From: a virus
Strand: one strand, 5' to 3'
DNA: 64,000 nucleotides
IMG/VR virus record: IMGVR_UViG_3300042311_001406
Location: 27,323-91,322 of that record
The position numbers and the translations under genes were made by a program. This document shows positions 1 to 64,000 of the stretch, piece by piece. The notes under the pieces were generated by a model, which was given only the letters and a program-made list of their open reading frames with translations, had not been told where the DNA came from and ran no database searches. Positions within the stretch are counted from its first letter, which is position 1; the number at the start of each line of letters is the position of its first letter.

Positions 1-513
1 ATGATGAACCGGATCGAGTCTCAGTTCTGCAAACTGCTCTCTGGGAGCAGCCAGGAGATGGCTGGCAACATGGCCATTCTTGCTGCTGGCGCGACGGCGG
101 CCAGCCTGTCCCTGACCGCGACCAGGTTCATGCTGGTGGCCTGGCTGGCTCCGCTGCTCATCAATAACGACATGAGCTCGCTGGTGTCCCAGCTGCAGGC
201 AATGGGCGCTGTGCGGGCGGCGCAGGCGTTGCGGGAGGGCAGGGTCGAAGACTTCGTGGCGATGAAGCCAAGCGAATCGACACAAGCCGGGGCCAGCGAA
301 ACCCTGATTGAGGAGCTCCGCGGAAGACTTCGTGACGAGAACGAATACGCGGCTTACGCTGCGGCCAGTGCACAAGTTTCTGGGCAGCACAACTCGGTCA
401 TGATGGCCGGAGCCGTGACTGCCGACATCAAGATCGCCCAGCGTGACGAACTTCAGCGACGTGAGCAGGCCGCAAGAAATCTGAGACGGTTGGCGGAGGA
501 CATCCCCGTATGA
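1..513 (+). CDS. hypothetical protein, probably 5'-truncated, upstream of baseplate genes
   Basis: Open frame from the window edge; stop overlaps the next ATG (ATGA). Confidence 0.6.
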   Translation: MMNRIESQFCKLLSGSSQEMAGNMAILAAGATAASLSLTATRFMLVAWLAPLLINNDMSSLVSQLQAMGAVRAAQALREGRVEDFVAMKPSESTQAGASETLIEELRGRLRDENEYAAYAAASAQVSGQHNSVMMAGAVTADIKIAQRDELQRREQAARNLRRLAEDIPV

Positions 514-932
514 GCGACATCAGCCTCTTCACCTTGGACAGAGACGGCATCGTCGTCTTCAGCATGAAGGGCATCGATCGCGAGGTGTCTGGGCCGGCTG
601 AAGCGCTGCAGCTTGTCGCGAAGTGCATGCTCACCGAGCCAGGCAGCGACGCCTTTGCTCCCAGCGACGGCGGCGGCGTCAAGGACATGATGGCCAAGGG
701 GATGCAGGGCGTCGAGAGCACCCGAGTGGATGCCGCCATCATCGTACGCAAGACGATGGAGACCATCCGGCGCACGCAGCGCAGTGACCGCCCAGCCAAT
801 GCCACCGTGGTTGCGCTGGAACTCGTTGACGCCGTCCCAGTCCGCAACGACACCAAGATCATCATGCGTGTCAGAATTCGTCTGCAGGACGGCAGTTCTT
901 TCGTTTCAGGCTTCCGAGGTGTCTATGGTTGA
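510..932 (+). CDS. baseplate wedge protein, gp25/GpW-like
   Basis: LQLVAKCMLTEPGSDAFAPSDGGG resembles the gp25 L-T-x-x-G...P-x-x-G signature; 140 aa; directly precedes a J-like gene. Confidence 0.65.
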   Translation: MSDISLFTLDRDGIVVFSMKGIDREVSGPAEALQLVAKCMLTEPGSDAFAPSDGGGVKDMMAKGMQGVESTRVDAAIIVRKTMETIRRTQRSDRPANATVVALELVDAVPVRNDTKIIMRVRIRLQDGSSFVSGFRGVYG

Positions 933-3255
933 CGATCGCTACCGCGCCAATGCCGAGTCCTACATTGCCGGCGTCATCAAAGCCGACAACCCAGACATCA
1001 GCGTCGACGGCGCTGGCGTCAGCAGCCTGATCGTAAAGCCAGGTGGCGCCATCGCCAGCGCCTTCCTGCAGGAGCTGGAGCACACTCGCAGCGCTCGCGA
1101 CATCAGCGACCCGGAAGCGATCAGCGAAGAGGACATGGACCTGAACCTGTCCACCCTTTTGGTGCCGCGTCTGCGTGGCCTCAAGTCGACTGGACCCGTC
1201 AACATCCACTTCACGACGCGCACGCGAAAGCAGCTCACGGCGGGCACACGGGTCAGCACCAGGGACCAGCAGTACGTCTACGTCCTCGACAACGACCTCG
1301 TCTTCGAGGAGTTCGATTTCATCGCGAATCCCGACGACGGCACGTACTACGTGCGCGCAACATTCTCAGCCGAGAACGAGGGCGAATCGTACGATCTGGA
1401 CATCGGCCAGATCAACACCATCATCGACAACAACGTCGGCGCCTCGTACGTCAGGAACCCGGAGCGCTTCCAAAGCGGCGAAGACGCACAGTCGAACACC
1501 GGCTACCTGCGCTACGTTGGCCGTGGCGTCAGCGTGCGAACACCCGTCGTCAGCGACGGTGCAACCTTCACCGTTCAGCAGCTCTTCGGCCTCAAAGTCC
1601 TGGACGTGCTCAACGTCGGCAATGGCGACAGCGAGATGCTGCGAGACGAACTCCACCGACAGCCAGATGGAACCCTCGATCTGCTGCCGACTGGAACCCC
1701 CACCGGCATCCACATTGGCGGCCGCAGCGACATCTACCACTGGTACAAGCGCGTCAACTACATCGAGGTCACGATCGACCTGAGCACTGACCTGGTGCTG
1801 ATCTCAGCGTCATCTGTCGGCGCTGCATCGATCGTTGCAGGCCTCGCGAATGGTGTGACTGCAGTGAATGCTGTCCCCCAGAGTGGGAAGCTGGTCATCG
1901 AGCTTGGCGCTGGCCGCGAAGAGACGGTGCAGTACACGTCGTGGACCTTCAACACGACGACGCAGCAGTACACGTTCCAGCTGGCGACGACGCTGACTCA
2001 GCCGCACAGCGCGCAAGCCACTGTCAAGATCGCTGGCGATGGCCGTGTTGCCATTGGTCCGGGAACCAAGATCGATCGCCTCCCGGTGCTGCGTGTGCAA
2101 AGCGTTCAGCTGTTGGACCCGTTGACGCTGTCCCCTGTTGGCGACTTGGTTCCGAAGACCACTGCCGCAAGCCGCAAGCCAGGCTGGTACATCTCGGACA
2201 TCAACAAGTTCAACCACCTCAGCGCCAAGGAGACCAAGACGCTGGTGATTGACGAGAAGGTTGATGTCGACGGCAACAGCGCAGTGCACGACACCAATGG
2301 CGTCACCAGCGCAGGAAGCCGAACGCTCACGTCGACGACGGTGAACTTCACTGGCCGCAAAGGACAGACAGTGACGTTGACGTTCGCGGATGGGACGAAA
2401 CGCTCGTTCCCCATCATCGGCTTGCTGTCTTCGACGTCGGTGTTCCTTGGTCCAGATGGCGTACTGCCGACACAGTCTGGTGTGACGATCGACATCGAGG
2501 CGCAGTCTGGTGATTACCTCCAGTACGCCATTCGCGTCGGGTACTACACCCACGTCGAAGCCATGTCGTTGCAGGAGCAGCTGGACACTCCGCGCAAGCG
2601 TGTCGTCACCAGCAACATCCTGAGCCGGCTTTTCTATCCGGTCTTCCTCGACTTCAAGCTCCGCTACAAGGGGACAGGGACCGAAGCCGACGTTCGCGAG
2701 GCCGTACTGCGCCTGATCCAGCAAAGCCAAGGCAACGCCCTTGGCGAGAACGACGGCGCCAGGTTCGAGGCCAGCGACATCATCGCCGCAGCCTACGAGG
2801 ACAACCTGGCGACGTACGTCGAAATGCCATTCGAGATCAAGGTGACGACTGTTCACCCAGACCAAGCAGATACCGTGTCGTGGGTCTCGCCCAGCATCAA
2901 GACCATCGTGCCCATGGTCATCTCCACCAGCGCCATCGCCAATGATGGCTACGTGCGGGCTCGATTCCCAACGGGCACCGCCGCGGTCGCCATCCCTTCC
3001 ACCGGAAAACTCTTCCTGGGCGCCTTCGAGACCAACAAGGAGGTCGTGAACTACACCGGCTTCTTTGTCGCCGAGGACGGGCAGTATTGGTTCATGGTCG
3101 ACGGACAAGTCACGTACACGCACCAGACGGCTGAGCCGCTCTCTGTGACGGTTGCCGACTACGACCCAGCCAACGTCATCACCGATGGCGTGATCAGTGC
3201 CGACAGAATCCATCGACCATACTTCGGCGTCGTCGCCGTGGAGAAGATCCAGTGA
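925..3255 (+). CDS. baseplate J-like wedge protein
   Basis: Start reassigned to ATG 925 (GAGG upstream). J-like pattern LIVKPG...R.G.KSTG.V...AGTRV...AENEGESYDL.IGQI...NPERFQSGED. Confidence 0.75.
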   Translation: MVDDRYRANAESYIAGVIKADNPDISVDGAGVSSLIVKPGGAIASAFLQELEHTRSARDISDPEAISEEDMDLNLSTLLVPRLRGLKSTGPVNIHFTTRTRKQLTAGTRVSTRDQQYVYVLDNDLVFEEFDFIANPDDGTYYVRATFSAENEGESYDLDIGQINTIIDNNVGASYVRNPERFQSGEDAQSNTGYLRYVGRGVSVRTPVVSDGATFTVQQLFGLKVLDVLNVGNGDSEMLRDELHRQPDGTLDLLPTGTPTGIHIGGRSDIYHWYKRVNYIEVTIDLSTDLVLISASSVGAASIVAGLANGVTAVNAVPQSGKLVIELGAGREETVQYTSWTFNTTTQQYTFQLATTLTQPHSAQATVKIAGDGRVAIGPGTKIDRLPVLRVQSVQLLDPLTLSPVGDLVPKTTAASRKPGWYISDINKFNHLSAKETKTLVIDEKVDVDGNSAVHDTNGVTSAGSRTLTSTTVNFTGRKGQTVTLTFADGTKRSFPIIGLLSSTSVFLGPDGVLPTQSGVTIDIEAQSGDYLQYAIRVGYYTHVEAMSLQEQLDTPRKRVVTSNILSRLFYPVFLDFKLRYKGTGTEADVREAVLRLIQQSQGNALGENDGARFEASDIIAAAYEDNLATYVEMPFEIKVTTVHPDQADTVSWVSPSIKTIVPMVISTSAIANDGYVRARFPTGTAAVAIPSTGKLFLGAFETNKEVVNYTGFFVAEDGQYWFMVDGQVTYTHQTAEPLSVTVADYDPANVITDGVISADRIHRPYFGVVAVEKIQ

Positions 3256-3734
3256 AGATTGTGTACGGAGACCTGTTCCAGGTCATGAAGAACGGGTACG
3301 ACGCTGTCGGCATCCCGACCAATGGCCACACCAACAACTCAGGCTTGGCGACCATGGGTGCAGGCGTCGCCAGGGCTGCCGTGCAGACCTTCGGCATGTG
3401 GATTCGAGAGTTCCTCGGCGCGAAGATCGACCGCCACGGCAACAATGTTCATGTGCTGCAGGCGCTCAATGCTGACGGCGACCCCATCAAGAGTCCGCCG
3501 TTCATCTTCAGCTTTCCGACGAAGCACCACTGGAGCGACAAGCGCAGCGACATGGCGCTCATCGAGAAGAGCGCTGAGCAGCTCAAGGCTGTGATCGCGG
3601 CCAACAAGTGGAAGTCGGTCTGCATGCCGGAGCCCGGAACCGGGATGGGTGGATTGCAGTGGGACGACGTCTCGAAGATCCTGGAGAAGCGCTTCGGCGA
3701 CGAGCTGACCATCGTGCGACTGCTCGGGACCTGA
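3252..3734 (+). CDS. macrodomain ADP-ribosyl hydrolase, DarG/TARG1-like
   Basis: GDLF, MGAGVA, FPTKHHW and MPEPGTGMGGLQW motifs. Confidence 0.85.
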   Translation: MKIVYGDLFQVMKNGYDAVGIPTNGHTNNSGLATMGAGVARAAVQTFGMWIREFLGAKIDRHGNNVHVLQALNADGDPIKSPPFIFSFPTKHHWSDKRSDMALIEKSAEQLKAVIAANKWKSVCMPEPGTGMGGLQWDDVSKILEKRFGDELTIVRLLGT

Positions 3735-3760
3735 CTCCAAAGGGGATCGCCTTTTGGAGT
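3734..3760. terminator. stem-loop after the macrodomain gene
   Basis: ACTCCAAAGGG-GATCG-CCTTTTGGAGT, 11-bp stem with one G-U pair; poor U-tract. Confidence 0.45.
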
Positions 3761-3794
3761 TCACAGTCGCGCTGACCGATGCCATATCTGGGGC

Positions 3795-4115
3795 ATGAAC
3801 AAGAAAGCAGCCTCACTCTTTGCGGTCATCATCACAGCCATCATCGCGGTGGCGTGTGAGCCGCCGTCGCGCGCTCTGAGCCACGAGAACAGCGGCAACA
3901 TCCAGGTTGGCGTCGAGCTCGTTGGTCACATCCCGAAGCACGACTGCGACATCTATCGCATCACCAACGCCATCGACTACCAAACGGTGGCTGTGATCTG
4001 CCAGAAGCCAGTGCAGGATGTGACGTCGGAGGAAGAGCACGCTGAGAGCTGTGGGAAGAACTGCACGCGCATGATCCGCAACACCACTGTTGTCACGGGC
4101 GCATCCAAGGATTGA
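3795..4115 (+). CDS. putative lipoprotein
   Basis: MNKK, hydrophobic stretch, then AVAC lipobox-like site. Confidence 0.65.
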   Translation: MNKKAASLFAVIITAIIAVACEPPSRALSHENSGNIQVGVELVGHIPKHDCDIYRITNAIDYQTVAVICQKPVQDVTSEEEHAESCGKNCTRMIRNTTVVTGASKD

Positions 4116-4287
4116 CCGGCTCGATGGCAGGCATGTAGAATCCTGCTGCCTTGGCGCTTGTACCTTGTCGGTGTTACCCCTTCCGCCAGACGAGGACGAG
4201 ACGACGAGGCTCGTCATCCTGCCGGTCGCCGCTGTGTCCCACCCTCCACTCAACGGCGACCGGCAAGGGTGATTTGATCCAGACACG

Positions 4288-4310
4288 AAAAAGCCGCCTC
4301 CAGGGCGGCT
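4288..4310 (-). terminator. intrinsic terminator for the H1-like gene
   Basis: GCCGCC/GGCGGC stem followed by TTTTT on the minus strand. Confidence 0.6.
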
Positions 4311-4347
4311 CTCTCGTCTGACGATGTCGGCGTCGTCAGGTTCGCAC

Positions 4348-5061
4348 TCAGGCTTCAGCGGCGCCAGGCGTGAAGCTGTCGTCGGTGTGGTCGGCGTCAG
4401 CAGCGGCCACTGGCGTGTTCTCGCTGGTGTCGACCGCCGCGGCGGCAACGGCCTTGGCCTTCTTGGCTTTCTTGGTCACGATCACGATCTCAGCCTTCGC
4501 GGCCTTGGCTTTCTTCGCGGCAGGCGCCGCCTTCTTCGAGGCCTTCGCGGCCTTCGCCGCCGCCTTCTTCGGCTCAGCCTTGGCCTTCGCCTTCGTGGCC
4601 TTGGCCTTCTTGGCGGCGGGGGCCGCCTTCTTCGCAGCCTTCGTGGCCTTCTTGGCTGGGCCAGACTTGGGCGCCTCATCGAAGTGCCACGCGTCGACAG
4701 TCGAGCAGCGGGGCGTGTAGTAGTGGACGTTGCCCTTCTCGTCGGTCGAGGCCACGAGGTACCGGCGATGAGCGCTCTGCGGGGTGCGGGTCTCGACACG
4801 CGACGGCAGGGTCTTGGCGGGGACGTGCTTCCACGCGTCGACGTTCTCGGCGAGGAACTTCTTGACGACGCCAGACTTGACGTTCCACTCGCCGCGGACC
4901 TGCGAGGACCACTCGACCGTGGTGCCAACTTCGATCCGAGGCTTGTAGGCGGCAGGCGCCGCGCTCTTGGCCTTCACCTTGGCAGCCTTGGGGGCCTTCG
5001 TCGCCTTGGCAGTCTTCGCGGCTTTCGCCGGCTTCTTCTTCGAGTTCTTCTTGCTGGCCAT
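4348..5061 (-). CDS. histone H1-like Lys/Ala-rich protein with a central globular domain
   Basis: Start at ATG 5061 (AAGGGAAG upstream). KKAA/PAAKKA repeats flank a ~85-aa beta-rich domain. Confidence 0.75.
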   Translation of the reverse strand: MASKKNSKKKPAKAAKTAKATKAPKAAKVKAKSAAPAAYKPRIEVGTTVEWSSQVRGEWNVKSGVVKKFLAENVDAWKHVPAKTLPSRVETRTPQSAHRRYLVASTDEKGNVHYYTPRCSTVDAWHFDEAPKSGPAKKATKAAKKAAPAAKKAKATKAKAKAEPKKAAAKAAKASKKAAPAAKKAKAAKAEIVIVTKKAKKAKAVAAAAVDTSENTPVAAADADHTDDSFTPGAAEA

Positions 5062-5160
5062 GTGATTCTTCCCTTGCGTGAGCGGTTGGACTTCCCTTAT
5101 AGGATCGATGCAGATGATCACAGCCTCGGATCGGCTGTCAACACGAAACTGGAGGAAATA

Positions 5161-5841
5161 GTGAGCGTTCAGACGAATACCAGCATCAAGAAGATGATTT
5201 CTGAAGACGAGATCATCATGAGGCCCATGCGCCCGGAGCAAATCAACAACGGGAGCGTCGACGTCACACTGGGCCGGTTCGCGTGGCGCCTCAAGGACAA
5301 GTTTCGTAACGACTTTGATCCAAGCAAGCCGCTGATTGGGCAGCTTTGCGTCTGCCCAACGGCCATGGTCGGACACGACATCTTCGACCTTGTCGACATC
5401 CAGCGAGACCACGGAGGTCAAATCTGGTTCGGCCCTGGTGAACGGATGATCATGCACACGCATGAGTTCATCGGAAGCCGACATCGCTCCCTTCCAGAAA
5501 TGCGCGCAAAGAGCTCGTCCATGCGGTGGGGGTTCACCTTGTCAGGGGACGCCGGATGGGGTGATGTAGGCTTCTTTTCGAGGTGGGCAACGGAGCCCGT
5601 CAACTTCAATCCATGCCCAATGGTTCTGGCTGTTGGCCAGCTGGTCGGCCAGGTCATCTTCCACGCCGTCGAGACACCGGAGGCTGGCACCCTGTATCAC
5701 GAAAAAGGGAACTACCAGAACGAGAGCGACATCGAGGAGATCATCAAGAGCTGGCATCCGCGCGATCTTTTGCCAAAGAGGATGAAAGTCGTTCCATTTG
5801 AAGCGATGAACGACGCGGACCGTTTTGGAGTGCAGCCATAG
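5161..5841 (+). CDS. dcd: dCTP deaminase (trimeric dUTPase superfamily)
   Basis: GTG start with GGAGG; QINNGSVDVTLG, KSSSMRWG, DVGF..TE, GQVIFH, GNYQN. Confidence 0.85.
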   Translation: MSVQTNTSIKKMISEDEIIMRPMRPEQINNGSVDVTLGRFAWRLKDKFRNDFDPSKPLIGQLCVCPTAMVGHDIFDLVDIQRDHGGQIWFGPGERMIMHTHEFIGSRHRSLPEMRAKSSSMRWGFTLSGDAGWGDVGFFSRWATEPVNFNPCPMVLAVGQLVGQVIFHAVETPEAGTLYHEKGNYQNESDIEEIIKSWHPRDLLPKRMKVVPFEAMNDADRFGVQP

Positions 5842-5874
5842 GCATTGAGCTACCCAGGCGGCCTCGGTCTGTAG

Positions 5875-5880
5875 TACGCT
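5875..5880 (+). promoter_or_regulatory. putative -10 box, leaderless start
   Basis: TACGCT lies 7 nt before GTG 5888; no Shine-Dalgarno. Confidence 0.35.
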
Positions 5881-5887
5881 GCCGACC

Positions 5888-8614
5888 GTGGCCAACCTCG
5901 ACACCAACCGCATCTGGCAGGCACTCGGGACCTTCTTCTCCGAATACTTCCCGGAGGAGGAGCGTCGGTACTGGGATTCGTACTGGCTGTCGTTTGCAGA
6001 CATCTGCTCCGACCTCTGGGGATACGCCTACCAGATCGACCAGTGTCGATCCGTTTTCTCGGCGCCAGCGTCCTACGAGCGCCTCAACGTCATGCTGAAC
6101 CCAGTCCTGCAGGAGCAGTTGCCGCTGCTCTCGATGCAGCTGTGCTCGGTGTCATCTGTTGGTGGCGTCAACGTCGTGCGTGGCTTCGTTCCGCGCAGCA
6201 AGCTCAGCTTCAAGAAGAACGACATCCCTGGCCGTGGGCTGATTCGCATTGGCGTCGACGTCGTTCCCTATGTTGCCGTCAACGTGATCACGGTGCCATC
6301 TGGCCCAATGGCTGGGTATGTGAGCGAGGCAACGTTCACACTGGGCAGTGTGCTGCCACACAACTACGTCGACACCATCGACCTGAACGAGTCGTTCACC
6401 AAAGACTTTGTTGATCTCGCTTTCCGCGTGCCACAGGTGCCAGGGCAGACGTACATCGATGCCACCAGTGACGGCGTCGACGTCACCCTCGACCAGACAG
6501 GTCTCTTGGAGATCGGTGTCGCTGGCTACAACCGCGAGTTGCTGGAGTACCAAAGCTTCTCTCGATCCGGCGACCGCTACGTCTTCACCTTGCCGAGCAC
6601 CTTCAAAGCTCCTGGTGGCGGCGTGCCGCCGAAGACGTCATTCTTCCACGCGCAGGGCGAGCGGGTCCGGGTCTCGAAGCTGATGTCGAGCACCGGCCGG
6701 TGGCAGTTCTTTGGTGCCGGACCGGTCCGCGTCTACAACGACAGCGCCGCAGTCATCAGCATCGACAACGAGCCATCCAGCAGCGCCTGCAGCGCTGTGC
6801 TCTCGGACACCCGCCGTATCCAGAGCAACACCGACTTCGACATGGAAGTCACTCTGATCCTGAACACGTGGATGGAGCCCACCGGCGACAGCGACCGCGC
6901 TGCAGGTTTCCGTGTGAGCGTTGGCCCACATGTGCACGATGTCGCGCTCCGCACGCGCCGTGTGGGCGCAACCACCCTCCACACCCTGGTTGCCACGACG
7001 CCGGATGGAGAGACGGTGCGACTTCTGGCCGAGAAGCCAGAGCGAGTCGTCTTCCGCATCGCCAGGACCAAGAACACGATTGAGCTTCAGGCCAAGGTCG
7101 ATGACGAGCCTGACTTCAGAACCCTGTCCTCACGAACCGTACCCGGCCTTGCCTCGGCGATGGAGCTGTTCTGCCTGGACACGGGCACCGGCACGCCATC
7201 GCTGCTGCGTTTTGACGAGATCGTTCGTCGGCTCGGACAGGCTGTTGGCAGCCAGCGGCTGGAGTCATCGTTCACCGTCAGCGACAGCTTCCCCTGGCGC
7301 TACAGCGTCGACGTGAATGTCGCGACGGCGCCACGGCTCCAAGAGGAGCCCAAAGCTCGCGCTCAGAACCTGAAGACCGTCTTCGATGTGGCAGAAAGCG
7401 GCGGCGCATCCATCCGCTGCGAGGGCGTTGGCGACGATTTCTTCGCCGCCGCCGTCCCACAAAGCGGCGTGCTCGTCATCGCAGGAAAGCGAATCGTCTA
7501 CGACAGCATCTTGCGTGTTGGACCAAAGACTTTCGACTTCTTCGTCCGCGGCGGGAAGATCGATCCAGATCTGATTCCCATCGCCATGGGCACTGACGCG
7601 ATCGCGCGCACCCGGACGCTTTCAACGTCCGAGTTCCAATTCAACGGCGACAGCACGTTGTGGTTGCGCGACCCTCCGACTCGCAGCCAGTTGTGGGCGC
7701 CGCTGGCGCATGTCGATGAGCACGAGATCCAGAAGATCTACGGGCCGCTCGTCGGCATGGATGCCGTCAAGAGCAGCGAGAGCTACGCCCGCCGCGTGCA
7801 GGGCGCGTTCTTCGCCCTCATGAACGGACCCGCGATCGAGAACGTGCACATCGGCGTTCACCTCGCTCTCGGCCTGCCTGCGGCCAAGATCGACGGGGTC
7901 GTGACCGAAGTCGCCGTGCAGCGTGACGCGGTTGGCCGGGTCATCCGCCAGACGATGACGATCTCCGGCGCTGACGGCGTCGCCATCCACGAGCTCGACC
8001 CAGGCCTGCCCTCGCTGTGGAGCGTCGGCCTCGGCGACCGCGTGGAGAAGTTCCAGCCTCTGACGTCAGGCGTTGAAGTGCTCGACGTCGAGACAGATCC
8101 GAACTGGGGCACCCGGTTCGGTGGCACGGCGCCGACGGAGAAGAGCCTGGAGCGCTGGAATGCATTCGGCGTTCTCGCTGACGTCTCGGCGCTCGGAGAT
8201 GACGCCAGCATCTACGACGCCGTGAAGTTCGCGATCCGCATCAGGCCTCTGTGGGCCAAGCTCTACTTCAGCTTCACGATGGGTGAACTTGGTCACGAGC
8301 ACCTGCAGGTGTCTGACGACAGCTTCTTCACGCAGTCTGTCGGCGACATCGAAGACATCAGCTTCGACCACGGGACACCGCCGCTGCCAGGTCAAGAGCA
8401 ATTGCGGATGGGTGACGGCCACAAGATGGGCTGGGGCAAGTTCATGGGTGACCACAACCTGTGGAAGCCGTTCCCTTTCATGAGCCCATTCCTGCACATG
8501 GGGATCGGCTTGACGATGGGCATGGAGCCTCGTGTCGTCATTGGCGATCCAGATCAGGATGGTCACGCCTACGAAGCGCTCACGGCAACCGCCATCGAAG
8601 AGGTCGATGTATGA
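5888..8614 (+). CDS. large baseplate/tail structural protein
   Basis: 908 aa, beta-rich; C-terminal GPAIENVHIGVHLALGLP and IRPLW segments resemble wedge (gpI-like) proteins; tail-gene context. Confidence 0.55.
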   Translation: MANLDTNRIWQALGTFFSEYFPEEERRYWDSYWLSFADICSDLWGYAYQIDQCRSVFSAPASYERLNVMLNPVLQEQLPLLSMQLCSVSSVGGVNVVRGFVPRSKLSFKKNDIPGRGLIRIGVDVVPYVAVNVITVPSGPMAGYVSEATFTLGSVLPHNYVDTIDLNESFTKDFVDLAFRVPQVPGQTYIDATSDGVDVTLDQTGLLEIGVAGYNRELLEYQSFSRSGDRYVFTLPSTFKAPGGGVPPKTSFFHAQGERVRVSKLMSSTGRWQFFGAGPVRVYNDSAAVISIDNEPSSSACSAVLSDTRRIQSNTDFDMEVTLILNTWMEPTGDSDRAAGFRVSVGPHVHDVALRTRRVGATTLHTLVATTPDGETVRLLAEKPERVVFRIARTKNTIELQAKVDDEPDFRTLSSRTVPGLASAMELFCLDTGTGTPSLLRFDEIVRRLGQAVGSQRLESSFTVSDSFPWRYSVDVNVATAPRLQEEPKARAQNLKTVFDVAESGGASIRCEGVGDDFFAAAVPQSGVLVIAGKRIVYDSILRVGPKTFDFFVRGGKIDPDLIPIAMGTDAIARTRTLSTSEFQFNGDSTLWLRDPPTRSQLWAPLAHVDEHEIQKIYGPLVGMDAVKSSESYARRVQGAFFALMNGPAIENVHIGVHLALGLPAAKIDGVVTEVAVQRDAVGRVIRQTMTISGADGVAIHELDPGLPSLWSVGLGDRVEKFQPLTSGVEVLDVETDPNWGTRFGGTAPTEKSLERWNAFGVLADVSALGDDASIYDAVKFAIRIRPLWAKLYFSFTMGELGHEHLQVSDDSFFTQSVGDIEDISFDHGTPPLPGQEQLRMGDGHKMGWGKFMGDHNLWKPFPFMSPFLHMGIGLTMGMEPRVVIGDPDQDGHAYEALTATAIEEVDV

Positions 8615-8949
8615 TCATCAGCGTCGCCACCAGTGATGGTGCAACCGGAGAACGGCTGCTCTTCGTCAACAAACACCGGAGCCCAGCGCTCTTGGCTGTG
8701 ATGCTGGTCAGCCTTGGACAGCCTGAGACCTGGGTGCCATCCACGGGAGAGGTCACAGCGATCGTCAAACAGATGGACCTCATCGTCGTCGACGTCACCG
8801 TCATTGGCGCCTTCAACGGCACGCTGACGCTCTCGTCATCCGGTGGCCAATGGCTGGCGGCCAGAAACGTGGTCATCGGCGTCGGCGAGCGCAAGATCGT
8901 CAGGTTCCGCTTTTCGTTCAGCGAGCAGCGAGAGAAATCGCTGTCCTGA
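8611..8949 (+). CDS. hypothetical protein
   Basis: ATG 8611 overlaps the upstream stop, GAGG upstream. Confidence 0.55.
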   Translation: MIISVATSDGATGERLLFVNKHRSPALLAVMLVSLGQPETWVPSTGEVTAIVKQMDLIVVDVTVIGAFNGTLTLSSSGGQWLAARNVVIGVGERKIVRFRFSFSEQREKSLS

Positions 8950-8981
8950 TAGCGTTCAGCAAGTCTTTGTTTCTCGTGACG

Positions 8982-9905
8982 ATGAAGTGTGGCATCATTC
9001 ACGCCACCACGGAGCCTGTGAGCATGAACAACGCGGTCAAGGTCAAACATTCCGTGCAGGGCATCTTCCGCGGTCGGCAGATGATCGAAGTCGGCGGTCG
9101 CCGTTTCGACATCAACGATCCAGATGTCATGGAGATCCGGGACGAGCTTGCCGCCAAAGCCAGCAAAGACTTCGGCGTCAAACTGCAAAGCGTTCACCGT
9201 CACAACCTCGTCGTGAACAGTGGCCGCCTGATGACATGCCGCAAGCTTGCCGAGCGCGATCTGAACGCCGTCATCTACGCGGTGCAGTTTGGCGACTGCA
9301 AGGTCGACGGCGTCGTCAGCAAAGACCTCTTCCCTCCAGACCTCAGCGACAACCGCCTGGTCCGCGAGATCCGCACCATCGGCGGCGCGCCGGGTGCCAC
9401 CTTCGAGCTCGACGGCTACGAGTACCCGGAGCAGGTGGTCAAGGTTGCACCGGCTGGCCTTCCAGGCTCGTTGACGGGCGGCGAGGTCTCGACGTTCACC
9501 GACGCCTCCTCGGACTTCGTGGTGGCGGGTGTCACCGACGACGATGTCGTCAACGCGGTCATCGGCGGCGAAAGCTTCACGCTGCCCATCAAGCGTGTCG
9601 TCGGCCCCCATGACCTTGAGGTCGAGAACAACGGCGGCATCGCTGGCGCCGGCATCTCGTACACGATCACGACACCAGCAGGGCAGGTCCTGTTCCGTAA
9701 GTTCGTCAGCGGTGAGAACTTCCCGACGTCGCTCTACGGACCGATGACCATCGCACACGAAGCAGGCCTCCTGTTCAGCGACGGCACACTCTTTAACCGC
9801 GTCGTATTCGCGCCAAGCTCGCCGACCAATGGGCTCATCTTCCAGCCGATGGACATCAACGGCGTCACGCTTGGCGTGCAGGTCGATTGGCTCATCGTCA
9901 TCTGA
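8982..9905 (+). CDS. baseplate/tail-collar-like structural protein
   Basis: HNLVVNSGR and terminal EAGLLF...LFNRVVF pattern; start uncertain. Confidence 0.55.
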   Translation: MKCGIIHATTEPVSMNNAVKVKHSVQGIFRGRQMIEVGGRRFDINDPDVMEIRDELAAKASKDFGVKLQSVHRHNLVVNSGRLMTCRKLAERDLNAVIYAVQFGDCKVDGVVSKDLFPPDLSDNRLVREIRTIGGAPGATFELDGYEYPEQVVKVAPAGLPGSLTGGEVSTFTDASSDFVVAGVTDDDVVNAVIGGESFTLPIKRVVGPHDLEVENNGGIAGAGISYTITTPAGQVLFRKFVSGENFPTSLYGPMTIAHEAGLLFSDGTLFNRVVFAPSSPTNGLIFQPMDINGVTLGVQVDWLIVI

Positions 9906-9969
9906 CGCGCCCGACACTGCTGCCGCCAGCACCATCTCGATCCAGATCGAACATCCCTGAGGTTCACCA

Positions 9970-12270
9970 ATGACCACGAGCATCTTCCCCTGGTACAATG
10001 TCGATCTCGATGCAGGTCGATTCCTTGAGCTGTTCCGACAGGTTGTTCGGAGCGGCGTCGTCGAAGGCAGCGAGGTCACTGCAGGGTCCAGCGGCTGGAA
10101 CATCAGCATCAATGCCGGCAAGGTCTTGGCTGACGGCAGCGTCGTCTACGACGACCTGACGAAGCTCAACCACACGAACCTCGGCCACGTCGCTGGCAAC
10201 GATGGCCACTACGCCGTCTACGAGACGTACGCCTACGCGCCCACGAACCCGCCGCCAGCACCCGCCTACTTGGTAGCCGCAGCGACGCCGCCGCTGCAGC
10301 CGGTTGTGCCTGGTGGTGGCGTCAAGCTCGCTGACATCTTCATCCCGGACACGGCGACCAGCATCCTGAGCCCAGGCGTGCGCATCGTCAACGCGCCCAA
10401 GCTCTTCTCGCGCGCCGACAGCGGAGAGCTGATCGATCGTCTGGTGATGAGCATCGGCAACACGCAGACGCGAACGAATGGCGCCGTCAACTACGACGAC
10501 ACGACCGGCAACATCACGCTCACACAGAACCTCATCATCGAGGCCACGTGCTCGTCGCACCGTCAGCAGTTTGAAGAGGCCCCGCCGTTGGTCCGCGGCG
10601 TCATCCCTGCTGGCACCTACGCGGTCCCTGGTACGTCGCCGAACCGTGATGTGCTGGTGTACACCCTCTTCGACCGAAGCGTCCCGAACGAGAACCTGGC
10701 GTGCACGCTCAAGTTCTTGGATCGAAACGCTCCAGACTTCGGCAACGTCACGGAGCTTTTGCTGCCGTCGAACCACACCAAGATCAAGATCCTGGGCATC
10801 GTCAGCGGCACCCGCATGTCGCTGGTCGACCTGAACGGCCAAATGCCGCCGCCAGATGCTGATGATCGCAAGTTCTTGCGGGATGCTGCTGATGGACAGC
10901 ACCTGTGGGAACTCGTCAGCGACAGCAAGTCGGTGGGTGGCCACAAGGCAGGTGTCTCGAACATCACGGCTCGTGACGCCATCGCCAGCGACCTGCGGAA
11001 GCAAGGCATGATCTGCTACGTCCAAAGCACTGGCCTGTTTTACGTGCTTGAAGGTGGCCTCACCAACAGCGACTGGCGCGTCTTCAACGACTCGAATTTC
11101 GCCATCGGCGGCCACCACGTCGTCGCCGATCAGGCAACGCTGCTGGCGATCCCCAGTAAGTATCTGCGCACCGGGATGTCGGCGTACCAGGTCGACACCA
11201 GCGCCGTGCGTCGCTGGAAAGAGAACATCTCGATCGGCACGCCCAACAACTGGGACTTTGAGTTCTATAGTCGCGGTGACGAGCTTGGCGCCAGGATCGG
11301 TGTCGACACCATCTACCCTGGCAACGAGTTCACGGCCAGCACCAAGATCGCAAAGCGAGAACTCAAAGCGCTGGCATTCCTCGGCAAAAACCCAGATGCG
11401 AATGCCGGATCTCGCGTCGTCAATGGCGGTGAGCTGGTGCCGTTTGAAGTCGGCAGCGTGCCGATGGCGCTCCTGCATCCAACGACCGCGATCACAGCCA
11501 ATGCGACTGAGGGGGCCACCAGCTTCGTGCGCACCACCAGCGCCGTACAGATCAGCCTGAACACGGGCGTTCCGGCGTCGTTCATTGGTGGCGTGGTGCC
11601 CAGCTCGTACCCGTCGAACGTGTACTGCTTCCTGCGAAGCGATGGCTCGCTCCGGGCCAGCACCGTGGCGCCAGATTCCCGAGGTCGCCCATCGGCGGCT
11701 GACGCCACCTACACGACGAGCGACTACTGCTACGTCGGCATGCTGCGACCCAAGGCCAATGTCGGCGACTTCACGGCGGTGTGGGGCACTTTCAGCGTGA
11801 GCCACGACGGAGACGGACGTCGTCACATCATGTTCGACATGGATGAGACGGCTCTGTACGGGTCCAGCGTGTTCGGCTCCATCACGGAAGGCGTTCCGGA
11901 AACGATCGACACTGGTCCAGTGTCGGGTCCCGCCACACTGTTCCCGACTTCCATCGACGTCGACGCCAACCACCTCATCACGGTGGCCTGCGGCTCGGAT
12001 GGTCTTGAGGCTGTACTGGAGGCGACCATCGGCGGCGCCATGATCACAGCTCGCGTTCTCAGCAACGCCACTCCGGCCGGCATCAACGGATCGGCGTTTG
12101 CCACCACCACAACGCCCAGCCGCGCAGACCGCCCCAGGGTCAAGCTCTCGCTGAACGTTTCAGCGGCGACAGGTGCTTTCCGCGCCTGCAAGCACGAGCT
12201 GCGCTACACTGGCATCCTTGAGAACGTCAACCGTCCGATCACCCTTCGCCAGAGCACGTTCCTGCCATGA
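9970..12270 (+). CDS. tail fibre-like protein
   Basis: 766 aa; N-terminal G.V.AG..W.I.INAG...KLADIFIP anchor-like region; two internal GGH...GM..Y repeats. Confidence 0.55.
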   Translation: MTTSIFPWYNVDLDAGRFLELFRQVVRSGVVEGSEVTAGSSGWNISINAGKVLADGSVVYDDLTKLNHTNLGHVAGNDGHYAVYETYAYAPTNPPPAPAYLVAAATPPLQPVVPGGGVKLADIFIPDTATSILSPGVRIVNAPKLFSRADSGELIDRLVMSIGNTQTRTNGAVNYDDTTGNITLTQNLIIEATCSSHRQQFEEAPPLVRGVIPAGTYAVPGTSPNRDVLVYTLFDRSVPNENLACTLKFLDRNAPDFGNVTELLLPSNHTKIKILGIVSGTRMSLVDLNGQMPPPDADDRKFLRDAADGQHLWELVSDSKSVGGHKAGVSNITARDAIASDLRKQGMICYVQSTGLFYVLEGGLTNSDWRVFNDSNFAIGGHHVVADQATLLAIPSKYLRTGMSAYQVDTSAVRRWKENISIGTPNNWDFEFYSRGDELGARIGVDTIYPGNEFTASTKIAKRELKALAFLGKNPDANAGSRVVNGGELVPFEVGSVPMALLHPTTAITANATEGATSFVRTTSAVQISLNTGVPASFIGGVVPSSYPSNVYCFLRSDGSLRASTVAPDSRGRPSAADATYTTSDYCYVGMLRPKANVGDFTAVWGTFSVSHDGDGRRHIMFDMDETALYGSSVFGSITEGVPETIDTGPVSGPATLFPTSIDVDANHLITVACGSDGLEAVLEATIGGAMITARVLSNATPAGINGSAFATTTTPSRADRPRVKLSLNVSAATGAFRACKHELRYTGILENVNRPITLRQSTFLP

Positions 12271-12542
12271 GCCTTCCCACCTGCCGCATCACTGGAACCA
12301 TCATCAACGCCCAAGGCTCACCTCGCAGCCGTGTGCGATTCACAGCAAGGATCAGCTCGACTGGAGATCTCCCATCTGCGGTCACCCAGGACACGGTGGC
12401 CGTCTTCACCGACGGGAACGGCCAGTTCGAGCTCGATCTTCTGCAAGGTGTCGAGGTGATTCTCATCTCTGAGGAACTGCGCTACTACAAGCGCACCACG
12501 GTGCCGAGCTTGTCCACCATCGACTTCAGGAGCCTGACATGA
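12267..12542 (+). CDS. small beta-sandwich (carboxypeptidase-regulatory-like) protein
   Basis: ITGTIINAQGSP...TDGNGQFELDL. Confidence 0.55.
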   Translation: MSLPTCRITGTIINAQGSPRSRVRFTARISSTGDLPSAVTQDTVAVFTDGNGQFELDLLQGVEVILISEELRYYKRTTVPSLSTIDFRSLT

Positions 12543-13210
12543 GCGAGTACGTCCAGATCTCTGGAGCCGGGAACCAGAACGCGCAGAACGTGTTGCGTGT
12601 GGTGTTCTCCGGCGCCGACCAGAGCGACATCCCACAGCTTCAGGCCTGGGCCGATTTCAACCTGAACACCACCAACATCGAGGCGCTGCAGGGTACGCCG
12701 GTCAACGGCGAACGCAGCATGCTCGTGGCCAAGAGCACGCACGCTGGACCCTCTGGCGTCGACTGGCCTGTGGGCTTGGCGCAGACGCCTGGTGGCGCTG
12801 TGGCCAACCGGCTTCGCGGCAACGACGCCTTCGTGCTTCTGGGGACCTCGGCCCCTGTCGCTCCATTCCCAGTGGCGCGGACCTTCAACATGGCCTTGCT
12901 GGTCCCTGCTGATGCCAGCCCTGGTGGCGTCGGCTTCCAGCCTGTGGTGGCCGTGAAGGTCTTCTACGCAGGCGCCCCGCCGACGATCGAATTCGAGTGC
13001 AACGAAGGCTCTGATGGATCGCCAGTTTGGCGGCCGCTGACCAGCTCGCCGCAGGGCGTCAACATGCCCATCGCCGCCAACAATGGGTTGCTGTTCACGG
13101 GGCCAAACACGGTGCCTGGCACTGGCAGCAACAATGGCAGCATCGACCCCATCACCAAGCCAGGCTCTGGTGAGAAGGTCGCTGAAGAAGTTTGGGTCCG
13201 GAGCCTCTGA
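12539..13210 (+). CDS. hypothetical structural protein
   Basis: Translationally coupled, AGGAG RBS. Confidence 0.6.
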   Translation: MSEYVQISGAGNQNAQNVLRVVFSGADQSDIPQLQAWADFNLNTTNIEALQGTPVNGERSMLVAKSTHAGPSGVDWPVGLAQTPGGAVANRLRGNDAFVLLGTSAPVAPFPVARTFNMALLVPADASPGGVGFQPVVAVKVFYAGAPPTIEFECNEGSDGSPVWRPLTSSPQGVNMPIAANNGLLFTGPNTVPGTGSNNGSIDPITKPGSGEKVAEEVWVRSL

Positions 13211-13557
13211 TGTTTTTCGCTGTCACCAAAGACGACAAGGTCATCAGCGGCCAGGAGCTGGAGTGGTCCGGGATTCCGGCCGATGTCGTGATCAAGTCGC
13301 TGCAATGCAAACTGAAAGACACCAGTGGGCGAGTGATCGCGAACTTTGAGGTCGAGGGTTTCGATGAATACGGCTTCCAGCGTTATGACCTTGTTGCTCA
13401 GCAAGGCCTCATTGGTCGTGGCATCCAGCTGCTCGCGCGTCGTGGTGAAGTTGTTGTCGTACACGACGTCGACATTCACTCCGGCACCACTCGCATTTCT
13501 TCGATCAGCAAAGACGCATGCTCCTACCGGAAAGATCTGTGGAGGTCTGGATGCTGA
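13210..13557 (+). CDS. hypothetical protein
   Basis: TGATG coupling with the upstream gene. Confidence 0.55.
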   Translation: MFFAVTKDDKVISGQELEWSGIPADVVIKSLQCKLKDTSGRVIANFEVEGFDEYGFQRYDLVAQQGLIGRGIQLLARRGEVVVVHDVDIHSGTTRISSISKDACSYRKDLWRSGC

Positions 13558-13874
13558 CGGAAGGCAAGCAAAGGATCGACTTCGGCGCCAGGGTGTCTTT
13601 GTTTCCCGGCAAGGACACCTCCGAAAGCCTGCTCTTCTTCGACATGGTAGCGGTTGGCTTGGTCGCACGCATCATCGTCGAGCTCGACGCCAGTAAGCAT
13701 CAGATTATCCGCGAAATCACGATGCACAAGTCTCCGTACGCGAGCCAGGAGTTCATCTCCTACATGGAGGAGTGCGGTTTCAAGGTGAACGTGGTCGATC
13801 ATCTCGCTGGTGAGGTGGTCAAGGTTTCACCGTCGACAGACCTGAACCCTATCCAACCGCCCGATAGAATCTGA
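13551..13874 (+). CDS. hypothetical protein
   Basis: GGAGG RBS before ATG 13551. Confidence 0.6.
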   Translation: MLTEGKQRIDFGARVSLFPGKDTSESLLFFDMVAVGLVARIIVELDASKHQIIREITMHKSPYASQEFISYMEECGFKVNVVDHLAGEVVKVSPSTDLNPIQPPDRI

Positions 13875-13893
13875 CACACGGCCAACCAATTTG

Positions 13894-13922
13894 ATGACCG
13901 TCGGTTCCCGGCAACGTAGAAT
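13894..13922 (+). promoter_or_regulatory. sigma70-like promoter, leaderless
   Basis: ATGACC-N17-TAGAAT, with ATG 13930 7 nt after the -10 box. Confidence 0.5.
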
Positions 13923-13929
13923 TGCCGGC

Positions 13930-14892
13930 ATGACGAAACCGACGGCCATCTCTTTGTCTGCTGCAGTCCAAGGGCTCCCGCCTTCGGACGTGAATCGCCC
14001 TGTCCGCAGCCTGGAGACAGACCTTTGGTTGGTGCTGAGCGGCAGTGGGGCAAAGTACCCTGCCTACTTCGGCGCCGTGCGGCGCTTCATCACCAAGTAC
14101 GGCCGCCGCTTCAGCCGCTTCTGTGGCTGCAGTGGTGGGGCCTTGGCGGCCGCCTTGATGGCGACCGGCAAAGACATCCAGGAGTGCATCGAGATCGCGA
14201 AGGCCATCAACCCGAGCGAGTACCTCGACAGCAACATCTTCACGCCTGCTGTCATCGTGTGGCCATTCAACAACGAAGGTCTCTACGACGGCGACAAGCT
14301 GCTTGGAGTGCTCCGCAAGGTCTTCAAAGGACTGAAGATGGCTGACCTGCAGCATGAGCTGCACGTCGTCACCTACAACATCCAGCGCAAGCAGACGATG
14401 ATCTGGGGCAACCGCCCCATCAACCATCCGAATGCTGTCTACGCTCCAGACATGGAGGTTGCGCTTCTGGTGCGGGCCAGCATCAGCCTCCCGCTGATCT
14501 TCAACATGGTGAAGATCAAGTACAACCGTCTCATCGGCGGCAAGGTCGTCGAGGACTACCACATCGACGGCGGCGTCGGCGGGAACTTCCCGATCGACAT
14601 CTTTGGCGACAGTTCACGAGTTGTTGGCCTCAGGTTCAAGCAGCAGAGCCAAGATGTCGCGACGCCCATCAACAACAAGATCGACCTGATCTCCTCTGTT
14701 GTTGACGCCTTCATCGACTCAACCATGAAGGAGCACATTGAAGATGCGCTGCACGCAAAACAGGTTCACATCGACACGAAGTTCAACGGCCTCGACTTCA
14801 ATCTGACGCCTTCAGCCTTCAACGGACTGATGCAGGATGGGGAACGCTGTGTCGACCAATGGATGAAGGAGAATGCTGATGACGCTCGCTGA
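13930..14892 (+). CDS. patatin-like phospholipase
   Basis: LVLSGSGAK oxyanion loop, GCSGG nucleophile elbow, ASISLP, catalytic DGG. Confidence 0.9.
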   Translation: MTKPTAISLSAAVQGLPPSDVNRPVRSLETDLWLVLSGSGAKYPAYFGAVRRFITKYGRRFSRFCGCSGGALAAALMATGKDIQECIEIAKAINPSEYLDSNIFTPAVIVWPFNNEGLYDGDKLLGVLRKVFKGLKMADLQHELHVVTYNIQRKQTMIWGNRPINHPNAVYAPDMEVALLVRASISLPLIFNMVKIKYNRLIGGKVVEDYHIDGGVGGNFPIDIFGDSSRVVGLRFKQQSQDVATPINNKIDLISSVVDAFIDSTMKEHIEDALHAKQVHIDTKFNGLDFNLTPSAFNGLMQDGERCVDQWMKENADDAR

Positions 14893-15211
14893 AATCGGTT
14901 TGCTCATGCGGGATCTCGGCGGATGGGGTGTCTCAGCCGTCCTTTTGTACGCTTTGAAGAAAATCTATGATGACAAGGAGGCTGCGGCCAAGAAGTACAG
15001 CGTCGAGAAAGACGAAAACTTCAAGATGATTCTTTCGATAAGCGAGAACATGGCTGAGGTGTTGGCGACCAACACCGAGACGAGTCGTGCCCTGAGTGCT
15101 AACCTGCACGAGCTGCGAGACCGCTTCTTGTCAAATGGCAAGGCTGGCGCTGGCAGCCGAACCTTGCTGGCGGGCACCTCAGAAGATGGTCGTTCGCACG
15201 GAGACAGATAG
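14879..15211 (+). CDS. holin-like single-TM protein (BhlA/UviB-like architecture)
   Basis: AAGGAG RBS; one N-terminal TM (LGGWGVSAVLLYAL) followed by a coiled coil. Confidence 0.5.
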   Translation: MTLAEIGLLMRDLGGWGVSAVLLYALKKIYDDKEAAAKKYSVEKDENFKMILSISENMAEVLATNTETSRALSANLHELRDRFLSNGKAGAGSRTLLAGTSEDGRSHGDR

Positions 15212-15213
15212 CC

Positions 15214-15606
15214 ATGACGTTCATCAAGAAGCTGTTCGATCGTATCGGCAACGTGTCGCCGCGCTGTGAGGCACCATCGGACACAGCCAGCATCGGCAAG
15301 ATTCTCGTCGATGCTGGCCGCATCTCAAGCGATCAGCTTCAAGAAGTCACCGTCTCCCAGAAGCACATTACAGAACGGGTCATCAGCGACGAGATACTGC
15401 GTCGCGGATGGGTCGACGAAGAAGACATGAAGCGCGCGCGCTCCATCCAAGCGAAAATTCAAGCTGGTGACGAGATGCGCGCCCAGATCGAAATCACCCA
15501 GATGCGCCTCAGTGAGGCCCTACGCGTCGAGAAGAACCTGAAGGCTGTCGTCAGGACCACGATGCCAATGCTCACGGCCATGAGCGCCATCTCCGCGGAC
15601 TCCTGA
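15214..15606 (+). CDS. MshEN-like domain protein (degenerate)
   Basis: Two 24-aa repeats with MshEN spacing: SIGKILVDAGRISSDQLQEVTVSQ and VISDEILRRGWVDEEDMKRARSIQ. Confidence 0.6.
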   Translation: MTFIKKLFDRIGNVSPRCEAPSDTASIGKILVDAGRISSDQLQEVTVSQKHITERVISDEILRRGWVDEEDMKRARSIQAKIQAGDEMRAQIEITQMRLSEALRVEKNLKAVVRTTMPMLTAMSAISADS

Positions 15607-15635
15607 AGACAGACGCAGCCTCGGCGCTGTATGCG

Positions 15636-15664
15636 TCGACTTGGCACCATGATTCATGTAACCT
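15636..15664 (+). promoter_or_regulatory. sigma70-like promoter
   Basis: TCGACT-N17-TAACCT in an intergenic gap. Confidence 0.4.
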
Positions 15665-15699
15665 TGCAGTCGCCAATGTTGGCGCCTTTGAGGTGAGTC

Positions 15700-16104
15700 A
15701 TGGTGCTTCGAGTTGATGATGCTGTTCGTTCTGCTGTCGTGAACGCGATTCGCGACGCCATTGACGCTGGTGCTGGCGCCGGCCTCCTCCGCATCTACGC
15801 TGGCGCAAAGCCTGGCACCAAAGGTGCCGCTCCTGCAGGCCTTCTGCTGGCCGAGTTGACGCTGGCAGATCCTTGCGGTGTCACCACCACTGGCGTGCTC
15901 AACTTCACCGTGCCGTTCTCGGACACCAGCGCCAACAACAGCGGCACCGCGGCGTTCTTCTACCTGTGCACCAGCACCGGCGCGTACGTGGCGGAAGGCG
16001 ACATCGCCACCTCCGGCAGCGACCTGAACCTCGTGACGACATCGATCGTCGCTGGTCAGCCGGTGCAGGTGACGTCGTTCTCGTTCACCGCTGCCGGCGC
16101 CTGA
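15700..16104 (+). CDS. virion structural protein (fibre-associated)
   Basis: LRIYAGAKP...LLAELTL...GTAAFF...DLNL.TTSI.AG.PV pattern common in phage fibre cassettes. Confidence 0.6.
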   Translation: MVLRVDDAVRSAVVNAIRDAIDAGAGAGLLRIYAGAKPGTKGAAPAGLLLAELTLADPCGVTTTGVLNFTVPFSDTSANNSGTAAFFYLCTSTGAYVAEGDIATSGSDLNLVTTSIVAGQPVQVTSFSFTAAGA

Positions 16105-16132
16105 TCGCTCACACGACTGAAGGAGGTGGCCT

Positions 16133-16582
16133 ATGGCTGACGACGTCAACATTCCAGATGCAAGCGATGTCCCCACTCCGATCGCTACTGATGAGGTGGC
16201 TGCTCGGCATCATCAGCTCGTCAAAATGGAGTTTGGTGAGGACGGCGTGGCTACGCCTGTCAGCGCAGCCAACCCGATGCCGACCACGCTGTTCGGCGAG
16301 GTCGTTGAGCAGCTGTCGGCGATCCGCATGCTGCTGCAGTCGATGATGAAAGCAAGCATGGGCTCCCTCCCCGACGTCGCAGGCCGCATGCGCGTCAACG
16401 TCGAAACAGGATCAGTGGGTGTGAGTTCACTGCCAACGCTTGGCACGGTGACGACCGTGACGACGGTTGCATCCCAAACGAACCAGGTGAACATCGGCGG
16501 CCTTCCGGCCATCGAACAGATCCCATCCCTTATGCGCCTTGGCGCTGACTCGCTGCGCCGAAACATCACGGTGACACCATGA
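16133..16582 (+). CDS. hypothetical fibre-cassette protein
   Basis: GGAGG RBS; VSAANPMP and TVTTVTTV motifs. Confidence 0.6.
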   Translation: MADDVNIPDASDVPTPIATDEVAARHHQLVKMEFGEDGVATPVSAANPMPTTLFGEVVEQLSAIRMLLQSMMKASMGSLPDVAGRMRVNVETGSVGVSSLPTLGTVTTVTTVASQTNQVNIGGLPAIEQIPSLMRLGADSLRRNITVTP

Positions 16583-18018
16583 CCACCACGAATGGCAATC
16601 GACCGATTTTGGATCTCAAGCGCTGGGAGTTCTGCGCGCCAGCGCCAGTAGCGTCCGCTGCTGGATCGTTTATCATGTCATCACGACACCACCGACAGCG
16701 TCAGCTGTACATCGTCAATGCGACGACGCACTACCTCTACATGCCGGAAGAAGATGGTTGGGTGCAGATTCCCAGCGGCGCGCTCGCGGGAACATTTGCG
16801 GCTGGTGCCTGCGGAACAGGCACAGCTGTTGGCCCATCAGGCACTGCAACAGTCGCGTCGACGACGTCGACGATCGTCAGCAACTTGAACCTGCAGCGCG
16901 ATCTCCGTGGCTACTCGTTGTTTGTGACGGGCGGCCCCAACGCGGGCGCAACGCTGAAGATCCTGAGCAACACGATTGGCGCCAACAGCGTGATCACGGT
17001 GGCCACACAAGGCACAGCGTTCAACGCTAGCACCACGTTCCGCTTGTTCACGCCTCGGTGGTACGTTCTCAACGCCATCACGGCATCAGGAACCACCACC
17101 GCGAACGTGTTCAAAATCTACGACCTGGCAACCAACACTTGGTCCGCCGCAGAAACAGGCGCAACTGACGGCGTTGCTCCAGCTGCAGTCATCGGCACCG
17201 ATGGAAAGCTGATCGCTACGCCATCATGGGTTGACGATGACTACGTGTCGTTCGCGACAGGGACCGCCACTGCAGGTGCGACCAGCACGTTGACGTTCGG
17301 CAGCGCAAACTGGGCTGTCAACCAGTGGGCCAACTCACAAGTCCGCATCTCGGCAGGCACAGGCGCTGGTCAGATTCGCAGCATCACTGCCAATACAGCA
17401 ACCGTGTTGACGGTAGCAGCGCCTTGGACCACTCCGCCAGATGGAACGTCGGTGTTCTCGATCGAAGGGAATGACGACTACATCTATTACACCGGATCTG
17501 GTGCCACCGCAGTCTTTCGATATTCGATTTTGTCGGGTGCTTGGCAGTCGATGACTGCTCGTGGCGGTGCACCTGGGGCCGGCATGTCTGGTCATTGGAT
17601 CTATGAGGTCGATGATCCGGCGTGGAACCTTCCAAATGCCATTTTGAATGGTCGGTACATCTACTCGTTCCGCGGCGCCAACGGCGCTGTGCTGGATCGG
17701 TACGACATTGCCGCCAATACCTGGACGACGTTGTCGTATGCGCCTGCTGCAGAGTTGATCAACACAGGCGCTAAGCACGTCTACCGAAAAAACTTCATCT
17801 ACACCCAGCAGCTCAACACGGGTCGATGGTTGGTGTTCAACATCGTCACCAGCGGACAAAACGGCTTTTCCACGATGATGTACACTCAGGGAGCCGCAGT
17901 CGTTGGCGACACAGCCTTCGATGTACACTACCGAGACGGCACAACTCAGATCGACTATGTGTACATGCTGTTGAACACGTCGACGGTTTTGCTGCGGTGC
18001 ATGATCATCAACGACTGA
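16579..18018 (+). CDS. kelch-like beta-propeller protein, putative receptor-binding
   Basis: Repeated YD...NTW / RYSI...W / RYDIAANTW blades; Thr/Ala-rich. Confidence 0.6.
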   Translation: MTTTNGNRPILDLKRWEFCAPAPVASAAGSFIMSSRHHRQRQLYIVNATTHYLYMPEEDGWVQIPSGALAGTFAAGACGTGTAVGPSGTATVASTTSTIVSNLNLQRDLRGYSLFVTGGPNAGATLKILSNTIGANSVITVATQGTAFNASTTFRLFTPRWYVLNAITASGTTTANVFKIYDLATNTWSAAETGATDGVAPAAVIGTDGKLIATPSWVDDDYVSFATGTATAGATSTLTFGSANWAVNQWANSQVRISAGTGAGQIRSITANTATVLTVAAPWTTPPDGTSVFSIEGNDDYIYYTGSGATAVFRYSILSGAWQSMTARGGAPGAGMSGHWIYEVDDPAWNLPNAILNGRYIYSFRGANGAVLDRYDIAANTWTTLSYAPAAELINTGAKHVYRKNFIYTQQLNTGRWLVFNIVTSGQNGFSTMMYTQGAAVVGDTAFDVHYRDGTTQIDYVYMLLNTSTVLLRCMIIND

Positions 18019-18034
18019 TCTGTGAGGTGACGTC

Positions 18035-19633
18035 GTGACACTGCTGCTCCTGCTGTCAGGGCGAAGGGCGAGTGCCGCCAGCGGTGTTACCGGCACTGGC
18101 GCCATCACGCTTGGCATCAACGAGACGGGTGTTGGCTCACCTGTCATCGTCGCCACTGGTGGTGCCGGCAGCTTGGGTGTGGTGGTGGCTGGCGCTGGCA
18201 CCGCTGGCGCTGCCCCCATCACCGGCACTGGCTCTATCGCCCTTGGCTTTGCCGAGGCTGGTGCTGGCGCTCCAGTTGTCACAGGCGCTGGCACTGGTGT
18301 CTTGGGTCTCACCGAGACTGGTACTGGTAGCAGCACGGTTACAGGCGCTGGTACTGGTGCCCTTGGCATCACTGAGGCTGGTGCTGGCGCTCCAGTTGTT
18401 ACTGGCTCTGGTGCCATCGCCATGGGCCTCGCCGAAGCTGGTGCCGGCAGCAGCACGGTCACAGGCGTAGGCGCAGTCACGACGATTAGCTTGACGCCTG
18501 CGGCAGCGGGGTCGCCGGTTGTCGCAGGTTCTGGCGCCATTGCCCTGGGGACAACGGTCTCAGGCGTCGGTGGTTCCTCGACAGCCGGGGCTGGCGCGAT
18601 TTCCTTGGGGATCGCGGTCGCTGGTGCAGGAAACAGCACGGTCGTCGGCACGGGCGCCATTGCGCTTTCGATCACACCTGCTGGCGTTGGACGCCCAATC
18701 GGCACTGGCACTGGTGCCATCGCGATCGGCCTATCACAGGCGGCAGCGGGATCGCCCGTCGTCAAAGGCGATGGTGCCGCCACCGTCGTCGGCATCACGC
18801 CGACCGGCTCTGGCCGTCCCATCGTCACCGGCGCTGGGTCCATTGGACTTGGTCTCGCCGTCAGCGGTGCCGGAGCACAAGCATCAGCAGCCAGTGGCGC
18901 CGTCACTCTGGGCGTCACGCCAGCCGGCGCTGGCTCGTCGGTGGTCACCGGTGCCGCAACAGCTCAGACCATTGGTCTCGCGGCTGCTGGCGCTGGCGCT
19001 CCGGTTCAGCGCGGTACTGGCAGCAGCGTCATTGGCTTCAGCGCCAGCGGCACCGCCTCCGTCATCGTCGCCGGCAGCGGCGGCCCCAGTGTTGGCCTCG
19101 CGGTTGCCGCCAGCGGAACCGTCGTTGTTCCCGGCACAGCCGCCATCCCCGTCGGCCTGTCGTCGACAGGCATCGGCGGCATGGTTGTCGTCGGCACAGC
19201 TGCCGGCAGCATGGGCCTGTCGTCGACTGGTTCAGGCGCGCCAGTCCTCCAGGGCAGTGCTGCATCTACTGTCGGCGCACTGACTTCCAACGGCGCAGGT
19301 AGCCCCGTCGTCAACGGTCAAGGATCGGCTGGCACTGACTTCTCTGTTTCTGGCGTCGGTGATCCAGTTGTCTCTGGCAGCAGCCAGGTCACTGTTGAGC
19401 TGTCGTCATCTGGCGACGTCAACATCACCATCCTGGGCGACGGGAACACTGTCGTAGGATTTGAGGCCACAGGCGAAGGTCGTGTCCTCAATACGACGTA
19501 CTTTGGAATCATTCTCGGATCGATTGAGGATTTGAGCGTTCTCTCTTGCTCCATCTCCGACGAAAGAGAAGAGATCTTCGCGACCGTCGACAACGATGCC
19601 ACCGTCATCGCGACATCAATCGAAATGCTGTAG
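18035..19633 (+). CDS. Gly/Ala/Thr-rich repetitive fibre protein
   Basis: Roughly 20-aa periodic repeat G(S/T)GAIALGxxxAGxGxPVVT. Confidence 0.65.
   Translation: MTLLLLLSGRRASAASGVTGTGAITLGINETGVGSPVIVATGGAGSLGVVVAGAGTAGAAPITGTGSIALGFAEAGAGAPVVTGAGTGVLGLTETGTGSSTVTGAGTGALGITEAGAGAPVVTGSGAIAMGLAEAGAGSSTVTGVGAVTTISLTPAAAGSPVVAGSGAIALGTTVSGVGGSSTAGAGAISLGIAVAGAGNSTVVGTGAIALSITPAGVGRPIGTGTGAIAIGLSQAAAGSPVVKGDGAATVVGITPTGSGRPIVTGAGSIGLGLAVSGAGAQASAASGAVTLGVTPAGAGSSVVTGAATAQTIGLAAAGAGAPVQRGTGSSVIGFSASGTASVIVAGSGGPSVGLAVAASGTVVVPGTAAIPVGLSSTGIGGMVVVGTAAGSMGLSSTGSGAPVLQGSAASTVGALTSNGAGSPVVNGQGSAGTDFSVSGVGDPVVSGSSQVTVELSSSGDVNITILGDGNTVVGFEATGEGRVLNTTYFGIILGSIEDLSVLSCSISDEREEIFATVDNDATVIATSIEML
18209..19480 (+). 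repeat. degenerate ~60-bp coding tandem repeat
   Basis: For example GAGGCTGGTGCTGGCGCTCCAGTTGT occurs at 18254 and 18374. Boundaries approximate. Confidence 0.6.
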
Positions 19634-19671
19634 GCGGCACAGCAGCACAACACTGTTCACCGGAGCCAGAG

Positions 19672-20118
19672 ATGACCTACAGCGAGATGTCACCAAAAAC
19701 CCGTCTTCGGATGCTTGTTCGCGGCGATAGCTTTCGCTGGAAGCTGACATGCACGTCGCCAAATCCGTCGCCAGGTTCCGATGCGATTGGTCCGAGGTTT
19801 GATCTCACAGGTGTCTTGATCATCTTCACCATGAAGCTGTGGCGGGCAGATGGCGGCAGCGTCAGCACTGACCGCATCATCATCCGCAAAAGCAGCGACG
19901 ACACTGATGAGATTTCAGTTCTTGATCAACTGTCTGATGTAACGATCGGCCAGTGTGTCATCAAAGGAAATCCAGACGACACGCAGTACCTTGAGCCTGG
20001 TGTCTACCGCTACGACATCAGGCTCCATCTGACCAATGGAGAACGCATCACCGTCATCAGCGATGAGATCTACGTTCGAGGTGATGTAGGCTCAGCAGAG
20101 GACAACACGACGCCATGA
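19672..20118 (+). CDS. BppU-N-like adaptor protein
   Basis: VRGDSF...DLTG...PDDT..L.PGVYRYDIRL pattern. Confidence 0.6.
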   Translation: MTYSEMSPKTRLRMLVRGDSFRWKLTCTSPNPSPGSDAIGPRFDLTGVLIIFTMKLWRADGGSVSTDRIIIRKSSDDTDEISVLDQLSDVTIGQCVIKGNPDDTQYLEPGVYRYDIRLHLTNGERITVISDEIYVRGDVGSAEDNTTP

Positions 20119-20205
20119 CGGAAAGTTGGTGTTTGTGGAACACCGCTGCGCATGGTGATAAGCTCTCATGGACTTCACAACCGTTCCCGCTGACAGGAGG
20201 ACCAC

Positions 20206-20805
20206 ATGCCGATTCTCAAGATGAAACTGCTCGAAGCCGACAGCGCTCCCGAGCTGCAGACCAAGATCAACGCCCTCGTCGCTGCCGACTCCATCGTCAA
20301 CGGCCTTCGTGGCATGGCGCTCTCGGCGTACCGCGCCGCCGACCTCGACACGCAGATGGTGGCCTGCTTGGCCTACGCGGGCACCGATCTTCCGGCTGGT
20401 GCCGGCAAGACCTCGAACGTGAAGGTCCTGTCCGTCGAAGGCAACACGTTGGCCAAAGCCCAGGCCGCCCTTGATCTGGCGCTCAGCGAAGTGCTGCAGG
20501 CCACCAACGCCACCGGCAACGCGAACACCAACCCCGGCGACATCAACGTCACCGGCAACATGTTCCTCGCTGGCGACGTCGGCCGCAAGATCCGCATCGG
20601 CGGCGCCTTGCGCACGATCACGGCCTTCACGAGCACGACCCGCGTCACCTACTCGGGTGCCGCCATCGCCGGTACCGGCCTGACCGTCGAGCTCCTGGGC
20701 GCCGAAGTCCTGCAGCCCGATGGCATCTGCGTCTCGGCATTCAAGGACCAGAACGGCGGCTCGCGCATCGCCCTGCTGGTGGCTGTCAGCGGCGAACAGC
20801 TCTGA
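20206..20805 (+). CDS. hypothetical virion protein
   Basis: AGGAGG RBS, strongly biased codons; TGA-TAAGCT extended -10 at 20156-20164. Confidence 0.65.
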   Translation: MPILKMKLLEADSAPELQTKINALVAADSIVNGLRGMALSAYRAADLDTQMVACLAYAGTDLPAGAGKTSNVKVLSVEGNTLAKAQAALDLALSEVLQATNATGNANTNPGDINVTGNMFLAGDVGRKIRIGGALRTITAFTSTTRVTYSGAAIAGTGLTVELLGAEVLQPDGICVSAFKDQNGGSRIALLVAVSGEQL

Positions 20806-20906
20806 GCCCGGTGGCTCAACAGCGGTGAGCAGACAGTGGGTGACGGCGGCCAGCAATGGTCGCCGTCGCTCTTTTGTGGGACAGGTGGCCGTGGTACGGT
20901 CGCGCC

Positions 20907-21239
20907 ATGTCGCTCATCCCGCCGCCGCTTCCGCGCCTCAGCAGCCTTCCCGAGGTGTCGCTTGTGACCTGGAACCCAGTGAGCAAGTGCATTCACCGAG
21001 CGAACAAACTCATCGAAGCGCAGGGCGTGCAGTTCGAGTGCCCGTGTGGCGAAGGCCACATGATCTGCATCTGGTTCCACACGCCGCCAGTGCTCCCGCC
21101 TGCCAGCAGCGACTCGCCGCCGAACGAGAAGCGCTGGGAGCATGGCGGCACCAGCCTCGAAGACCTCAGCCTCTGGCCGTCTATCCTGCTGCCGTGCTGG
21201 CATGGCTTCATTGAAAACGGCGCCGTGAAGTCGGTCTGA
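20907..21239 (+). CDS. DUF6527-like Cys/His protein
   Basis: FECPCG...W...LSLWPSI...CWHGFIENG; start uncertain (20856 or 20907). Confidence 0.6.
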   Translation: MSLIPPPLPRLSSLPEVSLVTWNPVSKCIHRANKLIEAQGVQFECPCGEGHMICIWFHTPPVLPPASSDSPPNEKRWEHGGTSLEDLSLWPSILLPCWHGFIENGAVKSV

Positions 21240-21271
21240 CCAACAACGATCTCGATCCGGAGCACACGCAC

Positions 21272-22978
21272 ATGCCATTCCGATCAGAGCAGCAGCGTCG
21301 TCTCTTCTACGCCCTCCGACGGAAAGGCGAGATGAGCCAGCACACCATCGACAAGTGGAACGAAGAGACCAAGCAGAAGCAGGACGGGAAGCCGCTGCCA
21401 CGCCGTGTGAAGCAGGCCGCCGCTGCGCTGGTTCCGCCTGAGGAAGTTCGAGCCGCCGCACGCCGCGGACTCGCTGCACGCCGAGCGGCCCCGCAGAGTC
21501 AGCGTGGCGGCCTCACCGCCAGCCAGGCGAGTGCCCAGGGCATTGGCAGCGGTGTGGTGCGCGCACAGACCCTGGCCAGCGGCCGTGGCGTCAGCCCCGA
21601 AACCGTGAAGCGCATGCACTCGTTCTTCAGCCGCCACCGGAAGAACAAAGACACGCCACGTGGACGCATCGCCTGGGACCTCTGGGGTGGCGACCCCGGC
21701 GCCCGCTGGGCCGCCAGCCAGGTCGCTGCCATGAAGTCCTCCACCACCACCTCCTCAGCCAAGAGCCACGCCATGAAGACCACGAAGACTGCCGCCAGCA
21801 TGGAGCAGACGTTGCAGGGCGCCATCAGTGGCGCGATCGGCGGCGCCCTGATTGGCAGCCGTCGCAGCTTGGACGACGCTGTTGTCCGCGGCATGGTGCA
21901 GGGCGCCGTGACCGGAGCACTGGCTGGCGGCGCTGCGGCACAAGCCACACGTGACCAGCGCGCCCACTTTGGTGCCGGTGTCGTCGGCGGCTACCTCGGC
22001 AGCCGGGGGCCGCGCGGCGAGAGCCGGCCGCAAGTGCACGTCCGCATGGACCGCCACAACACAGGAACACCGGAGAGCTTTGTGACCGAAAAGCACGCTG
22101 CAGCATCTGAGCTTCGTCGTCGCCACCACGTGAAGCTGGCCGACGCCATGGCACGTGCAGTTCAATCAGGTAAGCTTCGCTCATTGGCGAATGCGGCATC
22201 GTCGATCAACAACAAAAGTCCTCACCCTGTCCTGCGTGGTGGAACAGTTCTGAGCGGTCTTGAGGCAATGAAGTATTACCCAAGAGGGTCCAATGCTTAC
22301 AACGGACAAGATGTTCGCCTTATGCGGCTGGCGCTGAAGAAATCACGAGATGCAAAATCTGCCGCTTCTGCCGATCGTAGACAGTACCTCCGGGAGGCTC
22401 TTGAGCGAAATCTCCGGAAGAAAACAAATACCACCATCACGCATGGATCTGTGAAGCTCGCCGAGGGCAATTTTGGCCATGGCGCCGAACTCGCGGGTCT
22501 GGCAATGCTGGCGGCCCCCAGCATTCAGCACTTCCGCAAGAAGCCCATGAGCGATCGCACCAGCCACAAGATCAACGCCGCAGGCCTGGCCGTGCTCGCC
22601 GCTCCGAGCCTGTTGGAGCTGGCGAAGCGCCACAAGAAGACGGCTGCCACCAAAGATGACGGCCAGACGCAGAAGCGCCTTGGCATCGGAGCAGCTCTTG
22701 CTGGCACTGGTTTGCAAATCGCGCATAATTACAAGCATCGAAACAACCGACACATGAATTACCTGAACCCAGTGAACCTTGCAGGGCATGTGATCCAAGC
22801 TGCCGGTTGGGCTGCTTACGCCAACGGAAAACAGAAATCACAAAAGAAGACCGCTGCCGAACGCCGAACCCCCGCCGAAGTCGAAGCGCGCCGCAAAGCT
22901 CGCATCGCACAGGCTCGCGCCAACACCAAGAAGCGCCCGTCATCGGATGATGATTGTGGCGACCATGAGTACCGATGA
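21272..22978 (+). CDS. modular basic polyprotein punctuated by K-x-A sites, putative head-internal protein
   Basis: MPFRSEQQRR N-terminus; ARRGL...RMHSFFSRH...IAWDLWGG phage domain; glycine zippers; seven K-x-A sites at apparent module boundaries. Confidence 0.7.
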   Translation: MPFRSEQQRRLFYALRRKGEMSQHTIDKWNEETKQKQDGKPLPRRVKQAAAALVPPEEVRAAARRGLAARRAAPQSQRGGLTASQASAQGIGSGVVRAQTLASGRGVSPETVKRMHSFFSRHRKNKDTPRGRIAWDLWGGDPGARWAASQVAAMKSSTTTSSAKSHAMKTTKTAASMEQTLQGAISGAIGGALIGSRRSLDDAVVRGMVQGAVTGALAGGAAAQATRDQRAHFGAGVVGGYLGSRGPRGESRPQVHVRMDRHNTGTPESFVTEKHAAASELRRRHHVKLADAMARAVQSGKLRSLANAASSINNKSPHPVLRGGTVLSGLEAMKYYPRGSNAYNGQDVRLMRLALKKSRDAKSAASADRRQYLREALERNLRKKTNTTITHGSVKLAEGNFGHGAELAGLAMLAAPSIQHFRKKPMSDRTSHKINAAGLAVLAAPSLLELAKRHKKTAATKDDGQTQKRLGIGAALAGTGLQIAHNYKHRNNRHMNYLNPVNLAGHVIQAAGWAAYANGKQKSQKKTAAERRTPAEVEARRKARIAQARANTKKRPSSDDDCGDHEYR

Positions 22979-23196
22979 TCAACATGTTCAAGAAAGCCTG
23001 GTCGTGGATCGTCATCTTCTACCAGACCGCTGTCTTCCTTCGTGACCGCAACACGGAAGCTCGCCTGCGCTCTGCGCGTGAGCTCGACGACACCAACCCA
23101 GACCTGAAGACGAGGATCGACCATGAAGCCACAACCGAGCCTGGGGCGCATGCTGTTGGCGACGTCCGGCATGTTGGTCGAGAAGACAGCGTCTGA
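22975..23196 (+). CDS. small hypothetical protein
   Basis: ATGA-coupled but overlaps the next gene by 74 nt. Confidence 0.3.
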   Translation: MINMFKKAWSWIVIFYQTAVFLRDRNTEARLRSARELDDTNPDLKTRIDHEATTEPGAHAVGDVRHVGREDSV

Positions 23197-24139
23197 CGAC
23201 GAGAGCTGCTGTCCAGAGTGCAAGCGAAGCATCGCCGTGGCCAAGCGGCGGGCTCGTGCGAAAGCTGCACATCGAGATGCTCGACGCACCTGGACCAAGA
23301 CCGCGGCGGCTGTGCAGGACTACGCGGCGAAGGCCACGGCCAGCGTTCAACGCCAGTTGACCGCGCGGTTCTCCAAGATGAACCGGAACCCAGCCACTAG
23401 CCGACTGCCGGTGGCGCGGCCACCAGCCGTCGCTGCGCCCTCGCCCATGAACATGACGCGCAGCATGAGGCCAATGCGGCCGCCTCAGCCCGCTGCCATG
23501 TCGTCGATGGTGAAGCGTGCAGGTTCCATCCTGGCGCCATCTGTCGCTGGGCCACAGCCATGCATTGAAGGATGGGGAAGTGCAGCGAGTTCGGCGCTGC
23601 GAAAGCGCGTTGATGCGCTCAAGAAGAAACTGAAACCGGGAGACATCATCTCCACAGATCCGCGGCGTCCCGTTGGAGTGCATCGCGCTTTCAAAGCGTT
23701 GAGCTCGACGGTGCAAGGCACACGTTTTGGCCACTCGGCAATGTACGTTGGCAACGGCGCCATCGTTGAATCGCGAGACACGGCCGTCATCAAGCGACCG
23801 CTGCTTGATCTTGCGCGCTGCAACGAATTCGTCGTGCATCGTGTTGAGAATGCTTCGCCGACGCAGCGTCAACGTGCCGCGGCATGGATGAAGAAGCAGG
23901 TCGGCAAAGAAGGCGTCCGCACGACCGTTGGACATCTTGCGTACCGAGGCGCAAGACCAACGGCGCTAGCCGGGAAACACGAAGGAAAAAGGCAGAAGCT
24001 TGACCGCATCATCTGCAGTTCGCTCATCGCCAACGCGTACTCGCGCGTGCCCTTCAATCCAGACCGCGCAATCCTCAACCACAGACCGAATGACATCGCC
24101 AACAGCGAACATGTCACACCTGTGGCTCAGATGACTTGA
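23123..24139 (+). CDS. permuted papain-like (YiiX/NlpC-P60 superfamily) enzyme with K-x-A leader
   Basis: LKPGDII, GHSAMYVGNG (His), ICSSLIANAY (Cys), with His before Cys. Confidence 0.8.
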   Translation: MKPQPSLGRMLLATSGMLVEKTASDDESCCPECKRSIAVAKRRARAKAAHRDARRTWTKTAAAVQDYAAKATASVQRQLTARFSKMNRNPATSRLPVARPPAVAAPSPMNMTRSMRPMRPPQPAAMSSMVKRAGSILAPSVAGPQPCIEGWGSAASSALRKRVDALKKKLKPGDIISTDPRRPVGVHRAFKALSSTVQGTRFGHSAMYVGNGAIVESRDTAVIKRPLLDLARCNEFVVHRVENASPTQRQRAAAWMKKQVGKEGVRTTVGHLAYRGARPTALAGKHEGKRQKLDRIICSSLIANAYSRVPFNPDRAILNHRPNDIANSEHVTPVAQMT

Positions 24140-24218
24140 TCAGGTTGACTTCTAGTTGATCACGTGGCACAACCTCCGTCCCGTCGCTGCTCAGCGTCGA
24201 CAGGGTGGAGGAAGATGC

Positions 24219-24929
24219 ATGCGGAACAAGTACAGGAAGGATGTCTTCGTCGTTGCCGTGGAAGGCATCATCGGAGCAGGAAAGACCACGCTCACCAAGC
24301 GCTTGCGCGATGAGCTTCATCTGCATGAAGTGCCGGAGCCGGTTGAAGACAACCCGTTCCTCGAAAACTTCTACAAGGACCAAAAGAAGTGGGCCTTCCC
24401 CATGCAGATGTGGATGGTGCAGCGTCGAGCGGAGTCGATTGCTGACGCCGTCGAAAGTCACAAGAACATCATCACGGACCGCAGCCTGGTGGGAGACATG
24501 GTCTTCGCCAAGATGCACAAAGACAACGGAAACATCGACGCCGAGATGTGGCCCGTCTACCGCGACACCTGGAGCATGATGAACCGCTTGCTGGCACCCG
24601 TGCCAGACGTCATCGTCTTCCTGGATGTGAACCCCAGCACCGCGTTCAAACGCATGCACAACCGAGGGAGACAGTCCGAAGTCGACGGCGTCACACTGTC
24701 GTATCTTCAGGATCTCTGTGCCACATACCGCTCCACCATCGAGAAGTTGGGTAGCAACTTCAACGGGACGGAGTCATTCCGTCATACGCGCATCGAATGC
24801 CTCAAAGGAGACACTGATCACGCCGTGATCGTCGACATCGTCAAGCGACACATGGCCAACAAGACCGCCGCTTTCTCGAACGCCGCCGCCGCCAACGAGT
24901 ACAACAACGACAACGAGGTCAAGCTGTGA
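24219..24929 (+). CDS. deoxynucleoside kinase
   Basis: VEGIIGAGKTT P-loop, EPV, DRS, RMHNRGRQSE lid. Confidence 0.9.
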   Translation: MRNKYRKDVFVVAVEGIIGAGKTTLTKRLRDELHLHEVPEPVEDNPFLENFYKDQKKWAFPMQMWMVQRRAESIADAVESHKNIITDRSLVGDMVFAKMHKDNGNIDAEMWPVYRDTWSMMNRLLAPVPDVIVFLDVNPSTAFKRMHNRGRQSEVDGVTLSYLQDLCATYRSTIEKLGSNFNGTESFRHTRIECLKGDTDHAVIVDIVKRHMANKTAAFSNAAAANEYNNDNEVKL

Positions 24930-27900
24930 AGAACACCGTCACGATTCCATCCGCCGACTCCATCGACTACACGCTGAGCATTGCCGGCGACAAGATCGAG
25001 TGCAGGGTCCATAGCATCGACATCGTCAACTTCAACAAGCGTGACGTCGCCATCGAAGGCAGCGGCTTCAAGCAGAAGGATGTCGAGGCTCCTGACTTCT
25101 GGAGCGACACGGCCGTCCGCATCGTCGCCAACAAGTATTTCCGCGGCCACGACAGCGATCGCGAGAACAGCGTCAAGCAGCTGGTTGCTCGTGTCGTCGG
25201 CTCAATCGTCGACTTCCTCGACAGCAAGGACCGTTTCGCCAGCGCCACCGACAAGCACAGCTTCAAAAGTGTCCTGACCCATCTGCTCTACGTGCAAGCG
25301 TTCGCGTTCAACAGCCCGGTGTGGTTCAACCTCGGCACCGAAGTCAGCCCGCAGTGCAGCGCTTGCTTCATCCTCGGCGTCGACGACAACATCGAATCCA
25401 TCCTCAAGTGGATCAACGACGAAAGCCTCGTCTTCCGTCGTGGCAGCGGTGCCGGCGTCAACATCTCCCGCATCCGCCACAAGAACGCGCGTCTGCAGGG
25501 CGGCGGCCACGCCAGCGGCCCGCTGAGCTTCGCCAACGGCGCCAACTACATGGCCGGCGCCATCAAGAGCGGCGGCAAGACGCGTCGCGCGGCCAAGATG
25601 CTGGTCATGAACGACAACCACCCCGACGTCTTCGACTTCATCGACACGAAGTCGATTGCCGAGCGCGTCGCCAAGGCGCTGATCGCTGGTGGCTTCAGCT
25701 CGAAGTTCAATGCCGAAGGCGGCGCCTACGAGCTCGCCCCCTGGCAGAACGCCAACAACAGCGTGAGCCTGTACGACCGCTTCCTCAATGCCGTCTTGGT
25801 CGACGGAGACCATGACCTCGTTGACCACAAGGGCGCTGTGGTTCGCACCATCAAGGCTCGCGAGCTGTGGCGCAAGATGGGTGAGGCAGCCTGGGAATCC
25901 GGTGACCCCGGCCTCCACTTCCGTGACACGATGAACCGCTTCAACACGGTCGCAGAAGATGGCGAGATTGAAGCCAGTAACCCGTGCTGCTTCACCGGCG
26001 AGACGCTCGTCGACACCAGCGAAGGAAAGATCCGCATCGACGAACTCGTCGCTCGAAGCCAGCGCGGTGAGGACCTGCCAATGGCATGGGCCTTTGACCT
26101 TGAATCGTCGCTGCCTGTCTTGCGCCGCATCGTCAAAGCCTGGAAGGCCGGCGACGCGACCAAGCTTGTCCGCGTCACGACGGACCGCGGCATCAGTGTG
26201 TTGTGCACACCTGAGCACCGCTGGCTGAAGCGCAATGGCGCTTGGGTGGAGGCTCAGCATCTGAAAGCTGGGGACAGCCTGCGCAAAACGGCGCGCTGGG
26301 TGAACAAGGATCGCTCTGGTCGCCACTGCTTGAACATGCGTGGCACAGAGTCAGCGCCAAACGGAACCGTCTGGCAGAACCGATACATGTGGGAGCAGGC
26401 CTATGGACCAATTCCTGACGGCATGGAAGTTCACCACAAAAACGGAGACCCGACTGACGACCGCCTCAGCAACTTTGAGCTGATCCCTGTCAGCGATCAT
26501 CGCTCTGAACACTCGGCTGGCGACGAGAACCCACGTTTCATTGACGTGGAAGATCATGTGCTTGTGGAGGCGTGGGATGCTGTCGCTGCCGGCAGAAAGC
26601 GTGGTTCCGGTGTGACGCCAACAACATGGAACGCACACATCAACAGCAATGGGCTCAAAGGACATCTGCCGTTGGCTGCATCACCAACGAACGGAGGGCG
26701 AATCCAAGGCATGCCTTGGGCGGAGTTCGAGAGCAAGATCAACGAGCTGCGTTCATCTGTGAACGATCGCGTCGTCAGCGTCGAGTTCATTGCCAACGAC
26801 ACGGCGACATCCGTCTTCGACATCGAAGTTGAAGGCGTGCACAACTTCTCGGTGACCAGCCCCGGCGCTGTTCATTCGGTCGTGGTGCACAACAGCGAGT
26901 ACCTGTTCATCAACAACACCAGCTGCAACCTCGCGAGCTTCAACCTCGTGCGGTACATGATCCGTGACGGTCTCAAGCGCGTGTTCAACTGGCGCGCATT
27001 CCAGCGTGACGGCTTGGCGATGTACCTGTGTCTCGACGCCATCGTCGACATCAGCAGCTACCCGACGCCAGAGATCGACGAGACGACCCGCAAGTACCGC
27101 ACGCTTGGTGCCGGGTACGCCAACATTGGCGGCATGCTGATGCGTATGGGCATTCCGTACGACAGCGACGAAGGCCGTCACATGATCGCCGTCATCACCA
27201 GCGCGCTCCAGGGCACCATGGTCTGCAACAGCATGAAAGCTGCTGAGGCCTGGGGCACATTCGATCGCTACGAAGCGAACCGTGATCACGTCGACAAGGT
27301 GATTCTGTCGCACTACAACGCACAGGTCGGGCTGACCTACAACAAAGACGACGTGGTGTGGAATCCGTGGCAGCACTACGAGCAGACTGTCCTGCGAGAC
27401 AACACGAAGATCGCGCGTGTGCGCAACGCGCAGTTCACGGTCGTGGCGCCCACTGGCACCATCGGCTTCATGATGGACGTCGACACGACGGGCATCGAGC
27501 CAGACTTCAGCCTGGTGAAGTACAAGGAGATGGTTGGCGGCGGCTACATGACGCTGGTCAACACCGCGATGTCCGAAGGCCTCGAAGTGCTGGGCTACGA
27601 TGAGGAGACGCGCAAAGCCATTGAGGCGCACGTCACAACCACTGGCGGTGTCGTCGAAGGCGCTCCCGGTCTGAAGCCAGAGCACTACGGCGTCTTCGAC
27701 TGCGCGGTCGCAGCGTTCGGCGGCACACGCTTCATTCGCCCTGAGGCGCACATTGAGGCCATGGCCGAGGCGCAGCCGTTCCTCAGCGGCGCCATCAGCA
27801 AGACCGTCAACATGCCAGAGTCGTCGACGGTGGATGACATCCTCGACATCTACATGAAGTCGTGGAAGCTGGGTCTCAAAGCTGTTGCCGTCTACCGCGA

Positions 27901-28627
27901 CAACTGCAAGCAGAGCCAGCCGCTCAGCACCTCGAAGACGACGGACAAGGGCAGCGCCACCGTCATCCTTGAGTCGGCTCCAGCGACGTCGATGTCTTAC
28001 GACGACATGACGATCTGCAAGTTGGAAGCGCAGATCAAAGACCTGAAGTCGATCATTGGCAGCCTGCGACGTGGAGAGCGTGAGCGCCTGTCGACGTCGC
28101 ACATGGGCCACATCCACAAATTCACCATTCAGGGGATGAGTGGCCACTTGACGGTCGGCTTCTACGACGATGGCCGCATCGGCGAAGTCTTCGTCGAGAT
28201 GAGCAAGGAAGGCAGCACCGTCGGTGGCTTCCTGGACGCCTGGAGCAAGGCATTCTCGCTCATGCTGCAGTACGGCGCTCCGCTGACTGAAGTCCTGCAG
28301 AAGTTCGAGGGCAGCCGCTTCGAGCCATCTGGCTTCACGCTCAACGAGAACATCCGCACCTGCACATCGGTGATCGACTACGTCAGCCGCTACATGAAGA
28401 TGCTGAGCTCAAGCGCACCGAAGGCGGCTCCGATGCTCGACAGTGCCCCTGGCGACCATCAGGTTGAGGAAGGTGAAGACGTCGACGATTCGCACGTCCC
28501 GTCAAACACGCAGAAGTTCGTCGACACCAATGGTCGCATCTGTTCGTCATGCGGAAGCAGCAACCTGCGTCAAAGCGGCGCCTGCTTCGTTTGCAATGAG
28601 TGTGGCTCAAGCACGGGGTGTGGCTGA
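24926..28627 (+). CDS. nrdJ: class II (B12-dependent) ribonucleotide reductase with intein
   Basis: FNSPVWFN, QCSACF, GGKTRRAA, NPC|SEY, SCNLAS, APTGTI, SGAISKTVN; C-terminal TSCPD-like domain and Zn ribbon. Confidence 0.92.
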   Translation: MKNTVTIPSADSIDYTLSIAGDKIECRVHSIDIVNFNKRDVAIEGSGFKQKDVEAPDFWSDTAVRIVANKYFRGHDSDRENSVKQLVARVVGSIVDFLDSKDRFASATDKHSFKSVLTHLLYVQAFAFNSPVWFNLGTEVSPQCSACFILGVDDNIESILKWINDESLVFRRGSGAGVNISRIRHKNARLQGGGHASGPLSFANGANYMAGAIKSGGKTRRAAKMLVMNDNHPDVFDFIDTKSIAERVAKALIAGGFSSKFNAEGGAYELAPWQNANNSVSLYDRFLNAVLVDGDHDLVDHKGAVVRTIKARELWRKMGEAAWESGDPGLHFRDTMNRFNTVAEDGEIEASNPCCFTGETLVDTSEGKIRIDELVARSQRGEDLPMAWAFDLESSLPVLRRIVKAWKAGDATKLVRVTTDRGISVLCTPEHRWLKRNGAWVEAQHLKAGDSLRKTARWVNKDRSGRHCLNMRGTESAPNGTVWQNRYMWEQAYGPIPDGMEVHHKNGDPTDDRLSNFELIPVSDHRSEHSAGDENPRFIDVEDHVLVEAWDAVAAGRKRGSGVTPTTWNAHINSNGLKGHLPLAASPTNGGRIQGMPWAEFESKINELRSSVNDRVVSVEFIANDTATSVFDIEVEGVHNFSVTSPGAVHSVVVHNSEYLFINNTSCNLASFNLVRYMIRDGLKRVFNWRAFQRDGLAMYLCLDAIVDISSYPTPEIDETTRKYRTLGAGYANIGGMLMRMGIPYDSDEGRHMIAVITSALQGTMVCNSMKAAEAWGTFDRYEANRDHVDKVILSHYNAQVGLTYNKDDVVWNPWQHYEQTVLRDNTKIARVRNAQFTVVAPTGTIGFMMDVDTTGIEPDFSLVKYKEMVGGGYMTLVNTAMSEGLEVLGYDEETRKAIEAHVTTTGGVVEGAPGLKPEHYGVFDCAVAAFGGTRFIRPEAHIEAMAEAQPFLSGAISKTVNMPESSTVDDILDIYMKSWKLGLKAVAVYRDNCKQSQPLSTSKTTDKGSATVILESAPATSMSYDDMTICKLEAQIKDLKSIIGSLRRGERERLSTSHMGHIHKFTIQGMSGHLTVGFYDDGRIGEVFVEMSKEGSTVGGFLDAWSKAFSLMLQYGAPLTEVLQKFEGSRFEPSGFTLNENIRTCTSVIDYVSRYMKMLSSSAPKAAPMLDSAPGDHQVEEGEDVDDSHVPSNTQKFVDTNGRICSSCGSSNLRQSGACFVCNECGSSTGCG
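25988..26893 (+). mobile_element. intein (302 aa) with an HNH-type endonuclease domain
   Basis: N-terminal CFTGETLV, block B TPEH, HHKNGDPTDDRLSN, block F VFDIEVEGVHNF, C-terminal VHN|S. Confidence 0.9.
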
Positions 28628-28911
28628 TGGTCGCCAAGAAGAAGCAGAAAACTGTGAACATCGATCGCTTCTGCTGCGCTCGTGGCTGCAAGAAGGAGTT
28701 CACGTCGCCAGCGGGAACGTTCTTCTGTCCTCGGCATCAGGCCATTGCTCTTGAGCATCACCCTGATCTCGTCGAGTCGCTTCGAGCGGAAGCTGATGAA
28801 GTTGGCGTGCAGAACAAAGGACTGCACTTCAAGATCATCAAGCTGCAGACCATCATCGCGAACAACGACGAACACGTTCTCGATCAGATCGAGATGTTTG
28901 CCGACACGTAA
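28627..28911 (+). CDS. small Cys-rich hypothetical protein
   Basis: TGATG coupling; CCARGC...FCPRH. Confidence 0.55.
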   Translation: MVAKKKQKTVNIDRFCCARGCKKEFTSPAGTFFCPRHQAIALEHHPDLVESLRAEADEVGVQNKGLHFKIIKLQTIIANNDEHVLDQIEMFADT

Positions 28912-28933
28912 AAAAAAGCAGACAGGGCCATTA

Positions 28934-28985
28934 GTGTGTCGCCGTCGAGACCACCACCATATGTGGCGTCTTGACGGCGACACAC
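28934..28985. promoter_or_regulatory. long stem-loop upstream of the primase-helicase
   Basis: GTGTGTCGCCGTCGAGAC / GTCTTGACGGCGACACAC, 18-bp stem with one G-U pair. Confidence 0.55.
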
Positions 28986-29040
28986 GTCCCTGATCAACTG
29001 CGTTTCCTTCGACAAAGACACACCGGGGAGCAGCATCTCG

Positions 29041-31878
29041 ATGACGACACTCTTCAACGACGATGACGACGACAGCTTCTTTGACATCGTCAACATCACG
29101 GCGAAGGCAGCTGTGAACAACGCCGCCGCCGCCAAGAAGACGGAGCCCGCAGCAAAGGCGTCGTCATACGGAGACGCGAAACCCAACAAGGGCAACGAAG
29201 CATCGCAAGCCATGACGCGACTCGTCGCCACGATCCCCGGTATCCGCGCGATGCCTGTGCGTGATCGACTGCCATTCATTGAAGGATGGGCATCAGAGGC
29301 GTTCTGGTCGAAGCCGATGCCTGAACTCATGGAGCAGTGGCAGAAGGAATACGGAAACGACATCGACTACGCCTTCGTGCTTGGCGATCACTGCGGCCAG
29401 GACAGCGGTGACCTCGTCCTCGAAGCCGACAACGAAGCCGGTGAACAGTGGCTGCGCGAGAACGCGCCTGCGACACCGACGATGGTGAGCACGCGTCGCG
29501 GTTTCAACCACCGCCACTATCGCATCGACATGGCCGGACGCGGCAACCGCATCGACATCTTTGGCAGCGTCAAGAAGCACAAGAAGGCGGCCCTGGACGC
29601 CGGCTTCAAGGTTGAACTTCCGCGTGGCCGCAAGGCCACCGAAGAAGAGCGCGCCGCACGCGACAGCGAGATGGCGAAGGCGTTGGCTGCCATCCCGATG
29701 GGGCCAGTCATCGACCTGAAGTGCAACGGCGGCCAGGCCATGGCGCCAGGCGGGCGCAACAGCAAGACGCCGAACTTCCGCTACGAAGAAGTCGGCGGCC
29801 TGTGGACGATCGACATGTGGCGCGCGCGTCCCGTGTTCGACCCGAAGTGGTTCCCTGATAGCGTCTGGGCTCGTGAGCTGGCTGCCGACACGCAGCAAGG
29901 CTCGCACGCCAGCTACGACGTCGAATACTGGACCCTGGACCGTCGGGTCTCTGCGGCGATGCGGTACGCGGCCAACATGAAGCCGACGGTGAGTGGCGAG
30001 GGTGCGCACAGCTCGTTCTTGCGGAACGCCATCCTCATTGTGCGCGGCTTCGACCTCGACGTGCAGTCCGGTCGTCGCGTGCTCACGTATTGGGGCCAAC
30101 AGGTCTGTGCGCACGAACCCTGGAGCACCAAGGAGATCGAACACAAGCTCGAATCAGCACTGCAGCAGGGCAAGGAACCGATGGGGTTCAAGCTTGCTGC
30201 TCGTCGTGGCGATGAGACTGTTGGTGAACGGTACGCGGCCATGATGCGTGCCATGGCCAACGACAGCATGACCGCTGAACTCGAAGGCGACCTCATCAGC
30301 GAGGTCATGAACGACGCGGCTCCCACCTATCGCAGCGAAGGCAGCGAGGACCAGGACGATGGCACTGTCGATCCGTTCGACATGTCACCAGTCGAGGTGC
30401 CAGCGGCGTCGCCAGCCAGTGCTCTGGCCTCGCAACTCCCGCAGACGACGCCGATGTTTGGTCCCGGCTCTGGGGCGGCGACGGCAACCAAGATGACGGT
30501 GGCGGCTCGTGCGGCCGGCGCCAGCGACGCGGCGCATGGTGCCAGCGACATCGCCGACAGCGAGCGCCAAGTGCTGGCCGAGCTCGGCATGGACATCGCC
30601 GACATCCTCAGCAACCCGAAGATTGGCGTCATCTACAAGCGCATCGAAGGGAAGGTCGTTCGCCTGCCGCCGACGACGCTGAATCTGGCTCAGTTCCTGA
30701 TGCACAGTCGCATGTTCAAAGGGCGGCTCCGCAAGAACCTGATGAACCATGAGATGGAGTTCGACAACGTCGGCCTGGAGAGCATTCACACGCTGAAGAC
30801 GACGATCGATACGCTGTTCCAGGAAGACGTGCCAAAGGAACGCATCGAGGATTCTCTGGAGACTGTTGGTCTGTACTGCCGGTATGACCCCAGCCTTGAA
30901 GAGTTCGAGAAGCTCCCGCCGTGGGACGGCGAAGAACGGCTGATGCGTGTGGCCGGTGAAGTGCTGCCAGTTGAATCGGCGAGCCTGTACCTCTCAAAGG
31001 TCAAGATGGCGAAATCCATCATGGCGATGGTGGCCCGCACACTTGATCCTGGCTGCAAAGTCGACACGATTCCGATCTTCATCGGCAAGCAGGGTGCCCG
31101 GAAATCGTCGTTCTGGGAGATGCTGGCTGGGCCAAAGTTCTTCTCGGACACCGCAATGCAGAACATCGGCGGCCGTGACGAGATGTGGCTCATCTCCAGG
31201 TTCCGGGTCATCGAGATTCCTGAGATCGACGGCATGTACTCGAAGCACCAGAACGCGCAGATGAAGGCCTTCTTCTCGAAGCGACGGGATGACTACCGTC
31301 TCCCGTACGCCCGTCGCATGGTCAGCGTGGCGCGACGCAGCATCATGGTCGGCACCACGAACGAGCACGAGATTCTGAGCGACCCCACCGGCAGCCGTCG
31401 GTATTGGCCGATTCCCACCATCGGCAAGGCCCGCCTGGACCTTCTCGGGAAGTGGCGCGACCAGCTGCTGGCGGAGGCGATTCACAAGGTCTCGGCCCAC
31501 CTCGTAGCCAAAGCCGCGGGACGTGAAGAGTCAAAAGAGTACAAGGAAGGCATGTGGTGGCTCGATGACCAACAAGACGAGGAACGCTCCAAAGACAACC
31601 TGAAATACCAAGAAGACGACCCATGGCGGCCAGCGATCGAGGAGTTCCTGCGCCCCATGACACCTGACCACAAGTTCCAGGTGGCCGACGTTATCGACTA
31701 CCTCAAGCTGCCGATTGACCGAGTCGCGCGCCGAGACAGCATCAGAATTGCGAACATCCTGAACAATCTCTCCTGCCGACGCTTCAACGAGGGAAGACCA
31801 ACGACCGTCGACAAAAAAAATGGGCGCTGGTGGGAGCCGCCAGCAAGCCAAGACCCTTTGGCGAGCACGGAAGAATAG
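29041..31878 (+). CDS. primase-helicase: Prim-Pol + PriCT-like + VapE-family NTPase
   Basis: LVLEAD, STRRGFNHRHY, DLKCNGGQAMAPG; GKQGARKSS Walker A, EIPEID, RLPYAR, GTTN, DPTGSRRYWPI. Confidence 0.85.
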   Translation: MTTLFNDDDDDSFFDIVNITAKAAVNNAAAAKKTEPAAKASSYGDAKPNKGNEASQAMTRLVATIPGIRAMPVRDRLPFIEGWASEAFWSKPMPELMEQWQKEYGNDIDYAFVLGDHCGQDSGDLVLEADNEAGEQWLRENAPATPTMVSTRRGFNHRHYRIDMAGRGNRIDIFGSVKKHKKAALDAGFKVELPRGRKATEEERAARDSEMAKALAAIPMGPVIDLKCNGGQAMAPGGRNSKTPNFRYEEVGGLWTIDMWRARPVFDPKWFPDSVWARELAADTQQGSHASYDVEYWTLDRRVSAAMRYAANMKPTVSGEGAHSSFLRNAILIVRGFDLDVQSGRRVLTYWGQQVCAHEPWSTKEIEHKLESALQQGKEPMGFKLAARRGDETVGERYAAMMRAMANDSMTAELEGDLISEVMNDAAPTYRSEGSEDQDDGTVDPFDMSPVEVPAASPASALASQLPQTTPMFGPGSGAATATKMTVAARAAGASDAAHGASDIADSERQVLAELGMDIADILSNPKIGVIYKRIEGKVVRLPPTTLNLAQFLMHSRMFKGRLRKNLMNHEMEFDNVGLESIHTLKTTIDTLFQEDVPKERIEDSLETVGLYCRYDPSLEEFEKLPPWDGEERLMRVAGEVLPVESASLYLSKVKMAKSIMAMVARTLDPGCKVDTIPIFIGKQGARKSSFWEMLAGPKFFSDTAMQNIGGRDEMWLISRFRVIEIPEIDGMYSKHQNAQMKAFFSKRRDDYRLPYARRMVSVARRSIMVGTTNEHEILSDPTGSRRYWPIPTIGKARLDLLGKWRDQLLAEAIHKVSAHLVAKAAGREESKEYKEGMWWLDDQQDEERSKDNLKYQEDDPWRPAIEEFLRPMTPDHKFQVADVIDYLKLPIDRVARRDSIRIANILNNLSCRRFNEGRPTTVDKKNGRWWEPPASQDPLASTEE

Positions 31879-31895
31879 AAATCTTTGAAGTCAAA

Positions 31896-31922
31896 AGCCA
31901 CCTTCGGGTGGCTCTTTTTTTT
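31896..31922 (+). terminator. intrinsic terminator
   Basis: AGCCACC-TTCG-GGTGGCT followed by a T-run. Confidence 0.9.
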
Positions 31923-32890
31923 CTTTAGCTTGACTTTTTTCTTTGAATAGAAAAATTTTGACCAATAGAAATATCTGCAGAGCCTAAAATATTTCTATTC
32001 AAAGTTTCACTTCTTTTAGTTCAGCGATTTCTTTGAGTTCAGGCTCCGCAGTTCAAAGAAGTTGCCGGAATTTATTTGAATCGATAATGTATAGTGAGAA
32101 AAAAAAGTGACAAACAAAAGTCAGTCACTTTTCCATGTATACAGTTTTGCTGGGAGCGGTTTTCATGGCTTCAGGATGCGGCGGCCAACGACGTCGTCGC
32201 GCAGTGATCGATGCAAATATACTCTGTAGGAAAAACGCGTTAACAAAAGTCAGTCACTTTTTCAGTCACTAGCTGTGAAATCAAGGACTTACGCCCGGAA
32301 TCGGCGCGACCTGAAGCCGCGAACCACTGTCATGATAAAAGTCAGTCACTTCCTTGTAAGTCCTTGTGGCGCCTTCTCTTTTCCCTCTCTTTTTTCCTTT
32401 AGTGACTGAAAATCAGAAAATAGAAACTTTTCGGAGTCGGAGAAAAGCACGGTCGGTCTGCTGGTGCGGCGCACGCGGGAGTGCTGGCCGGTCCCTGGCT
32501 CTGGCGCTGGGCTGGGAAACTTGTTGAATTTCTGAAAAGTCAGTCACTTTTTTAAATTTGCAGCGAATTCCGTTGGCGCCACAAGGACTTACAAGGAAAT
32601 GACGAACTTAAAGTAAGGCACTGGGTCGACGGTTCACGGAAGGTCAACTTCCGGCGTAAGTCCTTGATTTTACAGCTAGTGACTGAAAAAGTGACTGAGA
32701 AGTGACAGAGATGAAATCCTACACAGTAAAGTGAACGAGTGTTCTCGTTTTGACGCCGCGTCCGGAAGCCATCCCACGGCCCCGCGTGCGCACAACAATG
32801 GCCGCAAACCCCCGAAAAAAGTCAGTCACTTTTTTGAGCAGTATATATTTTGGGCAAATTCAGATTCTGGCGTTTTCTTTGAGTTCAGAA
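31923..32890. other. putative replication origin: AT-rich, iterons, nested inverted repeats
   Basis: No credible ORF; AAAAGTCAGTCACTT at 32116, 32245, 32337, 32535 and 32817; lies directly downstream of the primase-helicase. Confidence 0.65.
32250..32698. repeat. ~450-bp imperfect nested palindrome
   Basis: Arms 32250-32300/32649-32698 (~50 bp, 2 differences); 32350-32373/32575-32598 (24 bp, perfect); 32401-32419/32530-32548 (partial). Confidence 0.9.
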
Positions 32891-33152
32891 CGACACGTAA
32901 AAAAAGCGGCACGGAGCCGCTTTCATCACGAAGCACGCCTGAGCGCTTCAAACCCTGTGAGGGGTTCAGCGCTTTGGCGGCTTCGTGATGGCTGTCAGGA
33001 CGTCATCAAGCATGGACATGTGGAACTCCGGAATCTGAGAGGGGGCGCGGCGACCAGCTGTTGGCCGCCTGCTTGTGGATAAAAAAAACCATCCACCCTG
33101 CACCCACCCAGTCCATTGCTGGACCAGATGGGTACAGAGCGAATGGCTGCCC

Positions 33153-33189
33153 TTGGCCAGGCGCCCTGGGTCAACCAGGGCGTGGCCAG
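33153..33189 (-). terminator. stem-loop downstream of the leftward gene
   Basis: TGGCCA..CGCCCTGG-GTCAA-CCAGGGCG-TGGCCA; no adjacent U-tract. Confidence 0.4.
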
Positions 33190-33197
33190 GAGCGAGC

Positions 33198-34223
33198 TCA
33201 GGCCTTGGTCACCGCCGAGGCGGCGGCCAGCTCGGCTGCGGCCTGCTGCTGCACCGTTGCGTTGAGGGCCGGGAGGCTCTTCATCACCGCGGTCATGGCT
33301 GCCTCGACCGCAGCCGCCGTGGCGCGCGCCACGATGGCTTCGATGTCCGGCTGGTTGGCCTTGGCGGCTTCGAGTGCGGCCGTGGTCGCAATCGTCACGG
33401 CCTGCTCGATGTCACGGCTGTGGGACTTGACCTGGCCCATGGCCGCCTCGACTGCCGCCGTCGAGACTTCACGAGCGGCAGCCACGGTCTCGTTCTTGAG
33501 GCGGGTGGTGAAGCCTGCCTCCGCGCCGTAGTACAGACCGTCGCGCTGCTTCTGCTGGCGCACCACGCGGCTGTACATGTCCGAGCGCGCCAGGTAGCGC
33601 TCGTCGACGTACTTGATCAGCGTGTACCGCATCGACGCGTTCGTGTCGTAGACCGCCTTCTGGGTGCGGCTCGCACGCTCGAAGATCTGGCGGCGCATGC
33701 CGACACGACCAATCGTCGCGCCGGAATACACGTAGCAGAACGCAGCGATGAGGCTGTCGCCCTTGATGCCAAGTTCCGTGGCGATCTTGCGCATGTCCTC
33801 ATTGAGGCCACCACGGATCGCGCTGTTGTTGAGCTGGGCCGGGGCATCCATCTCGATGACGTCAGCCACCGAGCGGATCTGCTCAATGGTGCTGTCGATG
33901 TTCGAGTCCACGAGGAACTCTTCGACCTTGGTCACTTCGAGACGGGCGATCATCGAGAGGAACGCGTCGACGTCGGGAACGAAGTGACGCACTTCGGCCT
34001 TGTTCTCGATGAGCATGGCGAGCGTTTCTTCGGCATCGCGCAGTGCAGCGTCTTCCGGCATCTTGATCTTGCCGCCCTCACGCAAAGCAGTCGACAGGCG
34101 ACCGCCGTGGATGCGCTTGGTGTCCTCAAGGAACTGCTTGTCGGCGCGAGCTTCAGGGCTCGTGCTGCCGAGGATGGCGGTGGTGACGAAGTTGTTGAGC
34201 TTGCGGGTGATGGTGCTGGTCAT
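33198..34223 (-). CDS. hypothetical protein (putative early gene), Ala-rich helical C-terminus
   Basis: 341 aa, biased codons, AAGAGA leader, conserved promoter upstream. Confidence 0.75.
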   Translation of the reverse strand: MTSTITRKLNNFVTTAILGSTSPEARADKQFLEDTKRIHGGRLSTALREGGKIKMPEDAALRDAEETLAMLIENKAEVRHFVPDVDAFLSMIARLEVTKVEEFLVDSNIDSTIEQIRSVADVIEMDAPAQLNNSAIRGGLNEDMRKIATELGIKGDSLIAAFCYVYSGATIGRVGMRRQIFERASRTQKAVYDTNASMRYTLIKYVDERYLARSDMYSRVVRQQKQRDGLYYGAEAGFTTRLKNETVAAAREVSTAAVEAAMGQVKSHSRDIEQAVTIATTAALEAAKANQPDIEAIVARATAAAVEAAMTAVMKSLPALNATVQQQAAAELAAASAVTKA

Positions 34224-34296
34224 GGTGTTGTCTCTTTCTTTCTGTCAGGCGATCAGTGGGTTACGAGAGAAGCGATCGCCATATTGATCTTCTCTC

Positions 34297-34331
34297 TACT
34301 ATATTATACCGCATTTTAGGCGGTATTTTCA
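34297..34331 (-). promoter_or_regulatory. conserved phage promoter motif, copy 1
   Basis: TGAAAA-N14-CGGTATAATATAGTA on the minus strand. Confidence 0.75.
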
Positions 34332-34535
34332 CGATCCAAACGTGTCATACCCGCGGAATGCGGGGTTACACTCAATTTCTCTGTCTTCAGATGAACCGCT
34401 GCCAATGCAGATGTTCAGCCGCCTGGTGGCGTGCCGTTTCCTGTCGATGGCATCCTGACGCTGCAGTTCATCCCTCGTGTCTCCAGCGGCCAAGTGGAGA
34501 TCGACGAGCAGGATCATCAACTCATCCATCTGCAC
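34329..34535 (-). CDS. small hypothetical protein
   Basis: AGGAG at the upstream stop; fills the gap; start uncertain. Confidence 0.3.
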   Translation of the reverse strand: MQMDELMILLVDLHLAAGDTRDELQRQDAIDRKRHATRRLNICIGSGSSEDREIECNPAFRGYDTFGS

Positions 34536-34539
34536 GCTC

Positions 34540-34980
34540 CTAGAAGCTGTCGAGGCACAGGCTCTCAGACTCGAAGTATCTGTCGCAGACACCATCAAGA
34601 TCCACTGGGATCTCGAAGCCGTTTTTACCGCAGAACCCGTAGTGGTTCAGGCAGGAGACAGCCTCATAGGTCTCGGCGTCACACGGGTTGTCGACGAAGT
34701 AGTCGTTGTCGGCGCACACCTCGGCAGCCTCGCTCTTCGTCAGGCCGCCATCACACATGGCCTCCTTGACGCAGAGGTCATGGTTGACGGTGTCGCGCGA
34801 CAGCCAGGTGATGGGACCTTTGGCTTCATTCGCGCGGTACACGACCTCGACGTCAGGCTCTTGGGTGCAGCCAGTGAGGCTGGACATCGCAAAGAGGCCG
34901 AGCGCTGCGACCCCGAAGACGACGGTGCCATAGGTGGCACCAAAGGCAAAGCACTTCAGGCATTGTTTATTCGTGATCAT
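34540..34980 (-). CDS. Cys-rich putative lipoprotein
   Basis: Hydrophobic signal followed by LTGC lipobox; acidic Cys-rich mature part. Confidence 0.65.
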   Translation of the reverse strand: MITNKQCLKCFAFGATYGTVVFGVAALGLFAMSSLTGCTQEPDVEVVYRANEAKGPITWLSRDTVNHDLCVKEAMCDGGLTKSEAAEVCADNDYFVDNPCDAETYEAVSCLNHYGFCGKNGFEIPVDLDGVCDRYFESESLCLDSF

Positions 34981-35018
34981 TGGAGCCCCTTAATGAGCAC
35001 CGGAATGGTTGCTCTTGT

Positions 35019-35053
35019 TACTATTTTATACCGTGAAATGGAGCCGCTTTTCA
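35019..35053 (-). promoter_or_regulatory. conserved phage promoter motif, copy 2
   Basis: TGAAAA-N14-CGGTATAAAATAGTA. Confidence 0.75.
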
Positions 35054-35081
35054 TGGTCTACCCCTTGGCCCTGTCGACGTG

Positions 35082-35087
35082 TAGACT
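35082..35087 (+). promoter_or_regulatory. putative -10 box, leaderless RNAP mRNA
   Basis: TAGACT lies 6 nt before ATG 35094; no Shine-Dalgarno. Confidence 0.4.
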
Positions 35088-35093
35088 TCGCGC

Positions 35094-38000
35094 ATGAGCA
35101 TCCAGCACGCGTCCTCGACCTTCGACAGCGTCAAGCGCAACCTCGTGGAACACCTCACGAGCTTGTTCCCTCTGGAGAGCGAGGGTCGAACGTTGCGGCT
35201 CACTGGCCCAATCGTGGTCGATGATCGACTGGCGATGGATGACTACGAGGGGCAGCGCGCGGCTCGTACGGCCGGGAAGTCGTGGACGGTGCCCGTCAAA
35301 GCGCCGTTGGAACTCCTGAAGGGCGACCGGGTCATCGACCGGAAGACGGTCAAGCTGCTCGACCTGCCACGTCTGACCAACCGCGGCTCGTACATCGTTG
35401 GCGGCACCGAATACATGTTCCCAGCCCAGAAGCGCCTGCGCTCTGGCGTCTACGTGCGCACCCGCGGCGACGGCACCACCGAGGCCATGTTCAACCTCAA
35501 GAAGGGCCGCAACTTCTCGGTGGCGATGCACCCGTCGAAAGGGAACTTCGTCATCGAGATCGCGACGACCACGACGCTGCCGCTCTACCCGCTCCTGCGT
35601 GCACTCGGTGTCGAAGACAGCGAGATGGTGAAAGCCTGGGGCCGTGAAGTGTTCACGGCGAACCACATGGTCGAAAGCAGCGACGCCTACAAGAAGGCAC
35701 AGCAGCGCATCTTCGACTTGATCTCGTACAACGATCGTCGGGAAGACGCTCAGGTCCCACAGCCCGCAGACATGAACGCCGCCATCCGTGACAAGATCGG
35801 CGAGTCGTCGTGGGATGGCGACAACGTCGAGCTGACTCTCGGCTTCAAGACCGCGGGTCTCGACGGACCCAGCCTCTTGGCCGCCGCCACGAAGTTGCTC
35901 CAGGTGAACCGCAACGAGGCCAAGGAAGACAACCGTGAGTCGCTGATCCACAGCGACATCGTCGACTTGAGCGACTACATCGTCGAGCGCTACAACGACC
36001 GCCAGTTCCGTGGCCGCCTGCAGCGCCAGCTTGCCCGCATGGTGGGCAATGCCGACACCGTGACCGACGCGATCCCGCGTGACGCTTTCCAGCGCCCTGT
36101 GAACTCGCTGATGACCGAGGCCGCCATCAGCCGCAGCCCGAACCAGGGCAACCCGCTTGGCATTATGAGCGACTACACCGCAGTCACGGTTCGCGGTGAA
36201 GGTGGCATCGAGAGCGACCATGCGCTGACGCGTGGCGTGCGCGCGCTCGACCCCAGCCACCTCGGCTTTCTGGACCCAGCCCACACGCCTGAAGGCGCCC
36301 AGATCGGCACGACCCTGCACTTGGCTGCCGGTACCCGCAAGAAGGGCCGCACCTTGGTGACCGACGTGTGGAACTTCCGCAGCAAGTCTCTCATGGAGGC
36401 GACGCCGATCGACATCCACAAGGGCGTCATCGCGTTCCCCGACTTCTTTGACGTCGTCAGCAAGCGGCTCAAGCCGGTCAATGGGAAGATCAAAGCCATG
36501 AAGGCTGGCGAGATCGTTGAGGTCTTGCCTGCAGAAGTCGACATGGCTTTCACGCTCCCAGAGCAGCTCTTCGACACCAACTCGCTCGCTGTTCCGTTCT
36601 TGAGCCACAACAACGGTGTGCGCTTGATGACGGCTGCCAAGATGGGTGTGCAAAGCAAGACCCTGGTGCACCGCGAGGCGCCCAAGGTGCAGGTGCTGCT
36701 GCCCGACCAGAAGGAGACGCTTGAAGGCGCCATGGGCAAGAGCTTCAGCGTGCAGTCCCCCGTCGATGGCGTCGTCGAAAAGATCGAAGAACAGGCGATC
36801 ATCGTCAGCGGCCAGAAAGTGCCGATGCCGAAATACTTCCCGTTGAACAACGGCAACTACTGGCACGCCAAGCCCAAGGTGAAGGTCGGTGACAAGGTCA
36901 AGAAGGGTCAACTCCTGGCCGACACCAACTTCACCAAAGACGGCGTTCTGGCGCAGGGCACCAACCTGCGCGTCGCCTACGTGCCGTACAAAGGCCTCAA
37001 CTTCGAGGACGGCGTCGTCATCAGCGAAGGGGCGAGCTCGAAGCTGACCAGCGAGCACGTCTACCCGGTCGACTTCGCGTACGACAGCGAGACGGTGATC
37101 AACAAGAAGTCGTTCCAGTCGTACTTTCCGACGACGTTTACCGAAGAGCAGGTCAAGCAGATCGACGATGGCGGTCTGATCACTGTCGGCACAACGCTGA
37201 CCTACGGCATGCCCATGGTGCTGGCGCTCAAGAAGCGGCAGCTCGGCACCGAGGGTGAGCGCCTGGCCTCCATCTCCCGCATGCTGGCCACCGAGTACAG
37301 CGACGCAAGCTTGACGTGGAAGAAGCACGTTGCCGGCGAAGTGCTGGAGATCGTGCACCGCAACAATGAGATCGTCATCCACGTTCGCACCGAGGAGCCG
37401 GCGCGCATCGGCGACAAGATCGTTGGCCGCTACGGCAACAAGGGCGTAATCGTCCACATCATCCCGAACGACCAGATGCCGAAGGATGCTGGTGGCAAGC
37501 CATTGGACTTGCTGCTGAATCCGAATGGCGTCGTCGGCCGCATGAACCTGGGCCAGATTCTGGAGACCACCAGCTCACGTATCTCCGAGAAGACTGGCAA
37601 GCCGTACGTCGCCAGCGGCTTCGGTGGAAATGCCACGGAGCGCGTAACTGCTGAGCTCAAGAAGCTGGGCCTGAAGGATCACGAGACGATTCACGATCCG
37701 ATCGACAACATCGACATCCCCGGCATCCTGGTTGGCAGCCAGTACATCTACAAGCTGGAGCATCAGGCCACCAAGAAGGTGAGCTCGCGCGGTGGCGGCC
37801 CTGAAGCGCTGGAGCACGGCGAGGTCTACACCAGCGAGAACCAGCCGGCGAAGGGTTCTGGCGTCGGCGGACGCGCCATCGGCAGCATGGAGATGTACGC
37901 GCTGTTGGCCCACGGCGCGACGAAGAACATCCACGAGATCTACACGAGCAAGTCGAACTTCGATCCGGAGTTCTGGCGTGCTGTGGTCAGCGGCCTCCCG

Positions 38001-41000
38001 CTCCCGCCGCCGAAGGCAACTTTCAGCAGCGAGAAGTTCGTCACCCTGCTCAAGGGTGCCGGCATCGACGTCCGCATCGACGAAGACATGAAGGAGGCGC
38101 GCTTCGTTCCCTTCCTCGATCGCCAGGTGCTGGCCGCCAGCAACGGCGAGATCAAGAAGTCTGCGGTCATTCGCGACAAGGACGGCGCCGAGATTCCTGG
38201 TGGCCTCTTCGACCTGAAGGCGACGGGTGGCCTCAAGGGCGAGCACTACTCGCACATCACGCTGCCAGAGCCGATGCCGAGCCCGATGTTCAGCAAGGCC
38301 ATCGCAACGCTGCTTGGCATCCGTGAGGACGACATCAGCAGCGTCATCGACGGCAGCATGGAACTCAAGTCTGGTGGCTCTGGTCCGCAGGCGCTCAAGA
38401 AGGCTTTGTCTGCCATCGACGTCGACGCCCGCATCAAGGCGGTCGAGACAGAGATCGTCGGCAAGAAGGCGGCGCAGCTCAACAAGCTGCACCGTGAACT
38501 TCGCTTCCTGAAGGCGCTGAAGTCGACCGGCACCAAGCCGAGCGAGTACATGATCAGCGTGCTGCCGGTCATCCCGCCGAAGTTCCGCCCCATCTACACA
38601 CTGCCTGACGGCGCCATCCGCGTCAGCGACCTGAACTACCACTACCAGGCGCTCCTGCAGCTCAACGAGCAGATTGCTCGCATGAAGGGCAAGCCGGAGT
38701 TCAAGGACGAGTACAAGAAGGCGCTGGGCCAGGTCTACAAGGGCATCAATGGTGTGGCTGGCGTCGACGCTGGCATCGTCGACCGCAAGGGCCAGGACAT
38801 CAAGGGCATCGTCGACACGCTGTCTGGCCAAGGATCGCCGAAGGGCGGCTACGTTCACTCGACGATGCTGAAGCGCCGCCAGGACATGAGCGGCTCGGCT
38901 GTGGCCACCGTGAACCCGAAGCTGGGCCTCGACGAAGTCGGCATCCCGGAAGAGACGGCCTGGAAGATGTTCCGCCCGCTCGTGCAGCGCGAGATGTCCA
39001 TCATGGGCTTCAAGCCGAACGACGCCAAGAAGGACATCGACGACCGCACCCCCGGCGCCCGCCAGGCGTTGGAGAACGTGATGCGCTCGCGCGTCGTCAC
39101 CATCAACCGTGCGCCGTCGCTGCATAAGTTCTCGATCATGGCGTTCAAGCCTCGCCTAACCAAGGGCTACGCCGTCGAGATGAACCCGTTCGTCTTCAAC
39201 GGCTTGAACCTCGACCTCGACGGTGACGTGCTCGGCATGCATGTTCCCGTCAGCGAAGAGGCGAATGCTGAAGCGCACGACATGCTCCCCAGTAAACACC
39301 TGTACAAGCCAGGGAGCGGCGCGCTCATGCCGAAGCTCGGTCAGGAGTACGTTCTGGGTCTCTACCGGATCACGTCGCCTGGCGAGAAGACGACGAAGGT
39401 CTACAGCTCGACGACGGCAGCCATCGCCGACCTCACGGCCCGCAAGATTGCCCCGAATGCCATGGTCAGTGTCCGCGGTCTTGGCGCGACGACGCCAGGC
39501 CGTGTGCTCATCAACAGCGTGCTGCCAGCCGCGGTCCGAGACTACGGCCTCATCTACACGCAGAAGGCGACCAACGCGAAGTTGGAGGAGATCGACAAGA
39601 AGGTCGGCCGTGACGCCTTCAGCAAGGCCCTCAGCGCCATCAGCGACATTGGCCGCCAGTACGCCTACAGCACCGGCGCCAGCTTCCTGTTGAGCGACCT
39701 GCAGGTGATGACCAAGGACCGCAACGACGCGTATCGGATCGCCGATCGCAAGGCCGACGCCATCCGTCTTGGTCCCGGCACTGAGGCTGAGAAGCGCAAG
39801 AAGCTCATCGAGATCTACCAGGCTGTCAGCAACGATCTGACCAACAACATCCACCTCAAGGACAACGACAGCAAAGGTCGCAACAACATCACCGAGATGC
39901 TGACCAGCGGCGCCCGTGGTAGCCCGGAGCAGGCCCGTCAGTTGGTGGCCAACGTCGGCGTCATGCTTGACCACGAGAACCGGCCGATGCCCTTGCCTGT
40001 CCGCGGCACATACACCGAGGGCCTCGACACCGCTGAATACTTCCAGCACATGTACGGAGCCAGAAAGGGCATGATCGACAAGTCGCAGTCGGTTCGTGAC
40101 CCTGGCGCGCTCACGAAGCAGATGGTCGTCTCGGCCACCAGCTTCCGTGTGGCCATGCTCGACTGTGGCACCAAGGGTGGCATCGCTGAGACCACGAAAC
40201 GGAACGATGCGATCGATCGCTATCTGGCTGAAGACATCCCTGGTGTTGCGCGGCACAACGAAGTCGTCACGACGACGGTGCTCAACAAGGCACGGGCCAA
40301 GGGCATTGTCGACATCAAGGTACGCAGCCCGTTGACGTGCCTGGTGCCGCAGGGTGTGTGCGTGCGCTGCTACGGCCTCGATGCTGAGGGGCAGCCGCCA
40401 TCCATCGGTGCTCACGTTGGCGTCGTCGATACCCACGCCATCACGGAGCCCACGACGCAGATGGCGCTCAAGAGCTTCCACACAGGTGGTGTCGCCACCC
40501 AGAAGCAGCAGCTCAGCACCGGGTTCGATCGTGCGGCTCAGTTGTTCGAGATGCCGTCGTCGCTCCGCGGCCACGCCATCGTCGCAGAAGTCCCCGGCGT
40601 GGTTTCTTCCGTCGAGAAGAGTAACTTCGGTGGCTGGTACGTCACGATCGCCAACAACAAGCACCGCATCCCGCACGACCGCGAAGTCATCGTCAAGGTC
40701 GGCGACGTCGTCACACCTGGTCAGGCGCTGACGTCCGGCAGCGTGCGACCGCAGGACACCATGCGTTTGCGTGGTCTGCACGCAGCCCGCATGACCTTGC
40801 GCGACGACATTCGGTCCGTGTTCGCGGAAGGTGGCGTGAACCTGAAGCCGAAGACGATCGAAACGGCTGTGCGCATGCTGACCGACACGGTCCGCATCAT
40901 CAACGCGGGGGATCACCCACACCTTGTCGTCGGCGACCACGCCAGCATGAGCCAGGTGGAGAACTGGAACCGGGAGAACCGCGACAAGCATCAGGTTCGG

Positions 41001-41219
41001 TACGTCAACGAGCTCCCAGGTTCTGAGTTCTTGCCGCACAAGCAAGATGACTGGGCGCACCGGATGGCCCATAATCGCCTGAGCGAAGTGCTGACCACGC
41101 AGGCGCCAATGGCGGGCACCGCCAGCCTGAAGGGTCCCAGCCCGTTTGCGTCACTGTTCCTTGGCCGCCCCATCCCTCTTCCTGTCAGCTCGACGCCGTC
41201 TATCGGCAACAAAGGTTGA
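35094..41219 (+). CDS. rpoBC: phage multi-subunit-type RNA polymerase, fused beta-beta'
   Basis: beta: TPEG, PFLSHN, GDKIVGRYGNKG, NPNGVVGRMNLGQILE, GSMEMYAL. beta': LPVIPPKFRP, NRAPSLH, DLDGD, SGARG, GARKG, EPTTQMALKSFHTGG. Confidence 0.95.
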   Translation: MSIQHASSTFDSVKRNLVEHLTSLFPLESEGRTLRLTGPIVVDDRLAMDDYEGQRAARTAGKSWTVPVKAPLELLKGDRVIDRKTVKLLDLPRLTNRGSYIVGGTEYMFPAQKRLRSGVYVRTRGDGTTEAMFNLKKGRNFSVAMHPSKGNFVIEIATTTTLPLYPLLRALGVEDSEMVKAWGREVFTANHMVESSDAYKKAQQRIFDLISYNDRREDAQVPQPADMNAAIRDKIGESSWDGDNVELTLGFKTAGLDGPSLLAAATKLLQVNRNEAKEDNRESLIHSDIVDLSDYIVERYNDRQFRGRLQRQLARMVGNADTVTDAIPRDAFQRPVNSLMTEAAISRSPNQGNPLGIMSDYTAVTVRGEGGIESDHALTRGVRALDPSHLGFLDPAHTPEGAQIGTTLHLAAGTRKKGRTLVTDVWNFRSKSLMEATPIDIHKGVIAFPDFFDVVSKRLKPVNGKIKAMKAGEIVEVLPAEVDMAFTLPEQLFDTNSLAVPFLSHNNGVRLMTAAKMGVQSKTLVHREAPKVQVLLPDQKETLEGAMGKSFSVQSPVDGVVEKIEEQAIIVSGQKVPMPKYFPLNNGNYWHAKPKVKVGDKVKKGQLLADTNFTKDGVLAQGTNLRVAYVPYKGLNFEDGVVISEGASSKLTSEHVYPVDFAYDSETVINKKSFQSYFPTTFTEEQVKQIDDGGLITVGTTLTYGMPMVLALKKRQLGTEGERLASISRMLATEYSDASLTWKKHVAGEVLEIVHRNNEIVIHVRTEEPARIGDKIVGRYGNKGVIVHIIPNDQMPKDAGGKPLDLLLNPNGVVGRMNLGQILETTSSRISEKTGKPYVASGFGGNATERVTAELKKLGLKDHETIHDPIDNIDIPGILVGSQYIYKLEHQATKKVSSRGGGPEALEHGEVYTSENQPAKGSGVGGRAIGSMEMYALLAHGATKNIHEIYTSKSNFDPEFWRAVVSGLPLPPPKATFSSEKFVTLLKGAGIDVRIDEDMKEARFVPFLDRQVLAASNGEIKKSAVIRDKDGAEIPGGLFDLKATGGLKGEHYSHITLPEPMPSPMFSKAIATLLGIREDDISSVIDGSMELKSGGSGPQALKKALSAIDVDARIKAVETEIVGKKAAQLNKLHRELRFLKALKSTGTKPSEYMISVLPVIPPKFRPIYTLPDGAIRVSDLNYHYQALLQLNEQIARMKGKPEFKDEYKKALGQVYKGINGVAGVDAGIVDRKGQDIKGIVDTLSGQGSPKGGYVHSTMLKRRQDMSGSAVATVNPKLGLDEVGIPEETAWKMFRPLVQREMSIMGFKPNDAKKDIDDRTPGARQALENVMRSRVVTINRAPSLHKFSIMAFKPRLTKGYAVEMNPFVFNGLNLDLDGDVLGMHVPVSEEANAEAHDMLPSKHLYKPGSGALMPKLGQEYVLGLYRITSPGEKTTKVYSSTTAAIADLTARKIAPNAMVSVRGLGATTPGRVLINSVLPAAVRDYGLIYTQKATNAKLEEIDKKVGRDAFSKALSAISDIGRQYAYSTGASFLLSDLQVMTKDRNDAYRIADRKADAIRLGPGTEAEKRKKLIEIYQAVSNDLTNNIHLKDNDSKGRNNITEMLTSGARGSPEQARQLVANVGVMLDHENRPMPLPVRGTYTEGLDTAEYFQHMYGARKGMIDKSQSVRDPGALTKQMVVSATSFRVAMLDCGTKGGIAETTKRNDAIDRYLAEDIPGVARHNEVVTTTVLNKARAKGIVDIKVRSPLTCLVPQGVCVRCYGLDAEGQPPSIGAHVGVVDTHAITEPTTQMALKSFHTGGVATQKQQLSTGFDRAAQLFEMPSSLRGHAIVAEVPGVVSSVEKSNFGGWYVTIANNKHRIPHDREVIVKVGDVVTPGQALTSGSVRPQDTMRLRGLHAARMTLRDDIRSVFAEGGVNLKPKTIETAVRMLTDTVRIINAGDHPHLVVGDHASMSQVENWNRENRDKHQVRYVNELPGSEFLPHKQDDWAHRMAHNRLSEVLTTQAPMAGTASLKGPSPFASLFLGRPIPLPVSSTPSIGNKG

Positions 41220-41225
41220 TCACAT

Positions 41226-41630
41226 ATGGCCATCAAGAAACCAACGGCGATCCCGAACTCGAATGGCGGCATCCAGTCGTCAGGGAACTTCACCCTCAGC
41301 AAGCACTTGCTTGGCGTTGACGGCTCAAATGTGCTCAACGACACCAGCGAGTGGATGCAGATCAACCAGGTTGCCTGGAAGACACTGTTCCTGCGACCGT
41401 TGAGCCAGGTTGTCGGCTCCAACATCACCACAGGCCAAGTTCGGGTGGAGTTCGCCATCACATTGGCGGCTGTGTCGCCAGAGGTGAACACCAAGGCCGC
41501 CCACTCCGTTGTGCTGACGCAGGCTGCGCCATTGCTCAACCTGGAGGCGCCGTATGGCTACGTGCGCGTCGTCGTCGCGGCTGCTGACCCTTTGATGATG
41601 CAGGTGGACTTCCATGGCATTGGCGTCTGA
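41226..41630 (+). CDS. hypothetical protein
   Basis: Follows the RNAP gene, AAGG RBS. Confidence 0.6.
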   Translation: MAIKKPTAIPNSNGGIQSSGNFTLSKHLLGVDGSNVLNDTSEWMQINQVAWKTLFLRPLSQVVGSNITTGQVRVEFAITLAAVSPEVNTKAAHSVVLTQAAPLLNLEAPYGYVRVVVAAADPLMMQVDFHGIGV

Positions 41631-42102
41631 CCAGATCGTCGACGAGCTCGTTCTGAGTCTCAGCGAGGCGACGAGCGACGAGTCAACCAATCGGCACACG
41701 GTACTGGAAGACGCCTTGCCACAGGACGAGGCTCTGGAGCCATGGCTGGCGGAACAAGAGGCGCGGTACCGCGTGAAGCTCAGCGACCGAGACCTTGGTC
41801 GCTGTTTCTCGTCGTGGAGTGTCTACGACCTCGCACGCGCCATCACACGCCTGCTGCTTTCGCGGTCTGCCGCCGAGAAGACGGCGGCGATGACCGAACA
41901 GCAACAGCGGCAGCGGTCACACCAGCGCTACATGGCCATGCGTGGCCTGCACCTGCAGCGCTCCAAGGCCTACCGGATCATCCACATGCAGACGATCCGC
42001 AGGAAGCAGAAGGCGTACCGCCGCAAGGTGAAGCGCAAGCAGATCAGACCCCAGAAGCGCATCGGCAGCGCTGCTGGCGGCTACTCTTTCATCCCGAGGT
42101 AG
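41614..42102 (+). CDS. bipartite acidic/basic protein with an EKTAA junction
   Basis: Acidic N-half and Arg/Lys-rich C-half. Confidence 0.6.
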   Translation: MALASDQIVDELVLSLSEATSDESTNRHTVLEDALPQDEALEPWLAEQEARYRVKLSDRDLGRCFSSWSVYDLARAITRLLLSRSAAEKTAAMTEQQQRQRSHQRYMAMRGLHLQRSKAYRIIHMQTIRRKQKAYRRKVKRKQIRPQKRIGSAAGGYSFIPR

Positions 42103-42105
42103 GCG

Positions 42106-42942
42106 ATGTCGTTCAACATTGGCGCAGCAATCCTTTCTGGTCTCACCGAGAAGCTGGCGATCAGCGATGCACTTGTGAATCGCTTGGGGTCCGGACGTGC
42201 CAAAAACGTATTCAACGGCAGCGATGCTGATGGAAAGAAACTGTTGCGATCGATTGAGCTCAGTGACGCCAGAGAACTCAGACAGAAACGGAAAGCAGCA
42301 GCACAAGCTGCTGTGATGCATCACGCGCCAACGAAAGTGACTGTCACCACTGCAACCAAGAGCACTGCAGCCGCCGCGAAGGCTCGTGGCTTTCGTGGGC
42401 CATCGCTGAAGCAGATGGGGGTCGGTGCCGGCATCGCCGCAGGCGTTGGTGCGGCGCTCTACGCTCGGCACCGTCGAGAGCGTGAAAAGACGGCAGCCAT
42501 CCCAGCGGCCCGGTTCAAAGAACTCCGCGGCCAGATCGCTGGTCGCCTGGCGCACCGGGTGGACATGGTGAGCAACCGCTTGCTGGATGCACACGGCTCG
42601 GACCTGTTGCGCCTCCGCGCTCAGAAGCGTCGTCTCGGTGGGATGCTGGGCCGTGCGCAGATGCACGAGACGAAGGCTGGGCTCCGAAGTGCTGGCGTGA
42701 ACACCAACGTGCGCAACAGTGCAGCATCGCTGTCGGCTGAGCGCTCCGCGGTGACGGGCTCGACCGCCAATGCCGCCACCAAAATCACCCGTCGTCCGGC
42801 ACCACCTGCAGGCGGCGGCATGGCGAACGATGCCACCAAGGTCGTGAAGACGCCGCCGCTGCCGGCTGCTACAGGTGGAGCTGACCACACGCGCACTGGG
42901 CTCGGGTGGCACCTCCAGAAGCCGAAGGTTCGCGCTGCATGA
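42106..42942 (+). CDS. basic K-x-A modular protein with a glycine zipper
   Basis: EKLAI, EKTAA; GVGAGIAAGVGAAL. Confidence 0.65.
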   Translation: MSFNIGAAILSGLTEKLAISDALVNRLGSGRAKNVFNGSDADGKKLLRSIELSDARELRQKRKAAAQAAVMHHAPTKVTVTTATKSTAAAAKARGFRGPSLKQMGVGAGIAAGVGAALYARHRREREKTAAIPAARFKELRGQIAGRLAHRVDMVSNRLLDAHGSDLLRLRAQKRRLGGMLGRAQMHETKAGLRSAGVNTNVRNSAASLSAERSAVTGSTANAATKITRRPAPPAGGGMANDATKVVKTPPLPAATGGADHTRTGLGWHLQKPKVRAA

Positions 42943-44801
42943 CGCTGCTTGGTCTCCACGACGACGATGATGACGGCGACTCAGGGATCGAGGTGGTGTC
43001 TCGTGCGCCGCTGCGATCTCTGGCTCGCAACTTCGAGTCGAAGGAGAGCCGAGAGCGTTTGCGCGACGCCTTCAACAGGGCGCGTGATGCCGCGGCTGAG
43101 GCCAAGGGTGGCGTGGCTGGCGGCATGTGGGTCGACAAGGACGGCGTGACGTGGACCACGCCGTCCAACATGATCGCCAACCGCATCTACATCAAGCGAG
43201 ACACGCCGTATTCGTTCATCGATCGACCGTGCATGAAGACGGTGTTTGATGATGATCACCGCTTCATTCTGATGAAGACGGCTCGTCAGGTGAGCAAAAG
43301 CACGACGCTGGCTGGCCGTCTGATGCTCAACACCGAGGTCTTGGCGCCGTACGCCGCCCTGTTCCTGAGCCCCAGCTACGACCAGACCTCGAAGTTCAGT
43401 CACCAGCGTCTTGGCCCCACGATCATGCAGAGCCCGCACCTCAAGGCTCGCATGAGCCGAGAGATGCTGAACAACGTCCTGGAGAAAGAGTTCATCGACG
43501 GCAGCCGCATCTATCTGAGCTACGCCAAGAGCGACGCGGATCGCGCACGTGGTATCTCGGTCGACGAAATCGACTTCGATGAGGTGCAGGACATGCACCT
43601 CAGCGCCATCGAGCCGGTCGTCCAGGAGTCGCTGTTCACCAGCGTGCACAAGAAGCGGTTCTACAGCGGCACACCGAAGTCGTTCAGCAACGGCATTGAA
43701 GGGCTGTGGCGCAACAGCGACCAGCGTGAGTGGATGGTGGCCTGCCGTCACCATTCTCCGGCCTATCACCAGAAGTTGACGATCAAGAACATCGGCAACG
43801 AAGGCCCAGTGTGTGTCAAGTGCGGGAACCTGCTCAACACGCTCGACGGCCTCTGGGTGCAGACCGTCACCGTGCTGCCTGACGGGAAGAAGCCAGAGAC
43901 GCACGGCTACCACCTGCCGCAGATCATCTTCCCAACGAACAAGGTCGTTCTCGGGAAGAAGCCGAATGGCAAAGACATCAAGGGCTTCCTGGACTGGGAT
44001 GACCTGCTGCTCCGCCTCTCGAACCCGAACGCTGAGATCGCGACGATTCAGAACGAAATCTTTGGTGAGAGTGCCGACAGCGCCAGCAAACCCATCAGCG
44101 AGGAGAAGCTGCGGTCACTGTGCCACAAAGACCGGCCCATGCCCACGGAGTACCCGGCCTGGGCGCAGGGCACGTACACCTTCGCTGGCGTCGACTGGGG
44201 CATGGGTCTCGGCTCATCGACGGTGCTTTCGATTGGCCAGTTCGACCCTCGCGACCCGTCGAAGTTCCGCATCATCTTCTGCAAGCGATGGGACGGTGGA
44301 GACGCCGACCCAGAAATCTGCGTGCCGTTGATCTTGCAGTATTGCCGCTGGTTCCGCGTCAAGCGCCTGCACGCCGACTGGGGTGGCGGCGCTGGCATCA
44401 ACAGCCGCATCATGGATGAACTCGGCCCAGAGTTCATCACGACGAACTACTGGTCGACGAACATGAGCGCCAAGATGGCGAACTACGACGACCGCCACAA
44501 CCGCTTCGTTTTGAACCGGAGCATGACGATCACGAAGTTCTTCCAAGCGCTGCGTCGAGATTCGATTCAGATCGCCTTCCGATGGGAGGACTACCGTGAG
44601 TTCTCCGTCGACATCCTCAACGTGTTCCGTGAGGAGCGCAAGAACGAGGACTACTACTACGATCACCCGCCAGGCACACAGGATGACGCGATGCACTCGC
44701 ACATCTACTGCTGGCTGGTGGCCTGCTGGCACCGCATCAACGAGAACTTCGTCGAGGACGCTCGTATCACTGGCAGTACGCACAACCCGTTGATGGTGTG
44801 A
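42939..44801 (+). CDS. terL: terminase large subunit (GpA-like)
   Basis: ARQVSKST Walker A, RARG, FDEVQD Walker B, SGTP, AGVDWG nuclease, QDDAMHS. Confidence 0.9.
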   Translation: MTLLGLHDDDDDGDSGIEVVSRAPLRSLARNFESKESRERLRDAFNRARDAAAEAKGGVAGGMWVDKDGVTWTTPSNMIANRIYIKRDTPYSFIDRPCMKTVFDDDHRFILMKTARQVSKSTTLAGRLMLNTEVLAPYAALFLSPSYDQTSKFSHQRLGPTIMQSPHLKARMSREMLNNVLEKEFIDGSRIYLSYAKSDADRARGISVDEIDFDEVQDMHLSAIEPVVQESLFTSVHKKRFYSGTPKSFSNGIEGLWRNSDQREWMVACRHHSPAYHQKLTIKNIGNEGPVCVKCGNLLNTLDGLWVQTVTVLPDGKKPETHGYHLPQIIFPTNKVVLGKKPNGKDIKGFLDWDDLLLRLSNPNAEIATIQNEIFGESADSASKPISEEKLRSLCHKDRPMPTEYPAWAQGTYTFAGVDWGMGLGSSTVLSIGQFDPRDPSKFRIIFCKRWDGGDADPEICVPLILQYCRWFRVKRLHADWGGGAGINSRIMDELGPEFITTNYWSTNMSAKMANYDDRHNRFVLNRSMTITKFFQALRRDSIQIAFRWEDYREFSVDILNVFREERKNEDYYYDHPPGTQDDAMHSHIYCWLVACWHRINENFVEDARITGSTHNPLMV

Positions 44802-44822
44802 TCGGCAGCTTGACTCAGTCGT

Positions 44823-44937
44823 AAAAAAAATCACCCGGTTGCCGGAGCTGCTGCTGACCTCCTCGTCAATCCCAGCGCCCTCGATACGAGGTGCGCATGG
44901 GTCTGTCGATTCGGTCAGCAGCAGCCAGAGAACGGCA
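44823..44937 (-). ncRNA. rod-like structured RNA or long terminator between convergent units
   Basis: 13-bp perfect arms 44847-44859/44913-44925, inner hairpin 44871-44901, T8 downstream on the minus strand. Confidence 0.4.
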
Positions 44938-45087
44938 TCAGCCTGCTGAGTGGCGTGAGCCTTCAGCAGCTTTTGACGTGTTTGCGATGCTCTTCTTCTT
45001 GGAGCGTCTTGATCGCCAAGCCATGACGAAATCGTAACCGTGCGCCAGCAAGGCGAGCACGAAGAGAATGACGACGATGATCGTCAC
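44938..45087 (-). CDS. small single-TM protein with a basic tail
   Basis: GGAG before GTG; IIVVILFVLALLA followed by RSRRSKKK. Confidence 0.45.
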   Translation of the reverse strand: MTIIVVILFVLALLAHGYDFVMAWRSRRSKKKSIANTSKAAEGSRHSAG

Positions 45088-45103
45088 GGCAAACTCCAGC
45101 GGC

Positions 45104-45250
45104 TCAAGGTTTGGTTGGCTTCTTCTTTTTCTGTTTTCGTCGAAGGTCACGGCTTTCCTGGATCTCGTCAATGATCGTTTCGACGATCGGACAAAGCAAG
45201 ATTCCAATCACGAGAACAGCAAAAGGAACTTCCACGTCGAAGTCACCCAT
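45104..45250 (-). CDS. small single-TM protein with a basic tail
   Basis: FAVLVIGILLCPIV followed by RRKQKKKK. Confidence 0.45.
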   Translation of the reverse strand: MGDFDVEVPFAVLVIGILLCPIVETIIDEIQESRDLRRKQKKKKPTKP

Positions 45251-45254
45251 GCAC

Positions 45255-45983
45255 TCAGCGCTTCCAGAGCGGCTTGTTGGACCAGGCAGCGGAAGTTTCG
45301 GTGTGCATGTAGGCGCTTGTGTCGTGCAGACGCTCCTCGAACGCGAAGAAGTCACGAAGAACCAGCGAGATGCTGTACTGACGCAGGAACAGGTCCGGCG
45401 TCACCCACAGCGCCCGCAGCAGCATGTGCAGTACCACAGTCCCCGTCGTCGCTGAGAACGGGTTGCTGGGGTCGATGTTTTCTCCAGAGAACACCCGGAG
45501 GCGAAGGTTCTCTTGCCCGTTCTTCTCGTTGGGAATCCACTCGCTTTTGACCATAGAGCGGATCTGATCAACCGTGTACGTGGCGACCAACGGCGCAGCC
45601 TGTCCGGCTCGGACCTTGGCGTAATGGACGCCGTGATCCCGTGAGAAGTCACTGAGCATTTGGCGCATGGTCATGTAGTTGGCGTCTTCCGTCGGTTTCT
45701 CCGTGAGGATGGCAACAATCAACTGCGCGTCTTCGATGCGCATGGGCCACTTTGCTTGGCGGCCGTCGATGCCGGCAAGGGCGAGCGCTGCGTGCGACTT
45801 GGTGTACCCAGTCAGAATGTCTTCGACCAGGTGGTGATTCAGAACCACGCGAGCAGCCTGGTTTTGAGCCCATGCCTCACGGCAGGTCTCCAGCCAGTTG
45901 CCGAAGGCTGTGTTGCTGGTGTTGGCTGTGGCCTTGGTACGGTTTGCTGCTTTACTCATCTCTTCCTTCTTTCTGTGCGCCAC
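45255..45983 (-). CDS. hypothetical protein (possible HTH at C-terminus)
   Basis: 242-aa ORF; AAGGAAGAG favours a start at the MSKAA codon. Confidence 0.6.
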   Translation of the reverse strand: MAHRKKEEMSKAANRTKATANTSNTAFGNWLETCREAWAQNQAARVVLNHHLVEDILTGYTKSHAALALAGIDGRQAKWPMRIEDAQLIVAILTEKPTEDANYMTMRQMLSDFSRDHGVHYAKVRAGQAAPLVATYTVDQIRSMVKSEWIPNEKNGQENLRLRVFSGENIDPSNPFSATTGTVVLHMLLRALWVTPDLFLRQYSISLVLRDFFAFEERLHDTSAYMHTETSAAWSNKPLWKR

Positions 45984-46074
45984 GTTCGTGTGGCTTGGCC
46001 AGCATCATTGCAGCTGGCGACGCATGACCGACATGGCCATGTGCCGGCGCCTGAGCGGGCGCCGTTCGCAGAGA

Positions 46075-46308
46075 TCAAGACAGACGCGCGCCGCGGCCTG
46101 CGGCCTGTTTGTCATGCCAGTATTTCATGGTCTCTTCTTCCGTTGCATTCTCGACGCTGAGGACATCGAAGTTGCCGTCGAAGATCATGCTGTCGACTTT
46201 GTTCATGGCATCGTTGACCGTGACGCCGTCAACGAATGCGAGTGAGACGTGTTCTCCGGTAGCCGCAGTCGATGGCTGCCGGCGAACCTTGAAGACGAAG
46301 CCATTCAT
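46075..46308 (-). CDS. small hypothetical protein
   Basis: ATGA coupling with the upstream gene, AGGTGG upstream. Confidence 0.5.
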   Translation of the reverse strand: MNGFVFKVRRQPSTAATGEHVSLAFVDGVTVNDAMNKVDSMIFDGNFDVLSVENATEEETMKYWHDKQAAGRGARLS

Positions 46309-46730
46309 GCTGCCACCTGTTCCTCTGTGAGCTGTTCGTACATGTCGTCGACGAAGTCGAGCACGTCGCTCCACTGTTCCGCTGGCCAAACAAGCTGGGT
46401 CTTGTGCGTCGACAAGACGAGCCAGTGTCCTGACTCTTCGGTGACAGGGTGCTGCATGGCGACGTGTACGGCCATCGACAAGAAGCTGCCACCCATGGCT
46501 GCCGTTCGTGCCACTGTGATGCGGTCGATGCTGCGGAAATTGCGCATGCCCAGGAAGAACCACAGACGATGCACGTGCATGTCTTCATTGCTCCTGCACT
46601 CGATGACGCTGGCGATGAACTTGTCGACTTCTGGTTTCGAGAAGTGGGTCAGGCTCTCGCCCAGGGTCGTGCGGAGGCTGGCGATGGTGGTCGTTGCGAG
46701 CTTGAGGGTCTGACGTCGAAGGTTTTCCAT
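46305..46730 (-). CDS. hypothetical protein
   Basis: A-rich leader before MENLRR. Confidence 0.6.
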   Translation of the reverse strand: MENLRRQTLKLATTTIASLRTTLGESLTHFSKPEVDKFIASVIECRSNEDMHVHRLWFFLGMRNFRSIDRITVARTAAMGGSFLSMAVHVAMQHPVTEESGHWLVLSTHKTQLVWPAEQWSDVLDFVDDMYEQLTEEQVAA

Positions 46731-46760
46731 GGTGCTTTCTTCTTTCTGTGGTGGATCATG

Positions 46761-46806
46761 TAAAGAAACGCGGCGCATCCGAAGCTGCCACTCCGGATGC
46801 GCCGCG
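46761..46806 (-). terminator. intrinsic terminator
   Basis: 13-bp perfect stem CGCGGCGCATCCG/CGGATGCGCCGCG followed by TTTCTTTA on the minus strand. Confidence 0.7.
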
Positions 46807-46845
46807 CTGGTGATGGCTCACTCACCCATCGTTGGCAGCGACGGG

Positions 46846-47214
46846 CTATGCGACATCAACCGCGAGTGACCAAAACCGCGACAGCGCGCGGTCAGAGGTC
46901 AAATCCTCCAACATCAGTGGTTTCTCACTGGGTTCGAGGTAGAGGCACCCTGCGCCAAGGTCACCGAGGAAGGACACGCACACCGTGTCACCCCCCAGCA
47001 CCAAGTCACGCATGGTGTCGTCGTCGTAGAAGCTCTCACTGGAGATCAAGCTGAGGAGCTTTTTCAGCTTTTCATCAATGCTGGCGATCAGCGTCTCACC
47101 GCTGAGCACCACGTCTTCAGGGAACGACTCACTGCTCTGGAACGTGGCAAGTCCGGAAAGTTCACCACGAAGATCTTCGGCAGCTGCAAAGATCTGTTCA
47201 ACCCACTCAATCAT
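46846..47214 (-). CDS. acidic hypothetical protein
   Basis: GGAG RBS, 122 aa. Confidence 0.6.
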   Translation of the reverse strand: MIEWVEQIFAAAEDLRGELSGLATFQSSESFPEDVVLSGETLIASIDEKLKKLLSLISSESFYDDDTMRDLVLGGDTVCVSFLGDLGAGCLYLEPSEKPLMLEDLTSDRALSRFWSLAVDVA

Positions 47215-47286
47215 TCTTGCTCCAATCGGCCACGAGGCGGGGAGCTCCGCTGTGTGGCCATAGGCGAGTGGGCCGCTCGCCGGTGA

Positions 47287-47505
47287 TCAATACAGATGAA
47301 CGCCAACCTCTTTGAGGTTGAAGATGCTCTCCTGGTCTTCGATGAAAACGTCGAAGCTGATGCCGCTCACCAGGAATATTTCGTACTTTTTGAGTTCTTC
47401 ATTTTTGACGATGTAGGCGATGTGGTCGACGTTGATTACGGTCCCTCTGACCGGTTCCATGCCTATGTCAAAAATGTGCGCGAAGCGAACGTTGTGGTTG
47501 GACAT
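47287..47505 (-). CDS. small hypothetical protein, lower GC
   Basis: AAGGA RBS; INVDHIAYI motif. Confidence 0.6.
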   Translation of the reverse strand: MSNHNVRFAHIFDIGMEPVRGTVINVDHIAYIVKNEELKKYEIFLVSGISFDVFIEDQESIFNLKEVGVHLY

Positions 47506-47517
47506 GTTGATCCTTGC

Positions 47518-47546
47518 AAAAGAAAGCGCCTGTCAAAGACAGGCGC
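47518..47546 (-). terminator. intrinsic terminator
   Basis: GCGCCTGTC-TTT-GACAGGCGC followed by TTTCTTTT on the minus strand. Confidence 0.7.
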
Positions 47547-47574
47547 GGGTGTGCATGCGTCATGACGGCGCAGT

Positions 47575-47964
47575 TCAGGCCTGGCCCCATCCTTCAGGGC
47601 TCACGGTCTGCATGTGAAGGTGCAGATCCATGAAGGAGCAGCAGACGACTCGAAGCGCGAACAGGTCAAACTCGTCGCGGAGTGTGGCCATCTTCTCGCT
47701 GTTCGACGCCGACTGGTTGACCAAGGTCAAGATCTCTTGCTTCCAGCAGCGCCGTGAGATGTCTTCAAACTCTGCGCGGTGCACCTTGCCGATCTCTGTG
47801 TACTTCATGTGCATCAACACGAAGTTGGCGACGGCCGAAGACGGCTGGCTGCGCATTTCAGAGAGGAGCGCCTTGGTCAGGCAGGCGATGCATTGCCCGC
47901 ACTTGTCTTCCTCGTGGCTGTTGTTCATGCGGTCGCCCTGATTGGTGTTCTTGGTGTCGGTCAT
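47575..47964 (-). CDS. hypothetical protein with CxxCxxC
   Basis: AAGGA RBS; KCGQCIAC. Confidence 0.6.
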   Translation of the reverse strand: MTDTKNTNQGDRMNNSHEEDKCGQCIACLTKALLSEMRSQPSSAVANFVLMHMKYTEIGKVHRAEFEDISRRCWKQEILTLVNQSASNSEKMATLRDEFDLFALRVVCCSFMDLHLHMQTVSPEGWGQA

Positions 47965-48008
47965 GGCTTTTCCTTCTTTCTGCTTTCTGTCTTGGTTGCA
48001 ATGGAAGA

Positions 48009-48734
48009 TCAGACTTGCGTCATGATCTCTTGGGTTGAAGCGTCGAACGAATAGTGCCCGAAGGCGCCGATGATGACCTGTGCTGCATGGCGCAAGTCCT
48101 TCACGACATGAGGAGGCGTGGAGGACAAGAGCGCACCCAGTGGCTTCCCGTACGCAAAAGAGCGCAGCGCCACGTAGTCGACATCATTCGCCTTGACCTC
48201 GATGTCTTTGCCGCGGAATCGCAGGTCGACCGAGCATTCGCCCTTTGACATCGCTTTGACGACGACGCCGACCTCGTCGCCACGCGTCGTGATCATGGTG
48301 ATGCCCGTGTACAAGTTGAAGCCGAACGAGTCGTCGCGAATGGAGCCGACCACGTCTGTGTAGAAAGTGATGCGGCAGGCATTCAGCGCTTTTTCTGTGG
48401 CATGCCCGATGGACGCTTTGACGGCATCCATCAGCAGCTCTTCGATGGTGACCATCGAGAGGCCTGCCAAACCTTCAGCGTTGTAGGAATCGTCAGCCGA
48501 GACGATGTCGTTGACGGGCTTCCCGTTCAGCCGAAGAGAGACGGCCAGCGTCTCAGGGTTGATGGAGAGAAGCGCCCGACAGTATGCCGGCAGCAGGTCG
48601 CCGCTGCTCAGCTTGATCTTCTGCATCAGCGACATTCTGAGGATGGGTTTTTGCGTTGGGCTGACGCCGGTGATTCCACCCTGCAGGAGGGTGATGATCG
48701 ACTGGTGAACGATGCTCGCGTTGACGTTTGACAT
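48009..48734 (-). CDS. hypothetical protein, first gene of the leftward cluster
   Basis: GGGAG RBS; conserved promoter upstream. Confidence 0.7.
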   Translation of the reverse strand: MSNVNASIVHQSIITLLQGGITGVSPTQKPILRMSLMQKIKLSSGDLLPAYCRALLSINPETLAVSLRLNGKPVNDIVSADDSYNAEGLAGLSMVTIEELLMDAVKASIGHATEKALNACRITFYTDVVGSIRDDSFGFNLYTGITMITTRGDEVGVVVKAMSKGECSVDLRFRGKDIEVKANDVDYVALRSFAYGKPLGALLSSTPPHVVKDLRHAAQVIIGAFGHYSFDASTQEIMTQV

Positions 48735-48800
48735 GTGCTGCTCCCGCTGGGTGGAACTGCACCGTCACAACGACGGCACAGAAACAGATACTTGATCTGT

Positions 48801-48835
48801 TTCTATTTTATGCCGTGATCTACTGGTGTTTTTTA
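48801..48835 (-). promoter_or_regulatory. conserved phage promoter motif, copy 3
   Basis: TAAAAA-N14-CGGCATAAAATAGAA. Confidence 0.7.
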
Positions 48836-49249
48836 CGCCGTCATCGTCGGCCTGCTCATCGTCGAAAGCACCAGATCGTCGATGACCTTCGACATCTCGT
48901 TCGCGTGCTTGGTGATGAGTTCGTAGACCACGTCTGGCGAACGGTCGTGACTGGCCACAGCCCGAAGGTGGGTCGTGCTCAGCGCCACCAGGGCCTCGTC
49001 GGCGGTCAACCCCTCAAGGCGCAGCGTCAGCATGGCGTTGTAGAGGCGGACGCACCCTCTCTCGATGCGTTCCTCTTGCAACTCAATGCGGATGCTTGGC
49101 GGGTCGTCAGCGGCGGCGGCCGCCACCGCTGCTGGCTTCTTCACCCGGCGCGAGGCGGGTGGTTTTGCTCTGGCTCTGGGCTTCTTGGTTGCGGGCTGTG
49201 GATCAGCCGCATCATGGACATCCACCCGTACTTTTCGTGGCGAACGCAT
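48833..49249 (-). CDS. hypothetical protein
   Basis: Basic N-terminus and helical C-terminus; start uncertain. Confidence 0.5.
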   Translation of the reverse strand: MRSPRKVRVDVHDAADPQPATKKPRARAKPPASRRVKKPAAVAAAAADDPPSIRIELQEERIERGCVRLYNAMLTLRLEGLTADEALVALSTTHLRAVASHDRSPDVVYELITKHANEMSKVIDDLVLSTMSRPTMTA

Positions 49250-49440
49250 ACATCCCCCGATTTGAAGCAGGCGCCATCGCCAACATTGGCTTTGAGCTGA
49301 AAGCGTCCGTCACCAAGGTCGTCTGCGTCAACCGCGAAGCCTGCGACGACGACTCTGGTGCGCACTCGACCAAGACGCTGCGACATGTCTGTCATCGTCG
49401 TCTCGTCTTTGGCGGGGCTGTTGCTGCTGATGCTGTTCAT
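49141..49440 (-). CDS. hypothetical protein
   Basis: ATGA-coupled to the helicase stop with AGGAGG; overlaps the next ORF. Confidence 0.35.
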   Translation of the reverse strand: MNSISSNSPAKDETTMTDMSQRLGRVRTRVVVAGFAVDADDLGDGRFQLKANVGDGACFKSGDVCVRHEKYGWMSMMRLIHSPQPRSPEPEQNHPPRAG

Positions 49441-50885
49441 AGTGCTGACACTGCCTCCTGGTTGAGACGGTTCTTCTCTTTTCGCCGATTGACAATCCAC
49501 TCGTCGATGGTTGTTTCTGGCTTGATGATCGGGTGCCAGAAGCGCTTCGGCGCCGTCGCCAGGTACTTCTGCACCAGCAGGTTCCGCTTCTCTGGCGGCA
49601 GGTGTGCATGGCTCTTGAAGCGTTCACCACGGCCCTGCACCTGAACTCCTCTCTCCGGATTCCAGTGGTCCTCCGTCATCTGCAGCAAACGGACGCCCTT
49701 CAGGTCAAGACCTTCACCGCCTGCCGGGGAGATGCCCAGCACCTTGGTGCGACCTTCATTGAAGTCTTTGACGACGGCAGCGCGCTGCTTGTCCGTCATG
49801 CCGCCGCGGAACGTTTTGGAGCCAAGCCCTTGCTCGTTCAGCTTCTTGGTGACTGGCGTGACACCGGCATCCAGGAAGCTGGAGTACACCACGCTCCGGA
49901 AGTGCGGATCGTTCTTGGCCAAGCGATGCTGTTCCTCGATCATCTTCTGCATCTTGGGGCTGGCCGCAACTGGGTCTTTGACGCTGAGGTCATAGTTGGC
50001 TGGCGTGTTACTGATCTGGCGCACGGCGACAGAGAAGGCGTTCATGTTCGCCAAGTCGTTCTTTGATGGCGGCAAGTTGTTCTTGATCTTGCGAGCAAAG
50101 TTCGGGTTCTTCTTGAGGACGTTCTGGTAGAGCGCCCACTGCTGCTTCTGCATGGGGACTCGAACTTCCTGCTCCTGCACCGTCGGGAAGTTGGCGTTGA
50201 ACTTCTCGTCGCCCATGTACCGATGCACGTACGGGCCAATGACCTTGCGGACCCCCTGGGGATCGGTCACGGATTCGATCTTCGGCGCTTCTTTCCTGGT
50301 GAGGAACTCGCCGACGGTTCGACGTCGTTGCGGCACCAGCTTCACATGGCGGCGCACAAAGTCGTTCTCGTCACGGTAGATCTGCTTCCCGCTGACGATG
50401 TTGACCAGCGGCGCAATCTCCTTGGGGTGGTTGTTCACCAGGCTGCCAGTCAAGCCGAGGACGAACGGCATCTGGTGGCGGGTGCGCATCAGGGCACCCT
50501 GGGCCTTGCCAGGATTGCGGGCACGCTGCAGCTCGTCGAGGATGACGGTTTTGGGCCGGATGGAAGCCAGAGCCATCTCTGGGTTCTTCGAGAACTGCTC
50601 GTAGCTCATGACGTGGTAGCGGTTGTGGCGGTCCTCGGTCGTGAAGCGCTTCACGCTGTCGTTGAAGTTGTTGCGGAGGGCGGCGGGGCCAATGACCAGC
50701 GTGTCGCCGCCGCGGTCTTCGGCGACGGCGATAGCGCCTGGTGTCTTGCCGGCGCCCACACGCCAGTTGGCGATCTGCCCAGTGCTGTTCCGAGCTCGCT
50801 CGCGAAGCTCCTCCTGGTGACGCTGCAGCTTGACCTCAGGACGCAATGCGGCCTGTTTCACGATGATCGCGCCAAGGTTCAGCAT
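49437..50885 (-). CDS. SNF2-like superfamily 2 helicase/translocase
   Basis: VGAGKT, ILDELQ, LTGS, SPK, AGGEGLDL, WNP...QVQGRGER. Confidence 0.9.
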   Translation of the reverse strand: MLNLGAIIVKQAALRPEVKLQRHQEELRERARNSTGQIANWRVGAGKTPGAIAVAEDRGGDTLVIGPAALRNNFNDSVKRFTTEDRHNRYHVMSYEQFSKNPEMALASIRPKTVILDELQRARNPGKAQGALMRTRHQMPFVLGLTGSLVNNHPKEIAPLVNIVSGKQIYRDENDFVRRHVKLVPQRRRTVGEFLTRKEAPKIESVTDPQGVRKVIGPYVHRYMGDEKFNANFPTVQEQEVRVPMQKQQWALYQNVLKKNPNFARKIKNNLPPSKNDLANMNAFSVAVRQISNTPANYDLSVKDPVAASPKMQKMIEEQHRLAKNDPHFRSVVYSSFLDAGVTPVTKKLNEQGLGSKTFRGGMTDKQRAAVVKDFNEGRTKVLGISPAGGEGLDLKGVRLLQMTEDHWNPERGVQVQGRGERFKSHAHLPPEKRNLLVQKYLATAPKRFWHPIIKPETTIDEWIVNRRKEKNRLNQEAVSAL

Positions 50886-51739
50886 TACGACTCCGAATCA
50901 GGAAGGAGATAGGTCTCGGGAACGGTGTCGCTGCGTTCCTGCTCTTGAATCTGCTGCAGAGTGGCGATGGTCTGCGACGGGTACGAGACGCGCGTCATCA
51001 TCTTGGGCAGGTCGCTCTGCTTCTTCTCGATCTTCTTGGCACGCTGCATCTGCGACGACTGCATGGCCATCTTGGCCCAAGTCACAGCGAACTTGTCCTG
51101 ACCAGGCGTGTCGTCGTTGACTGCCTTCATGAACTTCATGTAGCTGGCGACCTGGATGCTTCTGACGATGTCGTCGGTACTGAGTTCACTGTCATCAGGA
51201 AGAATACCGGCTTCCCACGCGGCCGCCGCTGGCTGCTGGGTGATCGGGACGAAGTCGTGCGGGACTTCTCGCTCGATGCGGCCGAGGGTGTAGTAGTTCC
51301 TGAAGTCGATCGACGTGAGCGTCTTTGTGTCCCAGAAGCAGTCTCTGAAGAGTCTGATGGACTCCTCGGTGAGCTTGGCGTTTGCTCGGAGATTGAGGAC
51401 AGTCGCGATGTGGTGCAGAGCCATTCGCTCAATGAGGAAGCGTTCGGCCAATGCTCGAAGCGGCGCCGTTTCCACGATCGAGTAACAACGATCAAGATCT
51501 TCGGAGCCTTGTGCCTCGTCGAAGATCTCCACGTCGCAATGTTGCCGCCACTGAGCGCTCTCCACAGCCCCGTAAGCATTGGTCATCTGGCCTTGGGTGC
51601 AGGTTCTGACGATCTCCTCAAGGTCTTCAAGACGAGGTCGCACAAATCCAAGGTCAGCGACGTGACCTTGGATTTGCTTGGCTGACTCACCTTCAAGAGC
51701 CAGCCAGCGCAGGTACCGGTGATACGGGTAGCGGTTCAC
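50885..51739 (-). CDS. hypothetical protein
   Basis: 284 aa, GTG start with GGAG, coupled on both sides. Confidence 0.65.
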   Translation of the reverse strand: MNRYPYHRYLRWLALEGESAKQIQGHVADLGFVRPRLEDLEEIVRTCTQGQMTNAYGAVESAQWRQHCDVEIFDEAQGSEDLDRCYSIVETAPLRALAERFLIERMALHHIATVLNLRANAKLTEESIRLFRDCFWDTKTLTSIDFRNYYTLGRIEREVPHDFVPITQQPAAAAWEAGILPDDSELSTDDIVRSIQVASYMKFMKAVNDDTPGQDKFAVTWAKMAMQSSQMQRAKKIEKKQSDLPKMMTRVSYPSQTIATLQQIQEQERSDTVPETYLLPDSES

Positions 51740-54108
51740 ACGTCTCCGTGTGCCTTTTCCTTGCGGTACACGTAGTCGGACTTCAGCAGGCGCAACTGAT
51801 CACAGGTGCGTGCGATGCCCTCCATGGCTTCCTTGACGGAAGCTTCACGGACGTGTTCGAGGCCGAGGCGGGTGGCGACCAGAAGCTTGGCGAGGTCGTT
51901 GCCGACTTTCTCGAACGTGTCGAGGTTGTCGACGAACATTCGCATGTTCTCGGTGCTCAGGAAGTTGAGGCTGAGGATGCTGTTGACGGTCTCTTCGTTC
52001 TTGGTCTCCTGCGCTGCCTTCATCAGGCCAGGCGTCACGATCTGCTTGGTCGCGGCCGCAACGTTGCGAGCGAGTGGGCTGTCAATCACCAGGTCGGCAG
52101 TGGCCGTCTTTTCGGTCTCGGTGATCTCGCCGTGACCCTGTGGGGCATGCAGACCTGCGATCAGGATGCCGTCAGGGTTCTCGGCGGTGACCTGTGCCAC
52201 CTTCTCGATGTCGACGAGGTCGTCGGCATTGGTGATGCCCATGCCAACCAGCAGCTCGAAGCAGCTGGTATCGGTGAGGCCATTCAGGCCGGCACCGCGC
52301 ATCGACACCGTCCAGTCGTTGTCGCCAAGGCGCTGCACGCGGACGTCGGAAGTCGCCTCAGCGGCGACCTTGGTGAGGTCGACCTGGTGGCCAGCAGCCG
52401 CGATGGGCTTGCTGAACTCGATCCACTGCGCGTTCTCGGGGATGTAGACGGCGAGGTCGCCGGCTTTGCGCATGACCGGGTTCAACGTGCTGGCGCTGCT
52501 CACTGGGATCGGCGAGTTGACGGCACGGGTCGGGATGAAGTTGACCTTCACGCCCGTGTGCTCGTCGACGCACGAGATCATCATCGTTGCCCGGTTCGGC
52601 TCGTTCAGGCTGGCGATGCTGGTGACGTTGCGAACACGCAACGGCGTCGACGCCACAGCTCGGTTGCCAATCATGATGACCAGGCAGCCGAGGCGTCCGG
52701 TCTTGGGGTCAGTCGTGCGCCAACCGTTCAGGCTGTCACCCATCGGCGTACCGAAGAAGCGCTCGCTGTAGGCGAAGCGACCGTCGCCGGTGACCGCGAG
52801 CTTGAGCTTCGTCCCACCACCGTTGGCTGCGAACACCGATTGGATGACGCCAGCCGGCACCGTCATGCCGTTGCCGCGGAGCGCCACCGAGAACAGGCCC
52901 TGTCGCGAAATCTCGGCCATGCTGCTGCTGGGTGGGCGGCGGAAGCTCCACGACGTCTGGCCGATGTTCTCGGTGGCGACGTAGAGACCCTTCGTCTCCA
53001 GCTTCTTCATGGCCGCGTCGAAGTTGGGGCCGAGCAAGTCTTCGAGTTCCTTGCGCGACTTGACGACCTGTTCTGCCGATCCTGGGAACTTCACGGTGAC
53101 CGCGTCGGTCAGCATGTCGCGACGCACGATCATGATGTTGGGTGCCTTGGTGTGCGCCTTGGCGTCGACGGTTCCGCGCGAGCGCAGGATGAAGTCGAGG
53201 CTCGCGATCGACTCGCCGTGCAGCATCATCGGGTTGTCGACGACGATGCGACGGAACTGTTCCACGTCGTTGTCGCCCATGACGCCAGCCACCTTCTTGA
53301 GGAGGTCGGCAGCCGTCGCGACCTTGGTGATGGCGCGGTACTGGTCCTCGACGCCGAGGCCTTTGCGGGCGACGGCGTGGGCGCCGCCGACCAGGGCGCC
53401 AATGCTGCCGCCACGGGTGACGGCGCGCACGAGAGCCTGGGCGCGGTTCTTGTTGGTCACCTTCTTGCCGCTGGCCTGCGCCTGGCGGTCCATGTTCTCC
53501 AGCTCACGGGTGGCCTGCAGGCCGGTGCCGGTGATACCACCCAAGATGGCACCACGAGCCACACCTTTGGCGGCGGCACTCGCTGCGCTGCCGGTCTTGG
53601 CGAAAGGAGCGCTGCCCGCTTGGGGGGTGAACTCCAGCGGCGAAACGTCGCCGGTCATCTCGCCGACGTACATGTTGCCGCCGCGGACCATGCGCTTCTG
53701 CTCTTGGCCGACAGGCGTACCCATCGGCAGCGAGAGCAATGCCTGCTTGATCGACGTGGGCGTCAGGGGGCGGATGGTGCCCTTGTGCTCGTAGACGTCG
53801 AACGGCTTCATCTCAGGCTCGTCGCCCATGCGCGACTTCGAGATGATGAAGGGCAGGTTGACGCCGGTCTCACCGATGATGACGCTGCCGACCGCGGCAC
53901 CCTTGCTCAGGTCGGTGCGATCGAAGTGAATGTCGAGCTCGTTGAGATTCTCGATGTACGGAAGTTCTCGGGCGACGTTCTGGATGATCTCTTCTTCCCA
54001 CATCCGTGGATCGGAAGAGAGCCGAGCACTGGCCGTCTTCTCCGAGAAGAGATCATCGACTTCGTCGCGCTGGGACTTGTTGATGAACAGGGGCATCCGC
54101 GTCGTCAT
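51736..54108 (-). CDS. large K-x-A-containing putative head/core protein
   Basis: 790 aa; EKTAS, TKVAT, KKVAG, TKVAA, EKVAQ, EKTAT; internal glycine-zipper module. Confidence 0.7.
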   Translation of the reverse strand: MTTRMPLFINKSQRDEVDDLFSEKTASARLSSDPRMWEEEIIQNVARELPYIENLNELDIHFDRTDLSKGAAVGSVIIGETGVNLPFIISKSRMGDEPEMKPFDVYEHKGTIRPLTPTSIKQALLSLPMGTPVGQEQKRMVRGGNMYVGEMTGDVSPLEFTPQAGSAPFAKTGSAASAAAKGVARGAILGGITGTGLQATRELENMDRQAQASGKKVTNKNRAQALVRAVTRGGSIGALVGGAHAVARKGLGVEDQYRAITKVATAADLLKKVAGVMGDNDVEQFRRIVVDNPMMLHGESIASLDFILRSRGTVDAKAHTKAPNIMIVRRDMLTDAVTVKFPGSAEQVVKSRKELEDLLGPNFDAAMKKLETKGLYVATENIGQTSWSFRRPPSSSMAEISRQGLFSVALRGNGMTVPAGVIQSVFAANGGGTKLKLAVTGDGRFAYSERFFGTPMGDSLNGWRTTDPKTGRLGCLVIMIGNRAVASTPLRVRNVTSIASLNEPNRATMMISCVDEHTGVKVNFIPTRAVNSPIPVSSASTLNPVMRKAGDLAVYIPENAQWIEFSKPIAAAGHQVDLTKVAAEATSDVRVQRLGDNDWTVSMRGAGLNGLTDTSCFELLVGMGITNADDLVDIEKVAQVTAENPDGILIAGLHAPQGHGEITETEKTATADLVIDSPLARNVAAATKQIVTPGLMKAAQETKNEETVNSILSLNFLSTENMRMFVDNLDTFEKVGNDLAKLLVATRLGLEHVREASVKEAMEGIARTCDQLRLLKSDYVYRKEKAHGDV

Positions 54109-54154
54109 CTTTGACCTCTTGTGTAGAGACTACCGTTGTACGGTAACACCATCA

Positions 54155-55087
54155 TCAGCAGTTTTGGAGCTTTGTGAGCAGCAACTGTACCTGCTCCAAA
54201 GGCCCAAGAACAGGCGCCAGCTTCTCGCGGATGTCGTTCATCGCCGTTGGCAAGTCGGACACGTTGGACAGGTCAGGGAAGTCCAGCAGCGTGCCCTGCT
54301 GCAGGCCGTCGATGACGCCGATGAGCTCATCTCTGGCCTCGTCACTGGGAAGCGGAATCAGTCCGTTCTTGATCGCGAACTTGAGCAGGTTGGCGACAGA
54401 GGCCGGCATGCCCTGGCTGATTGGCTGAGACATGGTTGAGACGTTCTGCAGGATCGGAATCAGGTTCGACAGTGGTCCGGCAGCGTGTTGCATGGCGTCA
54501 GCAACAGCCTCACGAGCGCACGCCAGCTTGGCGTCGATAACAGGGTCCCCAGTGTCTGCTGGGATTTTTGACATCTGATCGCTCAGGTCGTTGAGCTTCG
54601 CCGTCACGCCAGACATCACCACCGTTGAGGCGTTGAGCGTGTCCTTCACCGTCGCCAGCATCGAGAGATGCGGGATCAGGCCGATGAGCTTGACACCTTT
54701 CAGGATGACAGCGAGTGCATCGGAGATGAGCTTCCCTGGGTCAGGGACACCAGTGTCACCGGCTGGCTTGCCTGGGATCGGTGTGTCCACGTCGCTGTTG
54801 ATGATCGTTGGCACCGGGAAAACGGTCCCCAGTACCGGATTGATGATGCTGAGGGTTCCCAGCAGCGTCAACATGAAGGTCATCAAGGCCATCACGAACC
54901 CGACGATGTCGAATGCTGGCTGCATTGCGCCAAGTGCTGGAGCTGCTTGCGACAACAGCGAGTTCACAGGGTCCAGCGCGTTCGGGAATTGCTGGCTGCT
55001 GTTTGGCTGGCTCTGGATCTTGATACCGCCTGGAAGCGTGATGGAGATTTGCGGAGGGGGAGGAGCGATACGGATGCAGCCGCCCAT
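54155..55087 (-). CDS. hypothetical helical protein with hydrophobic segments
   Basis: TGATG coupling to the spike-like gene. Confidence 0.65.
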   Translation of the reverse strand: MGGCIRIAPPPPQISITLPGGIKIQSQPNSSQQFPNALDPVNSLLSQAAPALGAMQPAFDIVGFVMALMTFMLTLLGTLSIINPVLGTVFPVPTIINSDVDTPIPGKPAGDTGVPDPGKLISDALAVILKGVKLIGLIPHLSMLATVKDTLNASTVVMSGVTAKLNDLSDQMSKIPADTGDPVIDAKLACAREAVADAMQHAAGPLSNLIPILQNVSTMSQPISQGMPASVANLLKFAIKNGLIPLPSDEARDELIGVIDGLQQGTLLDFPDLSNVSDLPTAMNDIREKLAPVLGPLEQVQLLLTKLQNC

Positions 55088-55869
55088 CAGATTGGGTCCT
55101 TGATTGCCGCCACACGACGGTCGTTGAGGATGAGGTTTGGTGCGTTGATGGAGAGTTCAGCGTAGGCGTTGATCTCCATGACGTTGCCATTGATCTTGGC
55201 GATGCCGTCTTTGTCGACGCTGATGTCAAGCGCCGGCCTGGGATCTGTCTTCTTGCGTGTGACGCGAACCTGTACCGGGATGTCGCCAGTACCCACACGA
55301 ATGCCAACCCTGAAACCATCCGCCTCTGGATCAGTTTTCACCCGGTACTCGGCTGCATACTCGACGACATCTTTCCCTTTTTCTCGGGTCCACGCCACGT
55401 GGCCGCCAGGACCCTTCAAGTTCCAGCTGTCGAAGATGTTCTCGATCACGCCCAGCGGGGAGTAGACCGTGTTGGCCAGGGCGCCGCTGCCGACGATGAC
55501 AGTGCCGCCACGCAGAGCCAGAATCTTGGCCTCCGTGCCGTCTTCACTCAGCACGCGGAACCCCATGCTGCCCGGTGGGAATTTCTGCTTTGAGAGTCGC
55601 CCTTTTCCCTCGCCGAGTGCACTGTCGAACGGCATCTTGAACCCGATCACGGTTTCAAGCCCGCCAGCGCCCGACGACAGGATGACGCATTCGGCCTTCA
55701 CCTCGGGGACAAAGTCGAAGCCGCCACCGTTGGCCGCGTTGATGTAGGGCAGCAGCCAGGAGACTTTTCTGAACTTTCTCCCGCTCCGGGAGATGGCATG
55801 CAGCGTCTTGGTGTCCTCTTGAACACTGGTAACGCGACACTCGTAGATTCGAGCCTCGATGCCTGGCAT
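55087..55869 (-). CDS. baseplate central spike / gpV-gp5 OB-fold protein
   Basis: Start ATG 55869 (GGAGAG); WLLP...GGGFDFVPEV...VIG motif and a beta-helix-like tail. Confidence 0.6.
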   Translation of the reverse strand: MPGIEARIYECRVTSVQEDTKTLHAISRSGRKFRKVSWLLPYINAANGGGFDFVPEVKAECVILSSGAGGLETVIGFKMPFDSALGEGKGRLSKQKFPPGSMGFRVLSEDGTEAKILALRGGTVIVGSGALANTVYSPLGVIENIFDSWNLKGPGGHVAWTREKGKDVVEYAAEYRVKTDPEADGFRVGIRVGTGDIPVQVRVTRKKTDPRPALDISVDKDGIAKINGNVMEINAYAELSINAPNLILNDRRVAAIKDPI

Positions 55870-55898
55870 TGTTCTCTCCGTAACGTCTCGATAGAATA
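55869..55898. promoter_or_regulatory. putative bidirectional promoter
   Basis: TTGTTC-N17-TAGAAT on +; overlapping TATTCT on -; 58-bp divergent gap. Confidence 0.45.
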
Positions 55899-55927
55899 GA
55901 CGCGAAATCCAGACCAAGGACAACAAA

Positions 55928-57466
55928 ATGCGCACGAAGGCCGAACTCGAATCGTTCGCCAAGCAGGCTTCCGCAAAGTTCATCAACAACGGCGTCAGCC
56001 TTGATGAAGCTGTGTTCGAGGTCGCTTCGGTGAACTCTCTCAATGACGAGCAGACCAAGCGCGTCATCGGGTACACCAACACGTTCGTCAACAACGAACT
56101 CGTGAAGCAGGCAAAAGCTCACGGCAAGGACCCGTCGATCCACTTCCCCATGGCCAGCGCTGAAGGCGTGAAAACGGCGTCCAAGAAGATCGGCGGCCAC
56201 GCCAAGACGGCCTCGAAGAAGTCGGACGCTGAGTTCGACATCTTTGGCTCCGATCCGGTCGAGAAAGTGGCTTCGATGTTCGAGGTTCCAGAAGCCGAAA
56301 TGTCCAACGAAGAGGTGATGACGAAGGTGGCTGGCGCCGCTTCGACCGCGCCCACCCTCTCACACCTCGACGAAAACGTCCTCACCGAGGCCTACATCAA
56401 GGGCACGACGCTGCAGGGCCACTACTTCCTGCCGTCGCAGATGGAAGCCGCGGCCCGCAACGTCCAGACGACGATGGAGTTCGCGAAGCAGGCACAGGCT
56501 GGTCTCGACCACGAGATCGAGCTTGGTCTCGCCGCGCTCAAAGACACGGTGCACGATCTGATGCTGGATGGCACCACGATCGCCAGCCTGAAGCACATCG
56601 CCGCCACCGAGAACATGTCGAAGACCGCTTCGGCCGTGATCCACGACGTCAACATCGAGCAGGGCATCGACGTCGAGCGCATGGGCGAAGGCAAGAACCA
56701 GGTCGAGGCTGGCGCCATCATCGACCCGCGTCACCCCTTCATCCGTGACCTGCGCAAGGTGGCCGCCCTCCGCCTCAAGCAGGAGAAGACGGCACAGGTT
56801 GTCGCCCAGCTTGAAGACGCGCACGCGCGTGCCCAGGCGGACGTCAAGGAGTGCCGTCGCCTGCCGAAGACCGCGATGTTCATGCCGACCAAGGCCGTTG
56901 GCTCGAAGGCGGGCCTCGCGCTCAACGCGGTTGGCGCTGGCTTCTCGGCGTCCGACGCCACGAAGAAGCTGAAGGCGGCGCAGCGCACCCCGGCCGTGGG
57001 CGCTCAGAAGATGGCCAGCGTGCTGGGCTCGGCGGCGGCTGCTGTGTTGCCAGCGGTGGCTGTCGGCACGGGCATTGCGCTGGCTGGCCGTGGCATCGAC
57101 GCGGGTCTGACGCAGATCGGCAAGGCGTGGAAGTCGCAGAAGCATCAGAAGATGTTCGCTGAGCTCGCCAAGAAGGACCCCGAGTTCCTGACCAATCCGC
57201 GCGCCCGCGAGGCTTTCGACATCATCGAGAAGTACGCGCCGGCCATCCTCAAGAGCCCTGTCGCCACCCGCGACTACATCAAGGGCCAGCTCCAGTTCCC
57301 TCGCAGCAGCATGGAGCTGATTCGCCACCTTGCCGACTTCCAGAAGACCTACGCCCAGGGCAACATGGGCGGCGGACCTGGCATGGGGTCGATGGTGGCT
57401 GGCGAGTTCAACAGCCAGCTCAAGTCACAGGCGGCTGATGAACGTCGTCGCCTCTCTGGCGGCTGA
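55928..57466 (+). CDS. K-x-A-rich head (inner core) protein
   Basis: About 13 K-x-A sites in 512 aa; hydrophobic Gly/Ala modules; first gene of the head operon. Confidence 0.7.
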   Translation: MRTKAELESFAKQASAKFINNGVSLDEAVFEVASVNSLNDEQTKRVIGYTNTFVNNELVKQAKAHGKDPSIHFPMASAEGVKTASKKIGGHAKTASKKSDAEFDIFGSDPVEKVASMFEVPEAEMSNEEVMTKVAGAASTAPTLSHLDENVLTEAYIKGTTLQGHYFLPSQMEAAARNVQTTMEFAKQAQAGLDHEIELGLAALKDTVHDLMLDGTTIASLKHIAATENMSKTASAVIHDVNIEQGIDVERMGEGKNQVEAGAIIDPRHPFIRDLRKVAALRLKQEKTAQVVAQLEDAHARAQADVKECRRLPKTAMFMPTKAVGSKAGLALNAVGAGFSASDATKKLKAAQRTPAVGAQKMASVLGSAAAAVLPAVAVGTGIALAGRGIDAGLTQIGKAWKSQKHQKMFAELAKKDPEFLTNPRAREAFDIIEKYAPAILKSPVATRDYIKGQLQFPRSSMELIRHLADFQKTYAQGNMGGGPGMGSMVAGEFNSQLKSQAADERRRLSGG

Positions 57467-57517
57467 TCTCCATCAGCACACCAAGCAGCATCAAAACTCA
57501 GGACATCGGGAGACGGC

Positions 57518-59110
57518 GTGAGCGATCAACACAACTTCTACAAGAACATCGACAGCGGCGAAGACACCAATTTCGGGCCGTCGATGTCTTGGATTGATGT
57601 CGACTCGAAGTTCGCCTTCGAGAAGATCGCTCGCGCCCACTCCATCCACCAGAGCTACATCCCTGAGACGTTGCAGCAGACGATCGAAAGCATCCGCGGC
57701 AAGCTGCCCAAGGACAAGGTCGCGTTCTACAACCGTGCCCTCGGGAGCTTTGAGAGCTACGGCCTGAACAAGAACGGCGACGGCTGGTTCCGTGAAGAGC
57801 TGATGCGGAAGCACGCGACCTTTGTGTCGGACGCCGCGTACTTCCGTGACCACCTCAACAAGATCGCCATCCACCCGCACTTTGGTCGCCCAATCGCCAG
57901 CGCGTTCAACGAGAAGACCGACATGGTCGATCTCATCATCCTGGCCGATTTCGACAAAGTCGCTGAAAACGACATCCAGATGCTGGAGCGCGGCGGCCGC
58001 GTCTTCACCAGCATGGGCTGCCGCGTCAAGTTTGACGTCTGCACGATTTGCGGCCACCAGGCGCCAGCCCCTGATCACTATTGCGAGCACGTCAGGAAGC
58101 ATGCTCGTCACCCATATGGCATGGGCCAGGTGCTGGCTGACGGCCGCGTCTGTGGCGTCATGAACCCTGATCCGATCTTCTTCGACATCTCACGTCTCGA
58201 CGCCAATCCGGCTTTCGTGGGCAGCGAGAATCTGATGAAGGTCGCCGCTGCCATGGCCGGTGGCCGCGGCCGTCGCACCATGGTCCAGGTCAAAAGCGAA
58301 CGCTCCGTCAGGCCAGCGACCGCCGTCAAGTCAAGCCACGGTTGCGGCACCACCAAGAAGGCCGAAGAGAAGCAGGCTGACATGGTCAAGACCCTGCCGG
58401 CGACGACGGAAGCTGCTGTCGTTGGTGACCGCGTGATCGCAGCCCACGCTGCAGCCGCGCCCCGCCTTCCTGTGGCCGCCCTCATCAAGAAGGCTGGCTC
58501 GATGACATCGGCGCTCAAGGGCTCACTGGCTCTCGGCGTCATCTGGTCGCCTGACGAGTTCCGTGAAGGCGTGAAGATCGCCAGCGGCAAAGACCCAGGG
58601 CCTCAGTCGTGGCCAAGCCGCGTGAAGCTTGCTTCGGGTGCCTCGGCACTCAGCGCAAGCTCTGTGGCCGCATGGGGCGCGACGCCACTCGTTGACCTCA
58701 CTGATGAGCTGGCCAGCGTCGCTGAAGATCGAAGCCTGCTGCAGCCTCTGCTTTTCAACCGCTGCCAGCATCTGAAGGTCGCTCAGAATTCTGGTGCAGG
58801 CGAGAAGCAGTCCTTGTTGCCGAACGCAGATCCGAGCTATTCTCTGTACCGCGCGCTGTGCGTGCGCGGTCTTGAGGGATCGTTTTCTGGGATCGACACG
58901 GAGAAAATCGCGGACACGATGGTCCGCACCACGTCGAAGATGAGCAAAGAACTTGCTCTCGGACTGTGGACGAAAGAATCAGATTGTGGTGCTCTTGAAA
59001 AGAAGGCAAACGCCAGCAATACTGGCCCCGCACTTCTCATGACGGGCTCCATGATGGAGAATCTTGGGGCGGAAGCCCTTGATCAAATGGCTCGAAACAC
59101 GCTGACCTGA
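57518..59110 (+). CDS. prohead maturation protease (serine; HK97/assemblin-like fold)
   Basis: NKNGD, FRDHLN (His), TSMGC (Ser), CTICG..CEH Zn insert, FFDIS; upstream of scaffold and capsid genes. Confidence 0.8.
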   Translation: MSDQHNFYKNIDSGEDTNFGPSMSWIDVDSKFAFEKIARAHSIHQSYIPETLQQTIESIRGKLPKDKVAFYNRALGSFESYGLNKNGDGWFREELMRKHATFVSDAAYFRDHLNKIAIHPHFGRPIASAFNEKTDMVDLIILADFDKVAENDIQMLERGGRVFTSMGCRVKFDVCTICGHQAPAPDHYCEHVRKHARHPYGMGQVLADGRVCGVMNPDPIFFDISRLDANPAFVGSENLMKVAAAMAGGRGRRTMVQVKSERSVRPATAVKSSHGCGTTKKAEEKQADMVKTLPATTEAAVVGDRVIAAHAAAAPRLPVAALIKKAGSMTSALKGSLALGVIWSPDEFREGVKIASGKDPGPQSWPSRVKLASGASALSASSVAAWGATPLVDLTDELASVAEDRSLLQPLLFNRCQHLKVAQNSGAGEKQSLLPNADPSYSLYRALCVRGLEGSFSGIDTEKIADTMVRTTSKMSKELALGLWTKESDCGALEKKANASNTGPALLMTGSMMENLGAEALDQMARNTLT

Positions 59111-59142
59111 TCACCGAGTCAGCCACCAAGGAGACAGAGAAC

Positions 59143-60222
59143 ATGTTCAACAACGCCAACCAGACCTTCGCCGACCTGCTCGCCGCCACCAACGGCGTCG
59201 GCGGTGGCACCCAGGACAAGACCGCCAGCGAAACCAACACCGGTTCCGCTTCGCCCTTCGCCAAGGGCTTCTTCGCGAAGGTCGCCAGCGGCGATGCTGA
59301 AGCGCTTGCTGAACTCGAAGCCTACGGTGAGAGCCGTGCGGCCGACGGTCTCAGCGGTGACGAAGTCGCCGCCGAGATCAACCAGTTCGAGGCCGCCGAG
59401 ATCGAAGCCGGTGGCGAAGGCAGCGGCGACGCCGGCACCGATGACGGTGAAGGCGCCGGCGAAGGCGGTGAAGGCGGCGCGGACGACGAGTTCGAGGCCG
59501 AGAAGACCGCGGCGATGATCGAGGCCAGCAACCAGGCGGTTGCCGATGTCCTCGCCAACAGCGAGCTCGCTGCTGCTCTCGGCATCGACCAGGAGAAGAT
59601 CGCCGAATTCATCATCGCTGAAGAGGCGGGCGCCGCCTACTTCGAGACCAGCCGCCGCGTCAACGAGATGATCGAGAAGATCGCCTCGACCATGATCCCG
59701 TCGCAGGAAGACGTGGCTGCCGCCACCGAGTTCCTCAAGACGGCCGGCGTGGACGTCAGCTCGGTCGTGGCCCAGGCCGCCGAGTTCGAGAAGCAGGCTT
59801 CGGCCACCACGACCGAATCGACGGCCGAGAAGGTCGCCCGTGAAGCCGCCGAGCGCGAACAGCTCATGTTCGCGGCGATGGCCACCCTCCGCGATGCCGG
59901 CTTCGACATCGAGAAGGTCGCCGCCGACGCGGAGAGCAAGAAGAAGATGTCCGGCAAGGCCAAGGCTGCGCTCGGCATCGGTGCTGGTGTTGGCGCGGCT
60001 GCGCTCGGCCTCGCGGCTGGCAACAAGGCGCTCGGTGGTCGGTTCTCGACGCGTGCGGGCATGGACTCGGCGAAGGCCGGCGTCCGCGCTGGTGCCGACA
60101 TGTTCAAGTCGACCAAGGGTCAGGGCTTGAAGGACCGCGCTCGCGCGGCCGGTGTCATGGCCAAGGACAAAGCGACGCGCCAAGCCAAGGGCGACAAGTT
60201 CTACAACGGCGTCTTCCGCTGA
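59143..60222 (+). CDS. scaffold-like acidic protein with a basic glycine-zipper tail
   Basis: DKTAS, AKVAS, EKTAA, EKIAE, EKIAS, LKTAG, EKQAS, EKVAR, EKVAA. Confidence 0.7.
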   Translation: MFNNANQTFADLLAATNGVGGGTQDKTASETNTGSASPFAKGFFAKVASGDAEALAELEAYGESRAADGLSGDEVAAEINQFEAAEIEAGGEGSGDAGTDDGEGAGEGGEGGADDEFEAEKTAAMIEASNQAVADVLANSELAAALGIDQEKIAEFIIAEEAGAAYFETSRRVNEMIEKIASTMIPSQEDVAAATEFLKTAGVDVSSVVAQAAEFEKQASATTTESTAEKVAREAAEREQLMFAAMATLRDAGFDIEKVAADAESKKKMSGKAKAALGIGAGVGAAALGLAAGNKALGGRFSTRAGMDSAKAGVRAGADMFKSTKGQGLKDRARAAGVMAKDKATRQAKGDKFYNGVFR

Positions 60223-60253
60223 GTTCTGATCGACCATTCCACACCGATCGGAG

Positions 60254-60631
60254 ATGACGACCATGAGCAAAGCAGCAGAATTGGCCAAGACCGCCGCCGA
60301 GAAGTCCGCCCAGACCGCAGAAGTGGCGACTCTTCGTGCCAAGGTTGCGGCTTTTGAGAAGGAGAAGGAGGCCGAAAACCTCCTTCTCTCTCTCGACATC
60401 CGTCACTCGATGTCCCCCGTCAGCGTCAACGATTTCATCGAGAAGCGAGCCCAGATCGCCAAGATGAAGGACATCGAGTCGGCACACGTCGCCGTCAAGA
60501 TGGCGCAGACGCAATCGTTTGATGCCTGCATCGGTGATCCCGTTGAACGGAACACCGATGACGGCGCCAGGCCTGGCGACGCGGTGACGCGTGCCGACAA
60601 AGATCTCAACGACTTCATCTTCAGCAGCTGA
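60254..60631 (+). CDS. small scaffold-like protein
   Basis: Coiled coil with about 7 K-x-A sites; C-terminal DLNDFIFSS amphipathic tip. Confidence 0.65.
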   Translation: MTTMSKAAELAKTAAEKSAQTAEVATLRAKVAAFEKEKEAENLLLSLDIRHSMSPVSVNDFIEKRAQIAKMKDIESAHVAVKMAQTQSFDACIGDPVERNTDDGARPGDAVTRADKDLNDFIFSS

Positions 60632-60673
60632 GCCTGCTACCAACCGTCAACCGCTCGACAGGAGAACACGCAC

Positions 60674-61120
60674 ATGGCTCTCAAGATCATCAACGACGCC
60701 GCCTTCCGTGACCGCAAGCCGGCGAAGCTTCCCCCGAAGACCACCCTCTCGGACGCCACCCTCAAGACCTGGAAGGGCGGCATGGTCATCCGTGAACAGG
60801 CTGACGGCTCGCACGTGCTCGCCGACGGCGCAGCCTTCGTGCCCGACCCGAAGTTCCTGCTCATCGGTGGCGACGCGTCGGACGTCCTGGCCGCGCGCTC
60901 GATCGGCTACGTCGAAGGCCCCGACACCTTCAAGATCAACAACGAGGCCTTCGTTGGCAACCCCGTGGCCGGCGATGAGCTCGCCATCGGCACCGGTGGC
61001 AACGTCGGCAAGCTCGTCGTCGTGGCCTCGACCACCCCGGCGCTGCTCAGCGCCAAGGTCGCGAACGTGACCAAGGCGGCCGACGCTGATGGCTTCATCA
61101 CCATCAAGGTCGTTCGCTGA
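60674..61120 (+). CDS. head decoration/cement protein (putative)
   Basis: 148 aa, beta-rich, AGDEL.IG..G.L motif; immediately upstream of the capsid gene. Confidence 0.6.
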   Translation: MALKIINDAAFRDRKPAKLPPKTTLSDATLKTWKGGMVIREQADGSHVLADGAAFVPDPKFLLIGGDASDVLAARSIGYVEGPDTFKINNEAFVGNPVAGDELAIGTGGNVGKLVVVASTTPALLSAKVANVTKAADADGFITIKVVR

Positions 61121-61131
61121 GCGAACAAGCT

Positions 61132-61168
61132 GAGCGGCGGCCCTCAAAGTCGCCGCTCGGTTGTTGTT
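61132..61168 (+). terminator. stem-loop upstream of the capsid gene (attenuator or mRNA stabiliser)
   Basis: GAGCGGCGGC-CCTCAAA-GTCGCCGCTC followed by GGTTGTTGTT. Confidence 0.5.
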
Positions 61169-61208
61169 GACCACCACCTCAATTCATCTCGCACAGGGAG
61201 AACGATAC

Positions 61209-62126
61209 ATGTCCATCGCCAACCAGCTCTTCGTCGAAAAGCTCCGCCAGCCCGGCATGGAGAAGCTTGCCGCTGACCGCCTCAACGGCTTCGTCCGTGA
61301 AACCCTCTATGAGGGCAGCGTCTTCGCGAAGCTCATCCCGCCCCAGCCGGTCAGCCCGCGTGACCTCGATCGTCTGCCTGCCGAGGAAAACGGTGGTCGC
61401 GCCGGCCTGCGCAAGGTCATCGACAAGGAATTCACGGACGTCTCGGCCGTGGCCCTCGACTTCCGCACCTCGACGCCGAAGCAGTACATCGAGTCCAGCA
61501 CCTTCAACATCAACTTCCACAAGATCGCGACGCCGACGTTCGAGATCACGGAAGACGAGCTGAAGGCGAAGGAACAGCCGATCCAGTCGATCCTCAAGAA
61601 CGCGATGACCGCGCACATCGATCGCGTGATCGATGAAACGGCCCGCAACGCCATGGTGGAAGCCGTCACCGGCACGTCGCGCGATGCGACGACCAGCGAC
61701 GAATACATCATGCCGCGCAACATCGTGAAGCTCATCAACTTGATCGAGTCCAGCGGCGCTGGCTCGGCCAAGAAGAAGCTGAAGGTCGAGACCCTGCTCA
61801 TGACGCAGGGCATGTGGAACCAGCTCTACACCTGGACCCAGTCCGACATCAGCTCGGTCATCGGCGAGAAATACTGGGCCGACGGGTTCACGTACGAGAC
61901 GCTGAACAAGAAGCGCGTCATCGTCACCAACAAGGACGACATGTTCCCGACGAACGAAGTCTGGGCCTTCGCCAGCCCCGAGTTCCTCGGCGTCCACTAC
62001 AACCTGAACGACGACCGCTTCGAGATCCAGCGCGACTTCGATCTCCTGCGCTTCAAGGCGTGGAAGACCCACGGCGCTGGCTTCGGCAACACCAGCGGCA
62101 TCGCCCGCATGACCTTCGGCGTCTGA
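61209..62126 (+). CDS. major capsid protein (HK97 fold, inferred)
   Basis: 305 aa, GGGAG RBS, extreme codon bias, position after protease/scaffold/decoration, strong terminator; FASPEFLG and C-terminal G.GN..GIA. Confidence 0.8.
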   Translation: MSIANQLFVEKLRQPGMEKLAADRLNGFVRETLYEGSVFAKLIPPQPVSPRDLDRLPAEENGGRAGLRKVIDKEFTDVSAVALDFRTSTPKQYIESSTFNINFHKIATPTFEITEDELKAKEQPIQSILKNAMTAHIDRVIDETARNAMVEAVTGTSRDATTSDEYIMPRNIVKLINLIESSGAGSAKKKLKVETLLMTQGMWNQLYTWTQSDISSVIGEKYWADGFTYETLNKKRVIVTNKDDMFPTNEVWAFASPEFLGVHYNLNDDRFEIQRDFDLLRFKAWKTHGAGFGNTSGIARMTFGV

Positions 62127-62163
62127 GCTGAAGCAGGGTGACGACCAGCGTCGACAGAGATAC

Positions 62164-62199
62164 AGTGAGGGCGGACGAAGTGTCCGCCCTCACTTTTTT
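62164..62199 (+). terminator. intrinsic terminator
   Basis: 13-bp stem AGTGAGGGCGGAC/GTCCGCCCTCACT followed by a T-run. Confidence 0.9.
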
Positions 62200-62246
62200 C
62201 TGGCGTGAAACATCGATCCGCCACGCCTTCGTAGGAGATCATCGAC

Positions 62247-62918
62247 ATGAAGATGCCCAGCGCTTTTTTCAAGAACATGCTCGACACCGTCAAGGAAGCT
62301 GGCTTCGCCACGTTCCAGCCGAAGCAAGTCCGCTTCCTGACTGGCGGCGAACGCAAGCTCTCGCGCCCTGTCCTCGATCGCTTGCTGGCCAAGGGCGACT
62401 TCGCCGGCCCGTTCGAGACCGCTGCCGAAGCCGAGGCCTACCAGGGGAACGGTGTCGCCCCCGACGCCCCCGCGGCCGCAGATGCCTCTGACGTGAACCA
62501 TGTCCTCAGCCAGGATGCCGCCGTCGACACCACTGGCGCCGGCCAGGCTGACCCAGTGGTTGAGCTGCCTCCCCCGCCCGCCCCAGTCGCCGCCGATGTT
62601 CCCGAGACCAGCCCTGAAGCCACGCAGGCCATTGTCGACGGCATCGCCGCCGCCGTCCTGCCACCGGTGGTCGACGAGCTGCCGCCCCCACCCGCCCCCG
62701 CCGAGGTCCCCCACGCGGCTCCCACGGCTTTGGAGTCAGCTCCCACGGCTCCCACGGAAACGCCCACGGCTCCCACCGAGCCAGCCGTCACCCCGGCAGC
62801 TGCTGAGGCCCCGGCACCAGCTCTGGCTGTTGCCGCAGAAGCAGAGGAAGATGAGGATGACGGCCTGATTGCCGCCGCCAAGCCCGACGCCAGGAAGGGC
62901 GCCAAGAAGAAGGGTTGA
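62247..62918 (+). CDS. Pro/Ala-rich low-complexity protein
   Basis: AGGAG RBS; PTAPTE repeats. Confidence 0.65.
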   Translation: MKMPSAFFKNMLDTVKEAGFATFQPKQVRFLTGGERKLSRPVLDRLLAKGDFAGPFETAAEAEAYQGNGVAPDAPAAADASDVNHVLSQDAAVDTTGAGQADPVVELPPPPAPVAADVPETSPEATQAIVDGIAAAVLPPVVDELPPPPAPAEVPHAAPTALESAPTAPTETPTAPTEPAVTPAAAEAPAPALAVAAEAEEDEDDGLIAAAKPDARKGAKKKG

Positions 62919-62924
62919 TCTTCG

Positions 62925-63401
62925 ATGCCGATCAATATGAGCCTTGATGACCTCGTCAGGAAGCTTCGACTCTTCCTTGGCGACTCCCCTGAAACCAATC
63001 AGCTGATCGCTGGCTTCGAGCTCAGCGACGACAAACTCAGGCTCGCGCTTGAGCTTGCCGTCGACGAGTTCAACACGACGACGCCAATCACCAGCTACTC
63101 GATCTCACAGTTTCCGAGTCTGAAGGTGCTTTTGCATGCTGGAGCTGTGCAGGCTCTGATCATGGCTGGCATCATCGCCGACCGAAACTACCTGCAGTTT
63201 GCTGACGGCGGGTTGAGCGAGGTTCTCGGGGACCGCGGCCAACGGTACCAGGCGTGGATCGCTCAGCTGGTTGCCAGCTACAAGCAGGCGGCAGAGGCCA
63301 TCAAGATTCAGATCAACATGGAAGAAGGTTGGGGTACCCACCACAGCCCGTACCTCAACATTGGCGTTACCCGTGGCGGGTGGTCAGATACGGAGTGGTG
63401 A
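62925..63401 (+). CDS. head-tail adaptor / neck protein (putative)
   Basis: LRLFLGD...ELSDD.L..AL..A...FN helical pattern; position downstream of the capsid gene. Confidence 0.6.
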   Translation: MPINMSLDDLVRKLRLFLGDSPETNQLIAGFELSDDKLRLALELAVDEFNTTTPITSYSISQFPSLKVLLHAGAVQALIMAGIIADRNYLQFADGGLSEVLGDRGQRYQAWIAQLVASYKQAAEAIKIQINMEEGWGTHHSPYLNIGVTRGGWSDTEW

Positions 63402-63404
63402 TCT

Positions 63405-64000
63405 GTGAAGTTTTACGACGAATCACTGACGCTCTTTCTGCGAGACAGCATCCACTTCCAGTGGAAGTTTGACCCGCAGGGCGCAGTCCCATCGCAGCTT
63501 GATTTCGTCGTCGAGCGCAGCGGCTCACCGAGTGGTCCGTGGGACGAGTTGGCAACGGTCGACCCACGGACCACTTTCAGCTACCACGATGACACCGCCC
63601 CCTTGCGGGCGATGAACGACACCCACTTCTACCGCATTCGTGTGGTCCGAAAGTCTGACGGCGTCACCGTCCACGAGTCGCGTGCTGTCTCCTACGACAA
63701 CGACCTGCCCTTGGACGCGAAGTGGATCATCAAACAGCAGACGATTCTGTTGGAAGGTGTCAACGGCCACAAGGCCATCAAAGGTCGCCCTGTCACCGTC
63801 TACAAGAAAATCACGAATGGGCCACCTTGCGACATCTGCACCGACAAGACGACAGGGCAGGTCATCATCAGCAACTGCATGGCGTGTGTCGGCACCGGCA
63901 TCGACCGTGGCTACTACAACGGCATCACCGTCGGCATGAACCTGACGCCGGCCACCAACATGAAGCGCTTGACCAATATGCAGGCGGTGTCCGACACAGA
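63405..64000 (+). CDS. neck/head-closure-like protein with FN3-like and Zn-finger parts (3'-truncated; absent from the ORF track)
   Basis: GTG 63405 after GGAG reads open to the window end: ...FVVERSGSPSGPW...FYRIR...CDIC...CMACVGTG..GYY. Confidence 0.7.
   Translation, partial: MKFYDESLTLFLRDSIHFQWKFDPQGAVPSQLDFVVERSGSPSGPWDELATVDPRTTFSYHDDTAPLRAMNDTHFYRIRVVRKSDGVTVHESRAVSYDNDLPLDAKWIIKQQTILLEGVNGHKAIKGRPVTVYKKITNGPPCDICTDKTTGQVIISNCMACVGTGIDRGYYNGITVGMNLTPATNMKRLTNMQAVSDT

Follow-up and report, generated by a model that had tools for sequence, protein, structure and literature searches.

Why would a phage carry, side by side, genes for a patatin-like phospholipase, a small membrane-anchored protein and a relative of a bacterial second-messenger receptor domain? 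Are the three products acting together? Is the phospholipase helping to break the host envelope, and is its action timed by a cyclic dinucleotide? These questions are raised by a locus found in a window of 64,000 nucleotides (the window being the whole stretch of viral DNA analysed here), whose parent record is 91 kb long and only ~50% complete. They bear on how the envelope is opened by phages without recognisable spanins or even endolysins. The only lipase-based lysis step proposed to date is that of phage WO.

The locus and its phospholipase

The unit spans positions 13894-15606 and consists of three co-directional ORFs on the + strand, the strand of all the coding features and motifs given below. 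The patatin-like phospholipase gene occupies 13894..14892 and encodes 332 aa from an ATG at 13894. Alternative starts exist (TTG 13891, ATG 13930), and the length of the public call (P0003, 332 aa) places the start at ATG 13894. ORF2 (14879..15211) encodes 110 aa and has another possible start at 14873; here the public call (P0080, 110 aa) points to ATG 14879. ORF3 (15214..15606) encodes 130 aa. How closely are these genes connected? The sequence-only reading had described them as tightly coupled, and so they are: the patatin stop and the ORF2 start overlap by 14 nt, with a GGAG at 14868-14871 preceding the ORF2 ATG, and the ORF2 stop is separated from the ORF3 start by 2 nt. Judged by this arrangement, the three genes are translationally coupled. 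The promoters that had been placed at either end of the unit fared less well. The one at 13894-13922 is only a 9/12 match to the consensus, lies inside the called patatin ORF and does not rise above chance (two promoter-like sites in 5 kb vs 1.1 ± 1.2 expected in shuffles), and the promoter scan reported no site at 15636, the position of the other. The unit is closed by an intergenic gap of 93 nt (15607..15699) in which neither a promoter nor a terminator consensus was reported. The gene 3' of this gap matches PHROG 3758, a virion structural protein, and the whole unit is embedded in a long run of structural genes that all point the same way, with a tail-like protein of 766 aa upstream. A DNA search against cultured phages was without match.

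Is the enzyme likely to be functional? The protein matches the patatin family of Pfam (PF01734, E 3.8e-28, 99.4 bits vs a cut-off of 27.7) over profile positions 1-190 of 191. The GxSxG/DGG dyad, previously noted as intact, is indeed present: the putative nucleophile Ser sits in GCSGG (codon 14131..14133, alignment column S68) and the putative catalytic Asp in DGG (codon 14566..14568, D213-G214-G215), accompanied by an SGSG oxyanion loop (14038-14049). All three motifs are invariant in an alignment of 14 patatin sequences. The N-terminal ~40 residues form an extension that is missing from most relatives and is predicted to be disordered; in the AF2 model (pLDDT 81, pTM 0.81) residues 1-27 score below 50. 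The protein, which carries no signal, is apparently a patatin-like phospholipase cutting membrane lipids and is predicted to be active. It falls into no PHROG family and has no match in cultured phages at 1e-5, and locus scans with single proteins (the window patatin, P0018 and P0004) recovered no loci.

Does the fold tie this enzyme to bacterial immunity, as an analogy with the CBASS effector CapV had suggested? Foldseek aligns the model with CapE, Pat17, PlpD and CapV at E 5e-15 to 2e-13. CapE and CapV (PDB 8ZR9, 9IOQ; PMC12480259) are the top matches (E 5e-15, TM 0.63-0.67, 17-19% identity) and, like the phage protein, fold into one compact patatin domain of ~300 aa to which no sensor domain is attached. 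However, the plant patatin Pat17 and PlpD fit the phage fold equally well, the gene is phage-encoded among late genes, and there is no cyclase among the neighbours examined, which are virion or uncharacterised genes. At the family level the analogy fails: the NCBIfam equivalog CBASS_lipase (NF041079) gives 25.6 bits vs a cut-off of 200, on which CapV identity was rejected, and the PADLOC phospholipase effector models give weak, partial matches (E 3e-11 to 1e-4). Nucleotide activation of the patatin is not indicated.

A small anchored protein and a degenerate receptor fold

ORF2 is built of a short N-terminal amphipathic stretch, a GGW motif, a hydrophobic segment (nt 14915-14956, residues ~13-26) and a charged, helical C-terminal part. 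Is it a holin, as had been supposed? Part of the likeness stands: the protein is small, its C-terminus is charged, and some of its relatives pass the hydropathy test (four of six aligned reach 1.66-2.06 in a 17-residue Kyte-Doolittle window, and several more pass a 19-residue scan at 1.6). The copy in the window itself does not, its best 17-residue window scoring 1.21, below the usual 1.6, and for this copy the likeness to a holin is weak. With hhalign, ORF2 aligns to six positional homologues over 80 columns (E 3e-5, probability 73%), the ORF2 family HMM matches the same position in other loci, and the charge bias C-terminal to the hydrophobic segment, as read from the sequences, holds family-wide. 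ORF2 has no Pfam or PHROG family, and one of its six relatives gave a lone PHROG match at 0.0013. The ESM Atlas places it in unnamed viral clusters only, and both ORF2 and ORF3 match cultured phages at chance level only. Holin_BhlA was rejected as a name for ORF2, being found in 10% of one ESM Atlas cluster with a score of 0.89, which is too weak. A two-component spanin was likewise dismissed: the N-terminus of ORF3 is polar, without a hydrophobic signal, and there is no conserved Cys family-wide (no o-spanin partner).

In ORF3 a disordered N-terminus precedes a four-helix MshEN_N-like unit (residues 26-79), after which comes one long helix (69-128). That it resembles MshEN is real, despite the lack of any Pfam match at E<=1 (PF05157 included). 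A phmmer search of 1.84 billion representatives gave 63 matches, MshEN-bearing proteins among them, and the family profile finds PilF (E 2.2e-14), PilB (3e-5) and MshE (1.6e-3) in the PDB. NCBIfam NF053729, which describes the MshE-type motif, matches with E 7e-8 and 32.1 bits, below its cut-off of 38. Foldseek aligns the AF2 model (pLDDT 76) with 5htl_A and 8pdk_B at an rmsd of 1.8-2.2 Å over 52-54 columns with 26-29% identity; the small size of the unit keeps E at about 1. PHROGs hold no family for ORF3 or for 11 of its relatives. As in the MshEN/GSPII domains of V. cholerae MshE (5HTL; Wang et al. 2016, PMC5013675) and T. thermophilus PilF GSPII-B (8PDK), two tandem helix-turn-helix motifs of ~24 residues are predicted to form a four-helix bundle. 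Unlike these domains, ORF3 stands alone, without an ATPase, and in its model the C-terminal alpha/beta subdomain is missing, the single long helix taking its place.

What is left of the ligand site? Motif I (SIGKILVDAGRISSDQLQEVTVSQ, 15289..15360; consensus from PMC5013675) keeps Gly3, Gly10, Gln24 and most hydrophobic positions, with Arg1 replaced by Ser and the Leu29 equivalent by Thr. In motif II (VISDEILRRGWVDEEDMKRARSIQ, 15379..15450; PMC5013675, PMC12002112) Arg1 has become Val, Gly3 Ser and the Leu58 equivalent Arg, and Gln24 is kept. The spacer between the motifs counts 6 residues vs the canonical 5. Much of this is shared by the family: in 16/16 members, motif I has Ser or Thr at position 1 and motif II a residue other than Arg, mostly a hydrophobic one, and the spacer exceeds 5 residues in every member that could be aligned. 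In the more distant relatives, among them L030, L035 and L037, Gly and Gln are retained in each of the two motifs. L036, whose MshEN_N motif pair has the canonical R/K-L-G, was rejected as a member, being a bacterial protein of the ribbon-helix-helix type. With both Arg replaced, a longer spacer, further changes at contact positions and scores below the NCBIfam and Pfam thresholds, ORF3 departs from MshEN and comes closest to the non-binding GSPII-A of PilF, in which loss of binding goes with similar deviations (Ser for Arg, Ala for Gly) and for which the importance of the position-3 Gly has been stressed (PMC12002112).

Could ORF3 still be a working receptor for c-di-GMP or another cyclic dinucleotide, gating the holin-like protein and/or the patatin so that lysis is timed by the second-messenger state? 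In its favour, residues 26-79 are homologous to the MshEN_N unit and similar in fold, with the motif-I glycines, both Gln24 and most hydrophobic positions retained, and the distant members are better preserved. Binding in MshE is moreover chiefly hydrophobic, changes of Arg9 costing at most about 5-fold (PMC5013675). Yet single changes at positions of the Leu29/Leu58 type cost MshE more than 10-fold (PMC5013675), and the window copy is polar or charged at both equivalents, besides having Ser at position 3 of motif II and falling short of the NCBIfam cut-off with no match to Pfam MshEN. The Arg-less position 1 in both motifs and the longer spacer run through the family, PilF GSPII-A fails to bind with differences at the same kinds of positions (PMC12002112), and no GGDEF gene was found in the 91-kb record. 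The timing by host c-di-GMP put forward by the sequence-only reading is improbable for this ORF3: sensing by the window copy is unlikely, and a unit gated in this way has a low probability. A broader version would make ORF2-ORF3 a widespread, undescribed lysis-control device, with the anchor holding a cytoplasmic sensor that, at least in the better-conserved members, still reads a cyclic dinucleotide of host or defence origin and licenses the adjoining hydrolase, be it patatin or C92 peptidase; we regard it as a long shot, although, if true, it would mean that phages tie the moment of lysis to the second-messenger state of the host. What about counter-defence, in which ORF3 would oppose CBASS-type immunity by acting as a sponge or decoy for cyclic nucleotides and the patatin would be a captured effector homologue? 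Such a role is very improbable. The descent of ORF3 from a dinucleotide-binding fold and the place of CapE and CapV among the best structural matches of the patatin would suit it, but plant patatin and PlpD match as well, the CBASS_lipase and PADLOC scores are as low as reported above, and the binding positions of ORF3 are degenerate; cyclic-nucleotide sponges, moreover, are not known to be paired obligately with membrane proteins. The sequences speak for the adoption by phages of a bacterial second-messenger receptor fold, whose original ligand site was probably lost.

The pair and its hydrolases in related phages

How constant is this partnership elsewhere? ORF2 and ORF3 are adjacent in 14 of 14 distinct phage loci with upstream DNA, and all the junctions computed abut or overlap; the two form an obligate pair. 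The gene beside the pair differs among these loci, being a patatin in 4 lineages, a YiiX/C92-like cysteine peptidase in 5 and nothing recognisable in 5. The order patatin-ORF2-ORF3 is found in the window, L002 and L019, and the order ORF2-ORF3-patatin, with overlapping junctions, in L010. The linkage that had been assumed for the unit is thereby borne out: three more lineages of uncultured phages have the triad, in one case with the order permuted. The linkage is not strict: 12 phage loci have a patatin but lack the pair, and 10 have the pair but lack a patatin, so mutual dependence is not obligate. Nor can it be traced to a single inherited triad, since the four linked patatins are scattered over the phage-patatin tree and not one clade (4 label changes, and 500/500 label shuffles need as few). 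The searches recovered related patatins in 15 viral-contig loci only.

The second type of hydrolase, a Cys/His enzyme, precedes the pair in L022, L024, L028, L030 and L037, in L028 as its immediate neighbour and in the other four with one gene in between. It is a relative of the YiiX-type permuted papain peptidases (PDB 3kw0, E 5e-4; 2if6, weak; no Pfam match), and the C92-like assignment rests on a weak profile match. In four of the five lineages this enzyme is itself preceded by a small hydrophobic protein of holin-like appearance, which in L030 has 60 aa and two hydrophobic helices above the hydropathy threshold; those of L022, L024 and L037 have 103-111 aa and are hydrophobic by eye only. 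In one phage group (L002, L018, L019, L010, L007), a conserved structural gene and a gene of ~55 aa are followed by a slot that holds patatin and pair, the pair alone or the patatin alone. As patatin and pair use the same variable slot, shared location could partly explain their linkage. The genes flanking the unit in the window have no BLAST match to the other loci except a weak one, ~6 kb downstream.

Where, then, is the endolysin that is expected beside a holin? In the window none is recognisable next to the holin-like gene, as had already been remarked: no wall hydrolase adjoins the unit by Pfam or PHROG, and in relatives the upstream place is taken by the C92-like peptidase in the five lineages named. 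Profile searches of the 91-kb record for Phage_lysozyme, Amidase_2, SLT, NLPC_P60 and C92 were empty, and searches of the relatives' records for Phage_lysozyme, Amidase_2, SLT, GH108 and M15_4 returned one Amidase_2 and sub-threshold traces. This sole Amidase_2 belongs to the complete genome from which L018 comes and is separated from the pair by ~32 kb, which counts against a role in lysis. The negatives are soft, because the profile search missed a weak C92 match seen by hmmscan. The window ORF at 23123-24139 was considered as a C92 protein and set aside (25.4 bits vs a cut-off of 27), as was its kinship with the C92-like enzymes flanking the pair (hhalign probability 0.2%); an HMM of those enzymes found nothing in the 91-kb record.

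Is the adjacency of patatin and pair meaningful at all? They might be independent accessory cassettes dropped into the same variable late-region slot, the job of the pair being, for instance, superinfection exclusion, virion assembly or a decoy of the PilB/MshE N-terminus that blocks pili. That each occurs alone, that the shared slot of the five-member phage group holds either or both, and that the neighbours in the window are virion genes would all be expected from this. It accounts less well for the triad in the window's phage, whose flanks are, apart from the single weak match, without BLAST similarity to the other loci, for linked patatins that do not form one clade, or for the permuted order with overlapping junctions in L010. 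Related patatins were moreover recovered in only 15 viral-contig loci, yet a patatin adjoins 4 of 14 pairs, and a second type of hydrolase stands in the equivalent place in five more lineages. On balance, chance co-residence is a serious but rather unlikely explanation. The structural neighbourhood invites another thought: could the patatin be a virion-borne or ejected entry enzyme that breaches host membranes, with ORF2 and ORF3 as assembly or ejection partners? The unit does lie inside the structural block, between the 766-aa tail-like protein and, directly downstream, the PHROG 3758 gene, and in several relatives too the patatin stands between structural genes. But the membrane anchor of the ORF2 family would be odd for virion cargo, and in other lineages the pair adjoins small hydrophobic membrane proteins and a peptidase, which leaves an entry enzyme doubtful, with little probability.

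A candidate lysis module and its known counterparts

Phospholipase-assisted lysis or membrane remodelling, the function originally suggested, remains the best reading, with the pair following a C92-like peptidase in five lineages, a small hydrophobic protein in four, and an analogue in phage WO (PMC9203015). The presence of the pair beside other hydrolases in related phages implies that the unit probably helps envelope breakage rather than c-di-GMP sensing. Against a lysis role count the position of the unit among virion genes, the lack of a recognisable endolysin or multi-TM holin adjoining it in the window, and the sub-threshold hydrophobic segment of the window ORF2. Weighing these points, we give an even chance to the unit being a late, membrane-directed accessory lysis module.

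How might such a module work? It would have two separable parts, the conserved ORF2-ORF3 pair and an exchangeable envelope hydrolase. ORF2 would be anchored in the inner membrane through its one N-terminal hydrophobic helix, and the flanking charges suggest an N-out, C-in topology that leaves the charged helical tail in the cytoplasm. ORF3, lacking a signal peptide, is expected in the cytoplasm; its helix of ~60 residues probably pairs with the ORF2 tail, tethering ORF3 at the inner membrane face. The patatin could cleave phospholipids from the cytoplasmic side, or once the membrane has been breached, and would so add to the collapse of the envelope at the end of infection. The pair may set the timing or the placement of this step, as regulators of the holin/antiholin type do. 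Enzyme activity, topology, the ORF2-ORF3 contact and the role in lysis are all inferred.

Parts of this scheme have counterparts in well-known lysis systems. Mycobacteriophage LysB, a cutinase-like esterase, attacks mycolyl-arabinogalactan, and the proposed module would resemble it in that an enzyme cutting lipids helps to take the envelope apart while the wall is degraded or afterwards. The T4 holin T is an N-in/C-out protein with a large periplasmic domain and has a cytoplasmic antiholin, RIII; here too, a lysis protein crossing the membrane once would be bound on its cytoplasmic side by a small protein of the cytoplasm. These are likenesses of design; the proteins of the unit are not known to be homologous to LysB, T or RIII.

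The closest known system is the cassette proposed for phage WO, which is analogous and not homologous. Bordenstein and Bordenstein (2022, PMC9203015) described a "patatin-based lytic cassette" in which a patatin, a small protein with an N-terminal TM and a C-terminal coiled coil, and a third protein lie by the tail module, and in WO relatives GH108 replaces the patatin. In KX522565 the layout comprises an ankyrin gene (gwv_1107), a holin-like gene (gwv_1106) and the patatin (gwv_1104), beside tail gene D. Both loci combine, by structural genes, a patatin with a small third protein and with a protein of <150 aa whose N-terminus holds a single hydrophobic helix and whose charged C-terminus is a coiled coil, and in both the small membrane protein is found with a different enzyme in relatives, GH108 for WO and the C92-like peptidase here. 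They differ in gene order and strand layout and in the third gene, which is MshEN_N-like here and encodes an ankyrin protein there. The patatins share 19% identity, a similarity at the family level only, and the WO holin-like protein was rejected as a homologue of ORF2 (hhalign probability 0.1%). The argument made for Wolbachia, which has no detectable peptidoglycan, is not transferable to this phage. The locus would thus represent an independent, non-homologous second case of the layout of patatin, small anchored protein and third protein. It also brings to light an anchored protein with an MshEN-fold partner as a portable pair that keeps company with hydrolases of two unrelated kinds and occurs in at least 14 lineages of uncultured phages, and, alongside the WO cassette, offers what appears to be a testable gene set for lipid-directed lysis and its control.

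Gene layout and the patatin

How tightly are the three genes of the unit coupled? The record is an IMG/VR virus of 91,322 bp, estimated to be ~50% complete, of which the final 64 kb is analysed here. Between 13894 and 15606 it carries three + strand genes within a long co-directional block. The patatin gene (13891/13894-14892, +) is taken to start at ATG 13894 because the public gene call has 332 aa. ORF2 (14879-15211, +, 110 aa) starts, by sequence and public gene call, at ATG 14879, 7 nt past a GGAG, giving it a 14-nt overlap with the patatin stop; in the sequence, ORF3 (15214-15606, +, 130 aa) starts 2 nt beyond the ORF2 stop. The close coupling noted in the sequence-only reading is thus borne out. 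Its two promoters are unsupported: the one at 13894-13922 is a 9/12 consensus match inside the called patatin ORF, and the promoter scan, whose 2 sites in 5 kb compare with an expectation of 1.1 +/- 1.2 from shuffles, reported none at 15636. The unit is preceded by a 766-aa tail-like protein and four small genes of unknown kind, and followed, after a 93-nt gap, by a gene matching PHROG 3758, a virion structural protein.

Other genes of the window have features of their own. Two structural-block proteins stand out, one of 479 aa (16579-18018, +) with traces of Kelch-type repeats and one of 532 aa (18035-19633, +) that consists nearly throughout of (G)xGAxxxG-type repeats rich in Gly/Ala/Ser/Thr/Val. 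The C-terminal half of a 505-aa protein (4324-5841, +) matches dCTP deaminase PHROG 1663 (E 1.6e-16), leaving the N-terminal ~280 residues without assignment. The 1233-aa ribonucleotide reductase large subunit (24926-28627, +; PHROG 84, E 9e-111) is matched internally by HNH endonuclease profiles at residues ~430-536, which suggests an inserted HNH/intein-like element.

The patatin matches Pfam PF01734 at 99.4 bits (cut-off 27.7). In an alignment of the window copy with 13 relatives (47% identity to the closest, 32-37% to the others), the SGSG oxyanion loop, GxSxG and DGG are all invariant, confirming that the motifs are intact. The predicted nucleophile is the Ser of GCSGG (codon 14131-14133, +) and the predicted catalytic Asp that of DGG (codon 14566-14568, +), both in invariant columns. 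Among 50,697 deposited phage records there is no relative at E<=1e-5. Is it activated like CapV? Membership of the CapV family was rejected, with NCBIfam CBASS_lipase scoring 25.6 bits where the cut-off is 200, and the PADLOC phospholipase models match only partially, leaving CapV-like activation unsupported. An AF2 model built from the 14-sequence alignment (pLDDT 81, N-terminal extension disordered) retrieves CapE, CapV, plant patatin-17 and PlpD alike in Foldseek (E 5e-15 to 2e-13, TM 0.6-0.68, identity 12-19%). Since CBASS effectors, patatin-17 and PlpD match equally, the modelled fold is that of a generic compact patatin.

ORF2 and ORF3

ORF2 has no family in Pfam or PHROG. From its N-terminus it passes through a short amphipathic stretch, a GGW motif and a run of 14 hydrophobic residues into a charged helical region. 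Its positional counterparts in other phages share this layout (LL.KGGPW or GGWGV, hydrophobic run, charged helix), and hhalign relates the window copy to six of them (E 3e-5, probability 73%, 80 columns). Many of the counterparts have a clear transmembrane segment. For the window copy the description 'holin-like' is weak: its best 17-residue hydropathy window reaches 1.21, below the usual threshold of 1.6, and ORF2 is no canonical two- or three-helix holin. A Lys/Arg cluster directly after the hydrophobic run in this family suggests an N-out, C-in topology.

And ORF3, does it sense c-di-GMP? Pfam gives nothing at E<=1. A HMMER scan of 1.84 billion representatives found 63 proteins, part of them look-alikes of 126-149 aa and part long bacterial proteins, each with several matches to ORF3 residues ~24-85; those long relatives that were checked carry glycosyltransferase-2, DUF4388, T2SSE ATPase or Pfam MshEN domains. 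A profile built on 11 members of the family matches all three GSPII repeats of T. thermophilus PilF (E 2.2e-14), PilB (3e-5) and V. cholerae MshE (1.6e-3), and the alignments coincide exactly with the published 24-residue motifs. The 53-position NCBIfam model of the MshE-type c-di-GMP motif covers residues 27-78 (E 7e-8; 32.1 bits, under the cut-off of 38). In a single-sequence AF2 model (pLDDT 76), four short helices precede one helix at 69-128, and the four-helix bundle fits 5HTL and 8PDK to 1.8-2.2 A across 52-54 columns. From these matches and the superposition it follows that 'MshEN-like' is right for the N-terminal subdomain only, not for the remainder of MshEN.

The ligand-contact positions appear degraded. 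Motif I reads SIG...Q and motif II VIS...Q, separated by a 6-residue spacer, and the equivalents of Leu29 and Leu58 are Thr and Arg. Position 1 of motif I is Ser or Thr in 16/16 family members, usually after an acidic D-D/E-P-T/S run; at position 1 of motif II, which is mostly hydrophobic, none of the 16 has Arg. In the work of Wang et al., replacing one conserved hydrophobic residue lowered affinity more than 10-fold (PMC5013675). Neissner et al. show that the non-binding PilF GSPII-A departs from binders by minor changes of a like kind, with Ser in place of Arg and Ala in place of Gly, and emphasise Gly at position 3 (PMC12002112). Taken together, c-di-GMP binding by the window ORF3 is unlikely; better-conserved relatives may bind it. 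With these positions and the sub-cut-off score, lysis timed by c-di-GMP is unsupported. Of note, a 103-aa protein on a bacterial-looking contig (L036:4881-5192), with a ribokinase-like gene upstream, apparently joins a ribbon-helix-helix-like N-terminus to a canonical (K/R)LG...Q / IG...Q pair of MshEN_N motifs, and may be a small DNA-binding protein that responds to c-di-GMP.

A conserved pair with changing neighbours

The patatin and ORF3 alignments, used for pattern scans of IMG/VR and JGI metagenomes, brought up 38 loci (L numbers below); every six-frame ORF of these was searched with alignment-derived HMMs and gene maps were inspected. ORF2-like and ORF3-like genes adjoin in the same order in 14/14 distinct lineages with upstream DNA, and all computed junctions abut or overlap by 1-20 nt. 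The patatin adjoins the pair in four lineages: it comes first in the window, L002 (=L017/L025) and L019 (=L026), and last in L010 (L010:5337-6777), a complete 110.4 kb phage genome with direct terminal repeats (IMGVR_UViG_3300037308_000217), where both junctions overlap. The triad thus recurs in three other lineages, once permuted. Five lineages (L018, L020, L029, L033, L035) have no recognisable enzyme beside the pair, and at 12 further phage loci a patatin occurs without it. When 30 phage patatins are placed in a maximum-likelihood tree, with rows of unknown context scored as unlinked, the four pair-linked ones require four label changes, which is no improvement on shuffled labels. Three of the four nevertheless share one well-supported 15-member clade with unlinked members. 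From this survey we take the pair to be the conserved core, the neighbouring hydrolase to be exchangeable, and the patatin linkage to be recurrent but facultative. Part of that linkage is explained by shared location, as in one related group (L002, L018, L019, L010, L007) every variant sits in a single slot that follows a conserved structural gene. By BLAST, flanking genes of the window's phage match nothing at the other loci except for one weak hit ~6 kb downstream of the unit.

Upstream of that slot, several phages carry a conserved ~150-230-aa protein (QGG.FW..G...GD...F.VVDK..VLGL; no Pfam or PHROG family), then a Lys-rich one of ~50-57 aa.

In five further lineages the pair is preceded by a 170-230-aa enzyme, directly in L028 (L028:555-1070) and with one ~100-aa gene between in the L022 group (L022:3586-4568), L024/L039 (L024:4448-5325), L030 (L030:3403-4328) and L037 (L037:895-2028). 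Its SH...YD...CxE residues are invariant; the profile matches PDB 3KW0, a YiiX-type 'cysteine peptidase' (E 5e-4), YiiX itself weakly, and no Pfam family at E 0.1. A small hydrophobic protein lies 5' of this C92-like enzyme in 4/5 lineages, with 60 aa and two hydrophobic helices over the hydropathy threshold in L030, and with 103-111 aa, multi-pass by eye but below threshold in the scan, in L022, L024 and L037. The arrangement resembles a holin-endolysin set, and the enzymes are candidates for an undescribed endolysin family.

A possible role in lysis, and the cassette proposed for phage WO

Is the unit, then, concerned with lysis? The reading with most support makes it an accessory lysis module that acts late and on the membrane. 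ORF2 would sit in the inner membrane as an anchor, a cytoplasmic ORF3 would pair through its long helix with the cytoplasmic tail of ORF2, and the pair would set the time or place at which the signal-less patatin would attack membrane phospholipids. The setting speaks against this reading: the unit is surrounded by virion genes and, as the sequence-only reading had seen, no endolysin is recognisable beside it. The window does hold a 338-aa ORF (23123-24139, +) with a sub-threshold Peptidase_C92 match (25.4 bits against 27, E 1.6e-5) that could be the wall hydrolase of this phage, but it lies 7.5 kb downstream, before a deoxynucleoside kinase gene (24156-24929), and hhalign finds no relation to the pair-flanking enzymes. 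In the complete L018 genome the sole Amidase_2 match is ~32 kb from the pair. Five common endolysin Pfam families give nothing at threshold in the complete L010 and L020 genomes; as this profile search overlooked the C92 trace in the window, it is insensitive and that absence carries no conclusion. Of the earlier proposal, a linked membrane/lysis-type unit stays plausible; timing by c-di-GMP and activation in the manner of CapV are unsupported.

Among published cases, the nearest is a 'patatin-based lytic cassette' that has been proposed in Wolbachia phage WO. Next to the tail module of that phage lie a patatin, an ankyrin protein and a holin-like protein (<150 aa, one N-terminal TM helix, charged coiled-coil C-terminus), and GH108 replaces the patatin in relatives (PMC9203015). 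This layout was confirmed in KX522565. The likeness is architectural only: the WO holin-like protein has no homology to the ORF2 family (hhalign probability 0.1%) and the two patatins share 19% identity. By this analogy the unit would be a variant of the kind of cassette proposed earlier for WO. A full-text literature search found no paper linking an MshEN-type protein to phage lysis genes; what is added here is a portable pair of putative anchor and MshEN-fold protein, found with two unrelated hydrolases.

Follow-up and report, generated by a model that had tools for sequence, protein, structure and literature searches.

An uncultured lake-water phage probably encodes the catalytic core of a bacterial-type, two-barrel RNA polymerase (RNAP) in a single polypeptide, and this core would most likely be partnered by the phage's own 243-aa sigma-70-family protein. 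The RNAP gene, P0001, lies within the window, by which we mean the whole 64,000-nucleotide stretch of DNA that was analysed. The original prediction of a compact, single-chain beta-beta' enzyme of a tailed phage was borne out by the 2041-aa open reading frame (ORF) and its Pfam domains, with Rpb2_3/6/7 at aa 351-955 and Rpb1_1/2/4/5 at aa 1129-1811 of one chain. In all, P0001 matched seven beta/beta' Pfam families (Rpb2_6 at 153.6 bits against a cut-off of 23.4, Rpb1_5 at 87.8 bits, and Rpb1_2 at 79.3 bits), and its top phage families were PHROG 24349 (E 9e-62) and 25354 (E 2e-110). The parts of the gene, in window coordinates, are as follows.

35094..41219, + strand: single-chain beta-beta' RNAP gene P0001, a confirmed ORF of 2041 aa
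35094..38093, + strand: beta module, aa 1-1000, from alignment with E. coli and 27 bacteria
36114..36194, + strand: counterpart of Rif cluster I, aa 341-367, from alignment
37410..37445, + strand: beta double-psi barrel motif GDKIVGRYGNKG, aa 773-784, from alignment
38061..38120, + strand: beta/beta' junction, aa 990-1009, without a linker in the alignment
38094..41219, + strand: beta' module, aa 1001-2041, from alignment
38199..38264, + strand: site of the Zn-ribbon deletion, GGLFDLKATGGLKGEHYSHITL, aa 1036-1057, from alignment
39207..39227, + strand: catalytic Mg motif NLDLDGD, aa 1372-1378 (D1374, D1376, D1378), aligned to NADFDGD
40053..40127, + strand: presumed bridge helix, aa 1654-1678, a motif read from the sequence inside a BLASTP match to E. 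coli beta'
40155..40376, + strand: second Zn site, C1691, C1749, C1756 and C1759, from alignment
40440..40490, + strand: trigger-loop base ITEPTTQMALKSFHTGG, aa 1783-1799, from a BLASTP match and alignment

The chain is short compared to the beta plus beta' pairs of the sampled bacteria, which total 2250-2958 aa. Relative to E. coli, 635 aa are absent, and the absences fall at known lineage-specific inserts and at the Zn ribbon. It was found by alignment that the beta module lacks E. coli SI1 (228-345), SI2 (938-1049), and In11 (1128-1181), and that the beta' module lacks the Zn ribbon, SI3 (E. coli 945-1131), and the C-terminal tail (1363-1407). An AlphaFold2 model of aa 851-1450 adopted a fold like that of the N-terminal halves of bacterial beta' (Foldseek E 2e-31, TM 0.6).

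The core catalytic residues are intact. The three aspartates of the Mg motif are invariant in 23 family members, the beta motif is present as GDK..GRYGNKG, with the lysines of the conserved GDK..GRHGNKG kept, and the trigger loop has FHTGG, with the segment that follows SI3 coming directly next. We take aa 1654-1678 to be the bridge helix by comparison with the E. coli bridge-helix sequence. On these sequence features, P0001 is likely to be enzymatically active as an RNAP.

The Zn ribbon of beta' is part of the RNA-exit region of the enzyme and modulates termination. In the alignment, the Cys4 ribbon of E. coli beta' 64-95 has no counterpart in P0001 (GGLFDLKATGG-LKGEHYSHITL), and the deletion of the beta' N-terminal Zn-binding domain, predicted at the outset, is therefore seen as a missing 32-residue segment. 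This site consists of 0 to 4 residues, with no Cys, in all 23 of the 23 family members and in the cultured relatives Salmonella phage Arash and Vibrio phage D69, whereas E. coli, Cobetia phage Carin-5, and bacteria have 32 residues here, 4 of them Cys. The ribbon is present in E. coli and in 26 of the 27 sampled bacteria, the bacterial rows that seem to lack it being sequences shortened by trimming. The C-terminal Zn site had been predicted to be kept, and its four cysteines are indeed present, corresponding to E. coli C814, C888, C895, and C898. The rifampicin pocket is as divergent as was first thought: the alignment gave seven replacements in Rif cluster I (Q513R, F514S, D516N, H526D, R529A, S531T, and L533R in E. 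coli numbering), and nearly every rifampicin-contact residue is replaced. The RNAP is predicted to be insensitive to rifampicin.

The junction, originally placed near position 38090, was located in a 54-row alignment at about aa 1000 (nt 38094), where the C-terminal end of beta (...GIDVRIDEDMK) directly abuts the N-terminal end of beta' (EARFVPFLD...). In the AlphaFold2 model of aa 851-1450 the junction forms a beta hairpin, with strands at model residues 141-146 and 151-156 (pLDDT 84-95). An artefact of assembly does not account for the fusion: uninterrupted matches through the junction, at E <= 1e-30, were obtained for 703 clusters (at 50% identity). The fusion marks a very large metagenomic family. 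Among the matches listed, about 120 are fused homologues of 2007-2106 aa, or longer where inteins are present.

The C terminus of beta and the N terminus of beta' adjoin in the clamp of cellular enzymes, which need alpha2, beta, beta', and omega for assembly. Joining the two directly would guarantee a 1:1 stoichiometry and would probably make the alpha-dimer assembly platform unnecessary. No alpha homologue (PF01000, PF01193) was matched in the contig, which is about 50% complete, or in Arash, D69, and Carin-5, whose genomes are complete, and P0001 is presumably independent of alpha. Because the contig represents only about half of the phage genome, a divergent alpha-like or other subunit could be encoded in the missing half, and host alpha or omega could also be in use.

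It had been noted that no alpha or sigma gene was recognisable in the window. This held for Pfam domains, in that no Sigma70_r2, Sigma70_r4, or alpha domain was matched anywhere on the 91-kb contig, the window included, but a divergent sigma-70-family gene lies 2.3 kb to the left of the first base of the window (contig 24288-25019). The gene was found by tblastn with Arash gp10 (E 1e-11). Its product matched Pfam Sigma70_r3 at 28.4 bits (cut-off 25.3) and PHROG_351 at 9e-8; only region 3 exceeded the Pfam cut-off, and the Sigma70_r2 and Sigma70_r4 models were silent. A profile of the family aligned with SigA, SigF, FliA, and RpoS over regions 2-4 (E 2.8e-12), and the predicted structure (pLDDT 86) matched whole sigma chains at a Foldseek probability of 1.00. 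Arash and D69 each have a homologue at this position of the genome, and the metagenomic sigma and RNAP homologues have source contigs of equal length (182300, 109641, and 76458 bp).

Two elements of P0001 are the modelled contact sites of the sigma protein.

37248..37286, + strand: beta flap-tip helix, aa 719-731, from alignment and the complex model, in modelled contact with sigma region 4
38592..38732, + strand: clamp coiled-coil, aa 1167-1213, the modelled docking site of sigma region 2

In the AlphaFold2 model of aa 851-1450, the clamp helices span aa 1179-1197 and 1201-1222, and in the complex model the lowest-error contacts with the clamp are made by sigma residues 43-62. The complex-model runs shared at least 61% of contacts, with a partner pLDDT of at least 76. 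Binding of sigma to RNAP is a textbook pairing with many solved structures, so the score of the sigma-RNAP model (0.71 in the median run compared to 0.20 for the best of three controls), which passed a mark reached by 58 of 80 solved complexes and by 2 of 110 mismatched pairs, may reflect likeness or memory and not binding. We infer that the two proteins are partners, with sigma region 2 docking on the clamp coiled-coil and region 4 on the flap-tip helix. Such a two-protein holoenzyme would transcribe phage genes from phage-specific -35/-10-type promoters, and it would act independently of the host enzyme and be insensitive to rifampicin. A genome-wide promoter motif was not definable.

When the enzyme would act can be read in two ways. 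The chance is close to even that it is not packed in the virion and is a middle or late enzyme: the host RNAP, using sigma-70-like promoters, would read the early genes, including those for the phage RNAP and sigma, after which the phage holoenzyme would take over. Three TATAAT-type promoter-like sites (GG[TC]ATAA[AT]ATAG, with GAAAA about 16 nt upstream) beside the RNAP gene are consistent with this, as are the location of that gene between replication genes and the terminase and the lack of enrichment in the RNAP of the K-x-A motif, a proposed virion-processing code (11 seen and 11.7 expected). The alternative, that the enzyme and sigma are packed in the virion and injected for early transcription, is a real possibility, although we would not put it at even odds. 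The one result that suggests it, by analogy, is the Arash proteome, in which virion mass spectrometry detected gp206 most (3516 spectra), with 1210 spectra for gp216 and 100% coverage of the sigma protein gp10 (PMC10585845), so that the RNAP chains outnumber the major capsid protein in spectra. However, the Arash particle preparation also contained ribonucleotide reductases and other enzymes, and its authors allow for the carry-over of abundant intracellular proteins (PMC10585845); the proteome may therefore include abundant cytoplasmic contaminants. Gene order is divided on this question. The sigma gene is within a block of large virion-type genes, right after a gene for a 963-aa M23 peptidase, as in Arash gp8-gp10, and in Arash a portal gene precedes the RNAP gene, which speaks against synthesis after infection; on our contig there is no portal gene beside the RNAP gene.

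It is improbable that the sigma-like protein instead redirects the host RNAP, as T4 gp55 and SPO1 gp28 do, so that the single-chain RNAP would initiate unaided or by means of some other, unrelated factor of the phage. On the contig, 37 kb separate the sigma gene from the RNAP gene, the phiKZ and AR9 non-virion enzymes are a precedent for initiation alone or with an unrelated factor, and many large phages that lack their own RNAP carry sigmas thought to act on the host enzyme (PMC7824862, PMC13282480). Nevertheless, sigma is conserved together with the RNAP in Arash, D69, and at least three metagenomic contigs, the clamp coiled-coil and the flap-tip helix are retained in an otherwise stripped core, and Carin-5 has a sigma-beta-beta' operon. 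The complex-model score also argues against redirection of the host enzyme, with the reservation about memory given above.

The origin of the enzyme was evaluated in a tree (LG+G4, 1925 columns) of 28 bacteria from at least 10 phyla, the fused family, and Arash/D69. Archaeal and eukaryotic sequences were not part of the trees, in which mReC (multi-subunit-RNAP-encoding Caudovirales) were represented by a stand-in, Carin-5, and not by a bona fide sequence. All bacteria fell on one side of a split (SH-aLRT 100, branch 0.78), and on the other side were the fused family (98) and Arash/D69 (clade 99, branch 0.57); a beta'-only tree under LG+C20+F+G4 gave the same split. Carin-5 was on a very long branch. 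P0001 was outside all 28 sampled bacteria, and nesting within a bacterial rpoBC clade, the outcome named at the start as the one that would overturn the prediction, was not found among them. Recent capture of a bacterial rpoB-rpoC pair, later fused and shrunk in the phage, is highly unlikely and is contradicted by the long supported branch and by an identity of at most 26-31% to any of 80 bacterial loci: although the motifs are much nearer to those of bacterial beta/beta' than to phiKZ-type or crAss-type enzymes and all matches among solved structures are bacterial, 0.78 and 0.57 substitutions per site separate the family from the 28 bacteria, the site-heterogeneous model agrees, and the fused family is itself deep, with identities down to 33% among members. 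An ancient origin from within early Bacteria may apply, given trees that have no archaeal outgroup.

The resemblance to mReC that was part of the original prediction now appears doubtful. As in P0001, the beta/beta' proteins of mReC are phage-encoded, alignable with cellular enzymes, and outside bacterial clades (for P0001, those sampled), and they are compact (many pairs of about 1000 + 900 aa) and come from aquatic metagenomes. However, in every row examined of Supplementary Data 2, beta and beta' of mReC are different ORFs (PMC7481178), and the definition of mReC requires beta and beta' to be separate proteins, each of 800 aa or more, whereas P0001 is one ORF; fusion is mentioned in that source only for crAssphage. 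The mReC major capsid protein is of the Gp23, T4-like type (PF07068 / VOG11186) (PMC7481178). PF07068 was not matched in the contig (about 50% complete) or in the complete Arash and D69 genomes, and it is present in Carin-5 and Rhizobium phage RHph_Y65, both of which have separate subunits; the candidate capsid gene of our phage (61161-62126) matches phrog_2522. Carin-5 fits the mReC pattern yet keeps the Zn ribbon, unlike P0001. Because mReC have separate ORFs and a T4-type capsid, the P0001 family is probably a different lineage.

The family had been thought to be one of uncultured phages, but Arash and Vibrio phages D69, D148, and D181 are isolates. Their RNAPs (gp206 and gp216 in Arash) belong to the same clade as P0001 (SH-aLRT 99), with 28-30% identity over 72-95% of the query in tblastn, and their genomes are about 180 kb. 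Arash and D69 share with P0001 the fusion of beta to beta', the deletion of the Zn ribbon, and retention of the second Zn site, and they share with its phage a homologous sigma gene after a large cell-wall-hydrolase virion gene. In contrast to the unbroken chain of P0001, that of the isolates is interrupted within beta', near query aa 1470, giving proteins of 1525 aa and about 607 aa, which are separated by other genes or a homing endonuclease. [quoted passage not shown]

We propose, tentatively and with the odds against the whole, that neither alpha, omega, nor the Zn ribbon is needed for the single-chain core to fold and work, and that core and sigma are packed together and injected to give rifampicin-insensitive transcription from the first minute. 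If true, this would mean host-independent transcription in a very large, undescribed group of phages of about 180 kb, and the smallest natural cellular-type RNAP that still uses a sigma factor. Because the core is one chain without alpha, the lineage-specific inserts, or the beta' Zn ribbon, the family offers a natural minimal model for the role of the alpha platform, the role of the Zn ribbon, and the recognition of a far-diverged core by sigma. These questions are testable now, because the family is large and some of its members can be cultured on Salmonella and Vibrio. The family would probably escape annotation pipelines built around beta and beta' as two genes, the mReC-defining pipeline among them, and in phage records the pieces of the RNAP carry only the labels 'beta subunit' or 'hypothetical protein'.

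In natural rpoB-rpoC fusions (Helicobacter, Wolbachia) and in an engineered E. coli beta::beta', the C-terminal end of beta is likewise joined to the N-terminal end of beta', and the products are functional. The Helicobacter and Wolbachia fusions are full-size cellular enzymes within bacterial clades that keep the Zn ribbon and use alpha2 and omega, whereas P0001 is shorter and falls outside the sampled bacteria. The phiKZ/AR9-type RNAPs of jumbo phages are, like P0001, phage-encoded two-barrel enzymes without homologues of alpha and omega, of which only alpha was searched for in our phage, and a virion-packed version of them exists (PMC7598289, PMC13282480). They consist of four or five very divergent polypeptides, in contrast to the single chain of P0001 with its clear Pfam matches, and they have gp68 or gp226 in place of a sigma-70 partner (PMC7824862, PMC13282480), whereas our phage has a sigma-70 relative. 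The crAss-like gp66, reported to be packed in virions and injected (bioRxiv 2020.03.07.982082), and YonO resemble P0001 in having both barrels in one polypeptide, but beyond DxDxD they have no recognisable likeness to beta/beta' profiles (PMC7481178). The phage RNAPs known so far come as many divergent pieces, as in phiKZ and AR9, or have diverged beyond recognition, as in crAss and YonO, whereas the P0001 family has readable bacterial motifs and a probable sigma partner, yet a core compressed into a 2041-aa chain.

The RNAP gene is one uninterrupted reading frame of 2041 aa (window 35094-41219, plus strand), and both the Pfam beta domains (Rpb2_3, Rpb2_6 at 153.6 bits and Rpb2_7; aa 351-955) and the Pfam beta' domains (Rpb1_1, Rpb1_2, Rpb1_4 and Rpb1_5; aa 1129-1811) were found in this one chain, in agreement with the single-chain beta-beta' RNAP of the original prediction. 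The top phage families for the protein were PHROG 24349 and PHROG 25354, neither of which has a name. Weak Pfam matches inside the chain, to Peptidase_M23 (27.3 bits, below the cut-off), RnfC_N, biotin-lipoyl and ATP-synthase barrel domains, map to the beta and beta' sandwich-barrel hybrid domains and were not counted as extra functions. The K-x-A motif was not enriched in RNAP.

The chain was aligned with 22 fused relatives (metagenomic phage proteins with beta and beta' in one chain), three isolate phages, E. coli and 27 bacteria. In this alignment, the C-terminal end of beta (...LKGAGIDVRIDEDMK) runs without a linker into the N-terminal end of beta' (EARFVPFLDRQVL...) at about aa 1000, or nt 38094, close to the predicted junction near 38090. 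In an AlphaFold2 model covering aa 851-1450 (pLDDT 79.6, pTM 0.74), the junction forms a beta hairpin of high confidence, and the remainder of the model resembles the N-terminal half of bacterial beta'. Compared to E. coli, the segments absent are 228-345 (SI1), 938-1049 (SI2) and 1128-1181 of beta, and 1-18, 64-95, 156-176, 945-1131 (SI3) and 1363-1407 of beta'; these losses, with two short gaps included, account for 635 of the 708-aa size difference. RNAP is about 210 to 300 aa below the smallest bacterial beta plus beta' pairs in the sample.

The missing beta' segment 64-95 is the Cys4 Zn ribbon, which is absent from 23 of 23 fused proteins and from the isolates Salmonella phage Arash and Vibrio phage D69, and is kept in Cobetia phage Carin-5, E. 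coli and 26 of the 27 bacteria. Seven of these bacteria show the ribbon cysteines (CxC..CxxC) once their ORFs are read at full length. The second Zn site is retained in RNAP (C1691, C1749, C1756 and C1759), so the deletion of the N-terminal Zn-binding domain with conservation of the C-terminal site was correctly anticipated. Also retained are the catalytic NLDLDGD, the beta GDK..GRYGNKG motif, the bridge helix and the trigger loop. The rifampicin pocket is divergent, as had been noted, with seven substitutions in E. coli numbering (Q513R, F514S, D516N, H526D, R529A, S531T and L533R). Several of these positions are classical resistance sites, and therefore we infer that RNAP would be insensitive to rifampicin. 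From these results on the anatomy of the chain, every element of the earlier observation is therefore confirmed, and its interpretation is partly supported.

In a Patescibacteria MAG that was also compared, the beta' contains the Zn-ribbon segment, but neither Zn site has a cysteine (the second reads LSQA), and the RNAP of this bacterium may bind no zinc.

The viral contig in IMG/VR has 91 kb and is about 50% complete (CheckV); the window makes up its right-hand 64 kb. RNAP is flanked by phage genes:

Window 24926-28627, class II ribonucleotide reductase with intein
Window 29041-31878, VapE-type primase-helicase
Window 42906-44801, large terminase
Window 49437-50885, helicase
Window 61161-62126, candidate major head protein other than the Gp23 type (phrog_2522, E 3e-5)

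The candidate head-protein gene has a third-position GC content (GC3) of 0.89, the top value on the contig. The ribonucleotide reductase is of the B12-dependent class II, and its intein carries an HNH endonuclease (Pfam Intein_splicing and HNH_3). The phage DNA is present in lake-water metagenome runs. Part of the RNAP gene was found in four wastewater runs labelled RNA-Seq cDNA, which may be DNA, and none of the runs listed was an RNA sequencing run containing the RNAP gene.

Recent capture of a bacterial enzyme was evaluated by phylogeny, for which the original prediction had named nesting within a bacterial rpoBC clade as the outcome against it. The best 80 of at least 600 bacterial matches listed had 26-31% identity to RNAP, and bacterial genomes beyond those listed may contain a closer copy. 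In the concatenated tree (LG+G4, 1925 columns), the fused family (support 98) and Arash and D69 together make up one side (support 99, length 0.57), opposite the 28 bacteria (support 100, length 0.78), and the beta'-only tree under LG+C20+F+G4 gave an identical split, with RNAP outside all sampled bacteria in both. RNAP is not a recent capture, and nesting inside any sampled phylum is ruled out. The trees have no archaeal outgroup, and no particular deep position follows from them. The beta of Carin-5 aligned poorly, filling 49% of the columns in the concatenated alignment, so that its placement in that tree carries little meaning; the beta'-only tree gives Carin-5 a branch of 9.7. A scan of viral contigs with the single RNAP protein gave one distant beta' only (23% identity), on IMGVR_UViG_3300009068_000022. 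This is a separate phage beta' of 1415 aa; the beta'-only tree joins it, by a long branch, to Patescibacteria beta', a grouping that could be due to a more recent capture or to a long-branch artefact.

A search of 5.8 billion proteins listed about 120 fused homologues of 2007-2106 aa, with 33-75% identity and 99% coverage, about a quarter of which are extended to 2300-3000 aa by inteins; the RNAP copy on this contig has none. With the junction only as query (aa 901-1200), 703 clusters at 50% identity were obtained (E <= 1e-30), and nearly all of the matches listed were one stretch spanning the junction, in proteins of 2000-3000 aa. The closest isolates are Vibrio phages D69, D148 and D181 (187 kb) and Arash (181 kb), in which one chain comprises beta and the first ~470 residues of beta', with the remaining beta' encoded by its own gene. 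Given that unbroken chains are the rule and that the isolates make up a single sister clade, their broken chain seems more simply read as a secondary split in these unrooted trees.

The original prediction had recognized neither an alpha nor a sigma gene in the window. For alpha, PF01000 and PF01193, both of which match in 14 of 14 control genomes, had no match in the contig, nor in Arash, D69 and Carin-5, whose genomes are complete, and the phage enzyme may use the host alpha. A sigma-70 relative that had been missed was found on the same contig, 2.3 kb to the left of the first base of the window:

Contig 21394-24285 (1394-4285 of the locus left of the window), 963-aa M23-peptidase gene, probably a virion cell-wall hydrolase
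Contig 24288-25019 (4288-5019 of the same locus), 243-aa sigma-70-family gene

Arash gp10, which is annotated as a sigma factor, matches contig 24339-24860 (E 1e-11). The sigma gene is present in single copy and starts 2 nt after the M23 gene, and this order matches Arash gp8-gp9-gp10. The ORF exceeds the Pfam Sigma70_r3 cut-off (28.4 vs 25.3 bits) and also matches PHROG_351; a profile of 25 sigma homologues covers regions 2-4 of SigA, SigF, FliA and RpoS (E 2.8e-12), and the predicted structure (pLDDT 86) matches whole sigma chains. The homologues in Arash and D69 occupy the same genome position. In the metagenomes, the sigma homologues and the RNAP homologues are on contigs equal in size, and a shared contig is read from this equal size only.

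Sigma was modelled in complex with RNAP aa 900-1330 and 640-790, with a score of 0.71 compared to 0.20 for the best of three controls; 58 of 80 complexes with a solved structure attain this mark, as do 2 of 110 mismatched pairs. At least 61% of contacts are shared between the runs, the partner pLDDT is at least 76, and in the model the clamp coiled-coil (aa 1167-1213) is contacted by sigma residues 43-62 and the flap-tip helix (aa 719-731) by residues 223-234. Because sigma and RNAP are a textbook pair with many solved structures, this predicted complex shows likeness to known holoenzymes and not proof of binding by the phage pair. As judged from the sequence, RNAP is a phage enzyme of the multisubunit type, in a single chain, without the Zn ribbon or alpha and with its own sigma.

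In such an enzyme, the core would most likely be the catalytic enzyme in one chain, the fusion would fix the stoichiometry of the beta and beta' halves and may stand in for the alpha platform, and promoter specificity would be supplied by the phage sigma. We tentatively suggest the possibility that the RNAP/sigma holoenzyme is packed into the virion and injected. In Arash particles, the RNAP chain gp206 was detected most of all proteins, the other chain, gp216, was abundant too, and gp10 had a coverage of 100%; the preparation also contained many enzymes, and the authors allow for carry-over (PMC10585845).

Inspection of about 50 regions upstream of genes called by GC3 yielded no general promoter motif. 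Three TATAAT-type sites, GG[TC]ATAA[AT]ATAG[TA]A, were found (0.01 expected by chance), with GAAAA/AAAAA ~16 nt upstream:

Window 34297-34310, minus strand, facing leftward ORF 33198-34223
Window 35019-35032, minus strand, facing leftward ORF 34540-34980
Window 48801-48814, minus strand, facing leftward ORF 48009-48734

These sites, the only ones found, flank the RNAP gene and are candidate promoters that either polymerase could be using. A replication origin with iterons is suggested by window 31880-33070, an AT-rich (48% GC), non-coding stretch immediately following the primase-helicase gene, in which AAAGTCAGTCACTTT occurs in five direct copies, against 0.06 expected by chance, and in inverted copies that are partial.

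We found no description in the literature of a fused phage beta-beta' RNAP with a sigma partner, and jumbo-phage RNAPs have no sigma homologues according to reviews (PMC7824862, PMC13282480). The original prediction had likened RNAP to the polymerases of the RNAP-encoding Caudovirales (mReC). In the mReC, beta (900-1521 aa) and beta' (887-1391 aa) are different ORFs in every phage row examined of Supplementary Data 2, in contrast to the one chain here, and the text of that paper mentions fusion for crAssphage only (PMC7481178). The mReC capsid is of the Gp23 type (PF07068), which has no match in the studied contig, Arash or D69 and was found in Carin-5 and RHph_Y65, both with separate subunits. 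Carin-5 has a compact sigma-beta-beta' operon (5-12 kb of its locus; beta of 1083 aa and beta' of 927 aa) as well as the Gp23-type capsid, and probably represents the mReC-type lineage in culture. It fits the mReC pattern yet keeps the Zn ribbon, unlike the fused family. The separate ORFs, the Gp23 capsid and the Carin-5 ribbon argue against membership, and therefore the fused family is probably a lineage apart from the mReC, or at least an unreported one.

Follow-up and report, generated by a model that had tools for sequence, protein, structure and literature searches.

Enrichment of K-x-A in a phage head module suggests the cleavage specificity of its gp21/assemblin-fold capsid-maturation protease

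The sequence analyzed here from an uncultured phage, a 64,000-nt window (positions 27,323 to 91,322 of the IMG/VR record IMGVR_UViG_3300042311_001406), carries a strong excess of the tripeptide K-x-A in its head-module proteins, which we read, with a probability of roughly 70%, as the motif that the phage's own capsid-maturation protease (530 aa; nt. 57518–59110, + strand) recognizes and cleaves. This reading is well supported, but only indirectly. The sites are laid out like those of known codes, with many in scaffold-like proteins and in the protease, one near the N-terminus of the capsid protein, and one at a domain boundary of the protease. A preliminary description of this DNA had proposed a protease motif that doubled as a packaging code; a specific motif around a genuine gp21/assemblin-fold protease, arranged like the known codes, was found, and the packaging code was not supported.

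We counted 69 K-x-A against 25.5 expected in six head-module proteins and one 239-aa protein, while the remaining proteome showed 104 against 103.1; the enrichment first noted by eye is thus real, and it persists under shuffles that preserve local composition (z ~9; 8.5–9.2 for windows of 10, 15, or 30 residues). Among the K/A spacings, reverse order, and substitutes tested, enrichment is confined to K then A at i,i+2, with K-A, K-xx-A, and K-xxx-A, as well as A-x-K, R-x-A, K-x-S, and K-x-G, all at expectation in the same seven proteins. When all 400 residue pairs were scanned blind, each with zero to three residues between them, K-x-A ranked first (z 10.3, against 4.8 for the runner-up pair), a value obtained on the first eight candidate proteins (88 observed, 35.9 expected), which were chosen for their K-x-A excess and still held a 378-aa protein (nt. 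4348–5484). We rejected this protein as a motif carrier, as it consists of AKKA-type low-complexity sequence and its apparent excess is compositional. Codon usage is the same inside and outside the motif, which places the signal at the protein level. Expectations for single proteins, here and below, come from 2000 whole-protein shuffles; in this test, the terminase, ribonucleotide reductase, RNA polymerase, and large upstream proteins were at expectation and not depleted. In its extended form, the motif reads Φ-E-K-(T/V/I)-A|(S/A/G).

The AlphaFold2 (AF2) model of the 530-aa protease displays an N-terminal leader, a catalytic domain (residues 21–229, nt. 57578–58204, + strand; pLDDT mostly >88), a disordered linker, and a helical C-terminal domain. 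Using VIA-align, the catalytic domain matched T4 gp21 best (5jbl_A; Z 9.5, rmsd 3.1, 139 of 165 residues aligned), followed by the VZV (1vzv_A, Z 6.9) and HCMV (8j3s_A, Z 4.8) proteases, and these gp21/assemblin scores were well over those of unrelated entries; Foldseek by itself gave a weak match (probability 0.4). The protease has no Pfam family at E <= 0.01 (S77, S78, U35, and S21 being the families of interest), its sole PHROG match is PHROG 2774 ("unknown function", E 4.9e-6), and a profile search against PDB sequences returned no match. Judging by the model, it is a fold-level relative of gp21, HK97, and assemblin proteases (MEROPS clan SH: S21, S77, S78, S80) outside the named sequence families. 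Among 48 protease homologues (P0001–P0048, including two intein-bearing and two shorter proteins), H112, S165, D173, C175, C178, and C189 are invariant. The serine of the T-S-M-G motif (nt. 58007–58018, + strand), singled out in the preliminary description, is therefore conserved in all of them, as is M166, with G167 conserved in at least 90%; from fold and spacing, Ser165 is the putative counterpart of the T4 gp21 catalytic serine. Glu190 and His191 are candidates for the third catalytic residue; they lie 25 residues after Ser165, the distance that also separates S153 from D178 in SPN3US gp245 (PMC5694885).

The protease is itself rich in K-x-A, with 16 sites against 4.05 expected (z 6.5), of which nine follow the catalytic domain. 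Enrichment holds in each of the 48 full-length-class homologues listed (z 3.9–7.3). Two sites stand out by position. K36-I-A38 (nt. 57623–57631, + strand) ends the N-terminal leader, has K36 and A38 invariant in the 48 sequences, and is the predicted N-terminal autoprocessing site; relatives carry (L/F)-(V/E)-K-T-A|(S/G) at residues 26–36. K241-V-A243 (nt. 58238–58246, + strand; K241 and A243 invariant) lies where the catalytic domain gives way to the disordered linker; pLDDT is <50 from residue 234 to 302 and column identity drops from ~0.7 to ~0.28 directly past the motif. By analogy with the assemblin R-site, we predict that it serves as the release site. The catalytic core is also approximately 5-fold enriched (209 vs. 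42 in 44 sequences), an excess that self-destruction of the protease might explain. Several sites, K67-V-A among them, belong invariantly to strands of the core and may have no more than a structural role.

The major capsid protein (HK97-type; nt. 61209–62126, + strand) was recognized via PHROG 2522 and tblastn to gp226 of the Salmonella phage Arash. Its start is the ATG at 61209, which is preceded by an AGGGAGA ribosome-binding site and lines up with the N-termini of homologues. Residues 19–21 are K-L-A (nt. 61263–61271, + strand), from which the removal of a 21-residue propeptide is predicted. A K-x-A occupies the homologous spot in ~47 of 52 non-redundant homologues, down to 22% identity, with the departing members reading K-V-S or K-L-G, and across the homologues the capsid leader holds 58 K-x-A against 12.2 expected. 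The N-terminal site M-E-K-L-A|A, noted in the preliminary description, is present, and two internal sites occur as well.

Between the protease and capsid genes lies an acidic, Ala-rich, scaffold-like protein of 359 aa (nt. 59143–60222, + strand) with 10 K-x-A against ~5.3 expected, six of which are E-K-x-A; its positional analogues in other loci (clusters 18, 13, 11, and 54) lack sequence relationship but show an excess as well. The small 125-aa protein (nt. 60254–60631, + strand) has seven against ~1.8, consuming 7 of its 11 lysines, and analogous families of 100–146 aa, located at offsets +2 to +4, show a 3–4 fold excess. A 512-aa protein (nt. 55928–57466, + strand; 14 vs. 6.7 expected) is a predicted multi-site substrate. 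Its BLAST hits among the loci suggest membership in the offset −2 positional family, in which 92 non-redundant members hold 630 K-x-A against 262. Counts made by eye agree for the 359-aa, 125-aa, and protease (about nine outside the core) sequences and nearly so for the 512-aa protein (about 13), but fell short for the 790-aa multi-domain protein (nt. 51736–54108, − strand), where 6–7 had been noted and 11 were found (4.4 expected). The latter is modeled by AF2 as β-rich with a C-terminal helical bundle, and its structure gave no convincing match in the PDB and no portal match. Its conserved leader ends in K24-T-A26 (nt. 54031–54039, − strand), which falls in a segment of pLDDT <50 and has both K24 and A26 at least 90% conserved in 48 family sequences; 131 of 150 family representatives carry a K-x-A in the first 60 residues, typically Φ-E-K-(T/V)-A|G, and the family as a whole is 3.2-fold enriched (1832 vs. 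568). Membership of a 310-aa protein (nt. 54155–55087, − strand) in the set is uncertain, its excess being marginal (4 vs. 1.2, p 0.027). K-x-A shows no clear preference for disorder: in the protease and 790-aa models, ~9–10 of 27 sites fall at pLDDT <50, as do ~22% of residues.

A 15–35-residue N-terminal leader ending in E-K-x-A is found on several head-module proteins of this phage and its relatives, resembling the capsid targeting sequence (CTS) of T4 internal proteins. It had been supposed that the motif marks proteins for entry into the head wherever they are encoded. Unlike the T4 CTS, however, neither a shared leader nor an excess of N-terminal sites was seen outside the head module in this genome: 13 proteins encoded there carry K-x-A within residues 1–45, where 11.7 ± 3.2 would be expected, K-x-A counts in tail, baseplate, and enzyme proteins do not depart from expectation, and no T4-type load-then-cut tag was found on proteins encoded there. 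A cut site by itself does not make a targeting signal. A single candidate for a remote substrate, for which the proteome-level test gave no statistical support, is a 338-aa Peptidase_C92-like protein (nt. 23123–24139, + strand; Pfam PF05708, E 1.6e-5, under the curated cut-off) with L-V-E-K-T-A|S at residues 19–25. The 239-aa K-x-A protein lies at the start of the contig and the head genes at its end, the contig being an open-ended fragment. We consider it rather unlikely that E-K-x-A ends a load-then-cut leader for capsid import and that the core-site excess is a self-destruct clearing the protease after maturation. Such a leader might be carried by the C92 peptidase-like enzyme, by the 239-aa protein, and, in relatives, by small paralogues starting M-K-Y-F-E-K-x-A, a set of which occurs in one related locus (L056).

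As a cleavage code, the full site probably reads Φ(P5)-E(P4)-K(P3)-T/V/I(P2)-A(P1)|S/A/G(P1′), where the preferences at P5, P3, and P1 alternate as expected for an extended bound strand. We infer the assignment of Lys to P3 and Ala to P1, and place the scissile bond past Ala rather than Lys, because proteases of the gp21/assemblin fold read P3 and P1 with P2 free. The protease would free itself inside the prohead at K36-I-A38 and K241-V-A243, take the 21-residue leader off the capsid protein and a ~26-residue leader off the 790-aa protein, and chop the scaffold-like 512-, 359-, and 125-aa proteins and finally itself, and fragments of ~85 residues or fewer would leave the shell. This proposed processing parallels that by T4 gp21 of gp22, gp67, gp68, and the gp23 propeptide. 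The (L/I)-x-E sites of T4 gp21 lie in gp22, gp67, gp68, gp23, gp24, internal proteins, and gp21 itself. As a positive control, the same blind scan was run on T4 core proteins. Its two highest-ranking pairs were I-x-E, with 15 against 5.9 expected, and L-x-E, with 16 against 7.0, matching the motif established by experiment (PMC5694885); T4 and the present phage share this statistical signature.

The head protease or prohead interior might instead read K-x-A in another way, as an uncut docking or retention motif or with the cut bond elsewhere, for example after Lys, which we judge improbable. The scissile bond cannot be placed from sequence alone, and the enrichment of K-x-A in the folded catalytic core, as well as its presence in helices and strands, is odd for accessible cut sites. 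However, proteases of this fold as a rule read P3-x-P1 and leave P2 free (PMC5694885, PMC10052503), the P1′ preference for Ser, Ala, or Gly and the Ser and Gly substitutes at the capsid P1 fit a small S1 pocket, and the invariant site between catalytic domain and linker resembles the R-site of assemblin (PMC4498786).

The K-x-A signal, read here as the protease's cleavage motif, is kept across hundreds of relatives (>500 IMG/VR matches, mostly uncultured), including the cultured Salmonella phage Arash and Bacillus phage G, in loci of 33–66% G+C. Conservation of the motif in homologues, proposed earlier as a check, was confirmed by the capsid and protease alignments above. Of 101 unrelated sequence families in 80 related loci, 19 show enrichment (p<1e-3), and for 17 of these the median gene offset relative to the protease is between −5 and +5; no enrichment was seen in the capsid family or in large families of ~619, ~543, and ~298 aa. 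The order protease, scaffold, major capsid is conserved in the window, related loci, and the Arash, G, Pupper, and Tonenili phages. In a logo built on 1605 sites, drawn from 175 non-redundant ORFs, information is confined to P5–P2′. We found no published N-terminal or semi-tryptic cleavage data for relatives, including in the Arash and phage G papers, nor a published report of K-x-A head-protease specificity.

Given the second peptidase-like gene, K-x-A could instead be read by another enzyme, whether a host protease, another phage peptidase such as the C92-like protein, or a lysine-modifying enzyme. We hold this to be more improbable still, as K-x-A tracks the protease gene by position across the 80 diverse loci, with their many hosts and G+C contents, the protease bears invariant K-x-A at its own domain boundaries, and the C92-like gene lies outside the conserved module. 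It is very unlikely that the excess has no signal function and follows from Ala/Lys/Glu-rich sequence in helices or coiled coils, or from common descent: several carriers are indeed Ala-rich and helical, homologues are non-independent samples, and the 378-aa protein has a purely compositional excess, but the short, asymmetric footprint and single enriched orientation speak against it, and the local shuffles, the 19 mutually unrelated families, and the β-rich 790-aa family already largely refute it.

Compared to its best structural match, T4 gp21, the system shares many sites in core or scaffold proteins and in the protease with one N-terminal capsid site, but differs in the proposed P1 (Ala, not Glu) and P3 (Lys, not Leu/Ile), in the linker and helical C-terminal domain of a protease without Pfam or PHROG sequence membership, and in an invariant Cys-x2-Cys...Cys-x-His cluster beside the putative active-site Ser. 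Herpesvirus assemblin (UL26/UL80; R- and M-sites, (V/L)-x-A|S) shares the fold class, and cleavage after Ala with Ser at P1′ resembles the site proposed here; P3 would be Lys here rather than Val/Leu, and dozens of sites are spread over several proteins rather than two or three. The R-site, at which assemblin separates from its scaffold part, ends in Ala, and destabilizing sites lie within some of these proteases (PMC4498786). The phiKZ gp175 and SPN3US gp245 proteases (MEROPS S80) are likewise large-phage head proteases that process many head proteins and their own C-terminal part and favor Ser at P1′ (PMC10052503, PMC5694885), but cut after Glu at (S/A/G)-x-E, where Ala is proposed here. SPN3US gp245 cuts capsid, portal, and ejection proteins at A-x-E, preferring Ser at P1′, and the SPN3US propeptides carry several of its sites (PMC10052503). 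The phiKZ and SPN3US substrates include many ejection proteins encoded genome-wide, whereas no proteome-wide marking is detectable here.

To our knowledge, head-protease specificities are experimentally known for herpesviruses and for few phages (T4, phiKZ/SPN3US, HK97, and a handful more). If true, K-x-A| would be a readable rule for a very large, mostly uncultured clade that includes the Arash phage and the megaphage G, predicting mature protein ends and separating, among head-module proteins of unknown function, temporary scaffolds from those that persist in the virion. A gp21-type phage enzyme would then use the Ala|Ser bond typical of herpesvirus assemblin, which would bear on how specificity has shifted within this ancient protease fold.

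The tripeptide Lys-any-Ala (K-x-A), proposed in the preliminary description as the cut site of the phage head protease, occurs 16 times in the 530-aa putative protease (nt. 57518-59110, +) against 4.05 expected from 2000 shuffles of each protein (z 6.5), so the claimed enrichment does stand above composition-shuffled controls. By the same measure, excesses were found in the 512-aa protein (nt. 55928-57466, +; 14 vs. 6.7 expected), the 790-aa protein (nt. 51736-54108, -; 11 vs. 4.4), a 239-aa protein near the other end of the contig (contig positions 554-1273; 7 vs. 2.0) and, marginally, the 310-aa protein (nt. 54155-55087, -; 4 vs. 1.2). The 359-aa protein (nt. 59143-60222, +) carries 10 sites, and 7 of the 11 lysines in the 125-aa protein (nt. 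60254-60631, +) lie within the motif. These counts agree with the earlier ones except for the 790-aa protein, where 11 sites replace the 6-7 first reported.

A blind scan of every residue pair at gaps of 0-3 was run on the first eight candidates picked for K-x-A excess, the 378-aa protein discussed below included. K-x-A emerged as the top pair (88 vs. 35.9 expected; z 10.3, runner-up 4.8), and the remaining 70-odd proteins stood at 104 vs. 103.1 expected. In the final seven-protein set, Lys followed by Ala at i,i+2 was the sole enriched arrangement (69 vs. 25.5), with none of K-A, K-xx-A, K-xxx-A, A-x-K, R-x-A, K-x-S or K-x-G above expectation, and the signal persisted (z 8.5-9.2) when shuffling was confined to windows of 10, 15 or 30 residues.

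The same signal was seen in relatives. A profile scan of IMG/VR gave at least 527 confirmed protease relatives among the 599 pattern matches listed, and 80 loci were kept (contigs of 6.6-211 kb, most 30-211 kb; G+C 33-66%). In about two dozen distinct loci K-x-A ranked first among the residue pairs of the protease homologue, and in loci lacking clear protease enrichment the downstream neighbour of the protease was enriched 3.4-fold. When the 1453 ORFs of these loci were clustered into sequence families, K-x-A was enriched in 19 of the 101 families with at least three members (p<1e-3), 17 of which had a median gene offset from the protease of -5 to +5 (the other two lay at -9 and -12). Many enriched families are scaffold analogues by position and share no detectable similarity among themselves, which argues that selection targets the motif itself, beyond mere inheritance of sequence. 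In the same clustering, the capsid family (87 vs. 74) and large families of ~619, ~543 and ~298 aa had K-x-A at or below expectation. Among described phages, Arash shares the pattern (gp220, 10 vs. 3.0; gp223, 8 vs. 3.0; gp225, 7 vs. 1.8; capsid L-V-K-E-A|G), which is weaker in phage G (gp19, 8 vs. 2.4; gp21, 7 vs. 2.8). The actinophages Pupper and Tonenili were weakly enriched (15 vs. 8.3 and 14 vs. 7.4), and no replacement motif emerged in either.

An artefact of composition or helical sequence was ruled out as the cause of the excess by the local shuffles, the enrichment of unrelated families and the 790-aa family described below. Compositional bias does account for the 378-aa protein (nt. 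4348-5484, -), in which histone-H1-like AKKA/KAAK low-complexity tails flank a PHROG 11941 core; the excess there has nothing to do with the head motif, and the protein was excluded as a motif carrier for its AKKA-type low complexity. A DNA-level motif was also ruled out, since Lys and Ala codon usage is equal inside and outside the motif and the middle codons are diverse; the signal is therefore one of protein.

The window makes up the final 64 kb of one 91,322-bp contig (~60% G+C), with the large terminase at nt. 42906-44801 and the head module at 51.7-63 kb; further contig genes include a primase-helicase, a SNF2 helicase and an intein-bearing ribonucleotide reductase. The intein of the reductase large subunit (nt. 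24926-28627, 1233 aa) contains an HNH endonuclease (Pfam Intein_splicing, HNH_3), and inteins were also seen in two protease homologues from other samples (P0012 and P0031). The contig ends (genome positions 1 and 91322) lack a terminal repeat, and ORFs continue past each of them; with no coherent ORF spanning the junction either, circularity was ruled out and the contig is a fragment open at both ends. It is probably about half a genome, given that relatives are 150-210 kb. Almost none of the head-module proteins had matches in Pfam and PHROGs searches.

The 530-aa protease belongs to no curated sequence family (Pfam, PHROG and profile-vs-PDB searches), and a word-indexed search returned 82 relatives, 48 of them of the full-length class (35-57% identity). 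An AlphaFold2 model built from 48 sequences shows a confident domain (residues 21-233), a disordered linker (234-302) and a helical C-terminal domain. Foldseek matched T4 gp21 only weakly, and an exhaustive structural aligner placed it first (Z 9.5, rmsd 3.1, 139/165 residues), ahead of the VZV (Z 6.9) and HCMV (Z 4.8) proteases. Invariant in the homologues are His112, Asp173, Cys175-x2-Cys178...Cys189 and Ser165, the serine of the TSMG motif, which keeps its proposed role as candidate catalytic residue; His191 is nearly invariant. Taken together, the modelled match to T4 gp21 and the invariant residues indicate that the gene encodes, at fold level, a capsid-maturation protease. Existing annotation calls two distant relatives, phage G gp19 and Gordonia phage Pupper gp94, head maturation proteases, and gives the Arash homologue (gp222) only the label 'structural protein'. 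Directly after the putative active-site Ser165 lies the invariant cluster Cys175-x2-Cys178...Cys189-x-His191 (nt. 58040-58090, residues 175-191), probably a zinc site that the gp21-like fold has gained as an insertion; no equivalent is known to us in T4 gp21.

Four K-x-A columns are invariant across 44 protease sequences, at residues 36, 67, 241 and 463. The first closes the N-terminal leader; the second lies within a core strand and is probably structural; and the third falls precisely at the junction between the conserved domain and the linker, which is disordered and poorly conserved. This placement mirrors the R-site of assemblin, where autoproteolysis after Ala separates the protease from the scaffold portion C-terminal to it (PMC4498786). 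K-x-A is also in ~5-fold excess inside the catalytic core, which as a cleavage signal needs the extra assumption of programmed self-destruction, and some invariant sites are part of the core structure. Concentration of sites in disordered regions was only a weak, non-significant trend in the AlphaFold2 models of the protease and the 790-aa protein.

For comparison, T4 gp67, gp68, gp21 and gp22 were put through the same blind scan. The top two pairs were I-x-E (15 vs. 5.9) and L-x-E (16 vs. 7.0), with gp21 itself enriched. In T4, then, a verified cleavage code gives the same kind of statistical signal as found here, at lower strength. In SPN3US, gp245 cuts after A-x-E, with Ser preferred at P1', its substrates being capsid, portal and ejection proteins, and propeptides there contain several sites (PMC10052503). 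We found no measured cleavage for Arash, phage G or the cluster C mycobacteriophages in the literature, including the Arash virion proteome (116 proteins, near-complete coverage; PMC10585845) and the phage G multi-omics paper, nor a Lys-x-Ala specificity for any phage head protease. The prohead-protease cleavage code is itself an established concept.

A profile drawn from the genome itself and 1605 sites in 175 non-redundant enriched ORFs of related loci extends the motif to P5 Leu/Phe/Met, P4 Glu (less often Val/Thr), P3 Lys, P2 Thr/Val/Ile/Leu/Gln, P1 Ala and P1' Ser/Ala (Glu, Gly), with little information outside P5-P2'. In the whole proteome, only seven proteins, the six of the head module and the 239-aa one, have at least two copies of E-K-x-A or of Φ-x-K-[VTIQLM]-A-[SAGQ] (Φ, hydrophobic). 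The suggestion of a packaging code across the virion proteome was not borne out: outside this head set, an N-terminal K-x-A occurs in 13 proteins vs. 11.7 +/- 3.2, as expected by chance, and tail, baseplate, polymerase, reductase and terminase proteins have K-x-A at expectation.

The family of the 790-aa protein counts 809 relatives; across 150 representatives <50% identical to one another, K-x-A occurs 1832 times vs. 568 expected, the next pairs being L-x-K and I-x-K (the P5 preference). In 131 of these 150, K-x-A lies in the first 60 residues, typically as Φ-E-K-(T/V)-A|G at positions 10-25. In the model, several small domains rich in beta structure accompany a four-helix bundle at the C-terminus, and sites 24, 262, 272, 580 and 667 lie in or border low-confidence linkers. 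Foldseek and VIA found no known-structure match, pairing only the C-terminal bundle with generic helical bundles; with no Pfam/PHROG match either, and no useful lead from a protein-atlas comparison, assignment as the portal was without support.

Among other potential substrates, the 239-aa protein, with 7 of 17 lysines in the motif and four sites fitting its extended form, is a good candidate. A Peptidase_C92-like protein (nt. 23123-24139; E 1.6e-5, below the Pfam cut-off) has a 25-residue N-terminal leader ending L-V-E-K-T-A|S (residues 19-25), and is a single candidate, and no more, for a capsid-loaded enzyme. The 568-aa protein (nt. 21272-22978) was rejected as an enriched carrier, having 8 sites vs. 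6.3 expected. In one related locus (L056), four small proteins at offsets -5, -4, -3 and +5 from the protease start M-K-Y-F-E-K-x-A or M-S-F-E-K-T-A, a shared short motif-ending leader that recalls the T4 capsid targeting sequence.

The capsid protein (nt. 61209-62126, +) is recognised weakly (PHROG 2522) and has 23-24% identity to the capsid proteins of Arash (a Salmonella phage) and of the Vibrio phages D69, D148 and D181. Its start was assigned to ATG 61209, preceded by a strong AGGGAGA ribosome-binding site and in agreement with the homologues' N-termini, and the first in-frame start (TTG at 61161) was ruled out. Counted from this ATG, K-L-A occupies residues 19-21, and the N-terminal site is conserved, K-x-A standing at the homologous place in ~47 of 52 non-redundant homologues (identity as low as 22%) and P2 varying freely. 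The exceptions have K-V-S and K-L-G, in which P1 is still small, and phage G has R-V-A. Downstream of the leader, capsid homologues from the 80 loci have 37 K-x-A vs. 69.8 (rank 19 of 284 pairs); K-x-A, K-x-S, K-x-G and K-x-T all fall below expectation at ratios (~0.4-0.55) within the spread of other pairs among homologues, which is suggestive only that the capsid body may avoid cleavable sites.

A gp21/assemblin-fold protease gene, a specific six-residue motif concentrated in the protease and its neighbours, and conserved sites at the protease domain boundary, at the N-terminus of the capsid protein and in the leader of the 790-aa protein together form the basis of a proposed mechanism. We infer that Ala occupies P1, because the fold follows a P3-x-P1 rule and the P5, P3 and P1 preferences alternate, in keeping with substrate binding in an extended-strand form. 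The protease would then cut after Ala, releasing its own catalytic domain and trimming the leaders of the capsid and 790-aa proteins, and would degrade the scaffold-like proteins and lastly itself, so that the fragments could exit the prohead. Were every K-x-A cut, the protease and the 512-, 359-, 125- and 239-aa proteins would be reduced to pieces of at most 50-83 residues.
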